This document shows, piece by piece, positions 1 to 64,000 of a stretch of DNA of 64,000 nt. The notes below the pieces were generated by a model, which was not told the origin of the DNA, searched no databases, and worked only from the letters and a program-made list of their open reading frames with translations. The DNA comes from Ktedonobacteria bacterium (lineage in GTDB: Bacteria > Chloroflexota > Ktedonobacteria > Ktedonobacterales > JACDGC01), in NCBI GenBank assembly GCA_027459525.1, contig DAIDIC010000198.1:45785-109784 (forward strand). Reading direction: 5' to 3'. The translations under genes were made by a program, and so were the position numbers. The number at the start of each line of letters is the position of its first letter. The stretch's first letter is position 1.

Positions 1-1084
1 CATTAATAACGCATATTCCTTCGGCGCTTGAAGCGAATATTGTTTGCAGATACTCTTTTTCGGTTTTTATATCATAGTACAGCACCACATTTTCTATTGC
101 TGTGGCAATAATAGGCGCCATATCTTGAATAATCCGTTTTTCTTCAGCTAAAAAAGGATTTGCCCGTGATAGAGTTACAACACCCCGCAGCTGATCTTTC
201 CAGATAAGCGGCGCACAAAACAGCGAAACATGTTCACCGCCCAGAAAAGATTCCGTTATCCGCCCCATAACCACGGGAGTTTGCGGCGCGTCATACGCCA
301 TCGCTTCACGTTTGCGGGCAACCATAGCGGTAAAAGAATTTTCATCTTGCAAAGTAATTGCGCAATTTTGCAATAAAGCGCCGCGCTTGCCTTTCGATCC
401 TACTATACGCAGTTCCTCGCGGGCAACATCGAAGGAAAAAATAATTGCATTTTCACAACGCACAATTTTATTAATTCCCGACACGATTGAGTTAAATAAA
501 TCTACAGGATTCAGTGTAGTAATAGATCGAACGGCGTCTAGGATAATATCGCGTTCACTGCGCGCCATTGCTTCATTTTTTAACAAATAAATATTTTTCA
601 GCGATTCAAAAGCATAATGTTCAGCTACCCGTATCATAAAGCGGTCAATATCGCGCGGAGGGCATCCCGCGCTAAGAGCAATCAGCAGCGCTCCAACGGT
701 TTTATTTCTCTCGCTCAATGGGATAATAATGCCAGGCAGATTAGATGGGCCATCAGTTTGGTGATACATTTCTGCTTGCCCCAAAACATCAAACGACATA
801 TGTTTGGTGTGCGATATAGCCCAACCGGTTATGCCTTGATTAAAAGGAATAACTTTAGCATAAACACTGCTTTCCCCTGCCACTGCCATACATTGCAGCT
901 CACCGGAAACAGGGTTTTGCCAATATATTGCGCAATGTTGCGCTTTCAGCATCTGCGCAATATTTTTTATGGCATAGTGTATTCCATCCATATAGCCCAA
1001 TTCCTGCGGTAATTCAAGCAATTCGGTGATTTTCTTTGGCGCTGCCGGACTATTTCCCGAGCCCAAAGCTGAACTTAACTGCAC
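1..1084 (-). CDS. Tandem GAF-domain sensory protein, N-terminal part. The gene runs off the left edge and is absent from the ORF track because no stop codon lies in the window.
   Basis: Manual minus-strand translation from GTG at 1084 (AAGGAGG at 1091-1097, 6-nt spacer) stays open to position 1: VQLSSALGSG...ELGYMDGIHYAIKNIAQMLKAQHCAIYWQN... It contains two GAF-like modules (GITGWAISHTKHMSFDV; LFCAPLIWKDQLRGVVTLSR) and then the start of a PAS-like segment (EKEYLQTIFASSAEGICVIN). Confidence 0.6.
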   Translation of the reverse strand, partial: MQLSSALGSGNSPAAPKKITELLELPQELGYMDGIHYAIKNIAQMLKAQHCAIYWQNPVSGELQCMAVAGESSVYAKVIPFNQGITGWAISHTKHMSFDVLGQAEMYHQTDGPSNLPGIIIPLSERNKTVGALLIALSAGCPPRDIDRFMIRVAEHYAFESLKNIYLLKNEAMARSERDIILDAVRSITTLNPVDLFNSIVSGINKIVRCENAIIFSFDVAREELRIVGSKGKRGALLQNCAITLQDENSFTAMVARKREAMAYDAPQTPVVMGRITESFLGGEHVSLFCAPLIWKDQLRGVVTLSRANPFLAEEKRIIQDMAPIIATAIENVVLYYDIKTEKEYLQTIFASSAEGICVIN

Positions 1085-1279
1085 CTTCGGCCTCCTTGAA
1101 CGCTTTAAACATCATAGTCATAATTATCAGCAATCTGGGCGCCATAATGCGCTATCTGCGCCGATTAATTACCACAATATATTGAATGTGAATTACTTCC
1201 TTGTTGCCGCCTCATAAAATCTTATATGATTAAAATGGCGTTGCCGGATATTGGCGCGCCGGTAAGGGGTACTTGTATC

Positions 1280-2119
1280 ATGGTGGCGCGCATTCTCGAT
1301 GGCAATAGTTTGGCTGAAGATCTGCTGCTTTCTCTGCAAAAAAAAGCGGCAGAGTTTACCAGCCAAAATGGCCGCGCCGCGCATGTATCTATTATTGTTA
1401 TCGGTTCTGATACTGGCGCGGCGCTGTTTGGCGCACAGGTAATACGCAAGTGCCAAAAAATCGGCGTCGCTACATCATCCACGCATTTCGACGCCGACGT
1501 TACGGAATCGGCAATCCGTGATTATATCGAAACTATCAGCGGCAATTCATATACGGATGGAGTTATTGTGTTGCTGCCATTACCAGAAAATATTCATCAA
1601 AGCGCAATTATGGCAACCTTGAACCCTGCAAAAGATGTCGATGGGCTTGGCCCCAAAAACGCCGGCAACCTTGTTCTAGGTTTTCCCAGTTTTACCCCCG
1701 GAACAGCCGAAGCTGTTACTACACTGCTGGATAACGCTGGCATACCTATCCAAGGGCAGCACGCAGTTATTCTGGGCCGAAGCAATGTTGGAGGAAAACC
1801 AGTGGCTATGGAGCTGCTGCGCCGCAACGCCACTATTACTATCTGCCATACCCATACAAAAAATCTGCCGGAGATTACACGAACGGCAGATATTATTGTT
1901 GCAAGTATCGGCCAGCCCGAATTTCTAACCGGAGATATGATTCGACCAGGCGCGGTAGTATTAGACGCAGGGGCAAATGTAACTGCGGCGGGCTTAAAAG
2001 GAGACGCGCATGCTCCAAGTATCCGCGAAAAAGCCGGCTGGTTTGCCCCGACTCCCGGCGGGCTGGGACCATTAACACATCTTATGGTTATTCGCAATAC
2101 ACTTTTTGGCGCAGGCTGA
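1280..2119 (+). CDS. folD: Bifunctional 5,10-methylenetetrahydrofolate dehydrogenase / methenyl-THF cyclohydrolase
   Basis: Full-length FolD pattern: MVARILDGNSLA..., VLLPLPENI, NPAKDVDGLGPKNAG, FTPGTAEAV, ILGRSNVGGKPVA, TPGGLGPLT. I prefer ATG 1280 (AAGGGG at 1264-1269) to the ORF-track start at 1226. Confidence 0.9.
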   Translation: MVARILDGNSLAEDLLLSLQKKAAEFTSQNGRAAHVSIIVIGSDTGAALFGAQVIRKCQKIGVATSSTHFDADVTESAIRDYIETISGNSYTDGVIVLLPLPENIHQSAIMATLNPAKDVDGLGPKNAGNLVLGFPSFTPGTAEAVTTLLDNAGIPIQGQHAVILGRSNVGGKPVAMELLRRNATITICHTHTKNLPEITRTADIIVASIGQPEFLTGDMIRPGAVVLDAGANVTAAGLKGDAHAPSIREKAGWFAPTPGGLGPLTHLMVIRNTLFGAG

Positions 2120-2254
2120 CACCTAAATATACAATATATTTTTAATAGAAATAAAACGGAAACATCGCAGCCAATCCATTCTACTGCAGCGGCGCAAGAA
2201 TATTTGCGTCAGCATGTTTCTCGGCAAGATCTCATTTTTATGGAGGCGCATATT

Positions 2255-4087
2255 ATGTATAGATTGAAACAACAAAAATATATTTCTGCAACGGCATTAT
2301 TGTTAACCCTAGCCGTAATTTTTTCTGCGTGCAGTTCATCAACCGGCAACGGCTCCAATCTTCCCTTTACCCAAGGAAAGTGGTATCAGCCGCTGCTGGG
2401 ATCGTATAACGGCGCAAGTGTCAGCTCTACCGCTTTTGCGGCGGCAAACCCTTCTTATGGTTATGCTTGTGTTTCCACACTGCAAAGCGCCGACGCAACA
2501 ACGCCGGGTCCGCAAACACCATCGGCTTCAGCAACTTCTGCGGCGGCAGCAACACAAACCCCTGCTGTTGAGGCGTCTCCTTCCGCCACTGCAACCTCTG
2601 CCGCCACTGCAACCTCTGCCGCCACAGCGTCGCCGGCTGCTACCGGAACAGCGACAGCAATAACGCCCACTGTTCAACCTACCATTACCCAAAATCAAAT
2701 AACAAATACATTTTGGGCAACCACAACCGGCGGGTTATATTGGAATCCCGTAACCCTGCCGTCGGCAATTGGCGCGTTTATCTGCCCATTGTCCGCTGTT
2801 TCTGCGCCAAATCCGCAAAATCCGCTGGATGTGTTTTTGCTGGCGGCGCAAGGAACTTTCGATATTAATAATCCATTTGCGTTTACGCCGGGACAGTTAC
2901 AATTTCAGCTGTGGCGCAGTCAAGATGGCGGACAAACATGGAAGCAACTGACTACACCAACATCGGTTAACCCGCTGCAGCCGCTGATACTTTCACCATA
3001 TCACCTTATTATTCAGGCGCAGGGTTCCACTATTGTGTTTGCAAATAACTATGTGGGATCACAAACGTTATTCGTAAGCTACAACAGCGGCCAAACATGG
3101 GTGCAGCAATCTTTAAATTCAGCAGATTCTTCCGCGCCTCTTTCATTCGCCGGCTTCGCAGCTGGTCCCAATAACAGCTTATGGGCGTTGGTAACAAACA
3201 GCGCTATTTCTCAAACAAACACACCATATCAGATATATCAGACCAATGATTTTGGCCAACTGTGGAGTTTTGTTACGTCGATTCCCATCGGCGCACAGAT
3301 TCCATCCAACGCTAACGCGCAATTATTTACCGGAGCAAACGCGCAATACGCATATGTTGTCACCCAAATTGCGCCGGAATCGGCAGCAGTTACACCAACT
3401 ATACCGGCAGCCTCTGGGCCAACAGCAACAGCGACAATTGTTGAGCCAACAGCAACGGCGGCTTCATCCGGAACCGCCGGCGCTTCACTGCAAACAGCGC
3501 TATATGCGTCATCAAACAGTGGTGTAACTTGGAGTAAAGATATTTGGCCGGCTGCAGTAAACGGAACTCCGCTCGGCGGCGCGCAAATTGCCCAGTTTGG
3601 CGTTAATTTCACGGTGGACACTCGCGGATATGCCTATGCGGCGCCAAACAATAGCGACACCTCACCGCTATCTGATCCTACAGCGGCAGACAGCGCCGGA
3701 ATATATGTTTTTAATGGCAGTTCAGCCGCATTATTTGCGCAAACACCGGCGACTTCTACTGTTATGACACTCACGCTGGGATATGCGCCACAAACAAATG
3801 TACAGAATCCGCAAACACCAACACCGCTTCCAGCAACAACAGCAACGGCGGCAATAACGCCAACAAATACTGCAACTCCACCGCCAATAGCAGCTCCGAC
3901 AATCGCTGTAACTGCAACGGAAACATCTGCTGCAACTGCTGTAGTTTCACCCACAGCAACAATAGCGGCAGGTTCGGTGTATCCGGTTTTGTGGGTAAAC
4001 TTTGGTCCGCCAAGCCTTTTTATAGCCAACCCATCCGAAGCCGGATTTATGGGATATATTTCCGATACAGCCATTCAGGGCAGCTAA
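2255..4087 (+). CDS. Secreted lipoprotein with BNR/Asp-box (sialidase/Ycf48-like beta-propeller) repeats and long Thr/Ala/Pro-rich linkers
   Basis: Signal peptide plus lipobox (LLLTLAVIFSAC) follows ATG 2255 (GGAGG at 2242-2246). Four Asp-box-like motifs are present: SQDGGQTW, SYNSGQTW, TNDFGQLW, SSNSGVTW. Low-complexity TATSAATATSAA and PTPLPATTATAAITPT tracts are also present. Confidence 0.6.
   Translation: MYRLKQQKYISATALLLTLAVIFSACSSSTGNGSNLPFTQGKWYQPLLGSYNGASVSSTAFAAANPSYGYACVSTLQSADATTPGPQTPSASATSAAAATQTPAVEASPSATATSAATATSAATASPAATGTATAITPTVQPTITQNQITNTFWATTTGGLYWNPVTLPSAIGAFICPLSAVSAPNPQNPLDVFLLAAQGTFDINNPFAFTPGQLQFQLWRSQDGGQTWKQLTTPTSVNPLQPLILSPYHLIIQAQGSTIVFANNYVGSQTLFVSYNSGQTWVQQSLNSADSSAPLSFAGFAAGPNNSLWALVTNSAISQTNTPYQIYQTNDFGQLWSFVTSIPIGAQIPSNANAQLFTGANAQYAYVVTQIAPESAAVTPTIPAASGPTATATIVEPTATAASSGTAGASLQTALYASSNSGVTWSKDIWPAAVNGTPLGGAQIAQFGVNFTVDTRGYAYAAPNNSDTSPLSDPTAADSAGIYVFNGSSAALFAQTPATSTVMTLTLGYAPQTNVQNPQTPTPLPATTATAAITPTNTATPPPIAAPTIAVTATETSAATAVVSPTATIAAGSVYPVLWVNFGPPSLFIANPSEAGFMGYISDTAIQGS
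2585..2620 (+). repeat. Perfect 18-nt tandem duplication (GCCACTGCAACCTCTGCC x2) inside the linker-coding region
   Basis: Read directly at 2585-2602 and 2603-2620. It encodes ATATSA-ATATSA. Confidence 0.8.
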
Positions 4088-4149
4088 TCTCCGGCGGCAT
4101 TTCAAAATTATACTATCGGCGTTCTTTTAATAACATCCTAAAAGTGGGA

Positions 4150-4176
4150 TAAAGTTTGATATCAGAGCGCCGATTA
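4150..4176 (+). promoter_or_regulatory. Sigma-28 (FliA)-type promoter: TAAAGTTT-N11-GCCGATTA
   Basis: TAAAGTTT at 4150-4157, an 11-nt spacer, and GCCGATTA at 4169-4176, compared with the enterobacterial consensus TAAAGTTT-N11-GCCGATAA (one mismatch). It lies 40 nt upstream of ATG 4216 of the chemoreceptor gene. fliA is encoded in this window. Confidence 0.6.
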
Positions 4177-4215
4177 GATAGGTATCCTCTGCATACTAAA
4201 GGATTCGTATTTGAA

Positions 4216-6564
4216 ATGTTGCAAAAAGAACGTACATTTTCTGACAATCACCAGGATGATTCATTTCATATCCTGAACCAGCGAGACATGTTCGCGTTTA
4301 CCGTTCCTGTCATCGTTTGGCTGGCTAATATAACAACCATGGTGCTGACTGGCCCATCGGGCATAACAATGTTTATTTTAGCCAGTATCCTTTTCTTCAT
4401 TCCCAGTGTATGGGTTACCCAATGGCTTGGCAAAATGTTTCCCCATCAATCAGGCCCATTTATGTGGGCAGCGCGTACACTGGGTTATAAGCGAGCCTTC
4501 TTCCCCAGTTTCAGCATATGGCTTGGTGTCACTATCGGCGCAATCGGCACGCTTACAAACACCATGCTTACACTTCAATATTTTAACGCGAACTGGTTTG
4601 CCACTCCGGTTTCCGAAAGTGTGGGCATACTTATTATGTTGGCGCTGGTAGCGGCCGTGTGCCTGATACCATTACAGCAATTGCGGCGTCTTGTTTTTGG
4701 CTCTACAATGATATACCTAGCAGCCATCGGATGTCTTCTAGTCACTATCGTTATTTGGACAATGAGCGGCCACCTGCCGCAGACATCGTTCCACTGGCCC
4801 GATCAATGGCAGATTTCTTCATCAACCATCGGAACATTCGGGCTGATTGTTTTTACAATAGTCGGTGTCAATATGGGCATGTCACTTGGCCCGCGTATGG
4901 CAGGATCACGCAATGAAGCAAAGCGTTCAATGCAATTTGTATGGTGGGTTTTTGCTGCAGTTATAGTCATGTATCTTGTCGCCGACTTTGGCGCATTGAT
5001 CATCGATAACTCAGTTCAACTTACAACACCGTTTGTTTTTACCGATACTTTTGCAAATATGTTTGGCTCAGGCGCCGCCAATTTCTTTAACGTTGTTGCT
5101 GTTGTCATAGATTTCATGATATCGGTTGTGTATCTTATATTACTGGCGTATGTTCTGCATTCATTCGGCGAACACAGTTATTTGCCGCCTTGGTTTGCAA
5201 AGACCACCAGCCAGCATGTCCCACGCAACGCAATTTTAGGGCAAACAGTCAGCATTGGCGCATTTGTCACCATAGCGTATCTCATTCTTCCGAGCATTGC
5301 CCCATTTGGGCAAGACGCAGTCAGCCGATTTACCATTATCACCAATATTTTAAACGCCAGCTCCAGCATTATTTGGGGATTGGGCATGCTTATGCTGTTT
5401 GTATTTGGACTAGCGGCAGTAATGCGCTTTACACATATGTTATCCGGAGCGCGCTGGCCCATGTTCATCATGTCTTTAGCCGCCATTCCTACAATGATGT
5501 ACAGCTTTTGGCTCACGCTTACAGCTTCATGGATCCCAACATTCATGGGAAACAATGCTTGGTTTGAAGCAACTATTGGAGTTACTATATTTTTACTGCT
5601 TGGCGGGACAATCCTTGGCGAAATATTGCGTATGCATGGTGTTGTACGTGAGCAAGACAGATTGCATGCGCAATTAAAAACAACATTCCAGCAAATCGAT
5701 GCGTTGATTAGAAACATCGGCAAAATGAGCCATGACGCAAATTCAGCCATGACACATATTCAAACCGCAACGCAAACTGTTTCTCGAACAACCGGCAGCC
5801 TGGCGCAATCAGTTGAAGAAGTAGCAGCCACCAGTTTGGAACAGGTAAGTACGCTGAAAGAGGCGACTAATACTATTGACTCCATGATTCAGCATACCGA
5901 CACGATGAAAGTAACTCTTGGCTCGATGATTCAAACAATGGGTCGGTTGCAGCAGCAGTTTCAACAAAGCGTCCAGCAAGTTCAGAAACTGGACCAGCGA
6001 TCTGTGGAAATTGGCCAGATAGCTAATCTTATTGATGAAATTGCTGATCAAACAAATTTGTTATCGCTCAATGCGGCAATTGAAGCTGCGCGCGCAGGTG
6101 AACAGGGCAGAGGATTTGCCGTTGTTGCGGGTGAGGTGCGCAAACTTGCCGAAAGAACCGCTAACTCGGTGCGAGAGATTAACGGGTTAATTCACCATAT
6201 TCAAAGCGAAATGGCAGAAACACTTGTTTCTATGGAATCTTCAAAATCTGAACTGCAATCGAGTGTCGGACAGCTTGAAACAGTAAACGGCCAAGTAACA
6301 GAGGTTGTTTCAAACGCAGAGTCTACTCAGATAATGCTGCATCAAGTAAGTGAAGTAACCAAAACAAACAGCGATTCTGTCCGGGAAATGTCTTCGGTTA
6401 TGGATACAACATCACAGCAGATCTCTGCCATTGAAGATTCAATGGGATTAATTAAAGATCTGGCAAGTCAACTGGAAGACGCCGAGAAGATTCACAACAA
6501 AAAATCTGATGTTACATCACCGCAACAAGTAAGTTTCTATGGCGAATCTGTAAGAGCGGCGTAA
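4216..6564 (+). CDS. Methyl-accepting chemotaxis protein with an N-terminal ~12-TM APC-family amino-acid-permease-like domain
   Basis: The C-terminal part has the canonical MCP hairpin [43 protein letters not shown]. The N-terminal ~480 aa has multiple hydrophobic helices with APC-like motifs ([19 protein letters not shown]; [21 protein letters not shown]). The ORF-track TTG start at 4156 overlaps the sigma-28 promoter, so I prefer ATG 4216; ATG 4288 is also possible. Confidence 0.8.
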
Positions 6565-6598
6565 CGTATCACTTTTTGGGAAAAATTTACGGTACATC

Positions 6599-6643
6599 AA
6601 AAGCTGCGCAAGAAGATTGTAATTTCTCTTGCGCAGCTTTTTT
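6599..6643. terminator. Bidirectional intrinsic terminator between the convergent chemoreceptor and aldolase genes
   Basis: A 13-bp stem (AAGCTGCGCAAGA at 6601-6613 / TCTTGCGCAGCTT at 6627-6639) is flanked by AAAA on the left and TTTTTT on the right. Confidence 0.65.
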
Positions 6644-6680
6644 CAGTCTGTCAATACATATTGACGCGCGTTAGAAAGTT

Positions 6681-7592
6681 TTATGCTGAATAATCTTTCA
6701 GCATTCCGGAGATTTCCCCGGCCAAGCGAAGCGCCTCATCCATAGGCCGCTGCCATAAATTGCGACCAAAGATAACACCGGAGCCGCCGGCTTCCATCCC
6801 CATGCGGGCTTTTTCAATAACGCCACCTTCATCCTGTTTTTCTCCGCCCGAGAAAATGACCAGTGTTTTACCTGCCGAGGCGACTACATGTCGCAACGCT
6901 TCTTGAACAGTAAACGTTGTTGTTGAATAGGGCTTGGGGGCATTTTTATCCTTTTCAGGATCTATCTTCGGAACATTTACTTTTACTACATCAGCGCCTA
7001 GCTCCGCAGCAGTGCGCGCAGCATAATCTATTGCATAAAAGCTGTCGCGGCCGCCCTTGGTTTCTATAGCCTCACCGCGGGGATAAGACCATACGATAAT
7101 CGGCATACCAAAACGTTCCGCGTCTTCACGAACTTTGCGGAACTGCGCAAAATCTTGCTCTTGCTGCGGTGATCCAACATAGAGGGTATATCCAACTGCA
7201 TCAGCGCCCAATCGAACCGCGTCTTCTACCGAGGCCAGCATCGGTGAAAGGGGAGATTTATCGGCAGGAATTTCCGTTTTACCGTTTAACTTCAACACCA
7301 AGGGAACTTGGCCGGCAAACTTTGCCATATATTTACTGGCAATACCAACTTGGAATACAATTCCCGAAAATTTACCTTCTTTCGCAAGTTGCAGTTGAAA
7401 TTCGGGATCTTTTGCGGGTGGATTGGGGAAAAAGTCGCGTGGACCATGCTCTAAGCCCTGATCAATCGGCAAAAACATTAATGTGCCGTTGCCGGGGCCT
7501 GCGCCATAAAGCAGCCGGCTTAACCGAGTTTTTTTCCCTGTGCTTAGGTTCATATCGGCAAGTGTGACTCGTTGTATTTGCTCCGTTGCCAT
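6681..7592 (-). CDS. fbaB: Class I fructose-bisphosphate aldolase, DhnA/FbaB (archaeal-type) family
   Basis: MATEQIQRV...GTLMFLPIDQGLEHGP...VLKLNGKTE...DVVKVNVPK resembles E. coli FbaB/DhnA-type aldolases. ATG 7592 is preceded by AGGAGG (7601-7606 on plus). The ORF-track extension to 7739 is unlikely. Confidence 0.75.
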   Translation of the reverse strand: MATEQIQRVTLADMNLSTGKKTRLSRLLYGAGPGNGTLMFLPIDQGLEHGPRDFFPNPPAKDPEFQLQLAKEGKFSGIVFQVGIASKYMAKFAGQVPLVLKLNGKTEIPADKSPLSPMLASVEDAVRLGADAVGYTLYVGSPQQEQDFAQFRKVREDAERFGMPIIVWSYPRGEAIETKGGRDSFYAIDYAARTAAELGADVVKVNVPKIDPEKDKNAPKPYSTTTFTVQEALRHVVASAGKTLVIFSGGEKQDEGGVIEKARMGMEAGGSGVIFGRNLWQRPMDEALRLAGEISGMLKDYSA

Positions 7593-7879
7593 ACATTGTG
7601 CCTCCTGTAATACTATTGTTTTACATTGTGCGCCAGAAGCTTTTATTTTGGGGGATGGCAGATTTTTAGCGAGCATGTAATAAAGCACACACTTAAGAAA
7701 GAATATCTTCCTCACAAAATCTGCGCCCAAGCCCGGCAATTCCTTGCAAAATTATCCGGTTGCGCGCTCCGGCGACTCAAATCAAATCAGGCGATTATGA
7801 ATCCTTTTGTAACCGGATTCACATTGCCATTACTTAAGCATACAACGCAAGAAAAGCCTGCGTAAATAGCCTATCTAAG

Positions 7880-8467
7880 TTATTGAAAATTATTCAGACC
7901 TCGCAACACCTCATTAATAACGTAGCGCAACACCTCAAGAACCCCTTGCCCATTTACGGCAACTGCTTCAAAACTGCGTTTTCTATTCGTATTGAGGTAT
8001 TGCTCCAGTATCGGCACGGGAAGCACATCAGGAACATCTCGTTTATTCCACTGCATGGCTATAGGAAAGTCTGCAGGATTTTTATGTTGGTTGCGCAGCT
8101 GATCATTCAGCTCGGTCCAGCTCTCAATATTTTCCCGCAGCTTATTTGCTTGGGAATCTGCGACAAAAACAACGCCATCCACTCCGCGCAGCACCGCAAT
8201 TCGGGTTTGTTGATATAACACCTGCCCCGGAACGGTATACAACTGAAATTTTATATTATACCCATGTACTCTGCCCATTTCCAGAGGCAACAAATCAAAA
8301 TACAGGGTTCTTTCCGTTTCGGTATCGATAGATACCATACCGCCGACATCTTTTGGATTTACTACATTATGTATATAATGCAGATTTGTTGTTTTTCCGC
8401 TTAAACCTATTCCATAATACACGATTTTGCAGCTAATCTCGCGTTTTGAGCTATTTATTATTGGCAT
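7880..8467 (-). CDS. mglA: MglA-type Ras-like small GTPase (motility/polarity GTPase family)
   Basis: Collinear with Myxococcus MglA as I recall it: INSSKREISCKIVYYGIGLSGKTTNLHYI, LYTVPGQV, VDGVVFVADSQ, QWNKRD. Confidence 0.8.
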   Translation of the reverse strand: MPIINSSKREISCKIVYYGIGLSGKTTNLHYIHNVVNPKDVGGMVSIDTETERTLYFDLLPLEMGRVHGYNIKFQLYTVPGQVLYQQTRIAVLRGVDGVVFVADSQANKLRENIESWTELNDQLRNQHKNPADFPIAMQWNKRDVPDVLPVPILEQYLNTNRKRSFEAVAVNGQGVLEVLRYVINEVLRGLNNFQ

Positions 8468-8710
8468 GTTATTATTTTTGCTCCTTCGTGTACCGGTTAC
8501 CTCTTTGCGGAATTATCACCATACACTATACAAAGTATATCATATTTCATATCCCAGAAATTTAGATACGCAAAAAAAATTTACGGAATAAATATCGGCT
8601 GATTAAGGAAAACTGGCGTTTTTTTTGCGATACAGTTTTGTGCTGTTCAATTTTTCATAAGAAACAGCCGGAGTTATATTTGTTTTTCAGCAAAACATGG
8701 AGGAAAGAGC

Positions 8711-11224
8711 GTGTCAAACAATAATTTTTCACAAAAACTGCCCCTGCACGACAGTGTAAACACTGTTTTGCAAGAAGCGCGACAATTTGCTCTCAAATAT
8801 CATCACGCCTTGATAGATTCTGAACATTTGTTGCTGGGTATTATTGCCGCGCAAAACCCGCTTATTTCGGCGGCGCTGCAGTCTGTAAAAACATCCGCAC
8901 GCAAATTGCGCAGCGCAGTTCTGTTTGTTATTACACATGATTCCTGCACAGTTGATCCGCAAATAGGCAATGAAGTTGAAAGAATATTGGATCGCGCAAA
9001 TTATGAGGCGATAGAGATGATGGCGCGGGAAATTAAAATTGAACATGTTTTTTTAGGAATGTTGCAAGAAGAGGAAACCATTGCATATGCTATTTTACAT
9101 GAGTTGCATATTACTTATGACAACATATTTCCAGAATTAGTAAAATTAAGCAAAATGAATTCATCGGCGATTGTAACATTAAAAGAATCCACAAACCGCT
9201 TTCAGCTGACACCAACATTAAATATGGTAAGCAGAGACCTTTCTGCCGAAGCGCAAGCCGGCAGGCTGGAACCGCTTATTGGCAGGGAATATGAACTGGA
9301 ACGGGTAATGCAAACCTTAACACGAAGATCAAAAAATAATCCAGTGCTCATCGGCGAAGCCGGCGTTGGTAAAACCGCCATTGCCGAAGGACTGGCGCAG
9401 CGCATTGCAGATGGAAACGCGCCGCCCGAATTGCTGCGCCAACGTGTTGTATCGCTGGATACGGGGCTGCTAACCATTGGCACCAAATTCCGCGGCGACT
9501 TTGAGGAACGGCTGAAAAGTCTTGTTGCTGAAATTATCAAAGTTCATAATTTAATTATCGTGGTAGATGAACTGCATACCCTCATCGGTTCCGGTGTGGC
9601 AGAAGGCTCCATAGACGCGGCAAATTTACTTAAACCGATACTTGCCCGCGGTGAATTTCGCTGCTTTGGCGCAACAACTTTGGACGATTATCGCAAAACA
9701 ATCGAAAAAGATCCTGCGCTGGAACGCCGCTTCCAACCAATCTTCATCCGGCCAAGCACACCAGAAGAAACAAAATCTATTTTATTTGGGCTGCGCCCGC
9801 GTTATGAAGCTTTCCATCGTGTCGCTATTTCCGATGAGGCTATTGAAGCGGCTGTAAAATTGGCAGATCGCTATGTGCATGTGCGGCAGTTCCCCGATAA
9901 AGCGATCGATTTAATTGATGAAGCCGCTGCGCGTTCACGAGTGCAACGCTCCGTTATTCCCGCGGAAGCCCTAGCCCTATCAGATTCTTTGGATTTAGTG
10001 CGCTGTGATAAAAATATGGCAATTGAAAAAGGTGAGTTTGCCATAGCCACAGCGCTTTGGAAAAAAGAAAAGGCTATTCGCCGGCAAATTTACGCAGCGG
10101 ATTCAGAATGGCGAACACAACGCGCCGGCAACAGTTTTGCAGAATTGAAAGCGACAGATGTCGCCGAAATCGTATCCAGCCGAACTGGAGTCCCAGCCAT
10201 TGCTGCAACAGAACAAGAAGCTGAACGGTTGTTACGCTTAGAAGAATTACTGCATGCGCACATTGTTGGGCAGCAAAAAGCGGTTTCAGCAACCGCACAG
10301 GCTATTCGACGCTCACGCGCCGATATCCGAGATCGGCGGCGGCCTATCGGCTCATTTATTTTTGCCGGGCCAACCGGGGTTGGAAAAACCGCATTAGCTA
10401 AAGCGCTGGCAAAAGCGTTTTTTAACGATGAACAAGCAATTGTTACTATCGATATGTCTGAATTTACTGAATCACATTATGCCGCCCGCTTAGTTGGCTC
10501 TCCGCCGGGATATGTCGGATACGATCAGGCCGGGCAGTTGACGGAAGCTGTAAAACGGCGGCCATACACTATTGTGCTGCTGGACGAAATTGAAAAAGCG
10601 CATCCGCGGATTTATGATTTATTGCTGCAAGTTTTAGAAGATGGCTGTTTAAGCGACGCTAAAGGGCAACAAACAGATTTCAGCAACACGATTATTATTA
10701 TGACAACAAATATCGGCGCACAGTTAAAACCGTTTTCTGGCGGTTTTATTGAATCAGAGGAAAATCGAACCCATAACGGCAAAGAAACCGCTGCCCAAAA
10801 ACGGCTGAAACGCGAACTGGCGCAAACATTTAAGCCGGAGTTTCTGAACCGCATTGATAGTATTATTGTGTTCGATCAACTTACCCGACAAGATATGCGC
10901 CAACTGTGCGATATTGCCTTAGAGCCGCTGATACAGCGCATGCGCGATCGCCTGTATGATCTGCAGATTGACGCCGCCGCGCGTGAAGAGCTGGCCCGGC
11001 AGGGATATAGCAGTGAATATGGCGCGCGGCCGCTGTTGCGAATGATTCAAAGCAGCATTGAGGATGTTTTAGCGGAAAAAATTCTCCGCAATGAACTGCA
11101 GCCCGGGGGAGGCATATCAATAAGCGCCATTGACGGCAAATTTATCTTCACAATCTCTCCAAAACATGCAAAGCAAATCACCGTTGCGGCTGAGTCGGCT
11201 CCGGCAAATTTGCGGAAAGAATAG
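8711..11224 (+). CDS. clpC: ClpC-type AAA+ chaperone / Clp protease ATP-binding subunit
   Basis: Two Clp_N repeats (SEHLLLGII; IEHVFLGML), two Walker A motifs ([15 protein letters not shown]; [15 protein letters not shown]) and a short middle domain (ClpC-like rather than ClpB-like). GTG start with GGAGGAAAGAGC upstream. Confidence 0.85.
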
Positions 11225-11738
11225 CAATAACAGTTTCCGCAGCGGCGTCGGATTCTGTCTCGCCATCGCCTATATATTCATTTGGCGCGGCGCGCATTTT
11301 AGCGACACAACGATGTCGCAGCAACGGCGCCGGCGCATGTTTATCGGGCGCCGGCGAGACAGGAGCAATGCCAGCGGCCCAGCCTTGCCGACGATAATCG
11401 CGGGGATTTTCCTGCGCTGAAGCAGCGTTTTCAAATGAAGAAACTTCATAGCCCCGCACGCGCATCCACATTTTTAGCTGACCCACCGTGGGAATCCACA
11501 ACGTATCAGCCTTGGCCACACGCGCCGGTGGCCATTTCTTTGCTATATCTGACAAGGTTACCCACCCAACAGCGTCATCAGCGTCTGTTACCAACGCAAA
11601 TCCGGCTGAGTCTAAACCAAGATACGACGCGCCAATTGGCGCAGTCCAGTCACCCGGCTGCGCCTGCCAAATTATACCGGCGGTTTTCAGCCGGCGCGCC
11701 ATAACAATGCTTACAAAATCATCTTGCATAATTGACAC
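11178..11738 (-). CDS. Hypothetical protein (186 aa)
   Basis: Longest ORF in this interval with plausible composition, but no family recognised. Its 3' end overlaps the clpC 3' end by 47 nt (convergent). Confidence 0.4.
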   Translation of the reverse strand: MSIMQDDFVSIVMARRLKTAGIIWQAQPGDWTAPIGASYLGLDSAGFALVTDADDAVGWVTLSDIAKKWPPARVAKADTLWIPTVGQLKMWMRVRGYEVSSFENAASAQENPRDYRRQGWAAGIAPVSPAPDKHAPAPLLRHRCVAKMRAAPNEYIGDGETESDAAAETVIAILSANLPEPTQPQR

Positions 11739-11862
11739 CCCGTATAGGCTAAAGACAACACCACTCGCATTTTACCGCATGCCCTGCCGCAGCGATTTTC
11801 TATAACATCCCATGAATAATAGTAATCTATATGATGCCGCACGTTAACAATACAAATCAGCC

Positions 11863-14800
11863 TTATCCCTGACTCGTATTGATATTTGCTCCTAACATAG
11901 CGTTGCTGTGCTCACTGGGAACGCAGACAATGGAGTTATGGATTGCAATAACCTCGAATTGCTGCGAATAGAATAATTGTTTTGTTTCCGCCGTCATATC
12001 CCAACTTTCCTGTTCGAGAGATTTAAACACAATAAATGGCCGTACATGTTGTAATAGCTGTGTCAAAAACGCTAAACCGCCCGGCATTTGTGAATCATGC
12101 GGTAAAACTACCAGCGCAACGGCGCGGATATCCTTCAGCATAAAGGTAAGTTGAAACAGATTGCTCAAATTTCCAACATGATACACATAGGGTTCGTTTA
12201 CTGCAAATTTTGGCGGCTGTTTATAGAAAAATTCGCCAAATTCCAAATCGGGATACCCCTCAAAAACAACCATCTTTTCCAGTAACTGCAACGATTGGAT
12301 GTTTGCGCGAATAATCGATGCGTTGAATATGTGCGGCTCAAATAAAATCGCTTTATCAATGCGCGCGGTTTGCGTCAACATATGTATAGAATATGCGCCG
12401 GCTCCGGCATCAACATCTATCATAACACTATGCTCCGGCAATATTTGCGCAATGACGCTCAAAGCAGGCGCATCTTTGTGAAAAGCGCGCAGATGTCCGG
12501 CAAAAATTTTATTTGCCAAAATCTGTTTTTCGTTTTGCAGCAAAAATGCAGTCGTTTCCGGTTGAGTCAGAATAACAGCCCTGCCAAAGAAATCTTTATA
12601 TATGTGTATATTTTGAACTGATTCAAGCTGCAGCGCGCCAACATATAAATCTTGCTGCAATTGATCTATAAAAATAAATGTTGTAGTTTTGCCAAGTCCG
12701 GCCTGAATAGATTTAAATAACATGGTTAAGTAAGGTGTGTCATCAGAGTTGAAGTGCAGCCACACCGAAGTCTGCTCATCTGCCGTGTTATTTTCAATAA
12801 TCTGAAATTCGTGGTTATTGCTGACAGAAATACTGTATGGCATAGCAGAATCAATAGATAACGCCGCAAAAACGTCTGCGACAATAAGTTTTCGATGCGT
12901 GGCGTTTTGCAGATAATCTGACAGCTTTTTTATCACCTTGACAGACTCCTGCGGAGCCACAGTGTGCGAGAGATCATCAATATTCTGGGGTAAAGATTGA
13001 TAGATGCGCCCGATTATTTCAATTATCATATCTTGCATATATTCTATACCATGCAACGACGCCTTTACTGAATAGATATGATCTCCATAATCGGTATCTA
13101 ATTGGCTTAATTTTTCTTTTATTGCGTCAATATGGTTGCCATAATCTTGCAGCATAGTATTTAAAGTGTTTTTAAGCGCAACAATATGGTTGCCATAATC
13201 GGTGTCTACTTGGCTTAATTTTTCCTTTATCGCAACAATATGGTCGGATAATTCGTTAACACGATTTTGCAGCGCTTGTGTTTCTTGCAAAAATAATTTG
13301 CGTTGCGGCGGTGTTTGCCTATCATTGCCGGCAAATTCCGGCGTATGTTGCTGTGCCTGCATTAACTTTCTAGTAATCTCATTATACATGGGCTGGCTGC
13401 TGTAATTATATAGCATTTGTTCTTGCAAGTTGCTTAGTTTCGCTTCCAGTTCGGCAACTCTGCCAGTCATTTGACGATATTCATTCAGTGAAATAACATT
13501 AATTGCCGCCTGTTGTTCACTCATCCGTCCAAGAGAAAATACGCGCACAGCAATGCGAAGCAGTGTGCCGATGCCTTTTTGTTTTTTAAAAGGTATCCGT
13601 TGATCACGTGTTCGTGTCCAATCCCATTTATGCAGCAAATCTTGATGAAATTGCGCAAACTCCGATGTATCTGCCGATGTTTGGCTGGGTGAAGGCAAAC
13701 CGGGTTTCGCGTCAATTTCATTTAACCGGTTGATAATAACTTTAGCGGCGGCCGACGCGCTATATTGCCTGCGGATATCTTTTGCCGCAATTTCGCCTTT
13801 TTGCTGCGCTTCTTCCGGATGTTCAAACACATGGCGCATTAACCGCGCGGCGTGTTCAATATTTGGCTCGGCCCAAACAAATCCCGGCTGATATACTTTC
13901 GCGCAATCGGGATGGTAATGATGCTCTTCCAACGTAATTGTGCGGATCTCAAAATCTACCGGATAGGAATTTTCCAGCGTCATATAGTCGGTGTTGCCGG
14001 AATACGCGGTTGCGATAACCGGCTTGCCAAGGTACATAGCCTCTGCCATACCCAAACCAAAACCTTCTGCTCGGTGCAGAGAAACATAGGCGTCGCAGCA
14101 AGCAAGCAAATCATTCATCTGTCTTCGTGTCAGATACGATTCAATAAGCATTCCCCCTACATTTTCCACCGCAGTTTTCAGCGCTTTCCCAAGAATTGGA
14201 TAATTTTCCAAGTTCTGAGATTTGATGATCAGCAGCGGTTTCTCTCCGGGATAGTTCCAGAACGCTTTTTGAAAAGCTTGCACTACACCCAAAGGATTTT
14301 TACGTGATTCACAGGAATTTGCGTCAAATGTAAACAGAAAAATAAACACATTTGGGGGCAGATGAAGTTCTGCTCTATTCGGAGCTTCCGACGCTTCTAT
14401 CAAAATTGGCATTGGAATAACAGTAACAGGCGCTTGTGCGTATGCTTCTAAATTTTGCTTGATAAACGTGGAATTAACCCATATTTCACTCACTCGATGA
14501 ATATGGTCTTTAAAAATATCAGCGACCTTTTCCAATTCCCACGCCCAAAACGCAATAGTATATTTATCTTCAGTCAGCTTAGTAAGCTCGGCGTCATTAA
14601 TCCACGGCATATCATTAATATTGTTTAAAAAAAGATTTATTGGATATGCGGAAGCGCGCGGCAGACCAACAAAACGCGCCGGCAGCGGCTTTTGAGGGTT
14701 CGCGCCGTAATAAATTTTTTCCCGATAGGAAACCGGAATATTTTCCCCTAAAAGCACATCAAATAAACGCGCCGCCGCCGTTACCAAACCAGTTTCGGAA

Positions 14801-16095
14801 CGCAAATCGCCAATAACATTCAGGCCGGAAACATATGTAAAAGGATTCCAATAAACAAGCTCTTTCTTGACATCAACTTGCTCCATCGATAATGTGTCTT
14901 GCACAATATGAATCAGTTTTTGTCCTATAAGATCCCATGAGGCGTTTTGTTGCATAAATTCACGCGCTTTTTCACCCGATGATTTTACAAGTGATGGATT
15001 TTCAGAAGCTTTTAAAAGATATTGAGTCAACTGCTGTGTTTCATGTGATGTATTGACTTCTATCCGCCAGCAATACGCGCTATCATATTCTCTAAACTGC
15101 GGAAGGTCGGAGGTAATAACCACCTTACCGGAGCCAAACGCCCGCAGCATCACCCCGGAAGTTTCCCCTGAAGTAGGCCAGCGCAAATTAACCACCAAGT
15201 CAACACTTTGCACATATTCCAGAAAAGAGTTCATATCTAAATTAGGAATAGAGATGACAACGTTGGTTAATCCCAAGGTTTTGATTTGTTTTTTAAGGTT
15301 TTGCACATATTCCTGCTCTTCTTCAAATCCAACAATCAGCAGGCGCGCATTGGGATTTTTCTTATAAAGCGTATGAAATGCATTGAGAATAATATGTATG
15401 CGTTTTGTATGGTTTACGCGGCCGAAAGCGCCAATAAGCAAATGATTATCAGAAAAATTGAATTTTTTTCGCAACTGCGCCGCAGCTTTTGAAGAAAACA
15501 CATCAGCGCCATGAAATATGTTATACAGCCGCGTATTAGGATACGCCTTAGCGTAAAACTCCTTGCTCCATTGGCTATGCACAACAACCGATAAACTGCT
15601 GTCAAAAACTCGTTTGGTAAGATGATAGGTTAACCTATCGGCGCGCTTATGCTGCTGCAACAATTTTTGCAGATTCTGTGCGGCCTGTTCTCCATGATTA
15701 TAGCGAACTTCGCTGAACAGTTTTGCGAGATCTTTCTGCCAAAGATAGCTATGAAAGTCATACAGCGACATATCATGCTGCAAAACAATTCCCGGATGGC
15801 TTAATGCGCGATCATAAATATATTTATGAAAAAAGGGATTATTCCCCATATTATATATATTGATATCAAATGGCGCTGTTTCGTTGCGTTCCTCATAATA
15901 ATCTTCGCTCCACACCAGCGAACCAATATGAGGAAACGCAGGAGGAAGAACAGCTTTATCAGTAAATATTTCTAAATCGCAATATTTAGCCAAAGCGGCA
16001 ATCAAATCTGTGCTATAGTCAGATATTCCGCTTTCCAAAGGCGGAAAAGGTGACCAATATGCAATACGATAGCTATTATTTTTCATAATGCGCAT
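11863..16095 (-). CDS. 1410-aa multidomain glycan-synthesis protein: two GT-B (GT4-like) glycosyltransferase modules, a coiled-coil/repeat region, and a C-terminal FkbM-type methyltransferase-like domain
   Basis: The N-terminal module begins YRIAYWSPFPPLESGISDYS. The second module contains SLHRAEGFGLGMAEAMYLGKPVIATAYSGNTDY (EX7E-like GT4 core). Residues ~870-1010 are heptad-rich with 18-19-aa DYGNHI repeats. The C-terminus has VMIDVDAGAGAYSIHM...ILFEPHIFN, resembling FkbM-family motif I. Confidence 0.75.
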   Translation of the reverse strand: MRIMKNNSYRIAYWSPFPPLESGISDYSTDLIAALAKYCDLEIFTDKAVLPPAFPHIGSLVWSEDYYEERNETAPFDINIYNMGNNPFFHKYIYDRALSHPGIVLQHDMSLYDFHSYLWQKDLAKLFSEVRYNHGEQAAQNLQKLLQQHKRADRLTYHLTKRVFDSSLSVVVHSQWSKEFYAKAYPNTRLYNIFHGADVFSSKAAAQLRKKFNFSDNHLLIGAFGRVNHTKRIHIILNAFHTLYKKNPNARLLIVGFEEEQEYVQNLKKQIKTLGLTNVVISIPNLDMNSFLEYVQSVDLVVNLRWPTSGETSGVMLRAFGSGKVVITSDLPQFREYDSAYCWRIEVNTSHETQQLTQYLLKASENPSLVKSSGEKAREFMQQNASWDLIGQKLIHIVQDTLSMEQVDVKKELVYWNPFTYVSGLNVIGDLRSETGLVTAAARLFDVLLGENIPVSYREKIYYGANPQKPLPARFVGLPRASAYPINLFLNNINDMPWINDAELTKLTEDKYTIAFWAWELEKVADIFKDHIHRVSEIWVNSTFIKQNLEAYAQAPVTVIPMPILIEASEAPNRAELHLPPNVFIFLFTFDANSCESRKNPLGVVQAFQKAFWNYPGEKPLLIIKSQNLENYPILGKALKTAVENVGGMLIESYLTRRQMNDLLACCDAYVSLHRAEGFGLGMAEAMYLGKPVIATAYSGNTDYMTLENSYPVDFEIRTITLEEHHYHPDCAKVYQPGFVWAEPNIEHAARLMRHVFEHPEEAQQKGEIAAKDIRRQYSASAAAKVIINRLNEIDAKPGLPSPSQTSADTSEFAQFHQDLLHKWDWTRTRDQRIPFKKQKGIGTLLRIAVRVFSLGRMSEQQAAINVISLNEYRQMTGRVAELEAKLSNLQEQMLYNYSSQPMYNEITRKLMQAQQHTPEFAGNDRQTPPQRKLFLQETQALQNRVNELSDHIVAIKEKLSQVDTDYGNHIVALKNTLNTMLQDYGNHIDAIKEKLSQLDTDYGDHIYSVKASLHGIEYMQDMIIEIIGRIYQSLPQNIDDLSHTVAPQESVKVIKKLSDYLQNATHRKLIVADVFAALSIDSAMPYSISVSNNHEFQIIENNTADEQTSVWLHFNSDDTPYLTMLFKSIQAGLGKTTTFIFIDQLQQDLYVGALQLESVQNIHIYKDFFGRAVILTQPETTAFLLQNEKQILANKIFAGHLRAFHKDAPALSVIAQILPEHSVMIDVDAGAGAYSIHMLTQTARIDKAILFEPHIFNASIIRANIQSLQLLEKMVVFEGYPDLEFGEFFYKQPPKFAVNEPYVYHVGNLSNLFQLTFMLKDIRAVALVVLPHDSQMPGGLAFLTQLLQHVRPFIVFKSLEQESWDMTAETKQLFYSQQFEVIAIHNSIVCVPSEHSNAMLGANINTSQG
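13042..13248 (-). repeat. In-frame array of four 18-19-aa repeats, (D/N)HI-x-(A/S)-x-K-x-x-L-x5-DYG, within the coiled-coil region
   Basis: Protein: SDHIVAIKEKLSQVDTDYG / NHIVALKNTLNTMLQDYG / NHIDAIKEKLSQLDTDYG / DHIYSVKASLHGIEY. DNA repeats are visible (ATATGGTTGCCATAATC x2, GGCTTAATTTTT x2). Confidence 0.8.
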
Positions 16096-16108
16096 CCTCG
16101 GTTATCGT

Positions 16109-17563
16109 TTAATCGTCAAACTGATGAATCTGTATAAAATGAGACAAAATTTCCTGCAATCCTGCCATTTCCTGATAGGTATATCTATCTACTTCCCGCT
16201 GCCGTACATCAATTTTTCTGGAAAGCAGCAGCCGCACTATCCCTTTAACAAATCTTCCGGCAAGCGGCAGTTTGCTGAAGGCAAATGTATCTTGCCGCCA
16301 TTGCAGATATTCCAGCTGTTCAATAACATCTTTTTGTTTGGTTTGAATGTGCTCCAGCCCAAGCAGAGCGTTTCTTATAATCGCTTCTTTATTGCGATAA
16401 ATTTGCTTATTAAAAGCGCCGGCGCCAACAAGCTGTTGAATAGCTTGCAGCCGCTCGCCAATAACAGCGCTTACTGCTTCTAATGACAAATTTTTTCGGA
16501 TATCGGCTTGCGCATTTTGGGCTTTTTTTATGCGATCGTTGGCGTCATAAAAAACACGTTTCATTAACTCAACTGCGTGATCGACGCTGGGTTCTGCCCA
16601 CAAACTGCCCGGCGTATAGATATTGCGCAAATGCGGCTCGTCTTCAAAATCGCTGCTTTTAATAGTTTTCAAAGAATAATCGACAAGGTAACTGTTAGCG
16701 TTATTCATAAAATCTATATTTCCCGAATAACCAGTGCCTATAACCGGTTTTCCCAAATACATGGCTTCGGCAAGGCCAAGACCAAACCCTTCCGCGCGAT
16801 GTAAAGAAACATAGCAATCAATACTATTCAGCAGTCCCAGCATTTCATTACGTGATAAGGTATCTTCAATTAAAATACCTTTTAGCCGGCGCATTTCTAA
16901 TATTAATTTTTGCCGAGTTTCGGGATGGTGGCTAAGCTGATTCACTTTCAGCGCTAATAGCGGCCGTATCGGTTCATGCAAGGGAAACGCTTCCTCATAT
17001 GCCTTCATTATGGCCCAAGGATTTTTTCGGGTTACACTGGAAGCGGCGTCAAAAGAAAAGAAAAAGATAAAGGCGTTTTCCGGCAGCCGAAAATATTTTC
17101 GGTTATATATAGTATCGGTTTGAAACTCTATTACATGCGGCACAACCGTAATAGGAGCTTGGGTTACTGTAGCAAACGCTTCTTTAGCAAAAGCGCTGGG
17201 TGTCCAAATTTCATCAAAATATTCGAAATTTGTGTGATATTGGTCGGGGATAACAGGCAGCTCCCATACCCAATTTGCAATAGCGTATTTGTTTTTTGCC
17301 GCAATTTTTAGTTTTTCCGAGGCTTGAAGCTGAGAAAATTCATGCATATTCAACCCAGTCAAATTGATGGGATACAACAATCCCTGTTCTAATGGATGCA
17401 TTTCAGTTTCTTTAATTTTCAACGCATAGGGATGGTGAACAGGATAATAGCTCAGGGGAATATCTCTATACTTCATTGCGTCAATCATACCGCGCAGCGC
17501 AATACCCAAACCCGCATTTAAATATAAATCTCCGATAATATTAACCCCGGTAATTTTATCCAT
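16109..17563 (-). CDS. GT-B (GT4-like) glycosyltransferase with a C-terminal coiled-coil tail; paralogue of module 2 of the 1410-aa protein
   Basis: SLHRAEGFGLGLAEAMYLGKPVIGTGYSGNIDFMNNANSYLVDY...WAEPSVDHAVELMKRVF is collinear with residues ~410-780 of the downstream protein. There is a 13-nt gap to the next gene. Confidence 0.8.
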   Translation of the reverse strand: MDKITGVNIIGDLYLNAGLGIALRGMIDAMKYRDIPLSYYPVHHPYALKIKETEMHPLEQGLLYPINLTGLNMHEFSQLQASEKLKIAAKNKYAIANWVWELPVIPDQYHTNFEYFDEIWTPSAFAKEAFATVTQAPITVVPHVIEFQTDTIYNRKYFRLPENAFIFFFSFDAASSVTRKNPWAIMKAYEEAFPLHEPIRPLLALKVNQLSHHPETRQKLILEMRRLKGILIEDTLSRNEMLGLLNSIDCYVSLHRAEGFGLGLAEAMYLGKPVIGTGYSGNIDFMNNANSYLVDYSLKTIKSSDFEDEPHLRNIYTPGSLWAEPSVDHAVELMKRVFYDANDRIKKAQNAQADIRKNLSLEAVSAVIGERLQAIQQLVGAGAFNKQIYRNKEAIIRNALLGLEHIQTKQKDVIEQLEYLQWRQDTFAFSKLPLAGRFVKGIVRLLLSRKIDVRQREVDRYTYQEMAGLQEILSHFIQIHQFDD

Positions 17564-17581
17564 TGATAAACTTTTCCATCC

Positions 17582-19372
17582 TCAAAATTCTTTTTTAATA
17601 GTAACAGTAAATTGATAAAGCATTTGGCTGTATGATTGAAATGGTATTTTTTTCCTGACAATATCAAAAGATAACCGATATACCCCCGTCGTTTCCGGCG
17701 CGGCAACCACAATATGTGTTTTTATTTTTTTGCCGGCGCGGATATTCTCCATAAGCATAGTATTTTGCCCCGCTAAAGACGCCATTCGTTCGCCGGATAA
17801 CGGCAGATCGTCTTGCAGCCATGCGCAGCGCACATAATAATTTTCAGCGGCGTCGTTTGAAAATATCCACGTTTGTGAACCGATATTTTTCAATTCAATT
17901 TCGCAGTCATACTGTTTGCCGGATATCATTTCCAACGGTATTTTGCTATTGTTAAAATCTACGGCAAATGGCAGCCGATTCATTTTCAGAACGTTTTTGC
18001 CAAATTCAGCAAACTGCGCCGGCGCATGCCGCATGCCCATAAGCAGCGCTAAGCGTTTAACCGGCTTCCATAGCGCCAAAGCTAAAGCATAATAAAAAGG
18101 TTTTACGGCAGCTTTGCCGGTTTGTTTCATTGCAATAGCGCCGGCAAAATCGGGAGCGCGCTTAGGCAGTTGTACCCATTGCGCCATAGGCTGCAGCGAC
18201 TGTTCATCTGTATACATAGTTTGAAACAGCTGTTTTGCCTGCCGGCCCATCTCTTGCGCCATTGCCGGGCTGCAAATAAGAGATTCTATTGCTTCCGCCA
18301 ACGATTGTGAATTTTCGGGCAGATAAGCAACGCCGGCGCCGGCGGCAATAATCGATTGACCAAGTTCGGTAAGCGGCGTTACAATGCAGGGCAGACCGGC
18401 TTTCAACCAGTCTAAAACCCGATTTCTGCTGCCAAGCAGCGCTTCATACGTCATAAGGTCAGTGTTAACCGCCGCATTGCTTTCCAGCAAGTAATTGGGT
18501 AGATCTTCCGCCGGAACCCAGTTTAACAGATGATAGTGATTGGAAAACTCCGATTGTTTTGTTAGATATACAAACCTTTGAAAAGTAAGTTCATTATAGC
18601 CCTTAATGCCACCGCCGGTTGCCACAAATATAACATTGTGACGGCGGCGCATAATCGATTCTAACGCCTCAAAAAGTGTATCCACATCAGTCCATGTATT
18701 AAAACCACCGGTGTTCAGCAACACAAAATCATCATCTTGCGCAAGTATCCCTCTAATGCTTTTTCCAATTGGAGTCATTGCCGTATTTTCAAGGGTTACA
18801 GGAATAACATGCACAAACTCATATCCAACCGACGCTTTATTTAATCTTCCAACTGCGCCAAGCTCACCGATAACCGCCCATTTTTGCCGTTCTGAAACAC
18901 AGGATAAGCAATCTGCGCGGCGTATAACTGCATATTCCGTTTGCCAGCATTGCGCAATAAGCGAATCATCTCCCAATACGGCTGCTTGGGTTTGGGCTTC
19001 GGCCATTAAACTGCCATTCAAATCTGCCCAAAAAGGCAAATTACCAATATGTTGAACAGCAATTGCGGCGGAATGTGTGGAAGTCGCAATAGCGCACTGA
19101 CAATCAGAAATATATCTAGAGACGATTTTTCCTAAAGAATAGTTCCAAATATCCAGTGAAACAGTAATATAGGTCAGATTATTTTTAATATATTCAACAA
19201 CATCGGGAACAGCTTCCGGATAAGCAATCTGCCCGCGCTCACAGACAGCAATCACCTTATGATTTTGTTTGAGTAATACATCGATAAACCTCCACGTGCG
19301 TAAACTGTGGGCGTTCATTTGCATCTTTTCAAATGGAAGCGGCGCTACACCAAATAGTATTATTGTAGACAT
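17582..19372 (-). CDS. GT-B-like glycosyltransferase (about 410 aa) with a C-terminal ~180-aa domain that may be a beta-sandwich
   Basis: First gene of the operon, with an 18-nt gap to the next. It starts MSTIILFGVAPLPFE and has a Rossmann-like alternation and a late GT-B region (LLGSRNRVLDWLKAGLPCIV). The C-terminal domain assignment is a guess from the beta-strand-like pattern. Confidence 0.6.
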   Translation of the reverse strand: MSTIILFGVAPLPFEKMQMNAHSLRTWRFIDVLLKQNHKVIAVCERGQIAYPEAVPDVVEYIKNNLTYITVSLDIWNYSLGKIVSRYISDCQCAIATSTHSAAIAVQHIGNLPFWADLNGSLMAEAQTQAAVLGDDSLIAQCWQTEYAVIRRADCLSCVSERQKWAVIGELGAVGRLNKASVGYEFVHVIPVTLENTAMTPIGKSIRGILAQDDDFVLLNTGGFNTWTDVDTLFEALESIMRRRHNVIFVATGGGIKGYNELTFQRFVYLTKQSEFSNHYHLLNWVPAEDLPNYLLESNAAVNTDLMTYEALLGSRNRVLDWLKAGLPCIVTPLTELGQSIIAAGAGVAYLPENSQSLAEAIESLICSPAMAQEMGRQAKQLFQTMYTDEQSLQPMAQWVQLPKRAPDFAGAIAMKQTGKAAVKPFYYALALALWKPVKRLALLMGMRHAPAQFAEFGKNVLKMNRLPFAVDFNNSKIPLEMISGKQYDCEIELKNIGSQTWIFSNDAAENYYVRCAWLQDDLPLSGERMASLAGQNTMLMENIRAGKKIKTHIVVAAPETTGVYRLSFDIVRKKIPFQSYSQMLYQFTVTIKKEF

Positions 19373-19615
19373 ATGTTATAAAATCCTGTTGAATATAGCG
19401 TTACTATATCAAAATCGGCGTGATTTGGAAATATATTAGGAAATTTGCATTTATTTTGCAGGCTGCCAAGCTGTCGTTGAATCGGCGCGGGGCGATAGCG
19501 CACCGGTAAACATGATACAATAACACAGAAAACACCTTAATCGGAAATATTGCTGCGCCAGCGACGGAAAAGCACACAGCAATGTTCTGGCAAACGAAAT
19601 ATCGGAGGATGCGCT

Positions 19616-21421
19616 ATGGCTAAAGAAACACCCACACGTGAAAGTATTGCAATAGAAGATACGTGGGAATTAGAATCAATTTTTGCCAATGATGATATTT
19701 GGGAAGAAAAATACGCATATTGCATGCAGCAAACACCTAAAATGGAGCAATTTAAAGGAACATTCGGCCAAAGTGGCGCAAATTTATACACTGCTTTGCA
19801 GTTCCGCGATCAATTAAGTGAAATTATCGAGCGGCTGTTTGTATACGCCAATATGCGTTTCCATGAAGACACAACAAAAGCAAAATACCAAGCTTTAGCA
19901 GACAGATCCATGTCTTTAATGGCAAATTTTGCGGCGGCAGGAGCGTTTTACACTCCCGAAATCTTATCAATTCCGCAAGAGACACTGGAAGCATTTTTTG
20001 CGCAAGAACAAAAATTAAGTTTATATAAACACCAAATTGAGGAAATAACCCGCGCAAAACCACACATCCGCAGCGCAGAAGTAGAAGAAGTGCTTGCCAG
20101 CATGGCCGAACTTTCACAAGCGCCGGAAAAAATTTTTGAAATGATTGATAACGCCGATTTGCGGCTGCCCAAAATTACCGACGCAGACGGCTCGGAAGCA
20201 CAGCTTTCATTGGGCAGCTACGTGTTGTTTTTACAAAGCAGCAGCAGCGAAACCCGCAAAGCTGCCTTTGAAGGCATGCACGGAACATTCAAAGCGCAGC
20301 AAAATACTATTGCCGCCAACCTTGCAACACAGGTAAAAAAGAATATCTTTTTGGCTCGCACCCGCAAATATGAAACAACACTGGATATGGCGCTAGACGC
20401 AAATAATATTCCCTCAGGCGTATACACCAACCTAATTGCGGCTGTAAACACACACTTGCCTGCGCTGCACCGCTACTTAGCGCTGCGCAAAAAGATTTTG
20501 GCGGTGGATGAACTGCATATGTATGACCTGTATGTGCCCTTGGTGGCAGACAGCGACAAACAGGTATTATTTGATGAAGCGCGGGAGACAGTTGCCAAAG
20601 CGCTGGCCCCACTAGGAGCAGAATATGTTACTCAGTTGAGCAAAGGCATGCATTCCCGCTGGATTGATGTGTACGAAAACACCGGCAAACGCGGCGGAGC
20701 ATATAGCTGGGGCGCATATGGCACACACCCATTTGTGCTGCTGAATTACCAAAATCGGCTGGATGATATGTTTACCTTGGCGCATGAAATGGGTCATTCA
20801 ATGCACAGCTTTTTCACTTGGCGCGAGCAGCCATATCCCTACGCTAACTATACTATTTTCCTCGCCGAAATAGCTTCCACACTCAACGAAGCGCTTTTAA
20901 CCGACTATCTGTTAAAAACAACAACCGACACAAAAACTAAAGCGTATGTGCTGAACCACTACCTTGAAGGGCTGCGCGGCACACTGTTCCGCCAAACTAT
21001 GTTTGCTGACTTTGAGCTGCAGATACATCAGCGCGCAGAAGCAGGAGAAGCATTAACGCCGGAAGTCATGTGCGAAATCTATAAAAATCTGAATAATCGC
21101 TATTTTGGCGATGGTGGCGTTGTTGTAGATGATTTAATTGCATGGGAATGGTCGCGTATTCCGCATTTCTACAGCAGTTTCTATGTATATCAATACGCCA
21201 CCGGCATTTCAGCGTCATCTGCGTTGGCGCGCGCCATCATCTCCGAAGGGCAGCCGGCGGTAGATCGCTATTTGAATATGCTTCACTCCGGTTCATCGGG
21301 ATATTCTATCGATTTACTGCGCGCCGCCGGGGTAGATATGACATCGCCGGCGCCGGTTGAAGCGGCAATTGCCGAATTCGAGCGAGGTGTTACCGAGCTG
21401 GAAGCTGCGCTTGGTCAATAA
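19616..21421 (+). CDS. pepF: Oligoendopeptidase F (M3B metallopeptidase)
   Basis: HEMGH zinc motif (LAHEMGHSMHS), a ~600-aa length, and the N-terminus MAKETPTRESIAIEDTWELESIF typical of PepF. ATG 19616 follows GGAGGA. Confidence 0.9.
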   Translation: MAKETPTRESIAIEDTWELESIFANDDIWEEKYAYCMQQTPKMEQFKGTFGQSGANLYTALQFRDQLSEIIERLFVYANMRFHEDTTKAKYQALADRSMSLMANFAAAGAFYTPEILSIPQETLEAFFAQEQKLSLYKHQIEEITRAKPHIRSAEVEEVLASMAELSQAPEKIFEMIDNADLRLPKITDADGSEAQLSLGSYVLFLQSSSSETRKAAFEGMHGTFKAQQNTIAANLATQVKKNIFLARTRKYETTLDMALDANNIPSGVYTNLIAAVNTHLPALHRYLALRKKILAVDELHMYDLYVPLVADSDKQVLFDEARETVAKALAPLGAEYVTQLSKGMHSRWIDVYENTGKRGGAYSWGAYGTHPFVLLNYQNRLDDMFTLAHEMGHSMHSFFTWREQPYPYANYTIFLAEIASTLNEALLTDYLLKTTTDTKTKAYVLNHYLEGLRGTLFRQTMFADFELQIHQRAEAGEALTPEVMCEIYKNLNNRYFGDGGVVVDDLIAWEWSRIPHFYSSFYVYQYATGISASSALARAIISEGQPAVDRYLNMLHSGSSGYSIDLLRAAGVDMTSPAPVEAAIAEFERGVTELEAALGQ

Positions 21422-21455
21422 TTCAGCTATCCCCTGAATTACAAAAAATAACACG

Positions 21456-21491
21456 ATCGGGACGGATTGAAAATATCCGTCCCGATTTTTT
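21456..21491. terminator. Intrinsic terminator between convergent pepF and flgG
   Basis: A 12-bp stem (ATCGGGACGGAT at 21456-21467 / ATCCGTCCCGAT at 21475-21486) is followed by TTTTTT. Confidence 0.7.
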
Positions 21492-21543
21492 ACTGCCCTT
21501 GTAAGCGTTTCAGCCATACAAAAAAACAGGCTAACCGGCAAAA

Positions 21544-22305
21544 TTAGTGCGTTATTTCCGCCAGCATTGCGTTTATGGTTTGCAGTGATTGCGCATTAAG
21601 CTGAAAAGAGCGCTCAGAAACAATCATGTTTGCCATTTCCTTGCTCAGATCTACCCGAGGCGCTTCCAGGGTATTAGGGATAAGCCCGCCAAACCCATTT
21701 TGAAACGGCGCTCCGGTTATCGGCGCACCAGAATCCACCGTTGCAGCATAGGTAGTAGACCCTACAGCGCTTAACCCTTGGGGGTTGATAAATCGCGCCA
21801 GCTGCAATTGACCGATATTTTGCTGCTGGCCATTTACCTGCGCTGTTATCTCTCCGGCGCTGGTAACGGTAACTTCCGAAGCTCCGGATGGCAACGTAAT
21901 AGGCGGCTGCACTAATGCGCCGTTGATATTTAATTTGCCGGCGCCGTCAAATCTCAGCGAACCTAAACGAGTATATCCCAATGTTCCACTGGGCTGCAAT
22001 GTTTGAAAATATCCATCACCGCCAATAGTTACATCTAATGGATTTCCGGTTGCCACCGGAGAACCGGGAATTTGCGCATGCGAAGTGCTTTGCAATTGCG
22101 AACCAACACCAATTGCGCTGGTGTTGGCATACGTTGTATTCACCAAATTCCGAGGATCGACTCCTTGATAGATTAAATCGGTGACAATGGGATCCGATGC
22201 GTCGAACCCAAACGTATCTACATTGGCAATATTATTGGACGTAATATTCAACACCTGTTGAGATGATTCCATTCCGCTTACTGAACTGGAATAAATCGGT
22301 AACAT
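21544..22305 (-). CDS. flgG: Flagellar basal-body rod protein, FlgG family
   Basis: N-terminal rod motif SGMESSQQVLNITSNNIANVDTFGF and C-terminal VDLSKEMANMIVSERSFQLNAQSLQTINAML. Confidence 0.85.
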   Translation of the reverse strand: MLPIYSSSVSGMESSQQVLNITSNNIANVDTFGFDASDPIVTDLIYQGVDPRNLVNTTYANTSAIGVGSQLQSTSHAQIPGSPVATGNPLDVTIGGDGYFQTLQPSGTLGYTRLGSLRFDGAGKLNINGALVQPPITLPSGASEVTVTSAGEITAQVNGQQQNIGQLQLARFINPQGLSAVGSTTYAATVDSGAPITGAPFQNGFGGLIPNTLEAPRVDLSKEMANMIVSERSFQLNAQSLQTINAMLAEITH

Positions 22306-22328
22306 ACGTGAACCACTCCTTTGTTATC

Positions 22329-22463
22329 AGGACTTTCGCTTCAGCAGGGAACATCGGGGATAGACAAGGGGCAATGCCCATTGTACAGGGTTCTGGGGTG
22401 TTCCCAGACCTCCCTCTATTTCAGATACGAGAACCATACGCTGCTCTTTCAGGCGAAAGTCCT
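22329..22463 (+). repeat. Copy 1 of a 131-135-nt structured interspersed element (terminal inverted repeat AGGACTTTCG...CGAAAGTCCT)
   Basis: It occupies nearly the whole flgF-flgG intergenic gap. It differs at only 6 of 135 positions from the reverse complement of 38306-38440, and a more diverged copy lies at 39597-39727. Confidence 0.85.
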
Positions 22464-22470
22464 AGTTATA

Positions 22471-23193
22471 TTATTTCGCTATCGAATCTGTCGCTTCCGT
22501 CAGCATTTGATAGGCATATTGCTGCATTTGCGCAGACGCCGAAAATGCCCGCTGCGAAGAGATCATAGATCCTAAAACAGTGGAAAGATTAACATTCGAT
22601 TGCTCCAGCATGCTTTGCCGAATAAAGGTCTGCGGAGCCGCAGATACTGCGCCGGTAGGCGTAAACAGATCTGCGCCGCTTTTTGCCCAGCCAGTAGCGT
22701 TAAATACACCCACCTGGCCAATGGTAGATGTTCCAACCTGAATAACTCCATTTACACTAACGGTAACAGCCTTCCCTTGAAGATCCGGGAACTGAATAGG
22801 AGCTTTGTTTGCGCCAAGCACAACATCGCCATCGGCGTTAACCAGTTGGCCGTTTGCGGCAATGTGAAATGCGCCATTGCGGGTATACATGGTTCCCGTC
22901 GGTGTTTGCAGCGCAAAAAAGCCTGCGCCTTGCAGCGCCATATCAAATGGATTAGTGGTTTGCTGCAATGCGCCTTGTGTTAGATCTAAACTTGTTACCG
23001 TACTTAACACACCGGTGCCACGAACCAACCCCCCCATACCATACGATAGGGGATTGGCCGAGGCCATCAGCATGGAATCAAAATCGCCTTTATATCCAAT
23101 GGTTGCTTGATTCGACACATCATTGGATAACGCGCTAATATCCGTCATTTCGCTGGACATGCCAGCAACAGATGTATAAAAGCTGCGAATCAT
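22471..23193 (-). CDS. flgF: Flagellar basal-body rod protein, FlgF/FlgG family
   Basis: MIRSFYTSVAGMSSEMTDISALSNDVSNQATIGYKGD and C-terminal NLSTVLGSMISSQRAFSASAQMQQ. The assignment FlgF rather than a second FlgG rests on gene order only. Confidence 0.75.
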   Translation of the reverse strand: MIRSFYTSVAGMSSEMTDISALSNDVSNQATIGYKGDFDSMLMASANPLSYGMGGLVRGTGVLSTVTSLDLTQGALQQTTNPFDMALQGAGFFALQTPTGTMYTRNGAFHIAANGQLVNADGDVVLGANKAPIQFPDLQGKAVTVSVNGVIQVGTSTIGQVGVFNATGWAKSGADLFTPTGAVSAAPQTFIRQSMLEQSNVNLSTVLGSMISSQRAFSASAQMQQYAYQMLTEATDSIAK

Positions 23194-23220
23194 AAAAAGA
23201 ATCCTTTCTTTTTGATTGTT

Positions 23221-23952
23221 TTATCGCAAATCGGATCTGTCCGGTATACGAACGTTTTTTATAATTTTTATGGAGCGCCGCAGCAAATATCCAAGCGCCG
23301 CAAGCGACACTGCCAGCGCGGCATATTCCAGAATTGTTGTTCGCCAGGGCGCGCTGCTTGTGGCGGCAGGCGTTGAAGAAGCAGAGCTATAAGCGCTGCG
23401 CGGTTCAAATGGCGGATGCTGCGCATTTGGGCCGGTATCGGGCAAATGCTTCACTTGCTGAATAATACTGCTATTCCCTTGGAAATACCCTGCAATAGAG
23501 CGAATATTGCTTGGAGCCGTATTTGCCGCAGCCGCAGTATCCGGCTGCACAGTTATCATGATCATAGAATACCCTGTCGCTAAATGGCCGGGAAACGATT
23601 CATCAATGATAGCCGAGCCATCGCTGGCGGTATTAAATCTGCCAATCAGCATATCAGAGCCGGTTTGAGGATTAATAAACCAAGCAGCATAGATTTGGTT
23701 GGTTAACGGCGGAAGTTTTTGCACACTAATGCGAACTTCAAAGGCAATTGGCCAAACAAGCGCGCTACCGGTTGCAATGGTTGGCCCCCAATTAGAAAAT
23801 CCTGATATATAGGTTAAGGGAACAGAAATTGGCTGCTCTTCCGCATACGCCGGAGCCGGCGCAGCTACTGCAAAGAAAAGCGCGGCCACAACAAATAGAA
23901 CTACAGCACACATCCGTTGCGCTGATGTACTGATTATTTTTTTCAAATACAT
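23221..23952 (-). CDS. Exported, C-terminally membrane-anchored protein of unknown function in the flagellar operon; possible RskA-like extracytoplasmic domain
   Basis: Signal peptide (AVVLFVVAALFFAVAAPAPAYA/EE), a C-terminal TM plus basic tail (ILEYAALAVSLAALGYLLRRSIK), and a central IYAAWFINPQTGSDMLIGRFNTASDGSAII...MIMITVQPD that is reminiscent of anti-sigma-K RskA C-terminal domains (from memory, not searched). Confidence 0.5.
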   Translation of the reverse strand: MYLKKIISTSAQRMCAVVLFVVAALFFAVAAPAPAYAEEQPISVPLTYISGFSNWGPTIATGSALVWPIAFEVRISVQKLPPLTNQIYAAWFINPQTGSDMLIGRFNTASDGSAIIDESFPGHLATGYSMIMITVQPDTAAAANTAPSNIRSIAGYFQGNSSIIQQVKHLPDTGPNAQHPPFEPRSAYSSASSTPAATSSAPWRTTILEYAALAVSLAALGYLLRRSIKIIKNVRIPDRSDLR

Positions 23953-23971
23953 AGCACATCCTCCGATTTCA

Positions 23972-24841
23972 CTACGCAGATTGTTTCATAACGGCGCGCC
24001 GCACAGATTTTTTTGGCAAAGAAGCGCGGGTTGTCGGCTGTTCCATAAAATGGCTAAGATAGGAACGCATACGCAAAATGGCCTGAGTATGCAGCTGACA
24101 CACTCTGGATTCAGAAACATCTATCACCATTGATATTTCTTTCATCGTCAATTCTTCCATATAATACAGCTGCAACAGCAGGCGTTCACGCGCCGGCAGT
24201 TTTTCTAAAGCAGCTGCCAACACAGCTTGCATTTCACGCTGAATTGCTTCATCGTGCGGATCAGCCGAAGAATGATCTTCTAACAACTCACCCAATGTAG
24301 AAGTGTCATCATCAGATCGAGAGGACATTAATGGCGCATCAAGTGATAAGATAGCTGCATTTGCGTCTATAAGCATTTGCCGGTATCGTTCAATAGAAAC
24401 TCCACATTCCGCTGCAATTTCATCTTCAGTTGCTGGCCGCCCCAGCCGCTGCTCTAAATCGGCCAGTGTGCGCTCCAGTGCGCGGGAGCGAGCCATTGTC
24501 GAACGGCTCATCCAATTTAAAGTTCGCAATTGATCTATCACGGCGCCGCGAATGCGTTTCGTAGCGTAAGCCTCAAATTTTACCCCACGCGACGGTTCAA
24601 ACCGATCTAGCGCGTTAATCAGTCCTATCAGTCCATAGCTCACAAGATCGTCCTGATCAAGGGTAGTTGTTGTGGGAATATTCAACCTAGCAACAACAAA
24701 TGATACCATAGGCGAATATTTTTCGATCAAACGCGCGCGAATTTTTTCATCACGTGCTTCAATAAATTTTGCCCACAATATCTCGTCCTCTGTTTGAACA
24801 ACATCAGTTGAGCTGTGTTCCATATGCGCGATACCTTCCAA
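23972..24841 (-). CDS. fliA: Flagellar sigma factor, sigma-28 (FliA/WhiG/SigD family)
   Basis: Region 2 (DLVSYGLIGLINALDRFEPSRGVKFEAYATKRIRGAVID), region 3, and region 4.2 HTH (LTMKEISMVIDVSESRVCQLHTQAILRMR). ATG 24823 is an alternative start. Confidence 0.85.
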   Translation of the reverse strand: MEGIAHMEHSSTDVVQTEDEILWAKFIEARDEKIRARLIEKYSPMVSFVVARLNIPTTTTLDQDDLVSYGLIGLINALDRFEPSRGVKFEAYATKRIRGAVIDQLRTLNWMSRSTMARSRALERTLADLEQRLGRPATEDEIAAECGVSIERYRQMLIDANAAILSLDAPLMSSRSDDDTSTLGELLEDHSSADPHDEAIQREMQAVLAAALEKLPARERLLLQLYYMEELTMKEISMVIDVSESRVCQLHTQAILRMRSYLSHFMEQPTTRASLPKKSVRRAVMKQSA

Positions 24842-24869
24842 TATTAGGTTTTATAAAAAAACTAGTAGT

Positions 24870-25739
24870 TTACGCCGCCAGAAATTGTTCATGTTCAGCG
24901 TCTAAATGAGCAAGCGTGTCATCATCATGAGATGCTTCCTCTTTTTTGGTTTTCTCATCCTCATCTTCCGTAATCGCGATATGAGAATCGGCGTCATCCA
25001 AAATTTCCTCTAAGGATTTATCATCTGCAGCAGACGCCGCTACAATAATAGCTTCCGGAGAACGCCACGATTCCATTTGGTTCCAAGACCAGGAAGTCAC
25101 TCTGCCAATTGCCCAGAACAGCGTCAAGGTGATAGCAACATGAATGGCAATATCAACACCGTCAGCGCCGTTCAACAGGCCATCGACAAAAATATACGCG
25201 CCGGTTAAAAAACCCAGGCCATACGACCAGGAAGGAACCAATGGGGGCTTCGATACAACGTGTCGATCGCGGGCAGTATGATTTTGGGTTCCATCTTCTT
25301 CTCGGCGTTTTTTTTCTTCTTTCAGTTCTTTTTTAATAAACTTTGCAAGAGTATCAGATTCTTCTGGTTTCAGCGCAATAAATTCAACACCGACCAAGTA
25401 TCCTTTCTGTTTTGATTTAACAAGTTTTAAGTCAGAAAGCGAAGTGAGTAAGTCTTCTGCAGCAGGGCGAATATGCCGAACAACAGAAGGCAATACTTTT
25501 TTGACAGGAAAAACGGGTTCACCCAGCTCAACTTTTATAACTGAGCCTTCTTTCACCGGCCTTGCGCTAAACAGCAACGCGCCGCTGATACTAATGTTTA
25601 AAATAACTCCGGCGGCCATGGGCGATTTTGTTTTTACACTGAAGTTTGCCTTGCCAGCAAGTTTAACACGCGGCGCGTAGCGTGTTGCTGTAGGTGATGG
25701 CGGCTCTATAATAATTGCTTTTTTTCCGGGCTGCGACAT
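24870..25739 (-). CDS. PilZ-domain (c-di-GMP receptor-type) protein with two predicted TM helices and an acidic tail
   Basis: Both PilZ signature motifs are present with the expected spacing: RYAPR (RxxxR) and NISISG ((D/N)xSxxG). Hydrophobic segments are WSYGLGFLTGAYIFVDGLL and IAIHVAITLTLFWAIG. The C-terminus is Asp/Glu-rich. Confidence 0.7.
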   Translation of the reverse strand: MSQPGKKAIIIEPPSPTATRYAPRVKLAGKANFSVKTKSPMAAGVILNISISGALLFSARPVKEGSVIKVELGEPVFPVKKVLPSVVRHIRPAAEDLLTSLSDLKLVKSKQKGYLVGVEFIALKPEESDTLAKFIKKELKEEKKRREEDGTQNHTARDRHVVSKPPLVPSWSYGLGFLTGAYIFVDGLLNGADGVDIAIHVAITLTLFWAIGRVTSWSWNQMESWRSPEAIIVAASAADDKSLEEILDDADSHIAITEDEDEKTKKEEASHDDDTLAHLDAEHEQFLAA

Positions 25740-25759
25740 GTATCACTCTCCTCACTTTT

Positions 25760-27850
25760 TCAAGACATCGCGGCCAAGGGCTGCGGAGATAGCTGAACAA
25801 CACCAGCAGATTTAACATTGGGAAAAACAGACGCTTCTTCATACGAAAGCACAGCTTGGGTCGGCAAATGCCGTTCAAGCAATCGACGCAGCGCCATCCG
25901 AACCCGCATAGAAACCATAATAACCGGCTGGTGTCCTTCCATGGCAGATTTTTCAATGGCGGAAGCTATGCCTTCAAGAAGTCTTTGCATAAAAGATGAT
26001 TCAATGGTCAACATTGGTCCCTGATCGGTGCGTTCCACACTATGCGCCAGCGCAATTTCAGTGTCGTTTGGCAGTGTTATTACATACAAGCCTTTATCCG
26101 ATTCTTGATATTGCACACAAATAGCGCGCGCCAACGCATATCTGGCGCGCTCCGCCAAGATATCAACATCTTTATTAGTGCGCGCAGCGGCGCCAATAGC
26201 TTCTAAAATTGCCGGCAAGTCACGGATACAAACTCGTTCACGCAGCAAAAATTGTAAAACAGCTTGCACTTCACCCAAAGATAAAATAGCCGGAACAAGA
26301 TCATCTACCAACGCTGGATGTGAGGCTTTTACATGGTCCATCAACTGATGCGTATCTTGCTTAGTCAGCAGAGACCATGCGTTTACCTTAATTACCTCGG
26401 TGAGGTGAGTGGCAAGAACAGACGGCGCGTCAACAACGGTATATTTTGCCGCTTCGGCAATTTCTTTCATTGCGCTGCTAATCCAAATTGCAGGCAGGCC
26501 AAAAGTCGGCTCTACCGTTGGAATGCCGTCGATCTCCTCTTCTGCCAAGCCGGAATTCATCGCCAAATATTGCGACACAAACAATTTGCCTTCGGCTACA
26601 GCCACGCCGCGAATTTTTATCACATATGTATTGGGATCGAGCGACACATCATCATGAATGCGAATAGTTGGGGTAATAATGCCCAATTCCTGCGCAATTT
26701 GCCGGCGGATAAGCGACACGCGAGTAAGGAAGTTTGCGCCGGAATTTTTATCGACCAGCGAGATAAGACCATACCCAACTGCAAGTTCCATAGCGTCTAC
26801 ATCCAGCAGTTTCATTACAGATTCCGCAGAGTCATCGTTTTGCGCGCCGGCTTGCGCGGGAGCCGCCGCTTCAGCTGCAGCTTCTTTTTGCTTGTTGCGG
26901 TTTAAATAATATGCGCCGACAACACCCGAGGCGCCAATGCCCACAAATGGCAAAAATGGCATGCCGGGGATAAGACCTATTAGGCCAATAAGCGCAGCGG
27001 CGGTGCCCATGGCGCGTGGCTGAAAGCTAAGCTGATTAATAATATCTCTGCCAAGATTGCTGCTTTTATCGCTTTCCGCGCGGGTAACAACAATGCCGGT
27101 TGCGGTAGATATTAGCAACGCCGGAATTTGCGTAACCAAACCATCGCCGATAGTGAGCAGAGAATAGCGGTTAATCGCCGTCATAATATCTAAATTATTT
27201 TGCACAACACCAATGATGATACCGCCAATGATATTAATTAAGATGATGATGATTCCTGCAGTGGCGTCGCCTTTCACAAACTTGCTGGCGCCATCCATAG
27301 CTCCGTAAAAATCTGCTTCCTGCTGAATTTTACGGCGGCGCTGCTGCGCTGTTGTCTGATCGATGACACCGGCGTTCAAATCTGCGTCTATTGCCATCTG
27401 CTTGCCGGGCATTGCGTCTAACGTAAAGCGCGCCGCAACTTCGGCGACACGGCCCGCGCCATTCGTAATAACTACAAATTGAATGACAGTTAAGATAAGA
27501 AACACAACAATGCCAACAACGAAACTGCCACCAATAACAAATGAGCCGAATGCGTCAATAACCGGTCCGGCTTGAGCTTGCAGCAAAATCAACCGAGTCG
27601 AAGAGATATTCAACCCTAAGCGCATTAAAGTGGTAACCAGTAAAAGAGCAGGCAGCACCGAAAATTCCAGCGGCTCTTGGGTATATATTGCAACCAGTAA
27701 AATTGTGAGAGCCGCGCCAAGATTCAACACCTGCAATATGGCCAGCAGTTCAGGCGGTAAAGGCACAATCAGCAGAGCAATAACGCTGACGATTCCACCG
27801 GCCAGAAATACATCCGTATATTTCCCGAAGCGGGTTAAGAATGATGGCAT
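25760..27850 (-). CDS. flhA: Flagellar type III export apparatus protein FlhA
   Basis: Highly conserved FlhA strings (FYGAMDGASKFVKGDATAGIIIILINIIGG; LISTATGIVVTRA) and a cytoplasmic C-terminal domain. ATG 27850 follows AAGGAG. Confidence 0.95.
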   Translation of the reverse strand: MPSFLTRFGKYTDVFLAGGIVSVIALLIVPLPPELLAILQVLNLGAALTILLVAIYTQEPLEFSVLPALLLVTTLMRLGLNISSTRLILLQAQAGPVIDAFGSFVIGGSFVVGIVVFLILTVIQFVVITNGAGRVAEVAARFTLDAMPGKQMAIDADLNAGVIDQTTAQQRRRKIQQEADFYGAMDGASKFVKGDATAGIIIILINIIGGIIIGVVQNNLDIMTAINRYSLLTIGDGLVTQIPALLISTATGIVVTRAESDKSSNLGRDIINQLSFQPRAMGTAAALIGLIGLIPGMPFLPFVGIGASGVVGAYYLNRNKQKEAAAEAAAPAQAGAQNDDSAESVMKLLDVDAMELAVGYGLISLVDKNSGANFLTRVSLIRRQIAQELGIITPTIRIHDDVSLDPNTYVIKIRGVAVAEGKLFVSQYLAMNSGLAEEEIDGIPTVEPTFGLPAIWISSAMKEIAEAAKYTVVDAPSVLATHLTEVIKVNAWSLLTKQDTHQLMDHVKASHPALVDDLVPAILSLGEVQAVLQFLLRERVCIRDLPAILEAIGAAARTNKDVDILAERARYALARAICVQYQESDKGLYVITLPNDTEIALAHSVERTDQGPMLTIESSFMQRLLEGIASAIEKSAMEGHQPVIMVSMRVRMALRRLLERHLPTQAVLSYEEASVFPNVKSAGVVQLSPQPLAAMS

Positions 27851-28050
27851 GATCGTTACTCCTTTCAGGAACACAAACCCTGTGTAAGGGCAGCTGTTTT
27901 CAAAATTTTCTCTGTACTAGCAGTTTAGTAGCGAAGCGCCTTCAGACATAATGGATATCAATCCTTAAATGTTCGTCTGGCGGTCCATAGATTTCACGGC
28001 GATTTTACATTTCAGCGCCGCGCGGCTCGCAAAATAGCCTGACCAATAGT

Positions 28051-29112
28051 TCACCAGCGCCGCTTTATGCGGTAAATAAACGCTATAACTTCCGCGACGG
28101 CGCGATACAGTTGTATAGGAATTTCGCGATCTACCTCGGCAGACGCATAAAGAGAGCGCGCCAGCGGCGGATTTTCAATGATGGGGATGTTATATTTTCG
28201 GGCAGTTTCTTTAATCGTTTGCGCCATAAAGTCTTGCCCTTTGGCGGTTACAACCGGCGCGCGGGTTTTGCCCGATTGATAATACAACGCAACCGCAAAG
28301 TGGGTTGGGTTGGTAATAACCATGGTTGATTTTTTTACTTTATCCATCATACGTTTTTTGGCAAGAGCGCGCTGCATCCGGCGAATACGCGATTTTATTT
28401 GCGGGTTGCCTTCCAGTTCTTTTTGCTCATCACGCACTTCCTGTTTCGTCATTCGCATTTGACGGATATAGCGCCAGCGCTGAAAAGCATAATCGGCGGC
28501 AGCCAGCACACCACCAACAAGCGCAATAGAAAACAGCAGTGAATAGAGCGCGCCGCCCAGAATCTGCGGCGCAGTCGAAAGAATATCTTGTGGAGTTTGC
28601 CCAATTTGTGTTAACGTGCCCGAAATTGCTATATAAGCGGCAAACCCCAATATAGCAATGCGAACAAATTGCTTTAACATTTCAAATAGAGTTGTTAAAG
28701 AAAACATGCGCTTTAAACCGTTAGCAGGATTTATGCGATCCATCCTCGGAGTCAACAATTTAGGGGAAAACGCCAGCCCTGTTTGCCCCAACCCTGCCGC
28801 AACTGCAATAACAAACAACGTTAACCCTAACGGCGCAAATGCGCTGACCGCATAGCCGCCTTCAATAAACATAAGATGATATACATCTGTGACAGTAATA
28901 TCACCATTGCCAGCGTTTAATAGCCCCACCCCAATTAAATTCTGTAAATTCTGCCAACTATACGACGCGGATACCCGCAATATCATCACTGCCAACACCA
29001 GCGCAGCTGCGCCGGGCAGCTCTGCGCTGCGCGATACTTGGCCGCGCTTGCGGGCGTCGCGCAAACGCTTTGGGGTAGCCTGCTCTGTTCTTTCTTGACC
29101 GGATTCTTGCAT
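28051..29112 (-). CDS. flhB: Flagellar export switch protein FlhB
   Basis: N-terminus ERTEQATPKRLRDARKRGQV and the NPTH autocleavage site (VITNPTHFAVAL). Confidence 0.95.
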   Translation of the reverse strand: MQESGQERTEQATPKRLRDARKRGQVSRSAELPGAAALVLAVMILRVSASYSWQNLQNLIGVGLLNAGNGDITVTDVYHLMFIEGGYAVSAFAPLGLTLFVIAVAAGLGQTGLAFSPKLLTPRMDRINPANGLKRMFSLTTLFEMLKQFVRIAILGFAAYIAISGTLTQIGQTPQDILSTAPQILGGALYSLLFSIALVGGVLAAADYAFQRWRYIRQMRMTKQEVRDEQKELEGNPQIKSRIRRMQRALAKKRMMDKVKKSTMVITNPTHFAVALYYQSGKTRAPVVTAKGQDFMAQTIKETARKYNIPIIENPPLARSLYASAEVDREIPIQLYRAVAEVIAFIYRIKRRW

Positions 29113-29118
29113 AGCCCG

Positions 29119-29877
29119 TCACTTCCACAAAGAGATGAACGGCAATGTTTGCAATTGCTGCGCAATGGTTTCAATAACGTAGGGCAAGGAAATAAACAAT
29201 ACACCAATAGAAGCGGCAGCTTTCAGCGGCAAATTTAAGGCAAACATATTCAACGCAGGAATAGCGCGGTTAATCAGGCCAGTAATAAAATCTGCCAGCA
29301 GCAACGCCGCTAATAGTGGAAACGCCAACGCAAACCCATACTCCAATGCTGTAAGGCCAAGCGGTAAAAATGTATTGATAAGCTGCTGCGAAAACATCAT
29401 CTGTGTTATCGGCGCAATCATAAAACTTTTGCCCAAGGCCAGAAAAATCCAATGCTGACCATCTAATCCTAAAAATATCAATCCCGCAATAATGTTATAG
29501 ACTGCGCCGCTTATGGCAATCGTATCATTTGTGCCGGCCATTTGCACACCGGGTGTTGTTATCCCAATTTGCTGGCCAACCAACGAGCCAGCCATATCTC
29601 CGGCTCGATACACTACCGTAAAAACAAAGGCAAACGCCAGTCCTATCAGCAATTCTTGCGCAAACAATACAACCAATGACGCTGGATCTTGCGATATTAC
29701 TCCGGCGTTTTGCATTTGTTCTGGAGTAAATAAAAATGCGGTTACGGCGCTTAAACCAACTTTTATCGTAACAGGAACTTGCTGCTCAGAATAGATCGGC
29801 GCGGCAAAAAGCGCGCCAATAACTCTGGTAAAAATGAGAAAAAACACAATAAGAGCGCTGGCTGGCTGTCCTTGCAT
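29119..29877 (-). CDS. fliR: Flagellar export apparatus protein FliR
   Basis: A 252-aa polytopic protein positioned between fliQ and flhB, with N-terminus FFLIFTRVIGALFAAPIYS typical of FliR. Confidence 0.9.
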   Translation of the reverse strand: MQGQPASALIVFFLIFTRVIGALFAAPIYSEQQVPVTIKVGLSAVTAFLFTPEQMQNAGVISQDPASLVVLFAQELLIGLAFAFVFTVVYRAGDMAGSLVGQQIGITTPGVQMAGTNDTIAISGAVYNIIAGLIFLGLDGQHWIFLALGKSFMIAPITQMMFSQQLINTFLPLGLTALEYGFALAFPLLAALLLADFITGLINRAIPALNMFALNLPLKAAASIGVLFISLPYVIETIAQQLQTLPFISLWK

Positions 29878-29907
29878 GAAATAACATCCTTTTACCGATT
29901 TACCTAT

Positions 29908-30177
29908 TTAATGAATATAATTGGGCAAATTTGAATATAAATTTGCCACAAAGTCTAACAGCGTTTGCAGCGCCCATGGCCCAACTAAAATGAGAGCCAG
30001 CGCAACTGCAACAATTTTTGGCACAAAATTAACCGCCTGTTCATTTACCTGAGTAACAGCTTGCAGCAAGCTGATTACCAAGCCAACTACTAAAGCGGTT
30101 AATAAAACTGGCGCGCTCAGTTCCAACGCGAGAAATAATGCGTTTTGCATGAGAGTTAATACGGTAGACTGTGACAT
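29908..30177 (-). CDS. fliQ: Flagellar export apparatus protein FliQ
   Basis: An 89-aa two-TM protein: MSQSTVLTLMQNALFLALELSAPVLLTALVVGLVISLLQAVTQVNEQAVNFVPK. ATG 30177; the ORF-track N-terminal extension to 30255 is unlikely. Confidence 0.9.
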   Translation of the reverse strand: MSQSTVLTLMQNALFLALELSAPVLLTALVVGLVISLLQAVTQVNEQAVNFVPKIVAVALALILVGPWALQTLLDFVANLYSNLPNYIH

Positions 30178-30277
30178 TCCGCCAACCTCTTCTTTTTGGA
30201 GATTCTGGTATGAGTATATGCGCGCTATCGCAAAATCTTGAGGGGCAGAAGTCACTTAATTTGCCCGATTACCGGGT

Positions 30278-31276
30278 CTATTTTTTTAACTGAACGCTCT
30301 GTAAGGTCTGGCGAATAGCCAAACGATGAGGCGTAGGTGTAAAAGCGCCAAAAGCTTGCGTAAATTTTGTTGTGTCTACAAGATAGGGGCGATCAAATTC
30401 ATATCGCATTTCATATATTTCCCGCACAATGGGATCAAAAATACCGGCAGCCAGCAGCATCCACGGCGCTATTACCTGAATTTTTACAGAATCACCGCGG
30501 AGTTGTGCGCCGGTTTGCGCAGTATATTCTTCTTGTAATATAGTAAGAAACTGCCGGCCGGTTATTGCTTGCGGAGATGGTATATGCCAAATTTCCCCCA
30601 GCGCTTTTTCTTGCTGCGCCAGTGTAAGCAGTCCTTCGGCAAAATCATCCACGTATATAATGGCGTGAGGTTGATCGGCAGAAACCATCCAGGGCAGAGC
30701 TTTATGATTGCGCAGCGCGTTAATAGTGCGTGTATTGACAATTAAAGAATTAAAGGCGTTAGGCCCGTAATAATCGGGCGCGCAGCCAATGACGGCGCGA
30801 ATACTGCCTTTTTTATGCTCCGCCAATATTTTTTCGCTGAGCTGGGCGCGTATGGCTCCTTTGCGTGTTATAGGCGCATACGGCAAAGCTTCCGTAATTG
30901 ATCCGGCTAATGGCGGATACATATACAAGTTATCAGCTATAATCAGCTGAGCGTTTGCGCGCGCAGCCGCCGCAATAACATTTTCCAGCATGGCTGGCAG
31001 CAGTTCTGCCCATTGGTGATATGGAGCGTTTGCGCAATAATAGATACGCTGAGCGCCATGGCAGGCAGCGATAAGTTCATCTCTATGCAAAACATCCGCC
31101 GGATAGAATTCTGTTTTTCCGTCTTGGCTTATTTCTTGGCGGCAATGGCGGCTTATGGCGCGCGCCGGTATATTTTTAGCTGCAAGCGCCCTAACAACAG
31201 CCGCTCCAATACCGCTGCCGCCGCCAATGACAATTGTTTGCGCAAATGACTGCGAATCCGGTTGCATATATGACAT
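30278..31276 (-). CDS. NAD(P)-binding Rossmann-fold protein (atypical SDR / NAD-dependent epimerase-dehydratase family)
   Basis: N-terminal TIVIGGGSGIGAAVVRAL glycine-rich loop, a ~330-aa length, and an extended-SDR-like layout. Confidence 0.65.
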   Translation of the reverse strand: MSYMQPDSQSFAQTIVIGGGSGIGAAVVRALAAKNIPARAISRHCRQEISQDGKTEFYPADVLHRDELIAACHGAQRIYYCANAPYHQWAELLPAMLENVIAAAARANAQLIIADNLYMYPPLAGSITEALPYAPITRKGAIRAQLSEKILAEHKKGSIRAVIGCAPDYYGPNAFNSLIVNTRTINALRNHKALPWMVSADQPHAIIYVDDFAEGLLTLAQQEKALGEIWHIPSPQAITGRQFLTILQEEYTAQTGAQLRGDSVKIQVIAPWMLLAAGIFDPIVREIYEMRYEFDRPYLVDTTKFTQAFGAFTPTPHRLAIRQTLQSVQLKK

Positions 31277-31395
31277 ACCTCTTTCATGGTAATCAATGTT
31301 TATAATATAAACATTGATATAAATATAAACACTGTTTACATTTTAGGGTATAAAAGAGATATTTGTCAAGACGCGCATGTATAAAATATATTGAT

Positions 31396-33666
31396 TTACG
31401 CCGCCAATGATATCGGTAAAATCAGGCGCACCTCGCTGCCGCCGCCAACTTGGCTTTCAATTTGCAATGAACCGCCATATTCTGCGGCGCGATCTCGCAT
31501 TCCCCGCAAACCAAAATGGCCGCTGGCTGTAAGCTCTGCTTCGGGAGAAAAACCATGGCCATCATCTTTTACAATAACTTGCAGTGTATTCTTTTCATGA
31601 GTAACCGTAATCAACACACTATGCGCCATAGCGTGTTTGCGCACATTCGCCAAGGCTTCTTGAATGACTCGGAAAATTGGCGCGCGCAGTTCATGGGGAA
31701 TATCATCTTCAGAACAGCTGGCAAAGGAAATCTGCAAATCGGGGATGTTAGTTGAATAATCATCCAATAGCGCCTGTATAGCGCCGATAAAGCCCAATTC
31801 CACTAATTGCGTTGGGGCCAGCGCAGAAATGCTGTGACGCAAATCATTCAAACTCATGGCCAGCACTTGGCGCGCTCCTTCGGCCTCTGCTTTTGCCCGT
31901 TCGGCGTCTTCATCTATCAGCCGCTGCACTAATTCCAGACGCAGCATTAAATGCGCCAAATTCTGCGCCACACCATCGTGAATTTCTCGGGCAATTCTGC
32001 GGCGCTCATGGTCCACCGCTGACTCCCCTGCCTGAATGGTTAACTGTGCATTGTGCAGCAAAAGCGCCGCCGCGTTTACCATAGATGTAAGCAACAGCAA
32101 TCGATCTCCTGAAAGTGGCGAGCCATCTTGAGGACGCAGCGCCACCCAGCCAAATATATTATTCTGCGCAAACAATGGGGCCAGCGCAAAACCTCGCCGC
32201 TGAATTATTTCATTATTAGCAGATTGCGCAAGTTCTGCAGCGGTTTTCACCCATGTTCCTGAATCATCGCTGCTGGCGGCGACCGGTTTAAATGCAGTGT
32301 CAATCTCACTGCGCAACAGTAAAGCAACTTTTGCCGGGGCAAAAACTTGCGCAATTTCAAGAACAATAGCTTTACGCAACTGCTCCATATGCGGGCGTGT
32401 GGTGGGTAAAGAACTGATAGATCGCAGAGCGCCTAAATCGCGCATGCGCAGCAAAACATTTTCAATGCCCAATGCAACCTGCTGGCAAACATTTGTAATA
32501 AACATCGTTTCATTTTGCGCCAACGGAGCGTGAATATGCGCGCTATCCTCTGTTTGCAGCATCAAAGCGGGTATATCCGTGCGCAATCGATGCGATTCAT
32601 CCCACACACTTGTGTTATAGCGAATAACATGCGGATCATCTTCTGTAATAATATCTATGGAGTTTTCCCAAGCAATAACCGCAATACAAGAGCTGCGCAA
32701 AATAACCGGAGCCAAAACCAACCGAGAACCGGCAGGACTTACATCACAGCGAATTGCCACCACCATTGCGTTATGATTTTCCTGCATCTCCTGCGCAAAC
32801 GCGCTTAATTGCGCCATAGATTGCCGAGAAAGCTGCCCGCTGATAAAAACATTATTTTTTTGCCGGCCATTTTTCTTAGCGTCGGCAATATAAATAATTC
32901 CACACCCTGTTGCGTCCAGCGCTTCGCGCAGAGATCCTGCGGATTTAGTAATAAAAGACGCAACACTGTCGCTGATATTTGAAGTGCGCGTCAATTCATA
33001 TAAAGTTGTTTGCTCTCTAGCCATATTACTTATTCCGGCAAACAAAACTGCGTTGCTCAGCGCATGAGCGGCGATACTGCTGATAAGACTGGTAAACTGA
33101 ATTTCATCGTTTGTAAAGGCGTCTATCCTGCGGCGCACTATACACGCTACATACCCCGGGCCGCGCTGCGGATCGATTGGCGAAGCCAGCAATGAACGCG
33201 GATGATCATTGTTGGTGGTTAAATATTGCGAATGCCGCGATGTATCGGGGGCGTAAATTACGCGGTGCTGCTGCGCCGCCATTGCCACCAGACCTTCATC
33301 GGGACCAAACAGTATTTTGGCGCGGGTAATATCAATATTGCACTGCGCAACCATCCGCAAAAATCCGGTCTCTTCTATAATAAACAAACTGACCGTGTCA
33401 GCGTTTAGCGCCTCAGATAATCCCTCAACAATAGATTGGCAGAGATCATCATGTTCCAAAGTAACCGATAAACTTTGGCTTAACGTAAACAATGCGTTTG
33501 CTTGGTGTTCCTGCTGCTCTGCTCTGGCGACAGCCTGCGCATAATCTGCCTGCAGCAGCTGCCGTTCACTAATTGATTCTTCGTATTGCGCGCGGGTTGC
33601 GTTTTGCTGGTGGCTGCGTCGCAAATATTCTTTGCGTTTATCATCTCGATGTAAGTCATTAATCAT
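31396..33666 (-). CDS. Cytoplasmic multi-GAF sensor histidine kinase (HisKA_3 / NarL-partner type)
   Basis: C-terminal H-box RRRIAREIHDGVAQNLAHL and an ATPase domain (IFRVIQEALANVRKHA...DDGHGF...GHFGLRGMRDRA). At least three GAF-like modules lie upstream. No TM segment and no adjacent response regulator. Confidence 0.8.
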   Translation of the reverse strand: MINDLHRDDKRKEYLRRSHQQNATRAQYEESISERQLLQADYAQAVARAEQQEHQANALFTLSQSLSVTLEHDDLCQSIVEGLSEALNADTVSLFIIEETGFLRMVAQCNIDITRAKILFGPDEGLVAMAAQQHRVIYAPDTSRHSQYLTTNNDHPRSLLASPIDPQRGPGYVACIVRRRIDAFTNDEIQFTSLISSIAAHALSNAVLFAGISNMAREQTTLYELTRTSNISDSVASFITKSAGSLREALDATGCGIIYIADAKKNGRQKNNVFISGQLSRQSMAQLSAFAQEMQENHNAMVVAIRCDVSPAGSRLVLAPVILRSSCIAVIAWENSIDIITEDDPHVIRYNTSVWDESHRLRTDIPALMLQTEDSAHIHAPLAQNETMFITNVCQQVALGIENVLLRMRDLGALRSISSLPTTRPHMEQLRKAIVLEIAQVFAPAKVALLLRSEIDTAFKPVAASSDDSGTWVKTAAELAQSANNEIIQRRGFALAPLFAQNNIFGWVALRPQDGSPLSGDRLLLLTSMVNAAALLLHNAQLTIQAGESAVDHERRRIAREIHDGVAQNLAHLMLRLELVQRLIDEDAERAKAEAEGARQVLAMSLNDLRHSISALAPTQLVELGFIGAIQALLDDYSTNIPDLQISFASCSEDDIPHELRAPIFRVIQEALANVRKHAMAHSVLITVTHEKNTLQVIVKDDGHGFSPEAELTASGHFGLRGMRDRAAEYGGSLQIESQVGGGSEVRLILPISLAA

Positions 33667-33829
33667 ACTATGATTCCTTTTCTTTATCCGCTATCCATTG
33701 GCTTTTAAAAATTCAGTCATTTTATTTTTACAATACAGGCAAACGCCAAATCACATAGGATCTTTTTCGGATGTTTCTCAAAAAATCTGAAGAAAAATAA
33801 CTAATTGTCGATACATATGTCAAAGGGGT

Positions 33830-35689
33830 GTGCATGCGTATATGTCTGATTTTTTACCAAATAACTATTCCATCGATCCAAAAGATATTAAGTTTGGTTT
33901 CTGGTTTCTTATTGATACACAAGGCGTTATTTTATGGGATAATATTGCAGGAAATACTGAAAGCGCATTAATGGGACAAAATATCTGCGAATTCCTGACG
34001 CTGCCACAAAGTTTATTTTCTGAATATGGAACTATTGATATCACCTCAATTGAAAAACATTGTGAGCAGATGGCGCTAAAAATAAATGAAGACACAATAT
34101 TGTTAGTTGAAACCAACGGAGCCAAAACAAATAATCCACATATTTTTCTATTGTTTTGCAAAGATATTACGCAACAAAGCGCGGCGTTGGATGACATGAC
34201 GCATTCGATGTTTGAAACTGAAGAATTATCTAAACAGTTTGAATTGGCGCTGGATTCGGTGCAAGATGGCCTAGCCATTTATAATGAATATGGCAAAGAA
34301 ATATTTCGCAACACCGCCAATAAACGCATACTTGGAACAACAGAAAGATTTGAGTTATTTGCAAATTTACCTTCAGATAATTTGCCATTTACACTTTACG
34401 CATTAGATAACACTAAGATAGCCCCCGTTAATTTTCCAATATCACGTGTTTTACGTGGTGAAGAACCGGATCCACCGACAGATTATATTATTGAACGCGC
34501 AGATGGCGAGCGATGCAACGTATTGATGTACGCAATGTCTATTTATAATTCCGTAAAAGACTTCGCCGGCGGCATCAATATTATAAGAGATATAACTTCT
34601 GAATATAGAGAACGTCAATATAATGAAATACTTATGGAGCTTGCGAGGGCTTGCGCAGAGATGCTCAATGAACAAGAAATTGCGCAAAAAGCAATGCAGG
34701 TGTTAACAAAAGGACTACAACTGCCAAACTACTCCATAAATGTTACCGATCCATTCGATCCATTTCTTATGCATAATCTTGCAGTTTATTTTGATAATGG
34801 TTTATCACAGGATGAAATGGAGTATATCCGCCAAACCATTGAAACTATCAAATTATCTGATATCAAATATACATTAACCGGAGAAACTATCACCACCGGT
34901 AAAGCGCGCTTTAATATTGACGCGCAACCCATCTATGTAAACGGCGCACTAACGAAACAGATTGTGCCATTTTATTCAGCTGCCACACTGCCTTTAAAAT
35001 ATCATGATACTATATTCGGCTCAATAACCATCGGCAATAACAAACCAAATAGTTTTTATTGGGATATCGGCCGGCAATCACTCATTAGCGCAATGAGTGA
35101 GGAAATTGCGCTGGCGCTGCACCGCGCGCGTTTATACGAACAATCGCAGCAGTTGGCTTTTACAGATCCGCTTACCGGACTTGCCAACCATAGATCTTTG
35201 CAGGAAAATTTAAAAAAAATTCTGGAAGAAGCCAAAAAAACTGGCGGAATGGTTTCAGTTATTATGTTGGATATCGATCATTTTCGTCAATTTAATGAAA
35301 AATTTGGCCACGATATCGGAGACTTGGCGTTGAAAACCGTCGCTAACGCAATCCACCAATCCGTTCGATCTATCGACCATTGCTCTAGATATGGCGGCGA
35401 GGAATTTACTGTTATTCTGCCTAAAACTCCCTATGATATTGCCCAGCTTGTCGCAGAACGAGTCCGGCAAGCTATTGCGGCGGCAACGTTACAAATAGGC
35501 GCTGAAGAAATGCATATCACAGCTTCTTTAGGATATGCTTCTTTCCCACAACAGGCAAAAAAACAAGAGGAACTGCTAAAACTCGCAGATCTTGCGCTGT
35601 ATGAATCGAAACACAACGGAAGAAACAGAGTAACTGGGTACACCCCAGAAATTGACGCCGCCGAATCTATCAATCGCAATGCAGCGTAA
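33830..35689 (+). CDS. PAS-PAS-GAF-GGDEF diguanylate cyclase (intact active site and I-site)
   Basis: RSIDHCSRYGGEEFTVILP contains GGEEF with RxxD five residues upstream. The domain entry is LAFTDPLTGLANHRSL. PAS-like and GAF-like regions lie upstream. ATG 33842 is an alternative start. Confidence 0.85.
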   Translation: MHAYMSDFLPNNYSIDPKDIKFGFWFLIDTQGVILWDNIAGNTESALMGQNICEFLTLPQSLFSEYGTIDITSIEKHCEQMALKINEDTILLVETNGAKTNNPHIFLLFCKDITQQSAALDDMTHSMFETEELSKQFELALDSVQDGLAIYNEYGKEIFRNTANKRILGTTERFELFANLPSDNLPFTLYALDNTKIAPVNFPISRVLRGEEPDPPTDYIIERADGERCNVLMYAMSIYNSVKDFAGGINIIRDITSEYRERQYNEILMELARACAEMLNEQEIAQKAMQVLTKGLQLPNYSINVTDPFDPFLMHNLAVYFDNGLSQDEMEYIRQTIETIKLSDIKYTLTGETITTGKARFNIDAQPIYVNGALTKQIVPFYSAATLPLKYHDTIFGSITIGNNKPNSFYWDIGRQSLISAMSEEIALALHRARLYEQSQQLAFTDPLTGLANHRSLQENLKKILEEAKKTGGMVSVIMLDIDHFRQFNEKFGHDIGDLALKTVANAIHQSVRSIDHCSRYGGEEFTVILPKTPYDIAQLVAERVRQAIAAATLQIGAEEMHITASLGYASFPQQAKKQEELLKLADLALYESKHNGRNRVTGYTPEIDAAESINRNAA

Positions 35690-35896
35690 TAGGGCTTTTG
35701 CAGCCCTTCTGTATTCAGGTTTTATCTCATTTTCATCACTAACGCACACGAGATTATGCAAGTATCACATTTTTGTGCTTTTGTTGTATAATCTCTATTG
35801 ATGATGCGAAACAAAGAGGTTCCGCAGAAGACGCTGTTGTAACCTGCGCCTTTTGCGCTTTCTCCCTCTTGTTCGTGATATTTGTGGAGGTTATCA

Positions 35897-36997
35897 ATGG
35901 CAGATGATTTTATGCCGATTGTCAATTGGGATCATGTTCAATTTTATGTCGGCAACGCAAAACAAGCCGCTTTTTTCTATAATCAAACATTTGGACTCGA
36001 TGTGGTAGCATATGAAGGATTAGAAACCGGCGTGCGCGATCACACCAGCTATGTGCTGCAAAGTAATAAAATCCGCTTTGTTCTTACTACAGCGCAGGGA
36101 CCCGATTCACCAATTTCGGAATTTATTAAGCAGCACGGCGACGGTGTAAAAGATGTTGCTTTTACGGTTCGCGACGCCGCCTATGCCTATGAACAAGCTG
36201 TAAAACGGGGCGCAACCGGACTATCAGAGCCGCAAGAATACTCAGATGAATTTGGCTCCGTTAAAAAAGCTTCTATCGCTCTTTATGGCGATGTCATCCA
36301 CACATTTGTTGAACGGCAAAACTATACTGGGCCGTTCTTACCGGGCTTCCGCAAAGTTTCCGAAAGCGCATGGCCCAAACATGGCTTTAAGGGATTATTG
36401 ACGATAGACCATATCGTTGGGAACGTAGAATTAGGCAAAATGAATGAATGGGTTAAGTTCTACGAAAACGTTATGGGCTTTAAACAAATCATCCATTTTA
36501 CCGAAAAAAATATCAGCACCGAGTACTCCGCGCTCATGTCTAAAGTGATGGAAGGCGGCAAAGGCAACATTAAACTGCCTATCAACGAGCCGGCAACCGG
36601 CCGCAAGAAATCCCAAATTGAGGAATTTCTTGACTATAACTATGGCCCGGGAGTACAACACATTGCCCTGCTGACCGATGACATTATTGAAACGGTTACC
36701 CACTTAAAATCGCGCGGGGTAGAATTTATTCAAGGTGTTCCCAGCTACTACGAGCATTTAGTAGACCGCGTGGGCGCAATTGATGAAGATATGGCGGCAA
36801 TTGCTAAACTGGGTATATTAGTAGACCGCGATGAAGATGGCTATTTGCTGCAAATCTTTTCCCGCAATGTAGAAGATCGCCCCACAATGTTTTTTGAAAT
36901 TATCCAGCGCAAAGGCGCGCGCGGGTTTGGAGAAGGCAATTTTAAGGCATTGTTTGAAGCCATTGAACGCGAACAAGCATTACGGGGCAACCTGTAA
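35897..36997 (+). CDS. hppD: 4-hydroxyphenylpyruvate dioxygenase
   Basis: Conserved VQHIALLTDDI and C-terminal FFEIIQRKGARGFGEGNFKALFEAIEREQALRGNL. ATG 35897 follows GGAGG. Confidence 0.9.
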   Translation: MADDFMPIVNWDHVQFYVGNAKQAAFFYNQTFGLDVVAYEGLETGVRDHTSYVLQSNKIRFVLTTAQGPDSPISEFIKQHGDGVKDVAFTVRDAAYAYEQAVKRGATGLSEPQEYSDEFGSVKKASIALYGDVIHTFVERQNYTGPFLPGFRKVSESAWPKHGFKGLLTIDHIVGNVELGKMNEWVKFYENVMGFKQIIHFTEKNISTEYSALMSKVMEGGKGNIKLPINEPATGRKKSQIEEFLDYNYGPGVQHIALLTDDIIETVTHLKSRGVEFIQGVPSYYEHLVDRVGAIDEDMAAIAKLGILVDRDEDGYLLQIFSRNVEDRPTMFFEIIQRKGARGFGEGNFKALFEAIEREQALRGNL

Positions 36998-37042
36998 TCT
37001 ATACCTTTAAACGCCGCCAAATTTGAAAGGAACATAGACGTT

Positions 37043-38200
37043 ATGCCTTCATATCATCATCTTGGCTCTATTCCGCACAAACGGCATACTATGCATAAAA
37101 AGCCCGATGGAACACTGTATTCCGAAGAGTTATTTGGCGAAGAAGGTTTTACCGGCCTCTCTTCTTTGCTCTATCACATTCAGCCGCCAACACGAGTTTC
37201 ATCATTTGCTTCTTTAGGCAAAATTGAAACACCTGTTTGGCAAATCGCCGAACATCGGCATCATCACTTCAAAACAAAATCGCTTCCCAAAGGCGGAGAC
37301 GCTGTAAGCGGCCGCAACATTCTCATGTTTAATGATGAAGTTGCTATCGGAACCGCTTTAGTAAGTGACCCCATGACCTATTTTTACCGCAACGCCGACG
37401 CCGATGAGCTTTTATTCATCCACAGCGGCAAAGGTGTTGTGGAATCCATATTTGGCCTATTGCCGTTTAGTGATGGTGATTACGTAAATATTCCTCGTGG
37501 GGCCACCTATCGTATTCAGCTGATGTCTCCTGAATTACGCATGCTGACTGTTGAAGCGTTCCATGGATCCATTCAGCCGCCGCGCCGATATAAAAATGAG
37601 TATGGGCAATTGCTGGAAAGCTCGCCATTTTGTGAACGCGATCTGCGCCAGCCAATGGAACTGGAAACTCACGATGAACACGGCAGTTTTGAAGTGCGAA
37701 TTAAAGTAAACGGACAAACGATGGCGTATGAATACGACTATCATCCCTTGGATGTTGTGGGTTGGGATGGATATCTCTACCCATACGCGCTTAGTATTCA
37801 TGACTTCGAGCCGATTACCTACCGCGTTCATGGCCCACCGCCAACACACCAAACATTTGAGGGGCCGGGCTTTGTTGTGTGCAGTTTTGTGCCGCGCAAG
37901 CTGGATTACCACCCGCTTGCCGTACCCGCGCCATATGCGCATAGCAACATCGACAGCGATGAAATGATGTATTACGTAAACGGCAACTACACGGCGCGAA
38001 AAAACATCGAAGAAGGCTCCATTACATTGCATCCGCGCGGTTTGGCGCATGGCCCGCAGCCGGGGGCAGCAGAAGCAAGTTTAGGCAAAGAATATTCCGA
38101 TGAACTTGTGGTTATGGTTGATACTTTCCGGCCGCTGCAATACACCGAATACGCACGGCAGTGCGATGACGCCACATACCCCATGAGCTGGAAAGCATAA
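37043..38200 (+). CDS. hmgA: Homogentisate 1,2-dioxygenase (short bacterial type)
   Basis: N-terminus MPSYHHLGSIPHKRHT...LYSEELFGEEGFTG...LLYHIQPPTRV and a cupin-like core with HPRGLAHGP. It lies immediately downstream of hppD. Confidence 0.8.
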   Translation: MPSYHHLGSIPHKRHTMHKKPDGTLYSEELFGEEGFTGLSSLLYHIQPPTRVSSFASLGKIETPVWQIAEHRHHHFKTKSLPKGGDAVSGRNILMFNDEVAIGTALVSDPMTYFYRNADADELLFIHSGKGVVESIFGLLPFSDGDYVNIPRGATYRIQLMSPELRMLTVEAFHGSIQPPRRYKNEYGQLLESSPFCERDLRQPMELETHDEHGSFEVRIKVNGQTMAYEYDYHPLDVVGWDGYLYPYALSIHDFEPITYRVHGPPPTHQTFEGPGFVVCSFVPRKLDYHPLAVPAPYAHSNIDSDEMMYYVNGNYTARKNIEEGSITLHPRGLAHGPQPGAAEASLGKEYSDELVVMVDTFRPLQYTEYARQCDDATYPMSWKA

Positions 38201-38240
38201 TATTTGATTGAGCGCATAAAATGCATTGCGCTCTTCTCAG

Positions 38241-38274
38241 CGCCGCGCAAGCAACATCTATACCTTGCGCGGCG
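38241..38274 (+). terminator. Terminator-like hairpin downstream of hmgA
   Basis: An 11-bp GC-rich stem (CGCCGCGCAAG / CTTGCGCGGCG) is followed only by TTTG, so the U-tract is weak. Confidence 0.4.
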
Positions 38275-38305
38275 TTTGCGCTCTTCTCAAACTTCTTTTT
38301 TCAGT

Positions 38306-38440
38306 AGGACTTTCGATTGAAAGAGCAGCGCATGGTTCTCGTATCTGAAACAGAGGGAGGTCTGGGGACACCCCAGAACCCCGTACAATGGGCATTGCCC
38401 CTTGTCTATCCCCGATGTTCCCTGCTGAAGCGAAAGTCCT
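38306..38440 (-). repeat. Copy 2 of the structured interspersed element (inverted orientation)
   Basis: The reverse complement matches copy 1 at 129 of 135 positions. One of the six differences converts a G-T (G-U) pair into G-C in the second hairpin. Confidence 0.85.
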
Positions 38441-38615
38441 GTTAAGATAACTATCGCAGTCAAACAGCAGCGCTGCAGAAATTCCGCCGGCGCAGTTTGC
38501 GAATGGACCGGCAAGACGCCATTTTTTCCATCACAAAAATTTTTGAGAGCCTTGTCAAGATACCTATCTCATGATATCTTAGTTACGCAGGGCAGGCAGA
38601 TAGCCTTCCGATCAG

Positions 38616-39551
38616 ATGGATAAAGCAAAGGAGAAAAACATGGCGTTTTTATGGTTTGGGCGGCGTCCCAAAAATGTAATCGTTGTACAGGAAAAACCAG
38701 CGCCAAGATTTACTGTATTTGCCGGGCAACGGCGTTTGGCAAACAATCCCTATATTCTTCCAAAAGATTTAACGGAAGTAAAACGACTGGATTTTCAGCA
38801 TTTTGTATTAAAATATGGCATTCACGGCAATTATCTCGCGCCCATATCACAGCCAACAGCTATATTAGATGTGGGTTGCGGCACCGGACGATGGGCAATG
38901 GAAATGGCCAGAGATTTTCCTGGCGCTAAAGTCTATGGCCTCGATGTGGTTGCTGCGGAAGATTTTACTATCGGTTATGGCCTTCAGTATAAACCGCAAA
39001 ACTATACTTTTTTAGAAGGAGATGCGCTAAAACCGTTGCCATTCCCCGATAATACATTTGATTTTACCCATCAACGGCTTCTTATCGGCGCAGTTCCAAT
39101 GGGAAAATGGCCGGAAATTATTCAAGAATTAAAGCGAGTTACACGCCCAGGCGGCTGGATAGAACTGGCTGAATGCGGTGTGCCGCGAGATGAACCCGGA
39201 AAGCCCTATCCTCAGCTTTGGAGCACATGGATAGATTTTAGCAAGAGCCGCAATGTTGATTTTACTATGGGCAGCAGTATCGGGCAGTTATTGCGCAATG
39301 GGCAATTGGCGCAGGTAAAGCAGCACGAAATTATCTTCCCTATGGGGAATTATGGCGGACACATCGGCCTCATGTCTGCAACTGATTGTTTGGCAATGGG
39401 CAGAACTATGAAAAATCCGGTTATTACCAAGGGCATTATCGATGAAAAGACCTATGACACACTCTATAATGCAACTGAGCAAGAATTTAATATGAAAATC
39501 GGTAAAGGTGTTCTGCCATTTTATATTGCCTATGCCCAAAAACCGCTTTAA
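38616..39551 (+). CDS. Class I SAM-dependent methyltransferase
   Basis: Motif I ILDVGCGTGRWAMEMA, post-I YGLDV, and later FDFTHQRLL. ATG 38640 is an alternative start. Confidence 0.75.
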   Translation: MDKAKEKNMAFLWFGRRPKNVIVVQEKPAPRFTVFAGQRRLANNPYILPKDLTEVKRLDFQHFVLKYGIHGNYLAPISQPTAILDVGCGTGRWAMEMARDFPGAKVYGLDVVAAEDFTIGYGLQYKPQNYTFLEGDALKPLPFPDNTFDFTHQRLLIGAVPMGKWPEIIQELKRVTRPGGWIELAECGVPRDEPGKPYPQLWSTWIDFSKSRNVDFTMGSSIGQLLRNGQLAQVKQHEIIFPMGNYGGHIGLMSATDCLAMGRTMKNPVITKGIIDEKTYDTLYNATEQEFNMKIGKGVLPFYIAYAQKPL

Positions 39552-39596
39552 AGCAGCGCGCAGTACGCCGAAACCTCTATAGGAGCCAATAGCATC

Positions 39597-39727
39597 AGGA
39601 CTTTCGCTTCAACAGGGAAAATCGGAGATGTACAAAGGGTGTTGCTCCTTGTACGGGATCTGGGGCGCCCCAGATCCCCTTATTTCAGCTGCAAGAAACA
39701 TGCGCTGCTCTTTCAAACAAAAGTCCT
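39597..39727 (+). repeat. Copy 3 of the structured interspersed element (diverged, direct orientation)
   Basis: It has the same termini (AGGACTTTCGCTTCA...GCTGCTCTTTCAA...AAAGTCCT). Both internal hairpins are retained through different sequences (GTACAAAGG...CCTTGTAC; the 24-nt palindrome GGGATCTGGGGCGCCCCAGATCCC). Confidence 0.8.
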
Positions 39728-39824
39728 AAATATATTGGATTCGCTGTAACTGGTAGATGTTCAACAATATGTTTACCGGGTGACAACTCCCCATCGCTAA
39801 AGTCAGAGGACTACGCGCGTTTAC

Positions 39825-39862
39825 ATAAAAAATAGGCGCAGAAGAATTATTTTCCTCTGCGC
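39825..39862 (-). terminator. Intrinsic terminator of the XRE-family gene
   Basis: On the minus strand, the stem GCGCAGA/TCTGCGC (39836-39842 / 39856-39862 on plus) is followed by CTATTTTTTAT. Confidence 0.55.
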
Positions 39863-39882
39863 TATGCAATTGATTTGGTATT

Positions 39883-40128
39883 TCAGTGGACTTCCTGGGC
39901 CGGATTGGCAATTGCGCACGCCGTATGCGCCGCTGTGGGATCTTTTACCAATTCGCTTTGGCGTACCCCCAAAATTGAAGCCAGCCTGCGAATTAAAGTA
40001 GGTTCGGTAATATCCTCCCCATGCTCAATATGCATGATGTCTTCTCTTGTCAGGTGAGTATCTTCCGCTAATTTGCCAATGCTGATGTTCTTTTTTTGTC
40101 GAATAAAACGTAAACTTTTTAACCGCAT
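39883..40128 (-). CDS. Small XRE-family helix-turn-helix transcriptional regulator (81 aa)
   Basis: MRLKSLRFIRQKKNISIGKLAEDTHLTREDIMHIEHGEDITEPTLIRRLASILGV is the HTH_3 pattern. ATG 40128 follows GGAGG. The ORF-track extension to 40314 would run through the gene's own promoter. Confidence 0.7.
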   Translation of the reverse strand: MRLKSLRFIRQKKNISIGKLAEDTHLTREDIMHIEHGEDITEPTLIRRLASILGVRQSELVKDPTAAHTACAIANPAQEVH

Positions 40129-40219
40129 ACAACAAATAACCTCCGCATCGAGGAGTTTGCTTATCCCCGGCGCCATTGCCGCAAGACAGCCAAACATGAT
40201 AATAGAGTTTCTATTAAAA

Positions 40220-40248
40220 GTTATAGCCCAGACAATCTTACTTGTCAA
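40220..40248 (-). promoter_or_regulatory. Sigma-70-type promoter for the XRE gene (TTGACA-17-TATAAC)
   Basis: On the minus strand, TTGACA corresponds to 40243-40248, the spacer is 17 nt, and TATAAC corresponds to 40220-40225. Confidence 0.5.
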
Positions 40249-40279
40249 GATGCTATCATCACAAATTTGCCCGATTTTA

Positions 40280-40318
40280 CAAAAATCCAAAAATTCAAAA
40301 ATCCAAAAATTCAAAAAT
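40280..40318. repeat. A-tract microrepeat, CAAAAAT(C/T) x5 (equivalently a 16-nt unit x2.4)
   Basis: ACAAAAATCCAAAAATTCAAAAATCCAAAAATTCAAAAATC read directly. It sits between the two divergent promoters. Confidence 0.8.
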
Positions 40319-40420
40319 CTGCTGTTTTGAGTGATGTATATTGCATCCGGCGACGGTTATTGGCTGTTCAGTCAAGATTTGTAAAATAATATGCTTTTGT
40401 TAAAAACATGTTAAAAACTC

Positions 40421-40449
40421 TTGACTATAAGGGCCAAAATATGTATAAT
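40421..40449 (+). promoter_or_regulatory. Near-consensus sigma-70 promoter (TTGACT-17-TATAAT)
   Basis: TTGACT at 40421-40426, a 17-nt spacer, and TATAAT at 40444-40449. No annotated gene lies downstream for 540 nt. Confidence 0.6.
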
Positions 40450-40534
40450 AAGAGTGTAGTGATACTGATACACATGTTACTGCACATCATTCCCTGATGT
40501 TAAACTGTGCACCTTTATCTACGAAAGGAGCGAC

Positions 40535-40597
40535 ATGCCTATGGTCACCCTTAAGAAACCAATCCGTGTATTTGGAGTGGTATATCAAGTTGATTGA
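40535..40597 (+). CDS. Candidate 20-aa small ORF (MPMVTLKKPIRVFGVVYQVD)
   Basis: ATG 40535 lies 5 nt after AAAGGAG (40524-40530) and the stop TGA is at 40595-40597. No family recognised, and translation is unproven. Confidence 0.3.
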   Translation: MPMVTLKKPIRVFGVVYQVD

Positions 40598-40754
40598 GCA
40601 TACCCGTTCTGGCGGGTTCTGGCTCCACTTTTCAGGTGGCATGCGATGACTTTAGTTCTCGCAGCAGAGCATTTAGTGTTTATTCACTAACATCTGCGAG
40701 TAGCAGGCAAGATTATACCGTCCGCATACACATGTAAAGGCTTTGAAGCGATAT

Positions 40755-40791
40755 TCCGTCCGCTCGCACGATGCGCCGGACGGATTTTTTT
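40755..40791 (+). terminator. Strong intrinsic terminator
   Basis: TCCGTCCG-CT-CGCA-CGA-TGCG-C-CGGACGGA is followed by TTTTTTT (40785-40791). Confidence 0.7.
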
Positions 40792-40989
40792 GCTCTAAAA
40801 ACTGTTATTGCTTCCCCTATTCATTTGTTTCCCGCCACATCGGCTCAAAACGTTACACAGTGTTTTTGCCGCTTTCAGATATCCATGCTTGATTGTAGTA
40901 TTTTTCCCGCAAAAGATGTATACTGTTCATAACACACGCTGTCAATTCATTTCTGTTCCAGATTTTTTTACGAAAGAGGATGATGTTTT

Positions 40990-41700
40990 ATGGCCTCACC
41001 CGCTAAAAAAAACCCAACAAATATTAAACAGTCTCCCATTATTCAGGGGATCGTTCAAAAAGTAAACACCCCTCCCAGCGCAAAGTCAGATCCTGCTCCT
41101 TCCGCCGCAGCGCCAAAAACCGGCGGGTTCTTTTCCAAAATCCTTCCGCCAATGAACAGCAATGTTACGCCGTTTCAACCGGGTAAATACTTCACAGCCA
41201 TGTTTATATTGCTCATCGGCTTGTATGTAATTCAATTTGGCTTAATCTACATCGATAACATTACTCATGGCTCCTTAAATAACCCGGTGTTTCTGAATTT
41301 GGGTATCATTCAGCTTAATCCAATGAATACGATTTTTATCGCGCTCATTTTTGGAATGTACTGGATGCTGATTCATTTCAACATTCTCCCACGATCAGGC
41401 GCCGTACGCAGTCGGAATTCTCCGGCTATTTCCCGCAACCGAATTTTTCCGGTTATTCCATATATAGGTAAATCGGCTGCGCAAAAGAAAACCCAAACGG
41501 TATCGGTTACCACAGTGGAAAACACAAAAGCATCAAAAAAATCCTTGCAGTCAGAAAACAGCAAATCGGCCGCGCACAATAATCCTGAAACAGACGCCGC
41601 AAGCGATAACACACCATCCGAACCAACAGCCGGAGATGAAATATATAATCGATATCTCTCTCAATCTCGCGCCTTGGCCCGAAAAAAGAAAAATCGCTGA
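40990..41700 (+). CDS. Hypothetical membrane protein (two TM helices, basic Ser/Lys-rich tail)
   Basis: ATG 40990 follows AAGAGGA. Hydrophobic segments are YFTAMFILLIGLYVIQFGLIY and IFIALIFGMYWMLIHF. No family recognised. Confidence 0.5.
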   Translation: MASPAKKNPTNIKQSPIIQGIVQKVNTPPSAKSDPAPSAAAPKTGGFFSKILPPMNSNVTPFQPGKYFTAMFILLIGLYVIQFGLIYIDNITHGSLNNPVFLNLGIIQLNPMNTIFIALIFGMYWMLIHFNILPRSGAVRSRNSPAISRNRIFPVIPYIGKSAAQKKTQTVSVTTVENTKASKKSLQSENSKSAAHNNPETDAASDNTPSEPTAGDEIYNRYLSQSRALARKKKNR

Positions 41701-41719
41701 TTCCAAAGAAACAAGCCAT

Positions 41720-42295
41720 ATGAGTAAGGATATTTTAAAAGAACTGCCGCCGGAAGAGCGGGAAAATTTGCTGAAAACACTGAAAGATCGATTTCAGCGG
41801 AATATGCAGCGCCATAACGGCCTAGAGTGGTCTCCAATACAAGCCAAGTTGGAGACCAGTGCAGAAAAATTATGGTCGCTTCAGCAAATGGAAAGCACTG
41901 GCGGGGAACCAGACGTCGCAGGTTTTGACAGATCTGCCGGTGAATATCTATTTTTTGACTGCGCAGCGCAAAGTCCTGCCGGACGCAGAAGCATTTGCTA
42001 TGATCAAGAGGGATTGGCAAAGCGCGAAAAAGAAGGACTACAACCCAACGGCAGCGCTGTTGGCATGGCTGAGATGATGAGAATAGCACTGTTAACGGAA
42101 GAGCAGTACCTTGAGTTGCAGCAAATAGAACCGTTCGACACAAAATCAGCGTGTTGGCTGAAAACACCTGCAGATATCCGAGAGCTTGGCGGCGCGCTAT
42201 TTGCCGAACGCCGCTTCGGCCGGGTATTTATCTGTTCAAATACTGCGCCCTGTTTTTATCAAGCAAGGGGTTTTCGCGGCATACTGAAAATCTGA
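41720..42295 (+). CDS. DUF4256-family protein
   Basis: MSKDILKELPPEERENLLKTLKDRFQRNMQRHNGLEW...LWSLQQMESTGGEPDV...RRSICYD...ARGFRGILKI matches my recollection of DUF4256 proteins. Start at ATG 41720. Confidence 0.6.
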   Translation: MSKDILKELPPEERENLLKTLKDRFQRNMQRHNGLEWSPIQAKLETSAEKLWSLQQMESTGGEPDVAGFDRSAGEYLFFDCAAQSPAGRRSICYDQEGLAKREKEGLQPNGSAVGMAEMMRIALLTEEQYLELQQIEPFDTKSACWLKTPADIRELGGALFAERRFGRVFICSNTAPCFYQARGFRGILKI

Positions 42296-42356
42296 TTTTA
42301 AGCTGTCTCACACTCAAGATAAGCCGTTGCGTCTTGTATTTTCAATAACCCAAGTG

Positions 42357-43781
42357 TTATTTTCCAATGCAAAAATCACGAAAAATAATAGTCAACAACT
42401 CTTCGTTCACTTGATAGCCGGTAATTTCGCTCAGCCGCGCCGAAGCCTCACGTAAATCCTCGGCGACAAAATCCAGCGGCGCGCCCGAGATCAGTGTTTT
42501 TTGCGCATCAGTCAGCGCCTCACTCGCGCGAAGCAATGCGTCTCGGTGCCTAGCCCGGGCAACTATCGGCGCATGCTCGGCAAACTGATCTCCCAAGGCA
42601 GCCTGTGAAATCGCCGACTCCAGCTCTCTTAATCCGATTTTTTCCACCGCCGAAGCTTCTATGATGGTAAGTGGCTGTACACCGGCTGCGGCCAGCATAT
42701 TTTGGATGGCGGCGCCGGCAATGGCGTGCGGCATATCAGTTTTATTTAATACCGCAATTATCGGCCGCCGCGCCGAACCATATCCCCTATCGGCCAGCAT
42801 TTGCGCCGCTGCCATATCTTCATCGCACAGCGCCTGAGAGCTGTCAATTACTAAAATTGCTATCTCAGCGGCGTCCAGCGCGGCTTTGCTGCGCTGCACA
42901 CCAATCGCCTCTGCTTCATCCGCCGCTGTATCCGTTATACCAGCCGTATCTGTCAGGCGAACCGCAACTCCGCCCAGCAACGCCGTCTCTTCCAGTGTGT
43001 CGCGGGTTGTGCCGGCCATAGCAGTAACAATTGCCCTATCCATTTGCAGCAGCGCGTTAAATAAACTTGATTTGCCGGCGTTTGGCCGTCCGGCAATAAC
43101 ACAGCTAATCCCCTCACGCGCAATACGGCCACGCTCCGACCCAGACAATAGTTCAGCGGCAATTGTTTGCGCCGATTGAATAAGCCGCTGAATTTCTTGC
43201 CGCTCTATAGGCGGAACTTCTTCTTCGGGGAAATCGATGCTGGCCTCAATCGGAGCCATGGCGCGCAAAATAGCGTCATTTGCTTGCTTCGTTTGCCGCG
43301 AAAGCGTTCCTTCCAGTTGATTCAGCGATTGGCGTATAGCGGCGTCGGAAGATGATGAAACAAGATCGGCAATTGCCTCTGCCTGCGCTAAATCTATACG
43401 CCCATTTAAAAACGCTCGTAACGTAAATTCTCCCGGTTCAGCAGATCTGGCGCCTTGCGACAAAGCAAGCTCGGTTACGCGCCGCAAAATAAGCGGAGAG
43501 CCATGCGAATGAATTTCTACCATATCTTCCGCGGTATATGTGTGTGGTCCGCGAAAAAACACCGCCAGAGCTTCATCCAATTGTTCCGAACTGGTGGGAC
43601 TGACAACATGACCATAGTAAAGATATCGCGGTGTAATGCGCTTCAATGCGCCGGATTTGCCGCGGAATATCGCCAAACCGATGTTCCACGCGCTTGGCCC
43701 GCTGATGCGCACAACGCCAATGGCTCCGCGGCCCGGAGCCGTTGCGGTTGCCGCAATAGTGTCATCCATGGAAAAACGCAT
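42357..43781 (-). CDS. mnmE: tRNA modification GTPase MnmE (TrmE)
   Basis: N-terminus DTIAATATAPGRGAIGVVRISG, G1 motif GRPNAGKSSLFNALL, and the C-terminal FCIGK motif. Confidence 0.9.
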   Translation of the reverse strand: MRFSMDDTIAATATAPGRGAIGVVRISGPSAWNIGLAIFRGKSGALKRITPRYLYYGHVVSPTSSEQLDEALAVFFRGPHTYTAEDMVEIHSHGSPLILRRVTELALSQGARSAEPGEFTLRAFLNGRIDLAQAEAIADLVSSSSDAAIRQSLNQLEGTLSRQTKQANDAILRAMAPIEASIDFPEEEVPPIERQEIQRLIQSAQTIAAELLSGSERGRIAREGISCVIAGRPNAGKSSLFNALLQMDRAIVTAMAGTTRDTLEETALLGGVAVRLTDTAGITDTAADEAEAIGVQRSKAALDAAEIAILVIDSSQALCDEDMAAAQMLADRGYGSARRPIIAVLNKTDMPHAIAGAAIQNMLAAAGVQPLTIIEASAVEKIGLRELESAISQAALGDQFAEHAPIVARARHRDALLRASEALTDAQKTLISGAPLDFVAEDLREASARLSEITGYQVNEELLTIIFRDFCIGK

Positions 43782-43809
43782 AGTTTAACATTTTCTTTCA
43801 ATCACAATA

Positions 43810-44946
43810 TTACGAATCCGGCGGTATCATGCCACGCAATTTAGCCTTCCAAGGACTCATATCATCTTCCTCAGAATCTGGCTGGGTGTCTTCATGGGTT
43901 TCCGCCGAATGTTTTTCGCTTTTATACGACTCATCTAAATGTTTTAAAGCGTATACTGCGGCTTTACGAACGTCATATACAGGGTCGGTAAGCAACGCGC
44001 GTATTTCATTCCGATATTCATTTACATGCATTTTGCTTAACGCGCGAACTGCGGCGGAGCGCTCTTCTGATGTCAGCGCAGTAAGTGACGCAAACAAAAG
44101 CTCCTTCACTTCAAGCAAACCAATATCTGCGGCGGCTTTAATTAATCTGGCGCGCAATACCGGCTTTTGGATACGCCGATAAGCTTCTGTAAAATCTTTT
44201 TCTCGTATTGACGCCGGCAGCGAAATATATATCTGCGGGCCTTCAATCCATGCAGATCGATCCTTTTGCAGAAATGGGGTCAGCCATTCAGCTGCAAGCT
44301 TTTCAATGGGCAAATCATATGGAGAATCTGCAAAAGCGGTGATATAATCCGCATAATATTCTGTCAGCCACAAATACAGCTGATAGGTCATTTCGGCGTC
44401 GCGCGCGGCGTATAAAAACATAGCGCTGGTAAGCGGCCGCAATGTCCAATCAGATCGCTGCAATGTTTTATCCATGCGATATCCGCACGAACGCAACATC
44501 ATAGATTGCAAGCCAGATTCTTTAGCGCCAAAAATCGAGCGGCAAACGGCTTCAATATCAATAATATTCTGCACATGCAAATCGCGGGCGCCAAGCACAC
44601 GCAGATCTGATCCGACACCATGGAAGATTTTTAAGATCGCCGGATTCATGAATGGTTCATTTAATATGGATAGATGAAATAATTTCATGGCGTCTATCAC
44701 ATATGTTTGGTGGCCGTCAAAAATTTGAATGAGGGCAAGGCGCGGGGTTGAGGATGAATCTGTTGCTTTTGCAGCAACAAATTCCACGTCAACCGCCAAA
44801 ATAGGCGCCTGAGAAATAAGCCCAGCGCAGTGGGTTAAGTCTCCATAGTTTTCGATCAATGTGCGTTCAAATTGTGACGGCGGCGGCATCGGCGGAAAAA
44901 CATGGCCGAAAAATCCGCCATTGTCTTCAGAAAAAGATGATGGCAT
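43810..44946 (-). CDS. DEDD-family 3'-5' exonuclease (RNase D-like) fused to C-terminal HEAT-like repeats
   Basis: Exo motifs are LAVDVEF (I), HGVGSDLRVL (II) and YAARDAEMTYQLYLWL (III). The C-terminus has SEERSAAVRALSKM...DPVYDVRKAAVYALKHL. Confidence 0.7.
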   Translation of the reverse strand: MPSSFSEDNGGFFGHVFPPMPPPSQFERTLIENYGDLTHCAGLISQAPILAVDVEFVAAKATDSSSTPRLALIQIFDGHQTYVIDAMKLFHLSILNEPFMNPAILKIFHGVGSDLRVLGARDLHVQNIIDIEAVCRSIFGAKESGLQSMMLRSCGYRMDKTLQRSDWTLRPLTSAMFLYAARDAEMTYQLYLWLTEYYADYITAFADSPYDLPIEKLAAEWLTPFLQKDRSAWIEGPQIYISLPASIREKDFTEAYRRIQKPVLRARLIKAAADIGLLEVKELLFASLTALTSEERSAAVRALSKMHVNEYRNEIRALLTDPVYDVRKAAVYALKHLDESYKSEKHSAETHEDTQPDSEEDDMSPWKAKLRGMIPPDS

Positions 44947-45020
44947 GTAAAAAATATGTTACCTATATAAATTATACACAATCAAACCGATAAACGCTAT
45001 AGACCCAAAGATACAGCAAA

Positions 45021-46025
45021 TTAGCGTATGGCGGTATTTTGAACAAATTCAACTAACCGCTTATCGATAAGTTTTTGCAGCAGTTTTAGCGCCGCCACAC
45101 TGCTCATATGAGAATGTGTAATAAGATCCTGCACAATATAATAGTGGCTGATAAGGTTTAAAAGGCTGATTTCTGCGCCGGTAACCGGTTCATGAAGCAT
45201 AAGGTCCATATAGTTGGCTGTTTTACGTATGTGGCCATGCAGGGGCAATTTCAGCGTCAAGCCGTTCATTTCATCATCGCATCTGGAAGCTTCAAGCAGT
45301 AAACTTGTTAATTCGCTGGAAATTGAGTGTTCTTGCGTGGTAATTTCCTTATAAAAAGTAAAATTTGCGTTTTTCCAGCCAAAAATTGTATGAAACGCTT
45401 CTTTTCCAAACAAGCCGCCGGTAACCGCATGCGTAATACGTCCATTTTCGCTGAAAATCAATCCCATCCTGGCTCCTTCACGGGTAATTAATAACCCCGT
45501 ATGCGCGCCAGATTCAATTAACTTAAACACGGTATCAAAGGCAAATTCGCGGAATGAACTGCGCAGCGATGGCATCATATTTCCGTGTATGGCATCTTCT
45601 ACTAAGGCGTTTCGCGAAATCATTGCAATATATGCCCTAGCGGCAAAAGATAGATACGCAAAATCTTGCGGCGCGGCAACAATTAATGTTTCCGGCGGCG
45701 CAGTAAATAGGGGAGTATCTGTCGGTGAACCGGCAGAGCCAGTAAAGCAAATCATTGGAGCAACATGTGGGTACCGCGCAGAAAAAATTTGCCATAGCGG
45801 CATCTCTCGGCCAGTTTCATCACGGGTGGTAGCGTTTACGTCAATAAAGATAATGCCAATCCGCGAATGCTGCCGCATAAGAGAGTCGAAGGCCGGCAAG
45901 TTTTCGGCGGTGTGCAGCAATATATGTTCTTTATGAAGTTCATGCGCAATCAATTGGGCAATATTAGAATTTTCTTCAATTAAAACAACTACGATTTCCT
46001 GAGAGGATCCTCGTCTTCTGTTCAA
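45021..46025 (-). CDS. Receiver-like N-terminal domain plus C-terminal DUF4388 (PATAN) domain protein
   Basis: N-terminus IVVVLIEENSNIAQLIAHEL...IGIIFIDVNA (REC-like, with a degenerate acidic pocket). C-terminus FDTVFKLIESGAHTGLLITREGARMGLIFSENGRITHAVTGGLFGKEAFHTIFGWKNANFTFYK fits the DUF4388 pattern. Confidence 0.6.
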   Translation of the reverse strand: MNRRRGSSQEIVVVLIEENSNIAQLIAHELHKEHILLHTAENLPAFDSLMRQHSRIGIIFIDVNATTRDETGREMPLWQIFSARYPHVAPMICFTGSAGSPTDTPLFTAPPETLIVAAPQDFAYLSFAARAYIAMISRNALVEDAIHGNMMPSLRSSFREFAFDTVFKLIESGAHTGLLITREGARMGLIFSENGRITHAVTGGLFGKEAFHTIFGWKNANFTFYKEITTQEHSISSELTSLLLEASRCDDEMNGLTLKLPLHGHIRKTANYMDLMLHEPVTGAEISLLNLISHYYIVQDLITHSHMSSVAALKLLQKLIDKRLVEFVQNTAIR

Positions 46026-46319
46026 TGATCTGCCCCTATATGTTGAAAGAAAATATACTCATAAGCAGAAATTGCCCAAATCTGCTATATGAAAGCTGCT
46101 TTTTGCCGACGCAAACAGCGCAGCCAAAAAGTAAAACGCATGAAATCTGCCAAAAATGCATAAAACACAAAAACCTCAACTACTATGCAAAAATCATGTG
46201 TTTTTTCAGAGAATAACCGGTTACGTTTCCGCATTCTTCGCACAACAAACCGAATGAAGTAAGCGCAACAAACGCTTCATCATCCGGTTTTAGAATTTCA
46301 CTGCATCAAAACAATTGGG

Positions 46320-46553
46320 TTAATACGCCGACTGTTTGGTGGAGCTTTGCTCACCAACGCCATACGTTGGCTGAGATATTATGTGGCTGGGAACTGGTTC
46401 AGGATTTTCCAGCAACTCCTCTCGCACAACAATGACATCGGGCGGAGCGTCGATACCGAGCTTAACTCTGTCTCCCTCAACACTCAATACGCGAATAACA
46501 ACAACATTGTTTAAGACGATTGCTTCACCTTGTTTGCGACGCAGTACGAGCAT
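46320..46553 (-). CDS. csrA: Carbon storage regulator / translational repressor CsrA
   Basis: MLVLRRKQGEAIVLNNVVVIRVLSVEGDRVKLGIDAPPDVIVVREEL is the canonical CsrA core. ATG 46553 follows GAGGTG. Confidence 0.85.
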   Translation of the reverse strand: MLVLRRKQGEAIVLNNVVVIRVLSVEGDRVKLGIDAPPDVIVVREELLENPEPVPSHIISQPTYGVGEQSSTKQSAY

Positions 46554-46666
46554 CCATCTCACCTCTCTATAAAGGCTAAAGCCTTTATTATTTGTAATAG
46601 CGCTTGAACAGCGCGATAATTGTTATGAAGAAACCCACTTTGCATAGCTCAAAATATGATTCCATG

Positions 46667-46821
46667 CTACTTTGCAGGCGGCGCGCAATCTCCCGGCGCA
46701 ATAATACCATCGGGTGGAACGTCGATACTTAGCATAACGTTATCATTCTCAACGTCCAATACACATATGTAACAGCATGTGTTCAGACACATGCTTCACC
46801 TGATTTGCAGCGTAATAGTAT
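46667..46821 (-). pseudogene. Decayed tandem csrA duplicate: ancestral ATG changed to ATA plus a 1-nt deletion. A residual 41-codon Cys-rich ORF remains at 46667-46792.
   Basis: About 210 nt (46690-46900) align with csrA plus its 5' leader (46430-46640). The ancestral frame reads ILLRCKSGEAC then a stop. After the frameshift, ATG 46792 opens MCLNTCCYICVLDVENDNVMLSIDVPPDGIIAPGDCAPPAK, collinear with CsrA residues ~13-53. Confidence 0.6.
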
Positions 46822-47607
46822 CTATTTATTTCACCTTTCTTTTCAGGCTATAAGCCTTTATGTCTGTGATAGCGGCGAAACAAGCGCCATTGTATATGAA
46901 GCGGCTTTCTGAACGACACCGGTATCCATACACATGGCCTCAGAATCATAGCAAGCTATCCGGTGATAAATTATCGCTTCATTGATAAATTGCTCGATAA
47001 CATGCATTGATAAGGCGCAGGAGCTTTGGGAATCCTCATAAAGACATAATTAAATTGTAGGATATATTTTGACGTTACGCAATAAACCATAACTGCTATT
47101 TATAGCTTAGGAGCTTTGGGTAGCTTGATCGGTTACTTTTGGCGCGGGCCAACATCAAAAATAGCGCCACATACTGCAGATACGAAGCTTCATATCGATC
47201 TGAAACATTGAACTTGAACAGGAATACAGAAAAATTTGGCCCTCAAGCGCCATATGTACAAGGCGCACCATTTTTTGCGCCGCTCCGGCAATACATCAGC
47301 CTCAAGTTGTGAGCGGGTAAACACAATCTTTGTTGGAATAGCAACAAAAATATATTGCAATACATATAAGAACAGTTTATCATTCATGTGAATATAGTAA
47401 TATCAGCAGAACTTGCGCTTTAAATCATACAAAAATTTAGCCTGTCTGCGCCGATACAGAGATTTTGGGGATACTCAACACCTCACGTAAGCGGTCGCCG
47501 GCCCCTAATATATGTTTGATAAAGCATACAAGCGCAAATTCTGATCAGAAATTTTGTCTATTTTTGTTATCTGATATGTATTCCATACAGCCACTCAGGA
47601 GAATATT

Positions 47608-48621
47608 ATGGTTCACCAAGCGCGCAGGTATTTACCTGCAATTATTCTTATTGGCGTCCTAGCTTTCTCTGCCTGCGGGTCCTCTTCCACCAATGGAACA
47701 GGCACTGCAACGGCAGTATCAGCAACAAATACTCCCGCGCCTACAGCAACCCAAGCTCCTGCGCCCACAGCCACAACAGCGCCCGCGACAACCTGCGCTC
47801 AATTGCCCGGATTTTCCGGCGCGGGATCAGTTTCCAGCATTCATGGTATGCAGCTGCCAACGTTTCCAACTAACACAGTATACACACAGGTTTCCGGAAA
47901 TTCGGCGGGAGTTGGACAATATGCGTCATTTATTGCAAATTTTTGTTCACCAAATGAAACCACGGCGCTTAACGTTACAACCGGCAAAGGGCCTATGCCG
48001 TTTCTCAATGAGTTTGCGTTTTACGGTTGGGATCCAACAGCGAATATTTTCCTGAATTCCACCACATGGCTGGCGGAAAGCTGCCCAAGCGGCGGAAATT
48101 GTTTCGCGTATAATTACAATGTGTCAAACTTTACGTTTAACACGGGCCAAGAATATGCAAACGTTTCCAACATAACAGATAACGGAAACCAATTAATCAC
48201 TTATAAAATTGCGTTTTATGGCCCGCCAACTGCTCCAACTTGCACAGACCCTAATTTTGCGAGCTACGAAAACGCCATATACCACCAAAGTCCCATTTAT
48301 CCGTTGTATTTGCATAATCTGGCGTCATCTTCTACCGATCCTTACGCCGGTATCCAGCTTCCGCCAATGTCGCGAATGTATAGCAACAACGCAATGGGAG
48401 TTATTGGGTATACGCTGTGCAGCTCGGGGACAGCGACTAGCCTGAATACGTTTATGACGAATGAGATGACAAGCTTGGGATGGCACACTACAACCAGCCA
48501 ATATTGCATGTATAACGCCTGCTATCAAAGTCCAAATGCGGCGTTTGCGAAAAACGTTATATCTTGGTCTACAACCAATCCTTCAGATTGGAACATCGCG
48601 TATCATAATCCCAATATTTAA
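47608..48621 (+). CDS. Secreted lipoprotein of unknown function with a Thr/Ala/Pro-rich linker
   Basis: Signal plus lipobox AIILIGVLAFSAC, then TNTPAPTATQAPAPTATTAPATT. The globular C-terminal part is Asn/Thr/Tyr-rich. No family recognised. Confidence 0.55.
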   Translation: MVHQARRYLPAIILIGVLAFSACGSSSTNGTGTATAVSATNTPAPTATQAPAPTATTAPATTCAQLPGFSGAGSVSSIHGMQLPTFPTNTVYTQVSGNSAGVGQYASFIANFCSPNETTALNVTTGKGPMPFLNEFAFYGWDPTANIFLNSTTWLAESCPSGGNCFAYNYNVSNFTFNTGQEYANVSNITDNGNQLITYKIAFYGPPTAPTCTDPNFASYENAIYHQSPIYPLYLHNLASSSTDPYAGIQLPPMSRMYSNNAMGVIGYTLCSSGTATSLNTFMTNEMTSLGWHTTTSQYCMYNACYQSPNAAFAKNVISWSTTNPSDWNIAYHNPNI

Positions 48622-48774
48622 TTTCACTGTTTGCCTGATTCTTAAGAATGGGCAACAAACAGCAAAAGTAAACGCACAAAGGGCGGAAGCTCCTTGTGCG
48701 TCTCCGCTGCCGGGGGCGCTTGGCTGCCCCTTACGGATCTCTGCACATCCGCTGTGCGCTGCAAACAACAAAAG

Positions 48775-49329
48775 TTATGCTGTTTGTGCTATGTAAATCC
48801 AAGAATCATGACATTGAAATGCAAAAATTGCCAGCCAATTTCCTAATAATGTCCACTCTAACTCAAGCGTTACATCATCTTGCTCCCATAAAGGCCTTGA
48901 AGTTACCAAAATTTCTCGAAGCGCTTCTTTAGCCTGTAATACATTCCATTGATGTTCAGCCAGTAATTTTTCCTGGGTTATTTCTCCGATAAACTGGGCA
49001 AAATCATCTGTACATATCGGCCACTCATTATTTTGCAGCCAAAGAATCGGAGGTGTATGCGCCAGTTCATCAATTCTTTCTGCGACACACGCTTGAATAT
49101 CTTGTTCTAACCAATCTTGGTGATTAACTCGCATAGCATTTTCTAATTGTCTTACGATCCATGGCTCGATATTTACTTTACCTTTTCTTTGCGCCAGACA
49201 TTGGCTGCAAAGAGAGGTTGGTGGATATAACATATGCATTGGTATAACAAACTTGTTTCCGCACACAGTACATAAACCATCTTCAAGATCCGCTCCTTTG
49301 GGAAAATTAGGAAAATATCGAAAGGTCAT
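48775..49329 (-). CDS. Possible CbrC/UPF0167-family protein
   Basis: MTFRYFPNFPKG...CTVCG...C..C and a later W..C.D.F.F.G pattern (NEWPICTDDFAQFIG) resemble UPF0167 as I recall it. Not verified. Confidence 0.4.
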   Translation of the reverse strand: MTFRYFPNFPKGADLEDGLCTVCGNKFVIPMHMLYPPTSLCSQCLAQRKGKVNIEPWIVRQLENAMRVNHQDWLEQDIQACVAERIDELAHTPPILWLQNNEWPICTDDFAQFIGEITQEKLLAEHQWNVLQAKEALREILVTSRPLWEQDDVTLELEWTLLGNWLAIFAFQCHDSWIYIAQTA

Positions 49330-49446
49330 TATCTTATTCCCTGTTTCTATATATCATAAGCAAGTAAATCACTTTATTCTCTGGATAATATAATATTTTA
49401 TAATATTTTTGGAAATAAAATTTTATCCTATAGAAAGACCGCAAAA

Positions 49447-49482
49447 TAAAAAGATTCTGGAAATAAATCCAGAATCTTTTTT
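49447..49482. terminator. Bidirectional intrinsic terminator downstream of ftsZ
   Basis: AAAAAGATTCTGG-AAATAAAT-CCAGAATCTTTTTT: a 10-bp stem flanked by A-run and T-run. Confidence 0.7.
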
Positions 49483-49504
49483 AGGGAGGAAACAGAAATT
49501 TTGC

Positions 49505-50920
49505 CTATTGCGGCTTCCGGCGCAAAAACGCCGGGATATCCAAAGAATCAGGCGGCGGAGCGCCATCACTGGCGGTGTCGGGGCTGCGCCATTCATTTTC
49601 AATAGAGCGGATTTCAGGTGAAGAATCATCTGCTTGTTCATCCGGTTCGGCTCCAGAGGAGCCGTTATCAAGCAGTTGGGTGTGAGAAGCCGAAATATCT
49701 TTTTCCGCCGCGGATAAGCCAAATGATTGCGCTGGAATAACCGGAGTTAGCGCAGGAAGGGCAACGGTTGGCTCTTCTGAGGATAACGGTTCCGTTAGTT
49801 GTGTGGAACGCCGGCGCGCAGTTTGGTCTTGCAATACATCAGGGGGATGGATTTGCTGCCTTTGCTGCGGCGGCAAGAAGGAGGGTTTTTGCGGATATGC
49901 TTCACGCAGACGGGTAACGCTGCCCGAAGACGAAAGCGCGTCTTGCTCGAAGGCGGCGGCCACAATGGTAACACGGATAAGATGATTCAGATTATCATTC
50001 TGAGAGGCGCCAAAGATGATGGTGGCGTCGGGATGCGCAAGTTTTTGAACGGCAGTAGCAATTTCGTTGACTTCAAAGAGTGTTAGATCGCTGCCGCCGG
50101 CGATATTCAACAAAATACGCCGTGCGCCGCGAATATCACTTTCCAGCAAAGCGCTTTCAACAGCGCGCTGTGTCGCCGCCATTGCTCTGCGTTCACCGCT
50201 TGCTTCGCCAATAGCCATCAAGGCAGAGCCTGCGCCGGAAATAATGGAGCGGACATCGGCAAAATCTAAATTAATCAATCCGGGGGAAGTGATTAAGTCG
50301 CTGACACCACGCACTCCTTGGCGCAAAATATCATCGCCAGTTTTCAGCGCTTCAGTAAAAGGCATGTGGTTATCTACAACAGAGATCAACCGTTCATTGG
50401 GAATAACAATAAGCGTATCCACAAATTGCCGCAGTTCATTCACGCCTTGAGAGGCAATATGCGCGCGGCGAATGCCTTCAAAGCGGAAAGGTGTGGTAAC
50501 AACCGCAATAGTTATAGCGCCAATTTCGTGCGCTAATTTCGCAATAACCGGGGCAGCGCCTGTGCCAGTGCCTCCACCCATACCGGCGGTAACGAATACA
50601 AGATCGGAGCCGCGCAGCATAGCGCGAGCTTCCTCAAGACTTTCCTGCGCCGCGCGGGACCCAACAGAGGGATCTCCACCGGCGCCGAGGCCGCGGGTAA
50701 GCGATTCACCCAGCCGCAGCTTCAGCGGAGCCGCTGAGGTAAGCAACGCCTGCGCGTCGGTGTTTGCCACAATAAACTCAACACCGGGAATCATGTCTTC
50801 AAGCATGCGGCCAACAGCATTGCTGCCGGCGCCACCCACACCGACAACACGGATAGTAACGGCTCCGTTTCGGCGCTTAGAAAGCGGAACCGGTTCATTA
50901 TTTCTAAAAGCAGCGCCCAT
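49505..50920 (-). CDS. ftsZ: Cell division protein FtsZ
   Basis: IRVVGVGGAGSNAV, the tubulin signature GMGGGTGTGAAPVIA, a long disordered linker, and the C-terminal peptide DSLDIPAFLRRKPQ. Confidence 0.95.
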   Translation of the reverse strand: MGAAFRNNEPVPLSKRRNGAVTIRVVGVGGAGSNAVGRMLEDMIPGVEFIVANTDAQALLTSAAPLKLRLGESLTRGLGAGGDPSVGSRAAQESLEEARAMLRGSDLVFVTAGMGGGTGTGAAPVIAKLAHEIGAITIAVVTTPFRFEGIRRAHIASQGVNELRQFVDTLIVIPNERLISVVDNHMPFTEALKTGDDILRQGVRGVSDLITSPGLINLDFADVRSIISGAGSALMAIGEASGERRAMAATQRAVESALLESDIRGARRILLNIAGGSDLTLFEVNEIATAVQKLAHPDATIIFGASQNDNLNHLIRVTIVAAAFEQDALSSSGSVTRLREAYPQKPSFLPPQQRQQIHPPDVLQDQTARRRSTQLTEPLSSEEPTVALPALTPVIPAQSFGLSAAEKDISASHTQLLDNGSSGAEPDEQADDSSPEIRSIENEWRSPDTASDGAPPPDSLDIPAFLRRKPQ

Positions 50921-50966
50921 ACTTGGCCCTCCATGCCAGCTTACAGAATAAATTTACGGCTAAGGA

Positions 50967-52529
50967 TCAGTTATAATCGGCAAGCGCGCTATCAAACAGC
51001 CCATCCGCAATTGCTTTTGCAACGTGTTCAATATCCGGCGCAGGCGGGCGATCCTCATGTAATTCCGCCGCTACCGACCGAACAGCCTGATAAGCGGCGT
51101 CTACGCCTCGCCCGGGCTTCAACGGCTTACGAAACTCCAACCCTTGAGCAGCGCAAATCAACTCAATAGCTATCACATTTCGTGCCAATTCTAACGATTG
51201 CAGTAATTTATGCCCCGCAGTTGCGCCCATACTTACAAAATCTTCCATACCGGCGGAAGTCGGCAAAGACCCAACACTGGCAGGGTGCGCCAATAAATTT
51301 ATTTCATTTGTCAGCGCGGCGGCGGCGTATTGCGCAATCATATAGCCGGAATGCAGGCCAGGGTTTTTAGTTAAAAACGGTGGCGCGCCATTTACATCCC
51401 ACGTATGCGGCCCCATTAAATTATATATGCGCCGCTCGGAAAAACCTGCCATATGGGCTACCGCTATCGCTGCAAAATCTAACGCGGCGGCTAACGGCTG
51501 CCCATGAAAGTTACCGCCGCTTAAGGTCATTTCATCTTCGGCAAAAATCAGCGGATTATCGGTAACCGCATTTAATTCATAAGAAAAAACCTGCTCACAA
51601 TGCGTTAACGTGTCGCGCACAGCTCCTAAAACTTGCGGAATACACCGAATTGAATAGGGATCTTGCACACGGCCGCAATCCTTATGGCTGGGAATAATTT
51701 CACTGCCTTCCAGCATGCGCAACACCCGCGCCGCTGTTTCTTTTTGTCCCGGCTGAGGCCGTATACGGTGAATGCGCGCGTCAAACGGAGCCTGGCTGCC
51801 CATCAGCGCCTCTAAGCTCATTCCTGCGGCAATCTCGGCGGCGCGCAGTAATCTCCAACTGTCATAAACAGCCAACGCCCCCATGGCTTCCATCAAATGG
51901 GTGCCGTTCATCAACGCCAAGCCTTCTTTTGCGCCAAGTTCCAGCGGCGTTATGCCAACAGACTGCATCATCTCGGCGCTGTTGCCGCGTTTCCCTTTAG
52001 CTTTAATTTCCCCTTCACCCATCAACGTTAGCGCCAAATGCGCCAATGGCGCCAAATCTCCGCTTGCGCCTACAGATCCTCTACTGGGAATAACAGGGGT
52101 AAGGTCATTATTCAACAACGCCAAAATGGTTTCGATAACTTCGGCGCGCACCCCTGAATAGCCTTTGGATAAACTGTTAGCTAAAAAAAACATCATGGCG
52201 CGGGTAACATCTTTGGCCAGCGGCTCCCCTACGCCCGATGAATGGGAGCGCGCAATATTCCGCTGCAAATCGGCTATTTGCTCTGGCTGAATACGAATAG
52301 AGCTAAGTTCTCCAAAACCGGTGTTTACGCCATAAACCGCGCGTTCACCTTGCGCAATGCGCTCAATAAACGCTCTGCTTTGCTGTGTTTTTTGCTTTGC
52401 CGCGGCAGAAAGTGTCACCTGCGCGCCGGTTCGCGCTATAAGATGCGCCGAATACAATGTTACCGGATGTTTTTCATCACCTATGATGACATGCGTTAGC
52501 TGCTTTGCTGAATGAGTATTTCGCTTCAT
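50967..52529 (-). CDS. hutH: Histidine ammonia-lyase (aromatic amino-acid lyase family, MIO cofactor)
   Basis: The MIO-forming GSVGASGDLAPLAHL and a ~520-aa length. ATG 52529 is preferred over 52565. HAL versus TAL/PAL specificity is not resolvable by eye. Confidence 0.85.
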   Translation of the reverse strand: MKRNTHSAKQLTHVIIGDEKHPVTLYSAHLIARTGAQVTLSAAAKQKTQQSRAFIERIAQGERAVYGVNTGFGELSSIRIQPEQIADLQRNIARSHSSGVGEPLAKDVTRAMMFFLANSLSKGYSGVRAEVIETILALLNNDLTPVIPSRGSVGASGDLAPLAHLALTLMGEGEIKAKGKRGNSAEMMQSVGITPLELGAKEGLALMNGTHLMEAMGALAVYDSWRLLRAAEIAAGMSLEALMGSQAPFDARIHRIRPQPGQKETAARVLRMLEGSEIIPSHKDCGRVQDPYSIRCIPQVLGAVRDTLTHCEQVFSYELNAVTDNPLIFAEDEMTLSGGNFHGQPLAAALDFAAIAVAHMAGFSERRIYNLMGPHTWDVNGAPPFLTKNPGLHSGYMIAQYAAAALTNEINLLAHPASVGSLPTSAGMEDFVSMGATAGHKLLQSLELARNVIAIELICAAQGLEFRKPLKPGRGVDAAYQAVRSVAAELHEDRPPAPDIEHVAKAIADGLFDSALADYN

Positions 52530-52554
52530 GTTTTTTTTCCTGATATATCGAATA

Positions 52555-55101
52555 TTATGGCGCAACTTTGCTTGCCAATGCTTTTGTTACAAAGAACATA
52601 TAATCTGTGCTGCCGGGCTGTGTTCCGCTGATATTCTGCCGAAGCCACAGCCAGTTCCAAAACCGCTGCGCCGCGGCGGATCCGCTAAAAGAATCGTTCA
52701 GCGCGCTGCATTTCGGATCGTTCAACGTGTGACACGCCGGTTGCGGCGGATATGCCCCATAACTGATCCATAAAAACGGCCCGACACCGGTTGGCCAAGC
52801 AGATGTTTCGGAGCATTGCGATGTTTTTACGGCTGAACACTGCGGCAGTTTATAGCTTTCATCCCACCACCATCGCAAGGGATATTGTTTACCGGTGTAT
52901 ATTTGGGCGTCATTCGTTAATATAGCTTGACCGGAGCCATTTAAACCAGCCAAAATAATATCTGGCTTGGCTCCATTCATCGTTGGGCTATAGTTATAAA
53001 TAACGTTGGTGTATTGGTGCAAATACCACGCAAACGGCCAAACTGCCCCGGGCGTTACTCCAATACTAATAGTATATAACTGCTTGCCGTGGTTTACGAT
53101 GCGATCTAATTCAGCAATTTTTTGCATAGTCGCTAAAACACTGGGCGTAGTTTGCACATAAATTAACATTTCATTGGGAGCCATAGCCGGCTCGACAAAT
53201 GATACCTGCGCCATATTCCAAATTGTAGGTATCAGCAGAATACCCAATAAAACCAAGCCTGCCGCAGCGACAATATTTTTAAACGCCAAAACTTTGCGCT
53301 CAGATAACAATTTCGGCGCAGGTTTGCCCTGAAATACGCTTTGGGTAATGCGTTTTCGATAATATTGCTCAATAATAATTGCGGCAGAAATGCAAACTAT
53401 CGCCGCTAGGCTCAGCCAGACAGCAAACGCCATAACCGAGGCTACACTTTCACTGGCCAGCGCCAATAGTATTGCAACCCCTGAAGCAAAAAGCAGCGCT
53501 TTTGAAGGCTTCCACCATTTTTTAACCCCCGAAATCACTGTAACCGCCAGCCAATTGATTGCTACGCCAGCCAAAGCAGCCAGCGGCAATAGAATATGCA
53601 CAACCAGCCACGGCATTTTCTCTCCGGCCCATGAATATAAAATCAACGTTGCAATAAACCACCACACCAAAAACAACCGGAATTTATTGGGCTTAATCAG
53701 CGACATAACCAACCCGGCAAGCCCAAAAACTAATATCGCCTGTTCATACAGCGGAATCAGCACAAGATAGTAATACCATGGCTGGCCGCCGCGCGCTACG
53801 TGCTGCTGTTCCAGCCAATAATAAACGCCTTGCAGCATACCCTTGCCCACACCGGTTGTAAAACCTTGCCCCCAAGCGGAAAAGCTATAGATATTTGCGG
53901 GAATCACCCAAAAAAACGCAACAAAACAAATCCACGCGGTTACATACATTAAAAACCACTGCATCCAGCTTATATTCAGCATCGCGCTGACAACCGGATA
54001 ATTTTGCGGATTAAAAATGCGCCGCAGCCTTGTATTTTGCGAAGGTGTAAATGGATCTTGCTGATTTTGAAAATTGATGATAAGCATGCCAATAGATCCA
54101 ATACAAACGGCTAAGCTTACAAGCACTAACAAAATAACAGCAAAAGATTCATAGCGCTGTATGGTAACATCGGGGTTAAGTGGATCTGTAGCGCCGGTGT
54201 GCGCCGCGGCAAGCTGATTAATAGTTGCGCTCAGTGAACTTAAACTTTTTAAGCCGATTAACCCCAGTCCAGCCATCAGCAAAGCAAACGGGCCGATAGT
54301 CAAAATTCTGCCGGCCAGCGACTGATCGCGCGGCGCAAAATATCTGCTGAATACGGTTTTTCCTAAAAATTCTCCCAAATCCCAAATCAGCAGCGCAATA
54401 AGGTATGCGCCGAATATGCCAATGACAAACAAGGTGTTTTCCATAGCGGTATACGAAAGCACGATAGACGCTATAGATATAAGCAGCCAGCGAGTTTGCC
54501 GTGTTTGTGTATATTGAATTACCGCCGCAGCAGTAAGCAGCGTAAAACAAGCCACATAGATATCATCACGCACAAAGCGCGAATAATACACAAAACTCGG
54601 CGACACCGCCAGCAACACCGCCATAGCAAATGCGCCCCACTTGCCCAATGGCTCTCTCAACAGCCACGGAATCAGCAGCATGCCCGTGCCCATCAGCGCC
54701 GGCAAAATTCTCACCGTAAAATCATTGGCGCCATTGCCGGGCAGCCCAAGAATTTTTCCCAAAATATAAAATATGGGGATAATATGAAATTGAAATGGAC
54801 CATGCAACAGCGGATCATACACGTAACTGGAAGGATTTTCTAAAAACATCAGGGAAAAATAGGCGTGCAAGCTTTCATCATGATGCAGCGGCTTTGCGCC
54901 AAGCTGCCAAAATCGGAGAAACGCGCCCAGCAGAAACACGGCCGCATACCCCCATTGTTCAACAGAGCGATTTCGCAGCCACGACACCATGGTGTTCCAC
55001 CAAAACGCCAGCCAGCCTTCCGTCATTTCATCTTCGTTCTCAGTTGCCGCCGAATCAAAATTTTCCATTTGTTCTGTATTGTCATCAAGTGTTTGTGTCA
55101 T
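52555..55101 (-). CDS. 848-aa polytopic GT-C-fold glycosyltransferase-like protein (ArnT/PMT-like, TIGR03663-like)
   Basis: An acidic N-terminal tail, then the first-loop motif LGAKPLHHDESLHAYFS. Many TM helices follow, then a soluble C-terminal region (~200 aa) containing Cys pairs. Confidence 0.7.
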   Translation of the reverse strand: MTQTLDDNTEQMENFDSAATENEDEMTEGWLAFWWNTMVSWLRNRSVEQWGYAAVFLLGAFLRFWQLGAKPLHHDESLHAYFSLMFLENPSSYVYDPLLHGPFQFHIIPIFYILGKILGLPGNGANDFTVRILPALMGTGMLLIPWLLREPLGKWGAFAMAVLLAVSPSFVYYSRFVRDDIYVACFTLLTAAAVIQYTQTRQTRWLLISIASIVLSYTAMENTLFVIGIFGAYLIALLIWDLGEFLGKTVFSRYFAPRDQSLAGRILTIGPFALLMAGLGLIGLKSLSSLSATINQLAAAHTGATDPLNPDVTIQRYESFAVILLVLVSLAVCIGSIGMLIINFQNQQDPFTPSQNTRLRRIFNPQNYPVVSAMLNISWMQWFLMYVTAWICFVAFFWVIPANIYSFSAWGQGFTTGVGKGMLQGVYYWLEQQHVARGGQPWYYYLVLIPLYEQAILVFGLAGLVMSLIKPNKFRLFLVWWFIATLILYSWAGEKMPWLVVHILLPLAALAGVAINWLAVTVISGVKKWWKPSKALLFASGVAILLALASESVASVMAFAVWLSLAAIVCISAAIIIEQYYRKRITQSVFQGKPAPKLLSERKVLAFKNIVAAAGLVLLGILLIPTIWNMAQVSFVEPAMAPNEMLIYVQTTPSVLATMQKIAELDRIVNHGKQLYTISIGVTPGAVWPFAWYLHQYTNVIYNYSPTMNGAKPDIILAGLNGSGQAILTNDAQIYTGKQYPLRWWWDESYKLPQCSAVKTSQCSETSAWPTGVGPFLWISYGAYPPQPACHTLNDPKCSALNDSFSGSAAAQRFWNWLWLRQNISGTQPGSTDYMFFVTKALASKVAP

Positions 55102-55120
55102 AATGAGGAACCTTTAATCA

Positions 55121-57724
55121 TCAATTGGGGACTTGGTAAATAGTTACGCCATTTGCATTGTAAACTATCTTCAAGAATTGGGAAAATCGCGAAAGATTGT
55201 TTCCTACGCCAAACATTTGCTCTTCCACCGGGCCAACATACACGTAGGTTACATGATATTTTCGCAGCAGTTGTAAAACCTGTGCGTTTGCTTTATCCGT
55301 ATATATTTGGTTGATTACTGTCAGCCTGCTGGAATAGTCCGCCGAAAACGCAGGATTATTGAGTTCGGTAACCCGCCACTGGTATTCATGCCCCCACCAG
55401 CCCATCAATGTAGGCAACCCGGTAAAGGTAGAAACACGGCCAACAGTTGCGCTGTAATCTGCCTGTGAATTGCTGGCCTCTACTATAATCGGTGAACCCT
55501 GTATATGCGCTTGCAGCCACTCTATCGCCTGTATATCGCCTGATTGCAGCGGTGATGGCGCCAAAGTTGTCAGGCCATTCAATGTTCCCGGCGGCGCATA
55601 TACATCTAAATAAATTGTATGCGCGGCTCCAATTGGATACAGCAGTACGGCGCCAATAATACACACCAGCGCGGCAGCCCAAATAGCGCGTCCGGAATAT
55701 GCGGCTATACGCCACGCGCGGCTTTGGTTTGGAAAATAAAGCTCCTTCAACCGCATACACATCCACATCAGCGCCGGCGCCGAAACAATCGCCAACAGCA
55801 GCCAAGCTTCATAATAAAATTTAAACACCGTGTTCATTCGCGGAAGACTGCCGGCAAATACGTCGCGCAAATACACAATTTCACATACTCCAATCAGGCC
55901 GGCGCTCACACCTATCAGCGCCAACGGAAACTGAAGCGTTGTCAGCGGCGTGTTTTGCAGATCTTGCGGACGCAGAGAGTCAAAAATCAGCCAGCCGGCG
56001 GTTATAACAACAACCATAGCCCACGCAAATGTCCAGCCATCCCAAAGCGGCGTCAGCCGTGTTATCACCACCCAAATCAAGAAAGATCCGATGATAATTG
56101 CCCACCCGCTGATATAGTCTGCGACGGCCGGCCGAGACTCCGCCAAAGGCTCTATAGCGGCGGCGGCAGAGTATCCCGTATATTCCACGCCGCTCATCGT
56201 TGGCGTTATAAGCTTATAGCGCGCAATTTCCATCGCGCGGCGCTGTAAAATTTTGGTAATACGCTGTGCGGCAAGCGTAATCAGCCACGAAACCGCAATA
56301 AACAGCATGGCGCCATTTGCCAGCAATTCATCGCCAATAGCAGTGCGGCTTTGCGGATTGGCGGCAATTATAGTTTGCGGCGCGCTCAAGGGAACTGCTT
56401 GATGATTTGCCGCGCCTAAAACAACGCCAATGCCTTGCGCCGGTGAATGGAAACCGAGATAAAATGGCGCATAAAACAGAAAGCTGCATCCAATCAATGT
56501 TCCCAGCGCAATACCTGTATTTTTTAGCAGTTCAGATGACCACATTCTATTATGCGCGTTCCATTGCGATCCCGCTATCGCCAATATTCCAATACCGGTA
56601 AAGGCAACAATATCCCAGCCATTGATCATATACAAACCGCCAAACACCATAGCCGCCAGAAAAATTGTAATGACAGCGCGGCGTCTGGAGCCAAACAACG
56701 CCAGACCTTTTGATTGAGAAGCAAGCCAAAACGAGATTGCAAAACCAAGCGCAACCGTGTCGTAAGGCAGCGCCAGCACATGCGCGTGCAAATCGGAAAG
56801 CAAAAAACTGAAATCGGGAAACTCCGTAATAGTGTTTGGTATCGCGCGTGAAGGATCCCACCAATCGTAATACATCCACTGTGATGGATGTGTCAGCCAT
56901 GCCCATACTGTTTCGTGCACACTTGCTAAATGTGTCATCAGCAGAGAAAAAGAAGTCAGGTTGCCAAAAATAAGCGTGGCAGCAACTGCAAACAACCCAA
57001 ACGGAGCCGAAAGCAGCAGATCTTTGCAGGGAAAAGATTCCGGCGCCGCAACATCTGCGGCGCGGCTTGGGCAGCCAACACGTTCCGCGCGGCAGGCGCG
57101 CAGAATCAACGCGCTAAGATTTACAGCGGCGGAAAAAACGCCGATCGCAGTCATACCGGCTGTGATAGCAACGCCAATATTAAAAGCGACCCACGGCTCA
57201 GTTCCAATAAGTTTGGCAAATGTGGCGATAATAAAATGCCCAAGATAATAATAGTTGATTGTATATCCCGAAAGCCATGGATCCGGCGGCGGAAGATGCT
57301 GCGCGCGCATTATTGCAGAAATAAACGCCTGATCCATAAATTTTTCTGTGCCGGTAATTTGAGGATGAAACGAGCGAAGCCACCCCATTATTACAGCAAA
57401 CACAACAAAAACAGCGTCGCTGATGGCCATATACAACCAACGTGACCGAAAATCCGCGATAATGCCTGCCGCGTCTTTCCAAAAAATATACCCGTTCACC
57501 GCCGCTATCACCAGGATAACGCCGATTATAAAAAATCGATTGTAGGGCAAAAATTGCAAATAGATCAATGGCGCCCACACGCAAAAACCAACCAGCAACG
57601 CCGCCAACGGTTTCGTCAGTGGCCAGCCTTTATCGGGAAGCCTGCCAAGCGCAATACGCGCCGCCGGAAAAATCATCACTCCCAGCGCTTCTAGCAGAAC
57701 GATCCAAAGTACCAATTGTCCCAT
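55121..57724 (-). CDS. 867-aa DUF2298 / 'chlor_Arch_YYY' family integral membrane protein
   Basis: LPPPDPWLSGYTINYYYLGHF (the eponymous YYY motif), ITEFPDFSFLLSDLHAHVLALP and MNTVFKFYYEAWLL. Confidence 0.8.
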   Translation of the reverse strand: MGQLVLWIVLLEALGVMIFPAARIALGRLPDKGWPLTKPLAALLVGFCVWAPLIYLQFLPYNRFFIIGVILVIAAVNGYIFWKDAAGIIADFRSRWLYMAISDAVFVVFAVIMGWLRSFHPQITGTEKFMDQAFISAIMRAQHLPPPDPWLSGYTINYYYLGHFIIATFAKLIGTEPWVAFNIGVAITAGMTAIGVFSAAVNLSALILRACRAERVGCPSRAADVAAPESFPCKDLLLSAPFGLFAVAATLIFGNLTSFSLLMTHLASVHETVWAWLTHPSQWMYYDWWDPSRAIPNTITEFPDFSFLLSDLHAHVLALPYDTVALGFAISFWLASQSKGLALFGSRRRAVITIFLAAMVFGGLYMINGWDIVAFTGIGILAIAGSQWNAHNRMWSSELLKNTGIALGTLIGCSFLFYAPFYLGFHSPAQGIGVVLGAANHQAVPLSAPQTIIAANPQSRTAIGDELLANGAMLFIAVSWLITLAAQRITKILQRRAMEIARYKLITPTMSGVEYTGYSAAAAIEPLAESRPAVADYISGWAIIIGSFLIWVVITRLTPLWDGWTFAWAMVVVITAGWLIFDSLRPQDLQNTPLTTLQFPLALIGVSAGLIGVCEIVYLRDVFAGSLPRMNTVFKFYYEAWLLLAIVSAPALMWMCMRLKELYFPNQSRAWRIAAYSGRAIWAAALVCIIGAVLLYPIGAAHTIYLDVYAPPGTLNGLTTLAPSPLQSGDIQAIEWLQAHIQGSPIIVEASNSQADYSATVGRVSTFTGLPTLMGWWGHEYQWRVTELNNPAFSADYSSRLTVINQIYTDKANAQVLQLLRKYHVTYVYVGPVEEQMFGVGNNLSRFSQFLKIVYNANGVTIYQVPN

Positions 57725-57738
57725 ATTTTGCCCGTCTT

Positions 57739-60700
57739 CTAATTATTCACTTTATAAATGGTTACTAAATTATTTTGATATGCGACAGTAAGTTGTCCCG
57801 TTTTTACCATCTGCGGAAAAACTTCCAGCGGCCCCAAAATATCATGGGCGGCGGCGCATTTCGCTACATTCGATTGCAGCGGAATCATGCCAGCGTTCGG
57901 ATCATTCAGCGCATATGTCAAGCATTCCAGCTGCCCCACATAAATATAAGAAACATGAAATTGCTGTACTACCGTTTCCACAACCGCGGGATCGTCCGCT
58001 GTATATACGGCGGTAACATATGGCTGCCGCGCATACACTTCTTCGGGATATCGCTGCTGCGACTCTTCTGCGGCCCAGCCAACAACAGTTGGCAAACCGG
58101 TATAAATAGCAACACGAGAATACCACTGATAGGGATTTCCGGTCGCCTCCAACATCACCGGCGCGCCGCTGATATTCTCATTAATCCAAGTAATAGCCGC
58201 GGCGTCACCCGGATACCATGAATACATATACGCAAAACCATCCAAAGACGGAACAGCCGGAGCAGGGTTTGTCGGCGGCATAACTTGTGTCCATTCAACC
58301 CTATCTGCCAGCCTTGCCTGTGTGCCCTCGTAGAGAAATACCGAAGAGCCTAATAATAAGAATATCGCCACACCCAGCCAAGTTCCGCGCATAGCCAAAT
58401 GTACCGGGTGATTCTTTTCCAAAACCGACCAGCCGACCTGTCGTGTTACAGGCCATTCAGCCGCAATTGACGCGCCCTGCGCAATACCTGCGGCAGAGTT
58501 ATTTGCCGTGGCGCTATCCGCAAACCGTGTCGTAAACGCCACAGTCGCCAAACCTTTGAAAAAAGGCAGAATCTTACCCGAAAGACGCCATACCGCCAGC
58601 GCGGCGCCAATTGCCCACAGGGTCCACACCTGATAAAAGAATTTAAATACCGTGTTCATGCGTTCCCACTGGCCCGGATACAAAAAATCACGCAGAAAAA
58701 TTAATTCTACGCCAAACGCCACTAACGCGCCGATAAAAATAATTAAATATACCGCCAGCGCCTTATTGTCATTGCGGCGTATAAACAGCAGCGCGGCGGC
58801 AGTAATGGCTATGCAAAACAGCATAATGCGCAGCCCGCCAAAAACCAACAAAATACCCACAGCCAAAAACACCGCCGCTAAAATAATAAGACGCTGCGCC
58901 GAACCGTCGGCAGATTGCTCCAAGCCATCAATGCGCGCCGCCAAGTGTTCTTCCCATAAATCAAATATTTCAGCAAAAAACAGTGACACAATAAGAAACA
59001 GCCATACACCAAAAATAGTTAAAAACAACAGCGCATTGTCTGGCGTTTGTACAGTTCCAAATGATGAGTATAGCGACTGAAAATGCAGGAAAAATGGCAA
59101 ATAGAAAAGAATAGCTCCGCCGGCGGCATAAAGCAAAGAGAAAATTATCCTGCGTATGGCCGGCCAATCGAAAGCCCGCAGCCACGCAGAAATAAATCCG
59201 CCGTTTTGTATTGCTTTGCCCTGCGCATAACGCCATTCATACAAAAGTATCGCCGCGCCAATAAATATCCCATAAGTTGGGGCATCCCATGCGTTGATAA
59301 CCGCCATCGATCCCAACGCAAAGGCGCCAACGGTCAGCGCGGCAAATGGAAAGCGCTGTTTGGTGTGCGACGCGCTCATAATCAAAGAAACAGAAACTCC
59401 TATAGCAAGCAGTGTTACAGGCAGGTCGATAACATGGGCGTGCAAGTCGGCGTATAAAAAGCTCCAAAAAGGGAACTCATTGATGGTATATGGAATGACT
59501 CTGCTGCTGGCCCAATAATCAAAGGGGGGTATTGCGTTATGAGCAAAATATGCGGTTACCTGTCCTATAAACTGCTGTAAGCCATCTAAATTGCCGGCGA
59601 CAGCCATAAACCAGCCAGCCAGCATACCCACCCACCATTTGCCGGATATTCCGCTGGCAACCGAAATTGCGCCAGATATCGTAAGCGCAAACAGTGTAGG
59701 AATTGCTAAATTAAACGCCGTAGTGGGAACAATACCCGTTAGTTGAATCAGCGTGGCAAATAAGAATTGCCCAAAGTAATAATAATTGATATATCCGCCG
59801 GAAAACCAGGGATCTAGCGGCGGCAGCGTGCGGCTGCGCAATATTCCGTTTAGAAAAGCCAGCTCCATCGGTTTTTCGCCGCCGCGAAAAATATGCCATA
59901 AATCCGGATCAGCGGCCCGTATTGCCACAAACGCCAAAAACGCCGCCAACGTAACAATTTCTGTTACTAATATGTAATTGCGCTCACGCCGCAAAAAGTC
60001 CAAAATTTCCCTGCGCTTTTTTAGGAAAACAAAGCTTCCCAGCGCCGCCAGCAACAACAGTGAAACCCAAACTGTCAGCCGCTCATAATACCAAAATTTC
60101 AGACTCGTTGGCAGCCATACAAAATAGCTCAGCCCCAATATTCCAAATGTTTTTGCTAACCCCCAGCCGCGATCGCGCAAACCCGGCAAAGCAATAAACA
60201 ATATAGGAAATGCGCACAAACCCAATACCTCAATCGCAATTAACCAAATAGGCAAAGCAAGTTTTGTAGCCAGCCCGGCGGGATTAAAGCGTTGCCATAA
60301 AGGCGGCGTCGTGGAGTCGGCCTGTATAGATTGCTGCGTAAGCAGAAGTGTTTTTTGGCTGGCTAGAGATGTTACTTGTGGAGGCAAAGTAACGCCCTGC
60401 AATAATATATTTTGTAACTGCGTAACAGTCAGCGGTTTAACATTGCGTTGAAAAATCCATACGGTCGGGTGATCATACACCGAAAAACTTTCATCCGCGG
60501 CGGCGTCTTGTAATGAAAATGGTCCCCAATGAAGATGATTCGAGAACGTTTTCACTAAGGTAAATCCGAGTTTTCCCGCAAACAGCAACTGATAATAACG
60601 CGACCCCAGCGGATACAGATAGGGAGTGTTTTGAATGGATTTTTCTAGCCTGGCGCTGGATAAAATAATATAATTTGCTCCGGCAATCTGCGACGCCAAT

Positions 60701-62304
60701 GTCGCAGCTTTTTCCTGCGAATCCGGCGCGTAAAGATCCATCGCTTCGTAGCGATAAAATAACGGCGAATAATTCGGCAGCGGCAAAGGCAGCTGATCAT
60801 CCCAAATTTCATCTGTAAGCACACTGCCGGCAGGAACATGCGCATATATCCATTGTGACGCTGCAATCCGTGTCATAGGCTCGGAATATATTGTCAGCAT
60901 CATCAAAGACATAATAACGCCGGATATAATGATACCAGCCGCCAAACCTCCGGCGATATAATTAAATCCGCGCGCGCCGATTTTTTGTATCAGCCCAGAT
61001 AGCCGGGGGATGCGCGGCCGCCACTGCGGCAGATATTTTGCCAAATGCGCCAGCGCCACTGCCGCAAACACCGCCATAACGGGAAAAATCGGCAGTTCAT
61101 AGCGTGAAAATTTTGTGTAAAAACTGCCCGTTATACCAAAATAAATCACAAACCACGAAAGCGGAATAATAAGGATATTGCTCCAATTGCGAATAACCCG
61201 AAAAGCCGCATACAGCGCGCCGATAAATCCTGCCACAGCAAGACCAGGCCCCATATCCCAAATAGTAATATTTTTTATTTCGTACAGATACGGTGTGGTG
61301 TTGGCAAACTGTATGGTATATGGATAAACAATAATCCCTTTAGCAAGCTGCCCTTGTGTGGTAAGATCGCTGATAAAGCTTTTATAGTCCAGCCACATAT
61401 ATGGCATCGTAATTAATGTGGTTATCAGCGTGGTCGAAAGTATTGCCACTGCGGCGACACCAATATCCGGCCACTGATATGCGCCCAGCCGCTTCCAGCG
61501 CAGCATGAGCGCTAAAAAGATGGGAACAGCCAACGGCAGCGCGCTGATTTTGCTGGTAATGGCCAATCCGGCTGCAATACCGATAAGCACAGACCATCCA
61601 AGTGTATACCGAATCGGCGGAAATTGATGTTCTTGCGGAACACATTTGGGGCTGGCTAAACCGATGGCGCCATACAGTGTTAGGGCGATAAAAAATGTAA
61701 GCACTGTATCTACTGCATAAAAATGTGAAAGCTGTATAGCAAACGCGGTAAACGCCATAAACAGCGCCGCAAATACACCCCACCATCGGCCGGCAAGCCG
61801 GCGCGCAGTAAAACCGGTAACAACAACTGTGCCGGTGTCGAAAACAGCGGAAAGAAACCGGCCGATAAGCGTAATATGATTAAAGTCGGTAAAAGAGCCG
61901 CCATCGGTGGGAAAATTTTTGGAATTGGCAAAAAGCCACGCAAGGCCGTGCGCAACAAGCGCCAGCAGATAGATTGGAAATGTGCCGTAGGCAAAAAAAT
62001 GCGGATTGGCCGGCTGAGCATTTGCAGCGCAACCCGGCTGCACACTGGTCAACCCCAAGCACTGCGCAATCATATTTATCTCACGCTCATCGGGGTGCAG
62101 ATGGGTATTTTGGTCCCAATTTATGTTATACAGCCTCATTGCCAGCGCGACGACGGCAACCAGAAAGATCGCGACAACGCTCCAATCAATTGTAACGGCG
62201 ATTGTACGAAACGCCTGCAAAATACGCAAGAAAAAACCGGCTGTGTCCGGCCGATTTTTCTCATCATCAGAAACCAGCGGTAGGTCTTCAGTTCGCACAA
62301 TCAA
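57739..62304 (-). CDS. 1521-aa fusion: N-terminal GT-C-like module (~650 aa) plus a C-terminal DUF2298/YYY module (~870 aa)
   Basis: The N-terminal part has NTHLHPDEREINM in the first loop after a TM helix. The C-terminal part is collinear with the 867-aa neighbour (LPPLDPWFSGGYINYYYFGQF; INEFPFWSFLYADLHAHVIDLP; MNTVFKFFYQVWTL; HVSYIYVGQLE). Confidence 0.8.
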   Translation of the reverse strand: MIVRTEDLPLVSDDEKNRPDTAGFFLRILQAFRTIAVTIDWSVVAIFLVAVVALAMRLYNINWDQNTHLHPDEREINMIAQCLGLTSVQPGCAANAQPANPHFFAYGTFPIYLLALVAHGLAWLFANSKNFPTDGGSFTDFNHITLIGRFLSAVFDTGTVVVTGFTARRLAGRWWGVFAALFMAFTAFAIQLSHFYAVDTVLTFFIALTLYGAIGLASPKCVPQEHQFPPIRYTLGWSVLIGIAAGLAITSKISALPLAVPIFLALMLRWKRLGAYQWPDIGVAAVAILSTTLITTLITMPYMWLDYKSFISDLTTQGQLAKGIIVYPYTIQFANTTPYLYEIKNITIWDMGPGLAVAGFIGALYAAFRVIRNWSNILIIPLSWFVIYFGITGSFYTKFSRYELPIFPVMAVFAAVALAHLAKYLPQWRPRIPRLSGLIQKIGARGFNYIAGGLAAGIIISGVIMSLMMLTIYSEPMTRIAASQWIYAHVPAGSVLTDEIWDDQLPLPLPNYSPLFYRYEAMDLYAPDSQEKAATLASQIAGANYIILSSARLEKSIQNTPYLYPLGSRYYQLLFAGKLGFTLVKTFSNHLHWGPFSLQDAAADESFSVYDHPTVWIFQRNVKPLTVTQLQNILLQGVTLPPQVTSLASQKTLLLTQQSIQADSTTPPLWQRFNPAGLATKLALPIWLIAIEVLGLCAFPILFIALPGLRDRGWGLAKTFGILGLSYFVWLPTSLKFWYYERLTVWVSLLLLAALGSFVFLKKRREILDFLRRERNYILVTEIVTLAAFLAFVAIRAADPDLWHIFRGGEKPMELAFLNGILRSRTLPPLDPWFSGGYINYYYFGQFLFATLIQLTGIVPTTAFNLAIPTLFALTISGAISVASGISGKWWVGMLAGWFMAVAGNLDGLQQFIGQVTAYFAHNAIPPFDYWASSRVIPYTINEFPFWSFLYADLHAHVIDLPVTLLAIGVSVSLIMSASHTKQRFPFAALTVGAFALGSMAVINAWDAPTYGIFIGAAILLYEWRYAQGKAIQNGGFISAWLRAFDWPAIRRIIFSLLYAAGGAILFYLPFFLHFQSLYSSFGTVQTPDNALLFLTIFGVWLFLIVSLFFAEIFDLWEEHLAARIDGLEQSADGSAQRLIILAAVFLAVGILLVFGGLRIMLFCIAITAAALLFIRRNDNKALAVYLIIFIGALVAFGVELIFLRDFLYPGQWERMNTVFKFFYQVWTLWAIGAALAVWRLSGKILPFFKGLATVAFTTRFADSATANNSAAGIAQGASIAAEWPVTRQVGWSVLEKNHPVHLAMRGTWLGVAIFLLLGSSVFLYEGTQARLADRVEWTQVMPPTNPAPAVPSLDGFAYMYSWYPGDAAAITWINENISGAPVMLEATGNPYQWYSRVAIYTGLPTVVGWAAEESQQRYPEEVYARQPYVTAVYTADDPAVVETVVQQFHVSYIYVGQLECLTYALNDPNAGMIPLQSNVAKCAAAHDILGPLEVFPQMVKTGQLTVAYQNNLVTIYKVNN

Positions 62305-62590
62305 TCCTCCATAGTGTTAACCAGTGGGGCAGCTATTTGCCGCCAAGAAGTGATATTGGGGGGCAGCCATCGGAGACGCAGGGGATCTGAGGCATTTTAC
62401 CCATTGATTCTATCATACACACGCATAGTATTTCCGTTATATGTACGCTTTTTTTACAGTATAACAGCGTCGGCGCGGCGCGCGCAACTATATGGGAAAA
62501 CCACACCGGCGCGCTGCGTGTTGCGCCATATCAATCCGAAGCGCGCAAATGAACCGCAGCGCAATTTCTCAACAGAACAATAACTCTGTG

Positions 62591-63385
62591 TTATTCGCCG
62601 GTAAATATTGCCCTGCGTTTTTGTAAAAACGCCGCTACCCCTTCACGATGATCTTTTGTAGCGAAAGCAAGATCTTGCAATTCACCTTCCAGTTGCAACG
62701 AATCTGCCAAAGAGCTGTTTTCGGCGGAATATATCAACTTCTTAATCAGCGTATAAGCGGCAGTTGGTCCCTCAGCCAAGCGGCGCGCCAATTCCATGGT
62801 TTTTTCGCGCAGCGCGTCTTCCGGAACACATATATTTACTAAACCAATTTTTTCAGCTTCCACACCGCTTATTTCATCCGCCAGCAAAGCAAGTTCCATC
62901 GCCTTGCCAACGCCAACCAAACGATTTAAGAAATACGCGCCGCCAGCGTCGGGCACAAGACCAATACGGGCAAACGCTTCTATAAAGCGGGCGTTTTCAG
63001 CGGCAACACGCAAATCGCACGCCAGCGCCAAATTGCACGAAGCGCCGGCGGCAGCGCCGCGAATCATAGCGATAACCGGCTTTGGCGCATTACGAATGGC
63101 GTGTATAATAGTGTGATATTTGGCTAAATGCTCGCTGATAACAATTGGCTCGGCGCTTTGATACGCCGTCATAAAATCGCGTAAATCTTGCCCAGAACCG
63201 AATGATTTGCCGGATCCGGTTAGAACGATACTGCGTATAGCAGGATCTGCCGACAAAGCTGCAAATGCTTGATCTAATTCATCAAGCATTTGTTCATTTA
63301 CAGCGTTCATTACTTCTGGGCGATTCATGGCAACGATGGCTGTGGCGCCGTCGTATTCAATCAAAACTGTTTCATAGTTCTGCAT
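62591..63385 (-). CDS. Enoyl-CoA hydratase/isomerase (crotonase family)
   Basis: MQNYETVLIEYDGATAIVAMNRPEVMNAVN...LTGSGKSFGSGQDL...GAAAGASCNLALACD. ATG 63385 follows AGGAG. Confidence 0.85.
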   Translation of the reverse strand: MQNYETVLIEYDGATAIVAMNRPEVMNAVNEQMLDELDQAFAALSADPAIRSIVLTGSGKSFGSGQDLRDFMTAYQSAEPIVISEHLAKYHTIIHAIRNAPKPVIAMIRGAAAGASCNLALACDLRVAAENARFIEAFARIGLVPDAGGAYFLNRLVGVGKAMELALLADEISGVEAEKIGLVNICVPEDALREKTMELARRLAEGPTAAYTLIKKLIYSAENSSLADSLQLEGELQDLAFATKDHREGVAAFLQKRRAIFTGE

Positions 63386-63549
63386 GCGGCAATATCTCCT
63401 ATAATCCCAATTACACACCACAGCAGCGTTACCTCAATAACTGCGGCGTATAGCCTACACCCATTATATCATCATACCATGCAAAGAGGCGTTTCAAATT
63501 CTGCAGCTAAATACCCCCAACCGGCGCCCAAATGGCGGGTATCCCTCAT

Positions 63550-64000
63550 TCACTCATCATCATCTTCTCCATCTTCATACAAAAGCGCCGTTTGCTCGAT
63601 ATCAGATTCTGCCTGCGATTTGGGAGCCTGTCGAAAAGTAACATTCACACCGCGGGTATTTGGCATATCAATCCGCTTCCCATCAAGCAGATCTTCGATG
63701 GTTACTATTTGCAATTTAGCGTGTTTGCCCCACGCCGATTGATATGTGCCCGCGCTGGCCGCTTCCGTCCGCATTGGCGATGTAGGAGGTTGAAGTGTAA
63801 TAAGCGCGCCAATTTCGGCGTTTTCTCGTTCAATCACTCCACGCAAATCGCGCATATCTTTTACATCGGTATGGCCGCCTTTCACCGAAAAAATTACCTG
63901 TTTCGTTTTGCCGCTTTTATCGCCATCATGAAAATATAAGCGGCCATCAATACCTTTATCCGCGCCTTTCTTTTGCTCCGCTGGCCTTGCGCCTACCAAT
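63550..64000 (-). CDS. C-terminal Mrr/restriction-endonuclease-like domain of a larger protein (the 5' part lies beyond the right edge)
   Basis: KGADKGIDGRLYFHD...KQVIFSVKGGH fits a PD-(D/E)xK D...(S/E)xK core. Such a domain often ends DNA methyltransferase/restriction fusion proteins. The TTG 'start' at 63999 is an edge artefact. Confidence 0.5.
   Translation of the reverse strand, partial: LVGARPAEQKKGADKGIDGRLYFHDGDKSGKTKQVIFSVKGGHTDVKDMRDLRGVIERENAEIGALITLQPPTSPMRTEAASAGTYQSAWGKHAKLQIVTIEDLLDGKRIDMPNTRGVNVTFRQAPKSQAESDIEQTALLYEDGEDDDE

Follow-up and report, generated by a model that had tools for sequence, protein, structure and literature searches.

The three-gene operon analysed here has, in our judgement, roughly an even chance (probability about 0.5) of encoding a cytoplasmic-face glycan polymerase complex of the ABC-transporter-dependent type, most likely for a cell-envelope polysaccharide of a Chloroflexi bacterium. 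An earlier note on this DNA had read its largest product, ORF3, as an enzyme that by itself polymerises, measures and methyl-caps a glycan. The succession of two glycosyltransferase (GT) modules, helical spacer and extra domain speaks for such a design, as does the family context, but the methyltransferase is its weak part. The genes and the promoter element lie as follows in the window, by which we mean the whole 64-kb stretch of DNA under analysis.

19403..19438, minus strand: promoter element upstream of ORF1; sigma-28-like TAAT-N15-GCCGATTT, overlapping a sigma-70-like TTTCCA-N17-TATAGT with TG
17582..19372, minus strand: ORF1, 596 aa; GT4 (~residues 1-400), hydrophobic/amphipathic segment (~420-446), C-terminal Ig-like domain
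16109..17563, minus strand: ORF2, 484 aa; one GT4 module and a short tail (~residues 400-484) bearing the tail motif
11863..16095, minus strand: ORF3, 1410 aa; fused polymerase-tail protein
11178..11738, minus strand: conserved 186-aa gene, 124 nt downstream of ORF3

The ORF coordinates bear out the sizes and the tight spacing (gaps of 18 and 13 nt) first noted for the three minus-strand genes. The true start of ORF3 is likely Met4, giving 1407 aa, because the orthologue starts there and 9 nt then remain after GAGG. The downstream gene, 80% identical to its sister-species counterpart, found no match in a Pfam search; a terminator-like site was sought between it and ORF3 and none was found, and it may be a fourth operon member. 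The only full-length orthologue known for ORF3, P0001 (1400 aa, 80% identity), comes from a Chloroflexi MAG in which the synteny is the same. The full fusion is thus present in two species only, and conservation arguments for it are thin.

The following parts were delimited within ORF3 and ORF1.

14881..16095, minus strand: ORF3 GT4 module 1, residues 1-405; Glycos_transf_1 over 208-379, E=4e-28
13711..14880, minus strand: ORF3 GT4 module 2, residues 406-795; EX7E (E677...E685) and RKNPLGV motif
13486..13683, minus strand: ORF3 tail motif, residues 805-870; W-D-W-x-R...P-F-K-K-Q-K-G-I-G-T-L-L-R-I-A-V-R-V-F
12976..13485, minus strand: ORF3 helical spacer, residues 871-1040; its parts are a helix (862-899), a Pro/Gly-rich linker (~900-930) and a proline-free amphipathic helix (931-1035)
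13036..13251, minus strand: four 18-residue repeats (xHIxAIKxxLxxxDxDYG), ORF3 residues 949-1020
12511..12870, minus strand: ORF3 domain X, residues 1076-1195; small predicted alpha/beta domain
11866..12510, minus strand: ORF3 FkbM-like domain, residues 1196-1410
12334..12426, minus strand: motif I-motif II stretch, ORF3 residues 1224-1254; VMIDVDAGAGAY...ILFEP
17603..17947, minus strand: ORF1 Ig-like (NBR1-FW-type) domain, residues ~476-590

By their profile matches all three proteins are GT4 glycosyltransferases, as had been claimed: Pfam Glycos_transf_1 scores 50.4 bits in ORF1 (E=2.5e-13), 33.0 in ORF2 and 98.4 in ORF3, each above the gathering cut-off of 26.4. The two GT4-like modules proposed for ORF3 are likewise present, in residues 1-795, module 2 giving a GT4-conflict/Glycos_transf_1 match over residues 657-785; they are 88% and 87% identical to those of the orthologue. 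Residues 1-800 form a two-module GT (di-GT) core belonging to a family of ~800-aa proteins, across which we identified invariant columns in both modules. ORF2, which contains the EX7E motif AEGFGLGLAEAM and belongs to a family of >2,700 members, aligns with ORF3 residues 422-878 (BLASTP, 34% identity over 472 aa, E=3e-83) and is, on that alignment, a paralogue of module 2 plus the beginning of the tail. ORF1 is 80% identical to its sister-species orthologue P0024. Its C-terminal region is weakly assigned to the Ig-like domains, with a weak match to Pfam N_BRCA1_IG (E=0.12) and local phmmer matches to Ig-like parts of other di-GT-locus enzymes (E=4e-4 to 0.4), including a methyltransferase-N_BRCA1_IG protein of the Actinokineospora locus L086; this domain is possibly a glycan-binding module.

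The tail motif of ORF3 (87% identity with the orthologue) includes a candidate basic amphipathic helix at residues 837-857 (hydrophobic moment 0.59). Profile searches find the motif across phyla. It recurs in ORF2, in the separate tail genes of two loci from other Chloroflexi MAGs (L004 and L008) and in P0010 and P0013-19; the profile also detects the C-termini of actinobacterial GTmod2 proteins (E=2e-9 to 1e-2; six proteins outside the profile-building set, beyond the one used in it). The spacer that follows is 72% identical to that of the orthologue, and an indel of 7 residues falls wholly inside the linker. A heptad/repeat region of ~150 aa had been described here. The repeats are real: at 13085-13244 TRF detects 3.0 copies of a 54-nt unit, corresponding to the 18-residue protein repeats, and the hydrophobicity of residues 929-1040 is strongly periodic, at 3.55-3.6 residues (z=10.1 relative to shuffled sequences). 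However, the unit is an 18-mer with 3-4-3-4-4 spacing, not a plain heptad, and the linker interrupts the helix. A low-confidence AF2 model gives helices by DSSP over residues 811-1064; at pLDDT 35-37 the two AlphaFold predictions are unusable for the coiled coil and the distal fold. With its 3.6-residue period and one glycine per 18 residues, the 929-1040 segment could also be an amphipathic helix that binds a surface, or a helical bundle with breaks. Domain X (73% identity with the orthologue) is placed where other tails have their terminal domain, to which it shows no significant similarity (hhalign P=0.055).

Relatives of the di-GT, of ORF2 and of ORF1 occur in operons with wzm/wzt, initiating phosphoglycosyl transferases, methyltransferases or sulfotransferases, and all those examined outside Actinobacteria are accompanied by wzm/wzt. 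Six such loci are listed here.

L004: wzm/wzt, Bac_transf and methyltransferase
L005: wzm/wzt and sulfotransferase
L061, Pseudomonas fluvialis: wzm-wzt-FkbM with coiled coil-GT-sulfotransferase
L087: wzm/wzt
L088: Bac_transf-wzm-wzt-x-GT with tail
L089: wzm-wzt-methyltransferase-GT

A 39%-identical ORF1 orthologue sits in a GT2-wzm-wzt-GT2-[ORF1-like]-GT-C-GtrB-like operon. In ~35 actinobacterial loci a GTmod2 protein, a di-GT and an FkbM methyltransferase occur together, the FkbM gene directly adjoining the di-GT, and both FkbM proteins inspected from these loci (2/2) contain a coiled coil. The earlier note had made co-occurrence of the parts a test of its reading. They are found together in relatives, split or fused, since in L004 and L008 the tail (motif, coiled coil, small domain) is a gene of its own right after the di-GT, while in P0010 and P0013-19 it is fused.

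We therefore propose, at the probability given at the outset, the following arrangement for the polymerase complex. ORF3 would contribute two GT4 modules resembling a WbdA polymerase; ORF2 would add a third, paralogous one, probably docking on ORF3 through the shared tail motif; and ORF1, itself a GT4 with an Ig-like domain, would serve as adaptor or make side branches. Through its basic amphipathic helix the ORF3 tail motif may keep the GT modules at the membrane. The helical segment spans ~105 residues, ~15 nm if it forms a single unbroken helix, and would hold domain X and the FkbM-derived domain away from the active sites. Such a geometry would match that of the molecular rulers WbdD, WbbB and O7-ORF6, except that the order of the domains is inverted.

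What the distal end does is less clear. The FkbM-type SAM-methyltransferase motif reported for ORF3 (VMIDVDAGAGAY...LFEP) is present, but the FkbM match falls far below curated thresholds: a Pfam check for Methyltransf_21 (PF05050) found no match in the C-terminal domain, and TIGR01444 gives 19.5 bits (E=1e-3) against a cut-off of 37.7, with E=0.1 for the orthologue. Compared by hhalign with 43 FkbM proteins of di-GT loci, the domain gives P=7.4e-5 and a probability of 62%, reversed and shuffled controls giving P=0.18-0.68; the FkbM link is one of profile-profile comparison only, and there it stands far above the controls. Residues D1227, A1230, G1233, E1253, P1254, N1258, R1263 and N1265 agree with columns conserved among FkbM proteins. 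In the D-x-G-A SAM loop, the Gly that is invariant in 41/41 neighbouring FkbM enzymes is Asp1229 in ORF3 and also Asp in its sole orthologue, whose motif I reads DVDAESGAY, the second loop Gly being lost there too (DAESG). The KIDVEG motif was sought in the domain and is absent. The C-terminal domain shares 63% identity with that of the orthologue and the GT modules 87-88%; judged by these values, it is the fastest-evolving folded part of ORF3. Because of the subthreshold scores, the missing loop Gly and KIDVEG motif and the fast evolution, methyl-capping by ORF3 alone is unproven and may not occur, and we think it doubtful that the domain is an active methyltransferase.

It is accordingly possible, if tentative, that the scaffold and polymerase are as proposed while the C-terminal domain is a pseudo-methyltransferase, the tail serving mainly oligomerisation, membrane tethering and recruitment of partners (ORF2 or others), with chain length set elsewhere or no methyl cap added. 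The substitutions and low scores above favour this, as do most related tails (L004, L008, P0010, P0014-19), which end in a small domain that is not recognisably catalytic. However, the N-terminal part retains eight of the nine positions conserved in FkbM, among them the ribose-binding Glu of FEP, the domain is under selection, being still conserved at 63%, and the FkbM enzymes adjoining relatives suggest that a methyl cap belongs to the pathway type. If inactive, the distal domain would be a non-catalytic remnant binding the chain end or a partner enzyme.

The surroundings of the operon supply further clues. No wzm/wzt and no ABC ATPase of any kind were found in the window, nor any initiating transferase, in agreement with the earlier note; a nearby ABC-2 pair in the sister species is unrelated to Wzm/Wzt. 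The claim that sugar-nucleotide genes are also missing is not strictly certain, given an SDR/epimerase-family gene at 30278-31276, whose similarity to dTDP-glucose dehydratases is weak. About 2 kb from the glycan operon lie flgF/flgG, fliA, flhA, flhB and fliR, a synteny preserved in the sister species, and the adjacent sigma factor gene encodes FliA/WhiG (TIGR02479, 250 bits). The promoter element of ORF1 is 100% conserved in the sister species, where distal intergenic sequence diverges, and a chemoreceptor gene preceded by a near-consensus sigma-28 site (TAAAGTTT-N11-GCCGATTA) shows the form of a FliA promoter in this genome. These features could point to motility-linked glycosylation under a FliA (sigma-28) promoter, with flagellin or another flagellar or surface protein as target, a scenario we consider improbable. 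The conserved element also fits a sigma-70 promoter with extended -10. Between the two operons lie a divergent M3 peptidase gene and, at 21455-21487, a strong bidirectional terminator, so that the flagellar genes are a separate, terminated operon; and the window holds no flagellin gene. Moreover, the examined relatives of all three genes lie in ABC-transporter glycan loci and none (0) in a flagellar locus, and a ~15-nm spacer would imply long chains, ill-suited to flagellin export through the narrow flagellar channel. Flagellin, once listed as a possible acceptor, is thus unlikely. A non-exported cytoplasmic methylated or acylated polysaccharide, like the actinobacterial polymethylated polysaccharides, would account for the absent transporter and has a parallel in L086, where GTs are accompanied by an acetyltransferase and two methyltransferases and no ABC transporter lies within 10 kb. 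It is very improbable, however, since L086 also encodes a protein with an AlgX-type (extracytoplasmic) domain, wzm/wzt accompany every non-actinobacterial relative examined, and an amphipathic helix with a coiled coil is typical of membrane-associated assembly.

The polymerase complex that we favour can be set beside several characterised systems. Geobacillus stearothermophilus WsaE is reportedly a multidomain rhamnosyltransferase-methyltransferase capping the S-layer glycan of a monoderm; it is not known to have a long coiled-coil ruler, and its likeness to ORF3 is one of description. The P. fluvialis locus L061, where an FkbM-coiled-coil protein adjoins a GTmod2 protein, has the gene order of the Pseudomonas syringae CPA 'TET' operon, wzm-wzt-O-methyltransferase-WbdA-like GT, which pairs a GT4 polymerase with a methyltransferase as terminator; some isolates carry these two genes as a fusion (PMC7820976). 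These Pseudomonas operons include a transporter and a canonical FkbM domain (PF05050, E=8e-27 in L061), whereas ORF3 and its window have neither. Compared by description, WbdA of Escherichia coli O9a and Klebsiella pneumoniae O3 is, like ORF3, a two-module GT4 polymerase, and the WbdD ruler, with its coiled coil and a membrane-binding amphipathic helix recruiting the polymerase, resembles the split di-GT and tail genes of L004 and L008; however, WbdA and WbdD are separate proteins, and the class I methyltransferase and kinase of WbdD are unrelated to FkbM (PMC3482155, PMC11231755).

Fused forms are described in K. pneumoniae (PMC11231755). WbbB (K. pneumoniae O12/Raoultella) is likewise a single polypeptide with two GT modules that polymerise, a spacer formed by a coiled coil, and an extra distal domain proposed as terminator (PMC11231755 and references therein), but that terminator is an N-terminal beta-Kdo glycosyltransferase with the GTs C-terminal, whereas in ORF3 the GT4 modules are N-terminal and the FkbM-like remnant C-terminal; its locus also includes a Wzm/Wzt-CBM exporter, which the ORF3 window lacks. 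In O7 ORF6, as in ORF3, a single protein joins two GT modules, a coiled coil and a terminator of methyltransferase type, another GT being encoded apart, and an Ig-like or CBM-like domain occurs in both systems. Its order, methyltransferase-kinase-CBM-coiled coil-GT2-GT2, is the opposite of that in ORF3, its GTs are GT2 instead of GT4, and its methyltransferase, shown to be active, keeps the glycine loop intact (PMC11231755), whereas ORF3 has lost the loop glycine. The chain-length-control design is thus already known from Klebsiella and E. coli, and in fused form from WbbB, O7 ORF6 and the P. syringae GT-methyltransferase genes (PMC11231755, PMC7820976); what is new in ORF3 is the inverted domain order.

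An earlier note on this DNA had described three tightly packed glycosyltransferase (GT) genes on the minus strand, and these hold up, with unchanged coordinates and intergenic gaps of 18 and 13 nt:

17582-19372 (-), ORF1, protein of 596 aa
16109-17563 (-), ORF2, protein of 484 aa
11863-16095 (-), ORF3, large fusion protein of 1410 aa

The true start of ORF3 is suggested to be Met4, since the orthologue starts there and a GAGG lies 9 nt upstream. The nearest relatives are Chloroflexi MAGs, and a full-length ORF3 orthologue occurs in only one other species (P0001; 1400 aa, 80% identity), hereafter the sister species. Its gene order is that of the window: fliR-flhB-flhA-PilZ-fliA-x-flgF-flgG, a divergent M3 peptidase gene, the three GT genes, a small ORF and a convergent clpC-like gene. 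In the window, a 186-aa gene (11178-11738, -) lies 124 nt downstream of ORF3 on the same strand, is conserved at 80% identity in the sister species, and converges on the clpC-like gene (8711-11224, +) with a 3' end overlap of 47 nt; it may represent a fourth member of the GT operon.

Identity of ORF3 regions to the sister-species orthologue P0001
GT module 1, 88%
GT module 2, 87%
Tail motif, 87%
Helical spacer, 72%
Domain X, 73%
C-terminal domain, 63%
Linker, 49%

All three proteins qualify as GT4, with scores against Glycos_transf_1 (PF00534) of 98.4 bits for ORF3 (over two stretches), 33.0 for ORF2 and 50.4 for ORF1, each above the Pfam gathering score of 26.4 bits. Both Pfam and the family alignment agree with the proposal of two GT4-like modules in the 1410-aa protein, module 1 spanning residues 1-405 and module 2 residues 406-795. 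Together these are the conserved core shared by two-module proteins of ~800 aa (the di-GT family), and two GT modules in one polypeptide are a feature of WbdA-type polymerases. In the C-terminal Rossmann half, the EX7E motif is complete only in modules of the second type, as module 1 reads E311-x7-A and ORF1 is atypical at this site. Module 2 has E677-x7-E685, both residues being invariant in the family alignment, and the motif of ORF2 is AEGFGLGLAEAM. ORF2 and module 2 are paralogues, and their similarity extends ~85 residues into the tail (34% identity, E=3e-83); proteins with a GT4 of this type are called GTmod2 below.

The tail downstream of the GT modules opens with a basic amphipathic motif (ORF3 805-870), with a hydrophobic moment of 0.59 over 840-857. 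This motif is also present in the ORF2 tail, in separate tail genes downstream of the di-GT gene in two other Chloroflexi MAGs, in the fused tails of further relatives (P0010 and P0013-19), and at the C-termini of actinobacterial GTmod2 proteins that had been kept out of profile building. Strongly basic and conserved across phyla, the helix at 837-857 is a candidate membrane-binding amphipathic helix near the polymerase end. A Pro/Gly-rich linker (~900-930) then precedes a helical segment (929-1040) with a hydrophobic period of 3.55-3.6 residues (z=10 against shuffles), free of proline over 931-1035 and containing four 18-residue repeats, seen in the DNA as a 54-nt repeat. The earlier note's heptad/repeat region is thus retained as regards repeats and helical periodicity, with an 18-residue unit in place of a plain heptad. 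The segment is compatible with a coiled coil of ~105 residues that contains stutters, for which a length of roughly 15 nm is inferred; the AlphaFold2 model of residues 790-1410, built from a two-sequence alignment (pLDDT 35), is too poor to confirm it. Domain X (1076-1195) sits where related tails have their terminal domain, and homology between the two, plausible by eye, did not reach significance (P=0.055).

The identity of the C-terminal domain is the crux of the earlier proposal, which took it for an FkbM-type methyltransferase, and the evidence for this identity is weak. The domain shows no match to PF05050 (FkbM) even at E<=10, and its TIGR01444 scores of 19.5 bits (window) and 13 bits (orthologue) fall below the cut-off of 37.7, only profile positions 1-50 being matched; the CbiT and RsmD profiles match within this stretch of ~55 residues too, with scores weaker still. 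An exhaustive phmmer search with ORF3 1040-1410 against 1.8 billion representative proteins gave a sole, spurious match of low complexity, and PDB sequence searches with the same region gave nothing. A profile built from 42 FkbM enzymes of related loci, excluding the orthologue, yields E=0.19. A jackhmmer search from a neighbouring FkbM protein had retrieved the orthologue at E=8e-13, which we discounted as an artefact because the orthologue had itself entered the profile; it is this value that drops to E=0.19 once the sister loci are left out. Profile-profile comparison with FkbM, on the other hand, gives P=7.4e-5 (probability 62%), against P=0.18-0.68 for reversed or column-shuffled controls, and because of this difference we accept that the domain is likely of distant FkbM ancestry.

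The aligned part retains eight of nine conserved FkbM positions (D1227, A1230, G1233, E1253, P1254, N1258, R1263 and N1265). Conservation includes the acidic residue ending beta-2 (xEP) and the N...R.N helix after it, LFEPHIFNASIIRAN aligning with the FkbM consensus EPiPa.a..LR.aR. The exception is the glycine of the SAM loop (D-[VIL]-G-[AS]), which is found in 41/41 FkbM proteins of related loci and is replaced by Asp1229 (D-V-D-A) in the window and in the orthologue, the latter also being without the next loop glycine (DAESG). Neither in the hhalign alignment nor by inspection does the KIDVEGAE motif or the C-terminal half of the FkbM fold have a counterpart. The AlphaFold2 model of residues 1185-1410, from a two-sequence alignment, is as unusable as the longer one (pLDDT 37). 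Of the methyltransferase proposal, then, distant ancestry is likely, while curated thresholds are missed and both the SAM-loop glycine and KIDVEGAE are absent. It is rather doubtful that the distal domain is still an active methyltransferase; the alternative is a non-catalytic module that would bind the chain end or a partner.

The genomic context of the homologues provides additional clues. The following arrangements were found in relatives:

L004 (Chloroflexia): methyltransferase, di-GT, then a separate 339-aa tail gene; within 10 kb a Bac_transf initiating enzyme, GT2s and wzm/wzt
L005: sulfotransferase, 1790-aa tri-GT with fused tail, GTmod2 gene, wzm/wzt
L061 (Pseudomonas fluvialis): wzm-wzt-FkbM (coiled-coil extension of ~200 residues)-GTmod2 protein-sulfotransferase
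L087: ORF1 orthologue within GT2-wzm-wzt-GT2-[ORF1-like]-GT-C-GtrB-like
L088 and L089: closest tail-bearing ORF2 relatives, downstream of wzm-wzt, with Bac_transf or methyltransferase

Furthermore, ~35 loci of Pseudonocardiaceae and other actinobacteria hold a conserved trio of GTmod2 protein, di-GT and convergent FkbM gene, and several of these GTmod2 proteins carry the tail motif. The single FkbM protein of the trio that was inspected (n=1, Actinokineospora, L086) has a coiled-coil C-terminus. The earlier note had considered that orthologues might show the parts as unrelated separate genes; since they recur together in relatives, either split or fused, their co-occurrence is supported.

FkbM proteins encoded next to GTmod2 or di-GT genes (L061 7271-8545; L086 14575-15498) have C-terminal coiled-coil extensions of ~80-200 residues. 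These enzymes look like an FkbM-based counterpart of WbdD, and no description of such a counterpart was found in the literature considered here. A further observation concerns an Ig-like domain (NBR1-FW / N_BRCA1_IG-type), which recurs in di-GT loci with weak similarity (E=4e-4 to 0.4):

Window 17603-17947 (-), on a GT4 (ORF1)
L086 12472-13542, on a class I methyltransferase (Actinokineospora)
L004 15715-16587, as a stand-alone protein (Chloroflexia MAG)

Its recurrence on different carriers suggests a shared glycan-binding module.

As had been claimed, the window encodes no Wzm/Wzt transporter: when the 64 kb were searched by tblastn with Wzm/Wzt and ABC proteins as queries, nothing matched at E<1e-3, and no homologue of any ABC transporter is present. 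A wzm/wzt exporter encoded alongside, a further feature of WbdA-type polymerases, is seen in six of the relatives (L004, L005, L061, L087, L088 and L089). In the sister species, an ABC-2 membrane/ATPase pair (L001 18023-19766) is inserted between the clpC-like and Arf/Ras-like GTPase genes, where the window has just 243 nt (8467-8711). We rejected this pair as Wzm/Wzt, given that the membrane subunit is unrelated, the similarity of the ATPase is only generic and the window lacks the pair.

The GT operon adjoins the flagellar operon, from which a terminator and a divergent peptidase gene separate it. This strong intrinsic terminator, bidirectional and with a perfect 13-bp stem (21455-21487), lies between the peptidase gene and flgG, where the flagellar operon ends. 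Upstream of ORF1, 36 nt (19403-19438) are 100% conserved with the sister species and can be read as a sigma-28-like TAAT-N15-GCCGATTT. We did not adopt a sigma-28 promoter as established, because the same conserved bases form an extended -10 sigma-70 promoter; FliA control of the GT operon is no more than possible. Flagellin, put forward earlier as a possible acceptor of the glycan, is unlikely: all homologue contexts examined are polysaccharide/ABC-transporter loci, and a flagellar neighbourhood is shared with the sister species alone.

Several other genes of the window deserve mention. A chemoreceptor (4150-6564, +) combines an APC-type AA_permease_2 membrane domain (residues 40-415) with an MCP signalling domain. 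Its listed TTG start is overlapped by a sigma-28 consensus that is nearly perfect (TAAAGTTT-N11-GCCGATTA, 4150-4178), and translation therefore probably begins further downstream. A small GTPase of the Arf/Ras family (195 aa; 7880-8467, -), encoded close to the chemoreceptor and flagellar genes, might regulate polarity or motility in the manner of MglA. In the flagellar cluster (23221-25739, -), the interval between flhA and fliA, usually occupied by flhF/flhG, holds the gene of a 289-aa PilZ-domain protein that is conserved in the sister species. Between fliA and flgF, a 243-aa protein begins with a hydrophobic, signal-like segment, continues with a region rich in Ser, Thr and Pro and has a further hydrophobic segment at its C-terminus; it has no Pfam match, and its gene is conserved in the sister species. 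Finally, three consecutive very large membrane proteins of 848, 867 and 1521 aa (52555-62304, -) with PMT/PMT_2 and DUF2298 domains (GT-C type) may constitute another glycosylation system of the window, one that depends on lipid-linked sugars.

In this context, we put forward a tentative scheme. The two GT4 modules of ORF3, together with the paralogous module of ORF2, would build a glycan polymer on the cytoplasmic side of the membrane, a step that homology and context support. The shared tail motif would tether the complex to the membrane and/or pair ORF2 with ORF3. The helical segment would hold domain X and the FkbM-derived domain ~15 nm away, such that only chains of sufficient length could reach the latter, a step proposed by analogy with WbdD, WbbB and O7 ORF6 (PMC11231755, PMC3482155). 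On the most far-reaching reading, ORF3 would be a self-contained, inverted polymerase-ruler-terminator, in which an internal amphipathic helix keeps the GTs near the membrane while the terminator occupies the distal, C-terminal tip. The FkbM-derived domain, with its Gly-to-Asp change, would have gained a new capping or chain-end-sensing activity, and FliA would switch the operon on, so that a surface glycan of defined length is made with the flagellum. To this combined reading we assign a probability of about 0.12.

The principle itself is not new, as both single-chain polymerase-ruler-terminators and fused GT-methyltransferase genes have been described. WbbB is a known example of the former, and Klebsiella pneumoniae O7 ORF6 joins methyltransferase, kinase, CBM, coiled coil, GT and GT in one chain (PMC11231755). 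The L061 operon belongs to the "TET" type known from P. syringae, where some isolates carry the GT and methyltransferase genes as a fusion (PMC7820976). Compared with the described single-chain systems, ORF3 has an inverted domain order, GT modules of GT4 instead of GT2 type, a conserved tail motif of its own, a spacer of 18-residue repeats and a degenerate FkbM-like end.

Most established cases of coiled-coil rulers that set the length of polysaccharide chains come from the O-antigen systems of Gram-negative bacteria. The present locus and its relatives suggest that this ruler logic is also widespread across Chloroflexota and Actinomycetota, in both split and fused form. Its elements there are a polymerase of GT4 type, the conserved tail motif, a helical spacer and, at the distal end, a modifying domain. 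ORF3 would be a compact single-chain version of inverted order, possibly with an inactivated methyltransferase, and its value is comparative. The phylum from which it comes is poorly studied. It offers a natural test case for whether the distal domain is needed for catalysis or merely as a sensor or scaffold, and for the role of the conserved tail motif.

Follow-up and report, generated by a model that had tools for sequence, protein, structure and literature searches.

Between two flagellar rod genes of the window (the whole stretch of 64,000 nucleotides analysed here) lies a short repeated sequence with internal hairpins, and the question raised by this locus is whether it is an RNA signal of the operon or a mobile piece of DNA. 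The earlier note listed among its interpretations an RNA processing or stability element, an attenuator and a MITE/REP-like selfish insertion. The results described below supported the selfish insertion and did not support the RNA element as the identity of the sequence. We conclude with high confidence that it is a 137-bp non-coding, non-autonomous DNA transposon (MITE) with 12-bp ends of the IS701 family, in the ISAba11/ISPlag1-like group. A concrete identity, that of an ISAba11/ISPlag1-type MITE whose target duplication is 5 bp long, takes the place of a candidate 'novel structured RNA'. The element is new, yet of a known type, and its only less ordinary aspect is a double-hairpin core with modest covariation.

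Copies and borders of the element

The two rod genes are on the minus strand. The gene upstream of the insertion encodes a FlgF-like rod protein of 240 aa (22471-23193; Pfam LlgE_F_G_D1 and Flg_bbr_C), and the gene downstream encodes a FlgG-like rod protein of 253 aa (21544-22305). Pfam identified both as flagellar rod proteins of the FlgE/F/G type, and the closest named homologues are called FlgG. The gap between them had been described as 165 nt long and nearly filled by the element, which is correct (22306-22470).

Alignment of the copies showed that the conserved unit is 137 bp (22328-22464) with the ends CAGGAC...GTCCTA; the 135-nt extent given before had the right place, with borders one base short on each side. 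The window contains three copies in both orientations. Copy 1 (22328-22464, plus strand, 137 bp) follows the flgF-like stop codon and precedes the flgG-like Shine-Dalgarno sequence. Copy 2 (38305-38441, minus strand, 137 bp) is inverted and 95.6% identical to copy 1, and is located between an HgmA-like gene and a methyltransferase gene. Copy 3 (39596-39728, plus strand, 133 bp) is about 80% identical to copy 1, has two deletions of 1 nt and 3 nt, and is located between the convergent methyltransferase and HTH genes. The two further copies had been recognized before, and both were recovered by repeat finding, alignment and BLAST. When a covariance model built from the three copies was run on the window and about 157 kb of related loci, it returned exactly these three full-length matches, with E values of 1e-36 to 4e-46.

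The perfect 11-bp terminal inverted repeat (TIR) noticed earlier is present (AGGACTTTCGC...GCGAAAGTCCT), and the TIRs of the copies extend over 12 bp (YAGGACTTTCGC). In copy 1 the left TIR (22328-22339, plus strand) is CAGGACTTTCGC, which matches the termini of IS701-family insertion sequences (ISs), and the right TIR (22453-22464) reads TAGGACTTTCGC on the minus strand. All three window copies have both IS-type termini at identical spacing; in copy 3 the right TIR has decayed to ACAAAAGTCCTA. The 10-mer AGGACTTTCG occurred seven times with at most one mismatch, against 2.0 occurrences expected, and six of the seven were element ends. The two internal hairpins were found where they had been placed, hairpin 1 at 22364-22384 (ACAAGGGGCAATGCCCATTGT; 'hairpin B' of the core module described below) and hairpin 2 at 22392-22408 (TCTGGGGTGTTCCCAGA; 'hairpin A' of that module), the latter followed on the plus strand by a weak U-rich tail.

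The element has no coding capacity. A protein search with the concatenated six-frame translations of copies 1 and 3 found no homologues of its open frames among 5.8 billion proteins, and the similar 'proteins' in the ORF track are, as the earlier note had said, artefacts of the repeat. Repeats of this kind yield spurious ORF calls and also break metagenome assemblies, with several contigs ending or diverging at them. Because it has no transposase and no coding capacity, the element is not an IS itself but rather a derivative or a hitch-hiker of one. Three independently decayed ISs were ruled out by the common internal sequence and length of the copies. No match to the element was found in phage and plasmid collections by blastn.

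Filled and empty flgF-flgG spacers

The exact FlgG protein of the window occurred in two other assemblies, and the element was present in both. In a sister species FlgG is 96% identical at the amino acid level, and the flgF and flgG genes are 87-88% identical at the nucleotide level. There the flgF-flgG spacer is 23 nt long (GAAATAATAAAACAAAGGAG) and contains no element in all six contigs examined. The window junction reads GAAATAAT-ATAAC-[137 bp]-ATAAC-AAAGGAG. The two spacers, 165 and 23 nt, thus differ by 142 nt, the length of the 137-bp element plus a 5-bp duplication, and removing the element and one GTTAT from the filled junction gives the empty site of the sister species, with one base different (GTTTT). 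The left copy of the duplication, GTTAT at 22323-22327, directly abuts the flgG-like Shine-Dalgarno sequence AAAGGAG (22316-22322 on the plus strand); the right copy, GTTAT at 22465-22469, is 1 nt from the flgF-like stop codon (22471-22473). The earlier statement that there is no obvious target-site duplication was wrong, because the element and one ATAAC together account exactly for the 142 nt, and the empty site agrees.

The nearest FlgG outside the two sister species is only 63% identical, and in that distant relative the spacer is 62 nt and also without the element. The orthologous flgF-flgG junctions of these two relatives, a check that had been named earlier, therefore lack it. These junctions bear directly on the alternative of a structured RNA dedicated to the rod operon, which would act in cis as an attenuator or as a processing or stability element and be kept by selection on its structure. 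The operons of both relatives have rod-gene spacers without it, and the other copies in the window are beside unrelated genes (HgmA-like, methyltransferase and HTH), all of which argues against such a dedicated function. The insertion is recent, and the element belongs to an ordinary kind of selfish DNA and is no dedicated regulatory RNA.

Copies 2 and 3 are likewise missing from the sister species. No base-precise empty site was obtainable for them there, because the intergenic DNA of the sister species at these positions is too diverged. The 5-nt flanks match at four of five positions for copy 2 (TTCAG/TTAAG) and at three of five for copy 3 (AGCAT/AATAT). Copies 2 and 3 are inverted around the methyltransferase gene (38616-39551), and we considered that they could form a composite transposon. 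This was rejected: the bracketing is coincidental, because the sister species has the methyltransferase gene in place without the elements.

Two further differences from the sister species were seen in the same part of the window. About 100 nt abutting copy 2 (38204-38304) are missing from the sister species and contain a hairpin (GCCGCGCAAG...CTTGCGCGGC) with the direct repeat TTGCGCTCTTCTCA on either side; this segment could be a terminator region or one more small insertion. Short tandem AAAAATYC octamers just upstream of the HTH gene start (40283-40320) are also not in the sister species.

A MITE within an operon has a precedent in Chunjie of Geobacter uraniireducens (Chen et al. 2008, in PMC10969869), which, as the review describes it, has TIRs and direct repeats and was recently active. 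According to the same description, Chunjie is like the present element in that it is inside an operon and leaves the operon structure undamaged. The two are unrelated in sequence, and Chunjie, compared here by the review's description alone, is longer (178-235 bp).

Ends of the IS701 family

A scan of the fetched loci for the terminal 10-mer gave one match outside the element, in the sister-species contig L015, 4.3 kb past the HTH gene. There TAGGACTTTCGC is followed, 32 nt on, by an ORF that is truncated by the contig end and matched the NCBIfam model NF049921 (IS701 family transposase) with an E value of 1.2e-37. Further ISs were obtained by a protein search for homologues of this transposase fragment, with the DNA fetched alongside, and every fetched homologue was bounded by the same terminal sequence. 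They include an IS at 1140-2203 of L020, whose transposase is in two ORFs scoring 232 and 104 bits on NF049921 (cut-off 250) and covering model positions 2-317; the left end of an IS in L021; a 1062-bp IS with a frameshifted gene in L030; a 674-bp IS with an internal deletion in L031; and an IS broken by another IS in L032. The ISs in L015, L020, L021, L030 and L032 start with the same 12 nt as the right TIR of the element, and ends of 12-14 nt are common to the element and the IS701-family ISs of these five contigs and L031. In total, such ends are equal over 12-14 nt in at least nine independent ISs.

Short non-coding derivatives with the same ends were also found. L020 contains one of 159 bp (2210-2368) with both ends and a perfect 5-bp duplication, GAGAA, and L021 contains one of 104 bp (535-638) with both ends. 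Their positions were observed in the unrelated metagenome GCA_009712145.1: the 159-bp MITE is 6 bp from the right end of the full-length IS (both within L020 1140-2368), and the 104-bp MITE interrupts the transposase gene of another IS copy (L021 135-638). Elements with the same ends appear to insert beside or into one another.

Complete plasmid records also contain ISs of this transposase family; they end in TAGGACTTACGCA and have clean AT-rich duplications of 5 bp. ISAba11 of A. baumannii pAB3 has the TIR TAGGACTTACGCA and the duplication CATAT; ISs with the same TAGGACTTACGCA are flanked by TATAT in Spirosoma linguale pSLIN01 and by AATTA in Chondrinema litorale. ISAba11 has been described to yield a 'characteristic 5-bp direct repeat' (PMC7885321), and members of IS701 produce duplications of 4 or 5 bp (PMC8024623; PMC2266710). 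The TIR of ISPlag1, which belongs to the IS701 group, starts with CAGGACTTACGCA, and remnants of 197 bp that keep both TIRs are documented (PMC2464740). The terminal pattern YAGGACTT(A/T)CGC is found in ISAba11 (pAB3), the Spirosoma and Chondrinema ISs and ISPlag1 (the last from PMC2464740), and ACT at end positions 5-7 agrees with the IS701 end consensus ---YACT (PMC2266710). The duplication of the element, GTTAT, is 5 bp and has the 4-5-bp AT-rich character of the IS701 group.

The likeness to ISAba11 and ISPlag1 is therefore close at the termini, where C/TAGGACTTTCGC of the MITE, TAGGACTTACGCA of ISAba11 and CAGGACTTACGCA of ISPlag1 (PMC2464740) are nearly identical, and in the 5-bp AT-rich target duplication shared by the element and ISAba11-type ISs (PMC7885321). 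The short element also resembles the 197-bp ISPlag1 remnants with both TIRs (PMC2464740). It differs from these ISs, which are about 1.05-1.3 kb, in being 137 bp without a transposase gene. Its interior is not detectably IS-derived, with a double-hairpin module shared with another repeat family, and its host is an uncultured lineage, in contrast to Acinetobacter (ISAba11) or Planktothrix (ISPlag1).

The MITE-IS likeness is confined to the 12-14 terminal bases; subterminal homology of the MITE arms to the IS ends was rejected, since uncorrected p values of 0.01-0.15 are suggestive and do not reach significance once multiple testing is taken into account. Neither a full-length IS nor a transposase gene was found in the 64-kb window or in about 3 kb of additional DNA of the same species, while the partner IS was found in the sister species and other organisms. 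Three metagenomic IS-sized copies (L020, L030 and L031), all with broken or deleted transposase genes, had no recognizable duplications. DNA scans for AGGACTTTCGNTTCANCAGGGA gave one match in the genome collection, inside a high-G+C coding region (L003), one in the metagenome collection, with no second terminus (L004), and none in the viral collection; about one match is expected, and the L003 and L004 matches were dismissed as chance.

Samples that contain the sister species also contained a heavily decayed IS701-like pseudo-IS (L022-L029; for example L023 840-1900) with many stop codons and degenerate ends (TAGAATCTTCGTT / AGCGAAAGTTCCTG). Its state suggests that this IS family has long been resident in the clade.

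The earlier note had raised the possibility that the element is only a fragment of a known IS. This is essentially what was found, because the termini are IS ends of the IS701/ISAba11/ISPlag1 type. The features of a MITE were found in the element: TIRs on a short non-coding unit, a 5-bp duplication, dispersed copies, presence/absence polymorphism and termini shared with ISs. From the dispersed TIR copies, the 5-bp-duplicating insertion and the IS701-family termini, we infer that the element is a MITE with IS701/ISAba11/ISPlag1-type ends.

In the proposed mechanism, the 12-bp termini YAGGACTTTCGC would serve as the binding and cleavage ends for an IS701-family DDE transposase. The transposase would come from another place, encoded by a full-length IS that has such ends, and would recognize both ends of the element (mobilization in trans). 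It would insert the element into AT-rich DNA through a 5-bp staggered cut, the repair of which would leave the 5-bp duplication. Copy 1 landed in the 23-nt rod-gene spacer, separating the two genes and breaking neither. Neither IS701 nor ISAba11 appears in the 2024 review of prokaryotic MITEs consulted here (PMC10969869). The IS701 family, which has short derivatives in two further metagenomic contigs as well, may therefore extend the catalogue of IS families that spawn MITEs.

The double-hairpin core and the operon transcript

The folding energies of the two strands of the element are -53.5 and -48.4 kcal/mol, and both strands fold better than shuffled sequences (z = -3.7 and -3.4, respectively), as would be expected of a cis-acting RNA; much of this stability is that of the TIR stem, which is common to any TIR element. 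The earlier note had pointed to selection on RNA or single-stranded DNA structure from changes that preserve the hairpins across copies. The G-T to G-C change in a hairpin of copy 2 is correct, while the 'completely different but still self-complementary stems' of copy 3 were overstated, the changes there being mostly one-sided or in loops. RNAalifold found no compensatory double changes among the three copies (0 of 45 pairs), and the covariation term was unfavourable, in disagreement with the covariation that had been proposed. Rfam 15 had no match to the element at the gathering threshold or at E values up to 10, and none around copies 2 and 3 at E values up to 1, in line with the earlier impression that no RNA family fits. 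Because the sister spacer is empty, the contexts are unrelated, no compensatory changes occur among the copies and Rfam gives no match, the dedicated RNA reading is not supported.

The central part of the element, about 50 nt with both hairpins, is homologous to a module of the sister species that has no IS ends. We found this module in three settings: as 88-nt tandem units in 2.7 copies (TRF period 88; L014 13147-13389), downstream of a repeated sequence of about 313 nt at no fewer than three loci, and on both sides of a 1.8-kb AbiEii-like insert. The 88-nt units lie downstream of ResB and GT2 genes, and their minus-strand order, hairpin-hairpin-AUAUCUUUUUAU, resembles a terminator. When seven sister-species core modules were aligned with the three window copies, three of the 11 pairs of hairpin B were changed on both sides (A-U/G-C, U-A/C-G and C-G/U-A). 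Among 500 shuffles one or two reached the observed values, for a set of ten cores that are few and related. The covariation of hairpin B appears only once the sister-species cores are added. It is suggestive and short of proof, and a structure-constrained, REP/terminator-like core captured by the IS ends would be compatible with it. The proposal of selection on RNA or single-stranded DNA structure may hold for one hairpin with the sister cores included, and not as the identity of the element.

The shared double-hairpin core and its covariation go beyond what a simple 'decayed IS' ancestry explains. Because the core is shared and shows modest covariation, the MITE could be chimeric, with IS701-type ends that captured the ~50-nt double-hairpin module, itself an independently propagating, structure-selected repeat of the clade. 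If so, non-autonomous elements of this lineage exchange functional hairpin modules, and the flgF-flgG copy would deliver an RNA-level processing or stability signal that uncouples the expression of the proximal and distal rod proteins. We regard this extended reading as rather unlikely.

The core also resembles SPRITE/REP-type repeats, which are small, G+C-rich, palindromic and intergenic; in the sister units a U-tract follows it. It could then be that the sequence is a REP/BIME- or terminator-like host repeat spread by a non-DDE route (such as a RAYT-type enzyme or recombination), in which the central double hairpin is functional and the IS-like termini are incidental. The recurrence of the ~50-nt core without IS termini in the sister species, in the 88-nt tandem units and at the flanks of the AbiEii-like insert, fits this proposal, as do the hairpin-hairpin-U-tract arrangement of the sister units on one strand and hairpin 2 of copy 3, which with its 10-bp stem and CUUAUUUC is weakly terminator-like in the sense orientation of the methyltransferase gene. 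It has to explain, however, why all three window copies keep both IS-type termini at the same spacing, why copy 1 inserted as exactly 137 + 5 bp, and why its termini equal the IS701-family ends of so many independent ISs over 12-14 nt. To our knowledge REP and SPRITE-type repeats have neither TIRs nor duplications, whereas the window copies carry TIRs and a target duplication, and no RAYT gene was seen in the DNA analysed. We consider this origin very improbable, and a MITE with IS701-type ends remains the preferred identity. No sequence similarity of the element to any named repeat family was found, Rfam included.

The sister-species repeats have features of their own. The ~313-nt repeat is followed by one to three 88-nt units (L014 12834-13389, L005 1619-2010, L013 12834-13212 and L026 3192-3360), and the contigs L013, L014 and L015 diverge right behind this arrangement, which may represent a second non-autonomous element, larger in size, whose ends are imperfect (GATCTTTGATATTTTAAT...). 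At the place of the window junction near 30278, L005 has a 1.8-kb insert (343-2175) between the epimerase gene and fliQ, which is missing from the window. The insert encodes an AbiEii-like toxin (228 aa; Pfam E value 1.7e-4, just under the cut-off) and a 73-aa protein, and has at its flanks two hairpin modules and a duplicated 42-nt stretch of the epimerase 3' end. The core flanking this toxin-antitoxin insert gave the idea of an integron attC site; it was rejected because the element ends are IS701 TIRs with a 5-bp duplication, and no R'/R'' (GTTRRRY) pair was seen on inspection.

The operon mRNA, transcribed from the minus strand, carries the reverse complement of copy 1. The insertion is 1 nt past the flgF-like stop codon, and its 3' duplication abuts AAAGGAG, which is unchanged from the sister species. 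In the predicted fold of the sense transcript, the 12-bp terminal stem is closed and the Shine-Dalgarno sequence lies outside the stem. No terminator-like or promoter-like site was found in the sense orientation at flgF-flgG, and no outward promoters were found in the element; the sole hairpin with a U-rich tail at flgF-flgG is on the antisense (plus) strand. The operon probably tolerates the insertion, since a hairpin-plus-U-tract is missing from the strand that enters the sense transcript. In copies 1 and 2 it is the same strand that is read into the sense transcripts of their neighbours, and the orientation pattern of the three copies is only a hint of selection against polar insertions.

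Correia of Neisseria and ERIC/IRU of Yersinia and enterobacteria are, like the element, TIR-bounded intergenic repeats of about 100-150 bp with long hairpins (PMC10969869). They are co-transcribed with their neighbours and can change mRNA processing or decay, with effects of RNase III or RNase E (PMC10969869). They have other termini than the element, whose terminal duplex is 12 bp, and their RNase effects were shown experimentally. The TIRs of Correia and ERIC are longer, and their duplications are TA. By analogy, the folded element in the mRNA (-48 kcal/mol) could act as a processing or stability site, and an effect of RNase III or RNase E at flgF-flgG is plausible.

The cleavage of MITEs by RNase III and their influence on mRNA decay, as in Correia and ERIC (PMC10969869), would be compatible with a cis-acting RNA, as would the three doubly changed pairs of hairpin B and the common strand exposed by copies 1 and 2. 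The terminal duplex of 12 bp is short for RNase III, and the sense orientation at flgF-flgG has no terminator-like site; together with the empty spacers, the unrelated neighbours of the other copies, the 0 of 45 compensatory pairs and the empty Rfam search, these make a dedicated RNA of the rod operon very improbable. The filled and the empty flgF-flgG junctions amount to a natural experiment between two close species, on a -48 kcal/mol hairpin placed 5 nt upstream of the ribosome-binding site in a tightly stoichiometric operon.

Two other segments of the window were noted in the course of this work. In the segment at 40420-40795, for which Rfam had no match, a promoter-like TTGACT-17-TATAAT precedes an ORF of 20 aa (40535-40597) that has a strong Shine-Dalgarno sequence. 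Next come about 200 nt of non-coding DNA and a strong hairpin with a T-run terminator (about 40755-40795); this could be a small protein, leader or sRNA locus. At 13076-13254, three 54-nt tandem repeats, 75-85% identical, lie in the gene for a 1410-aa GT4 glycosyltransferase and presumably form an in-frame coding repeat.
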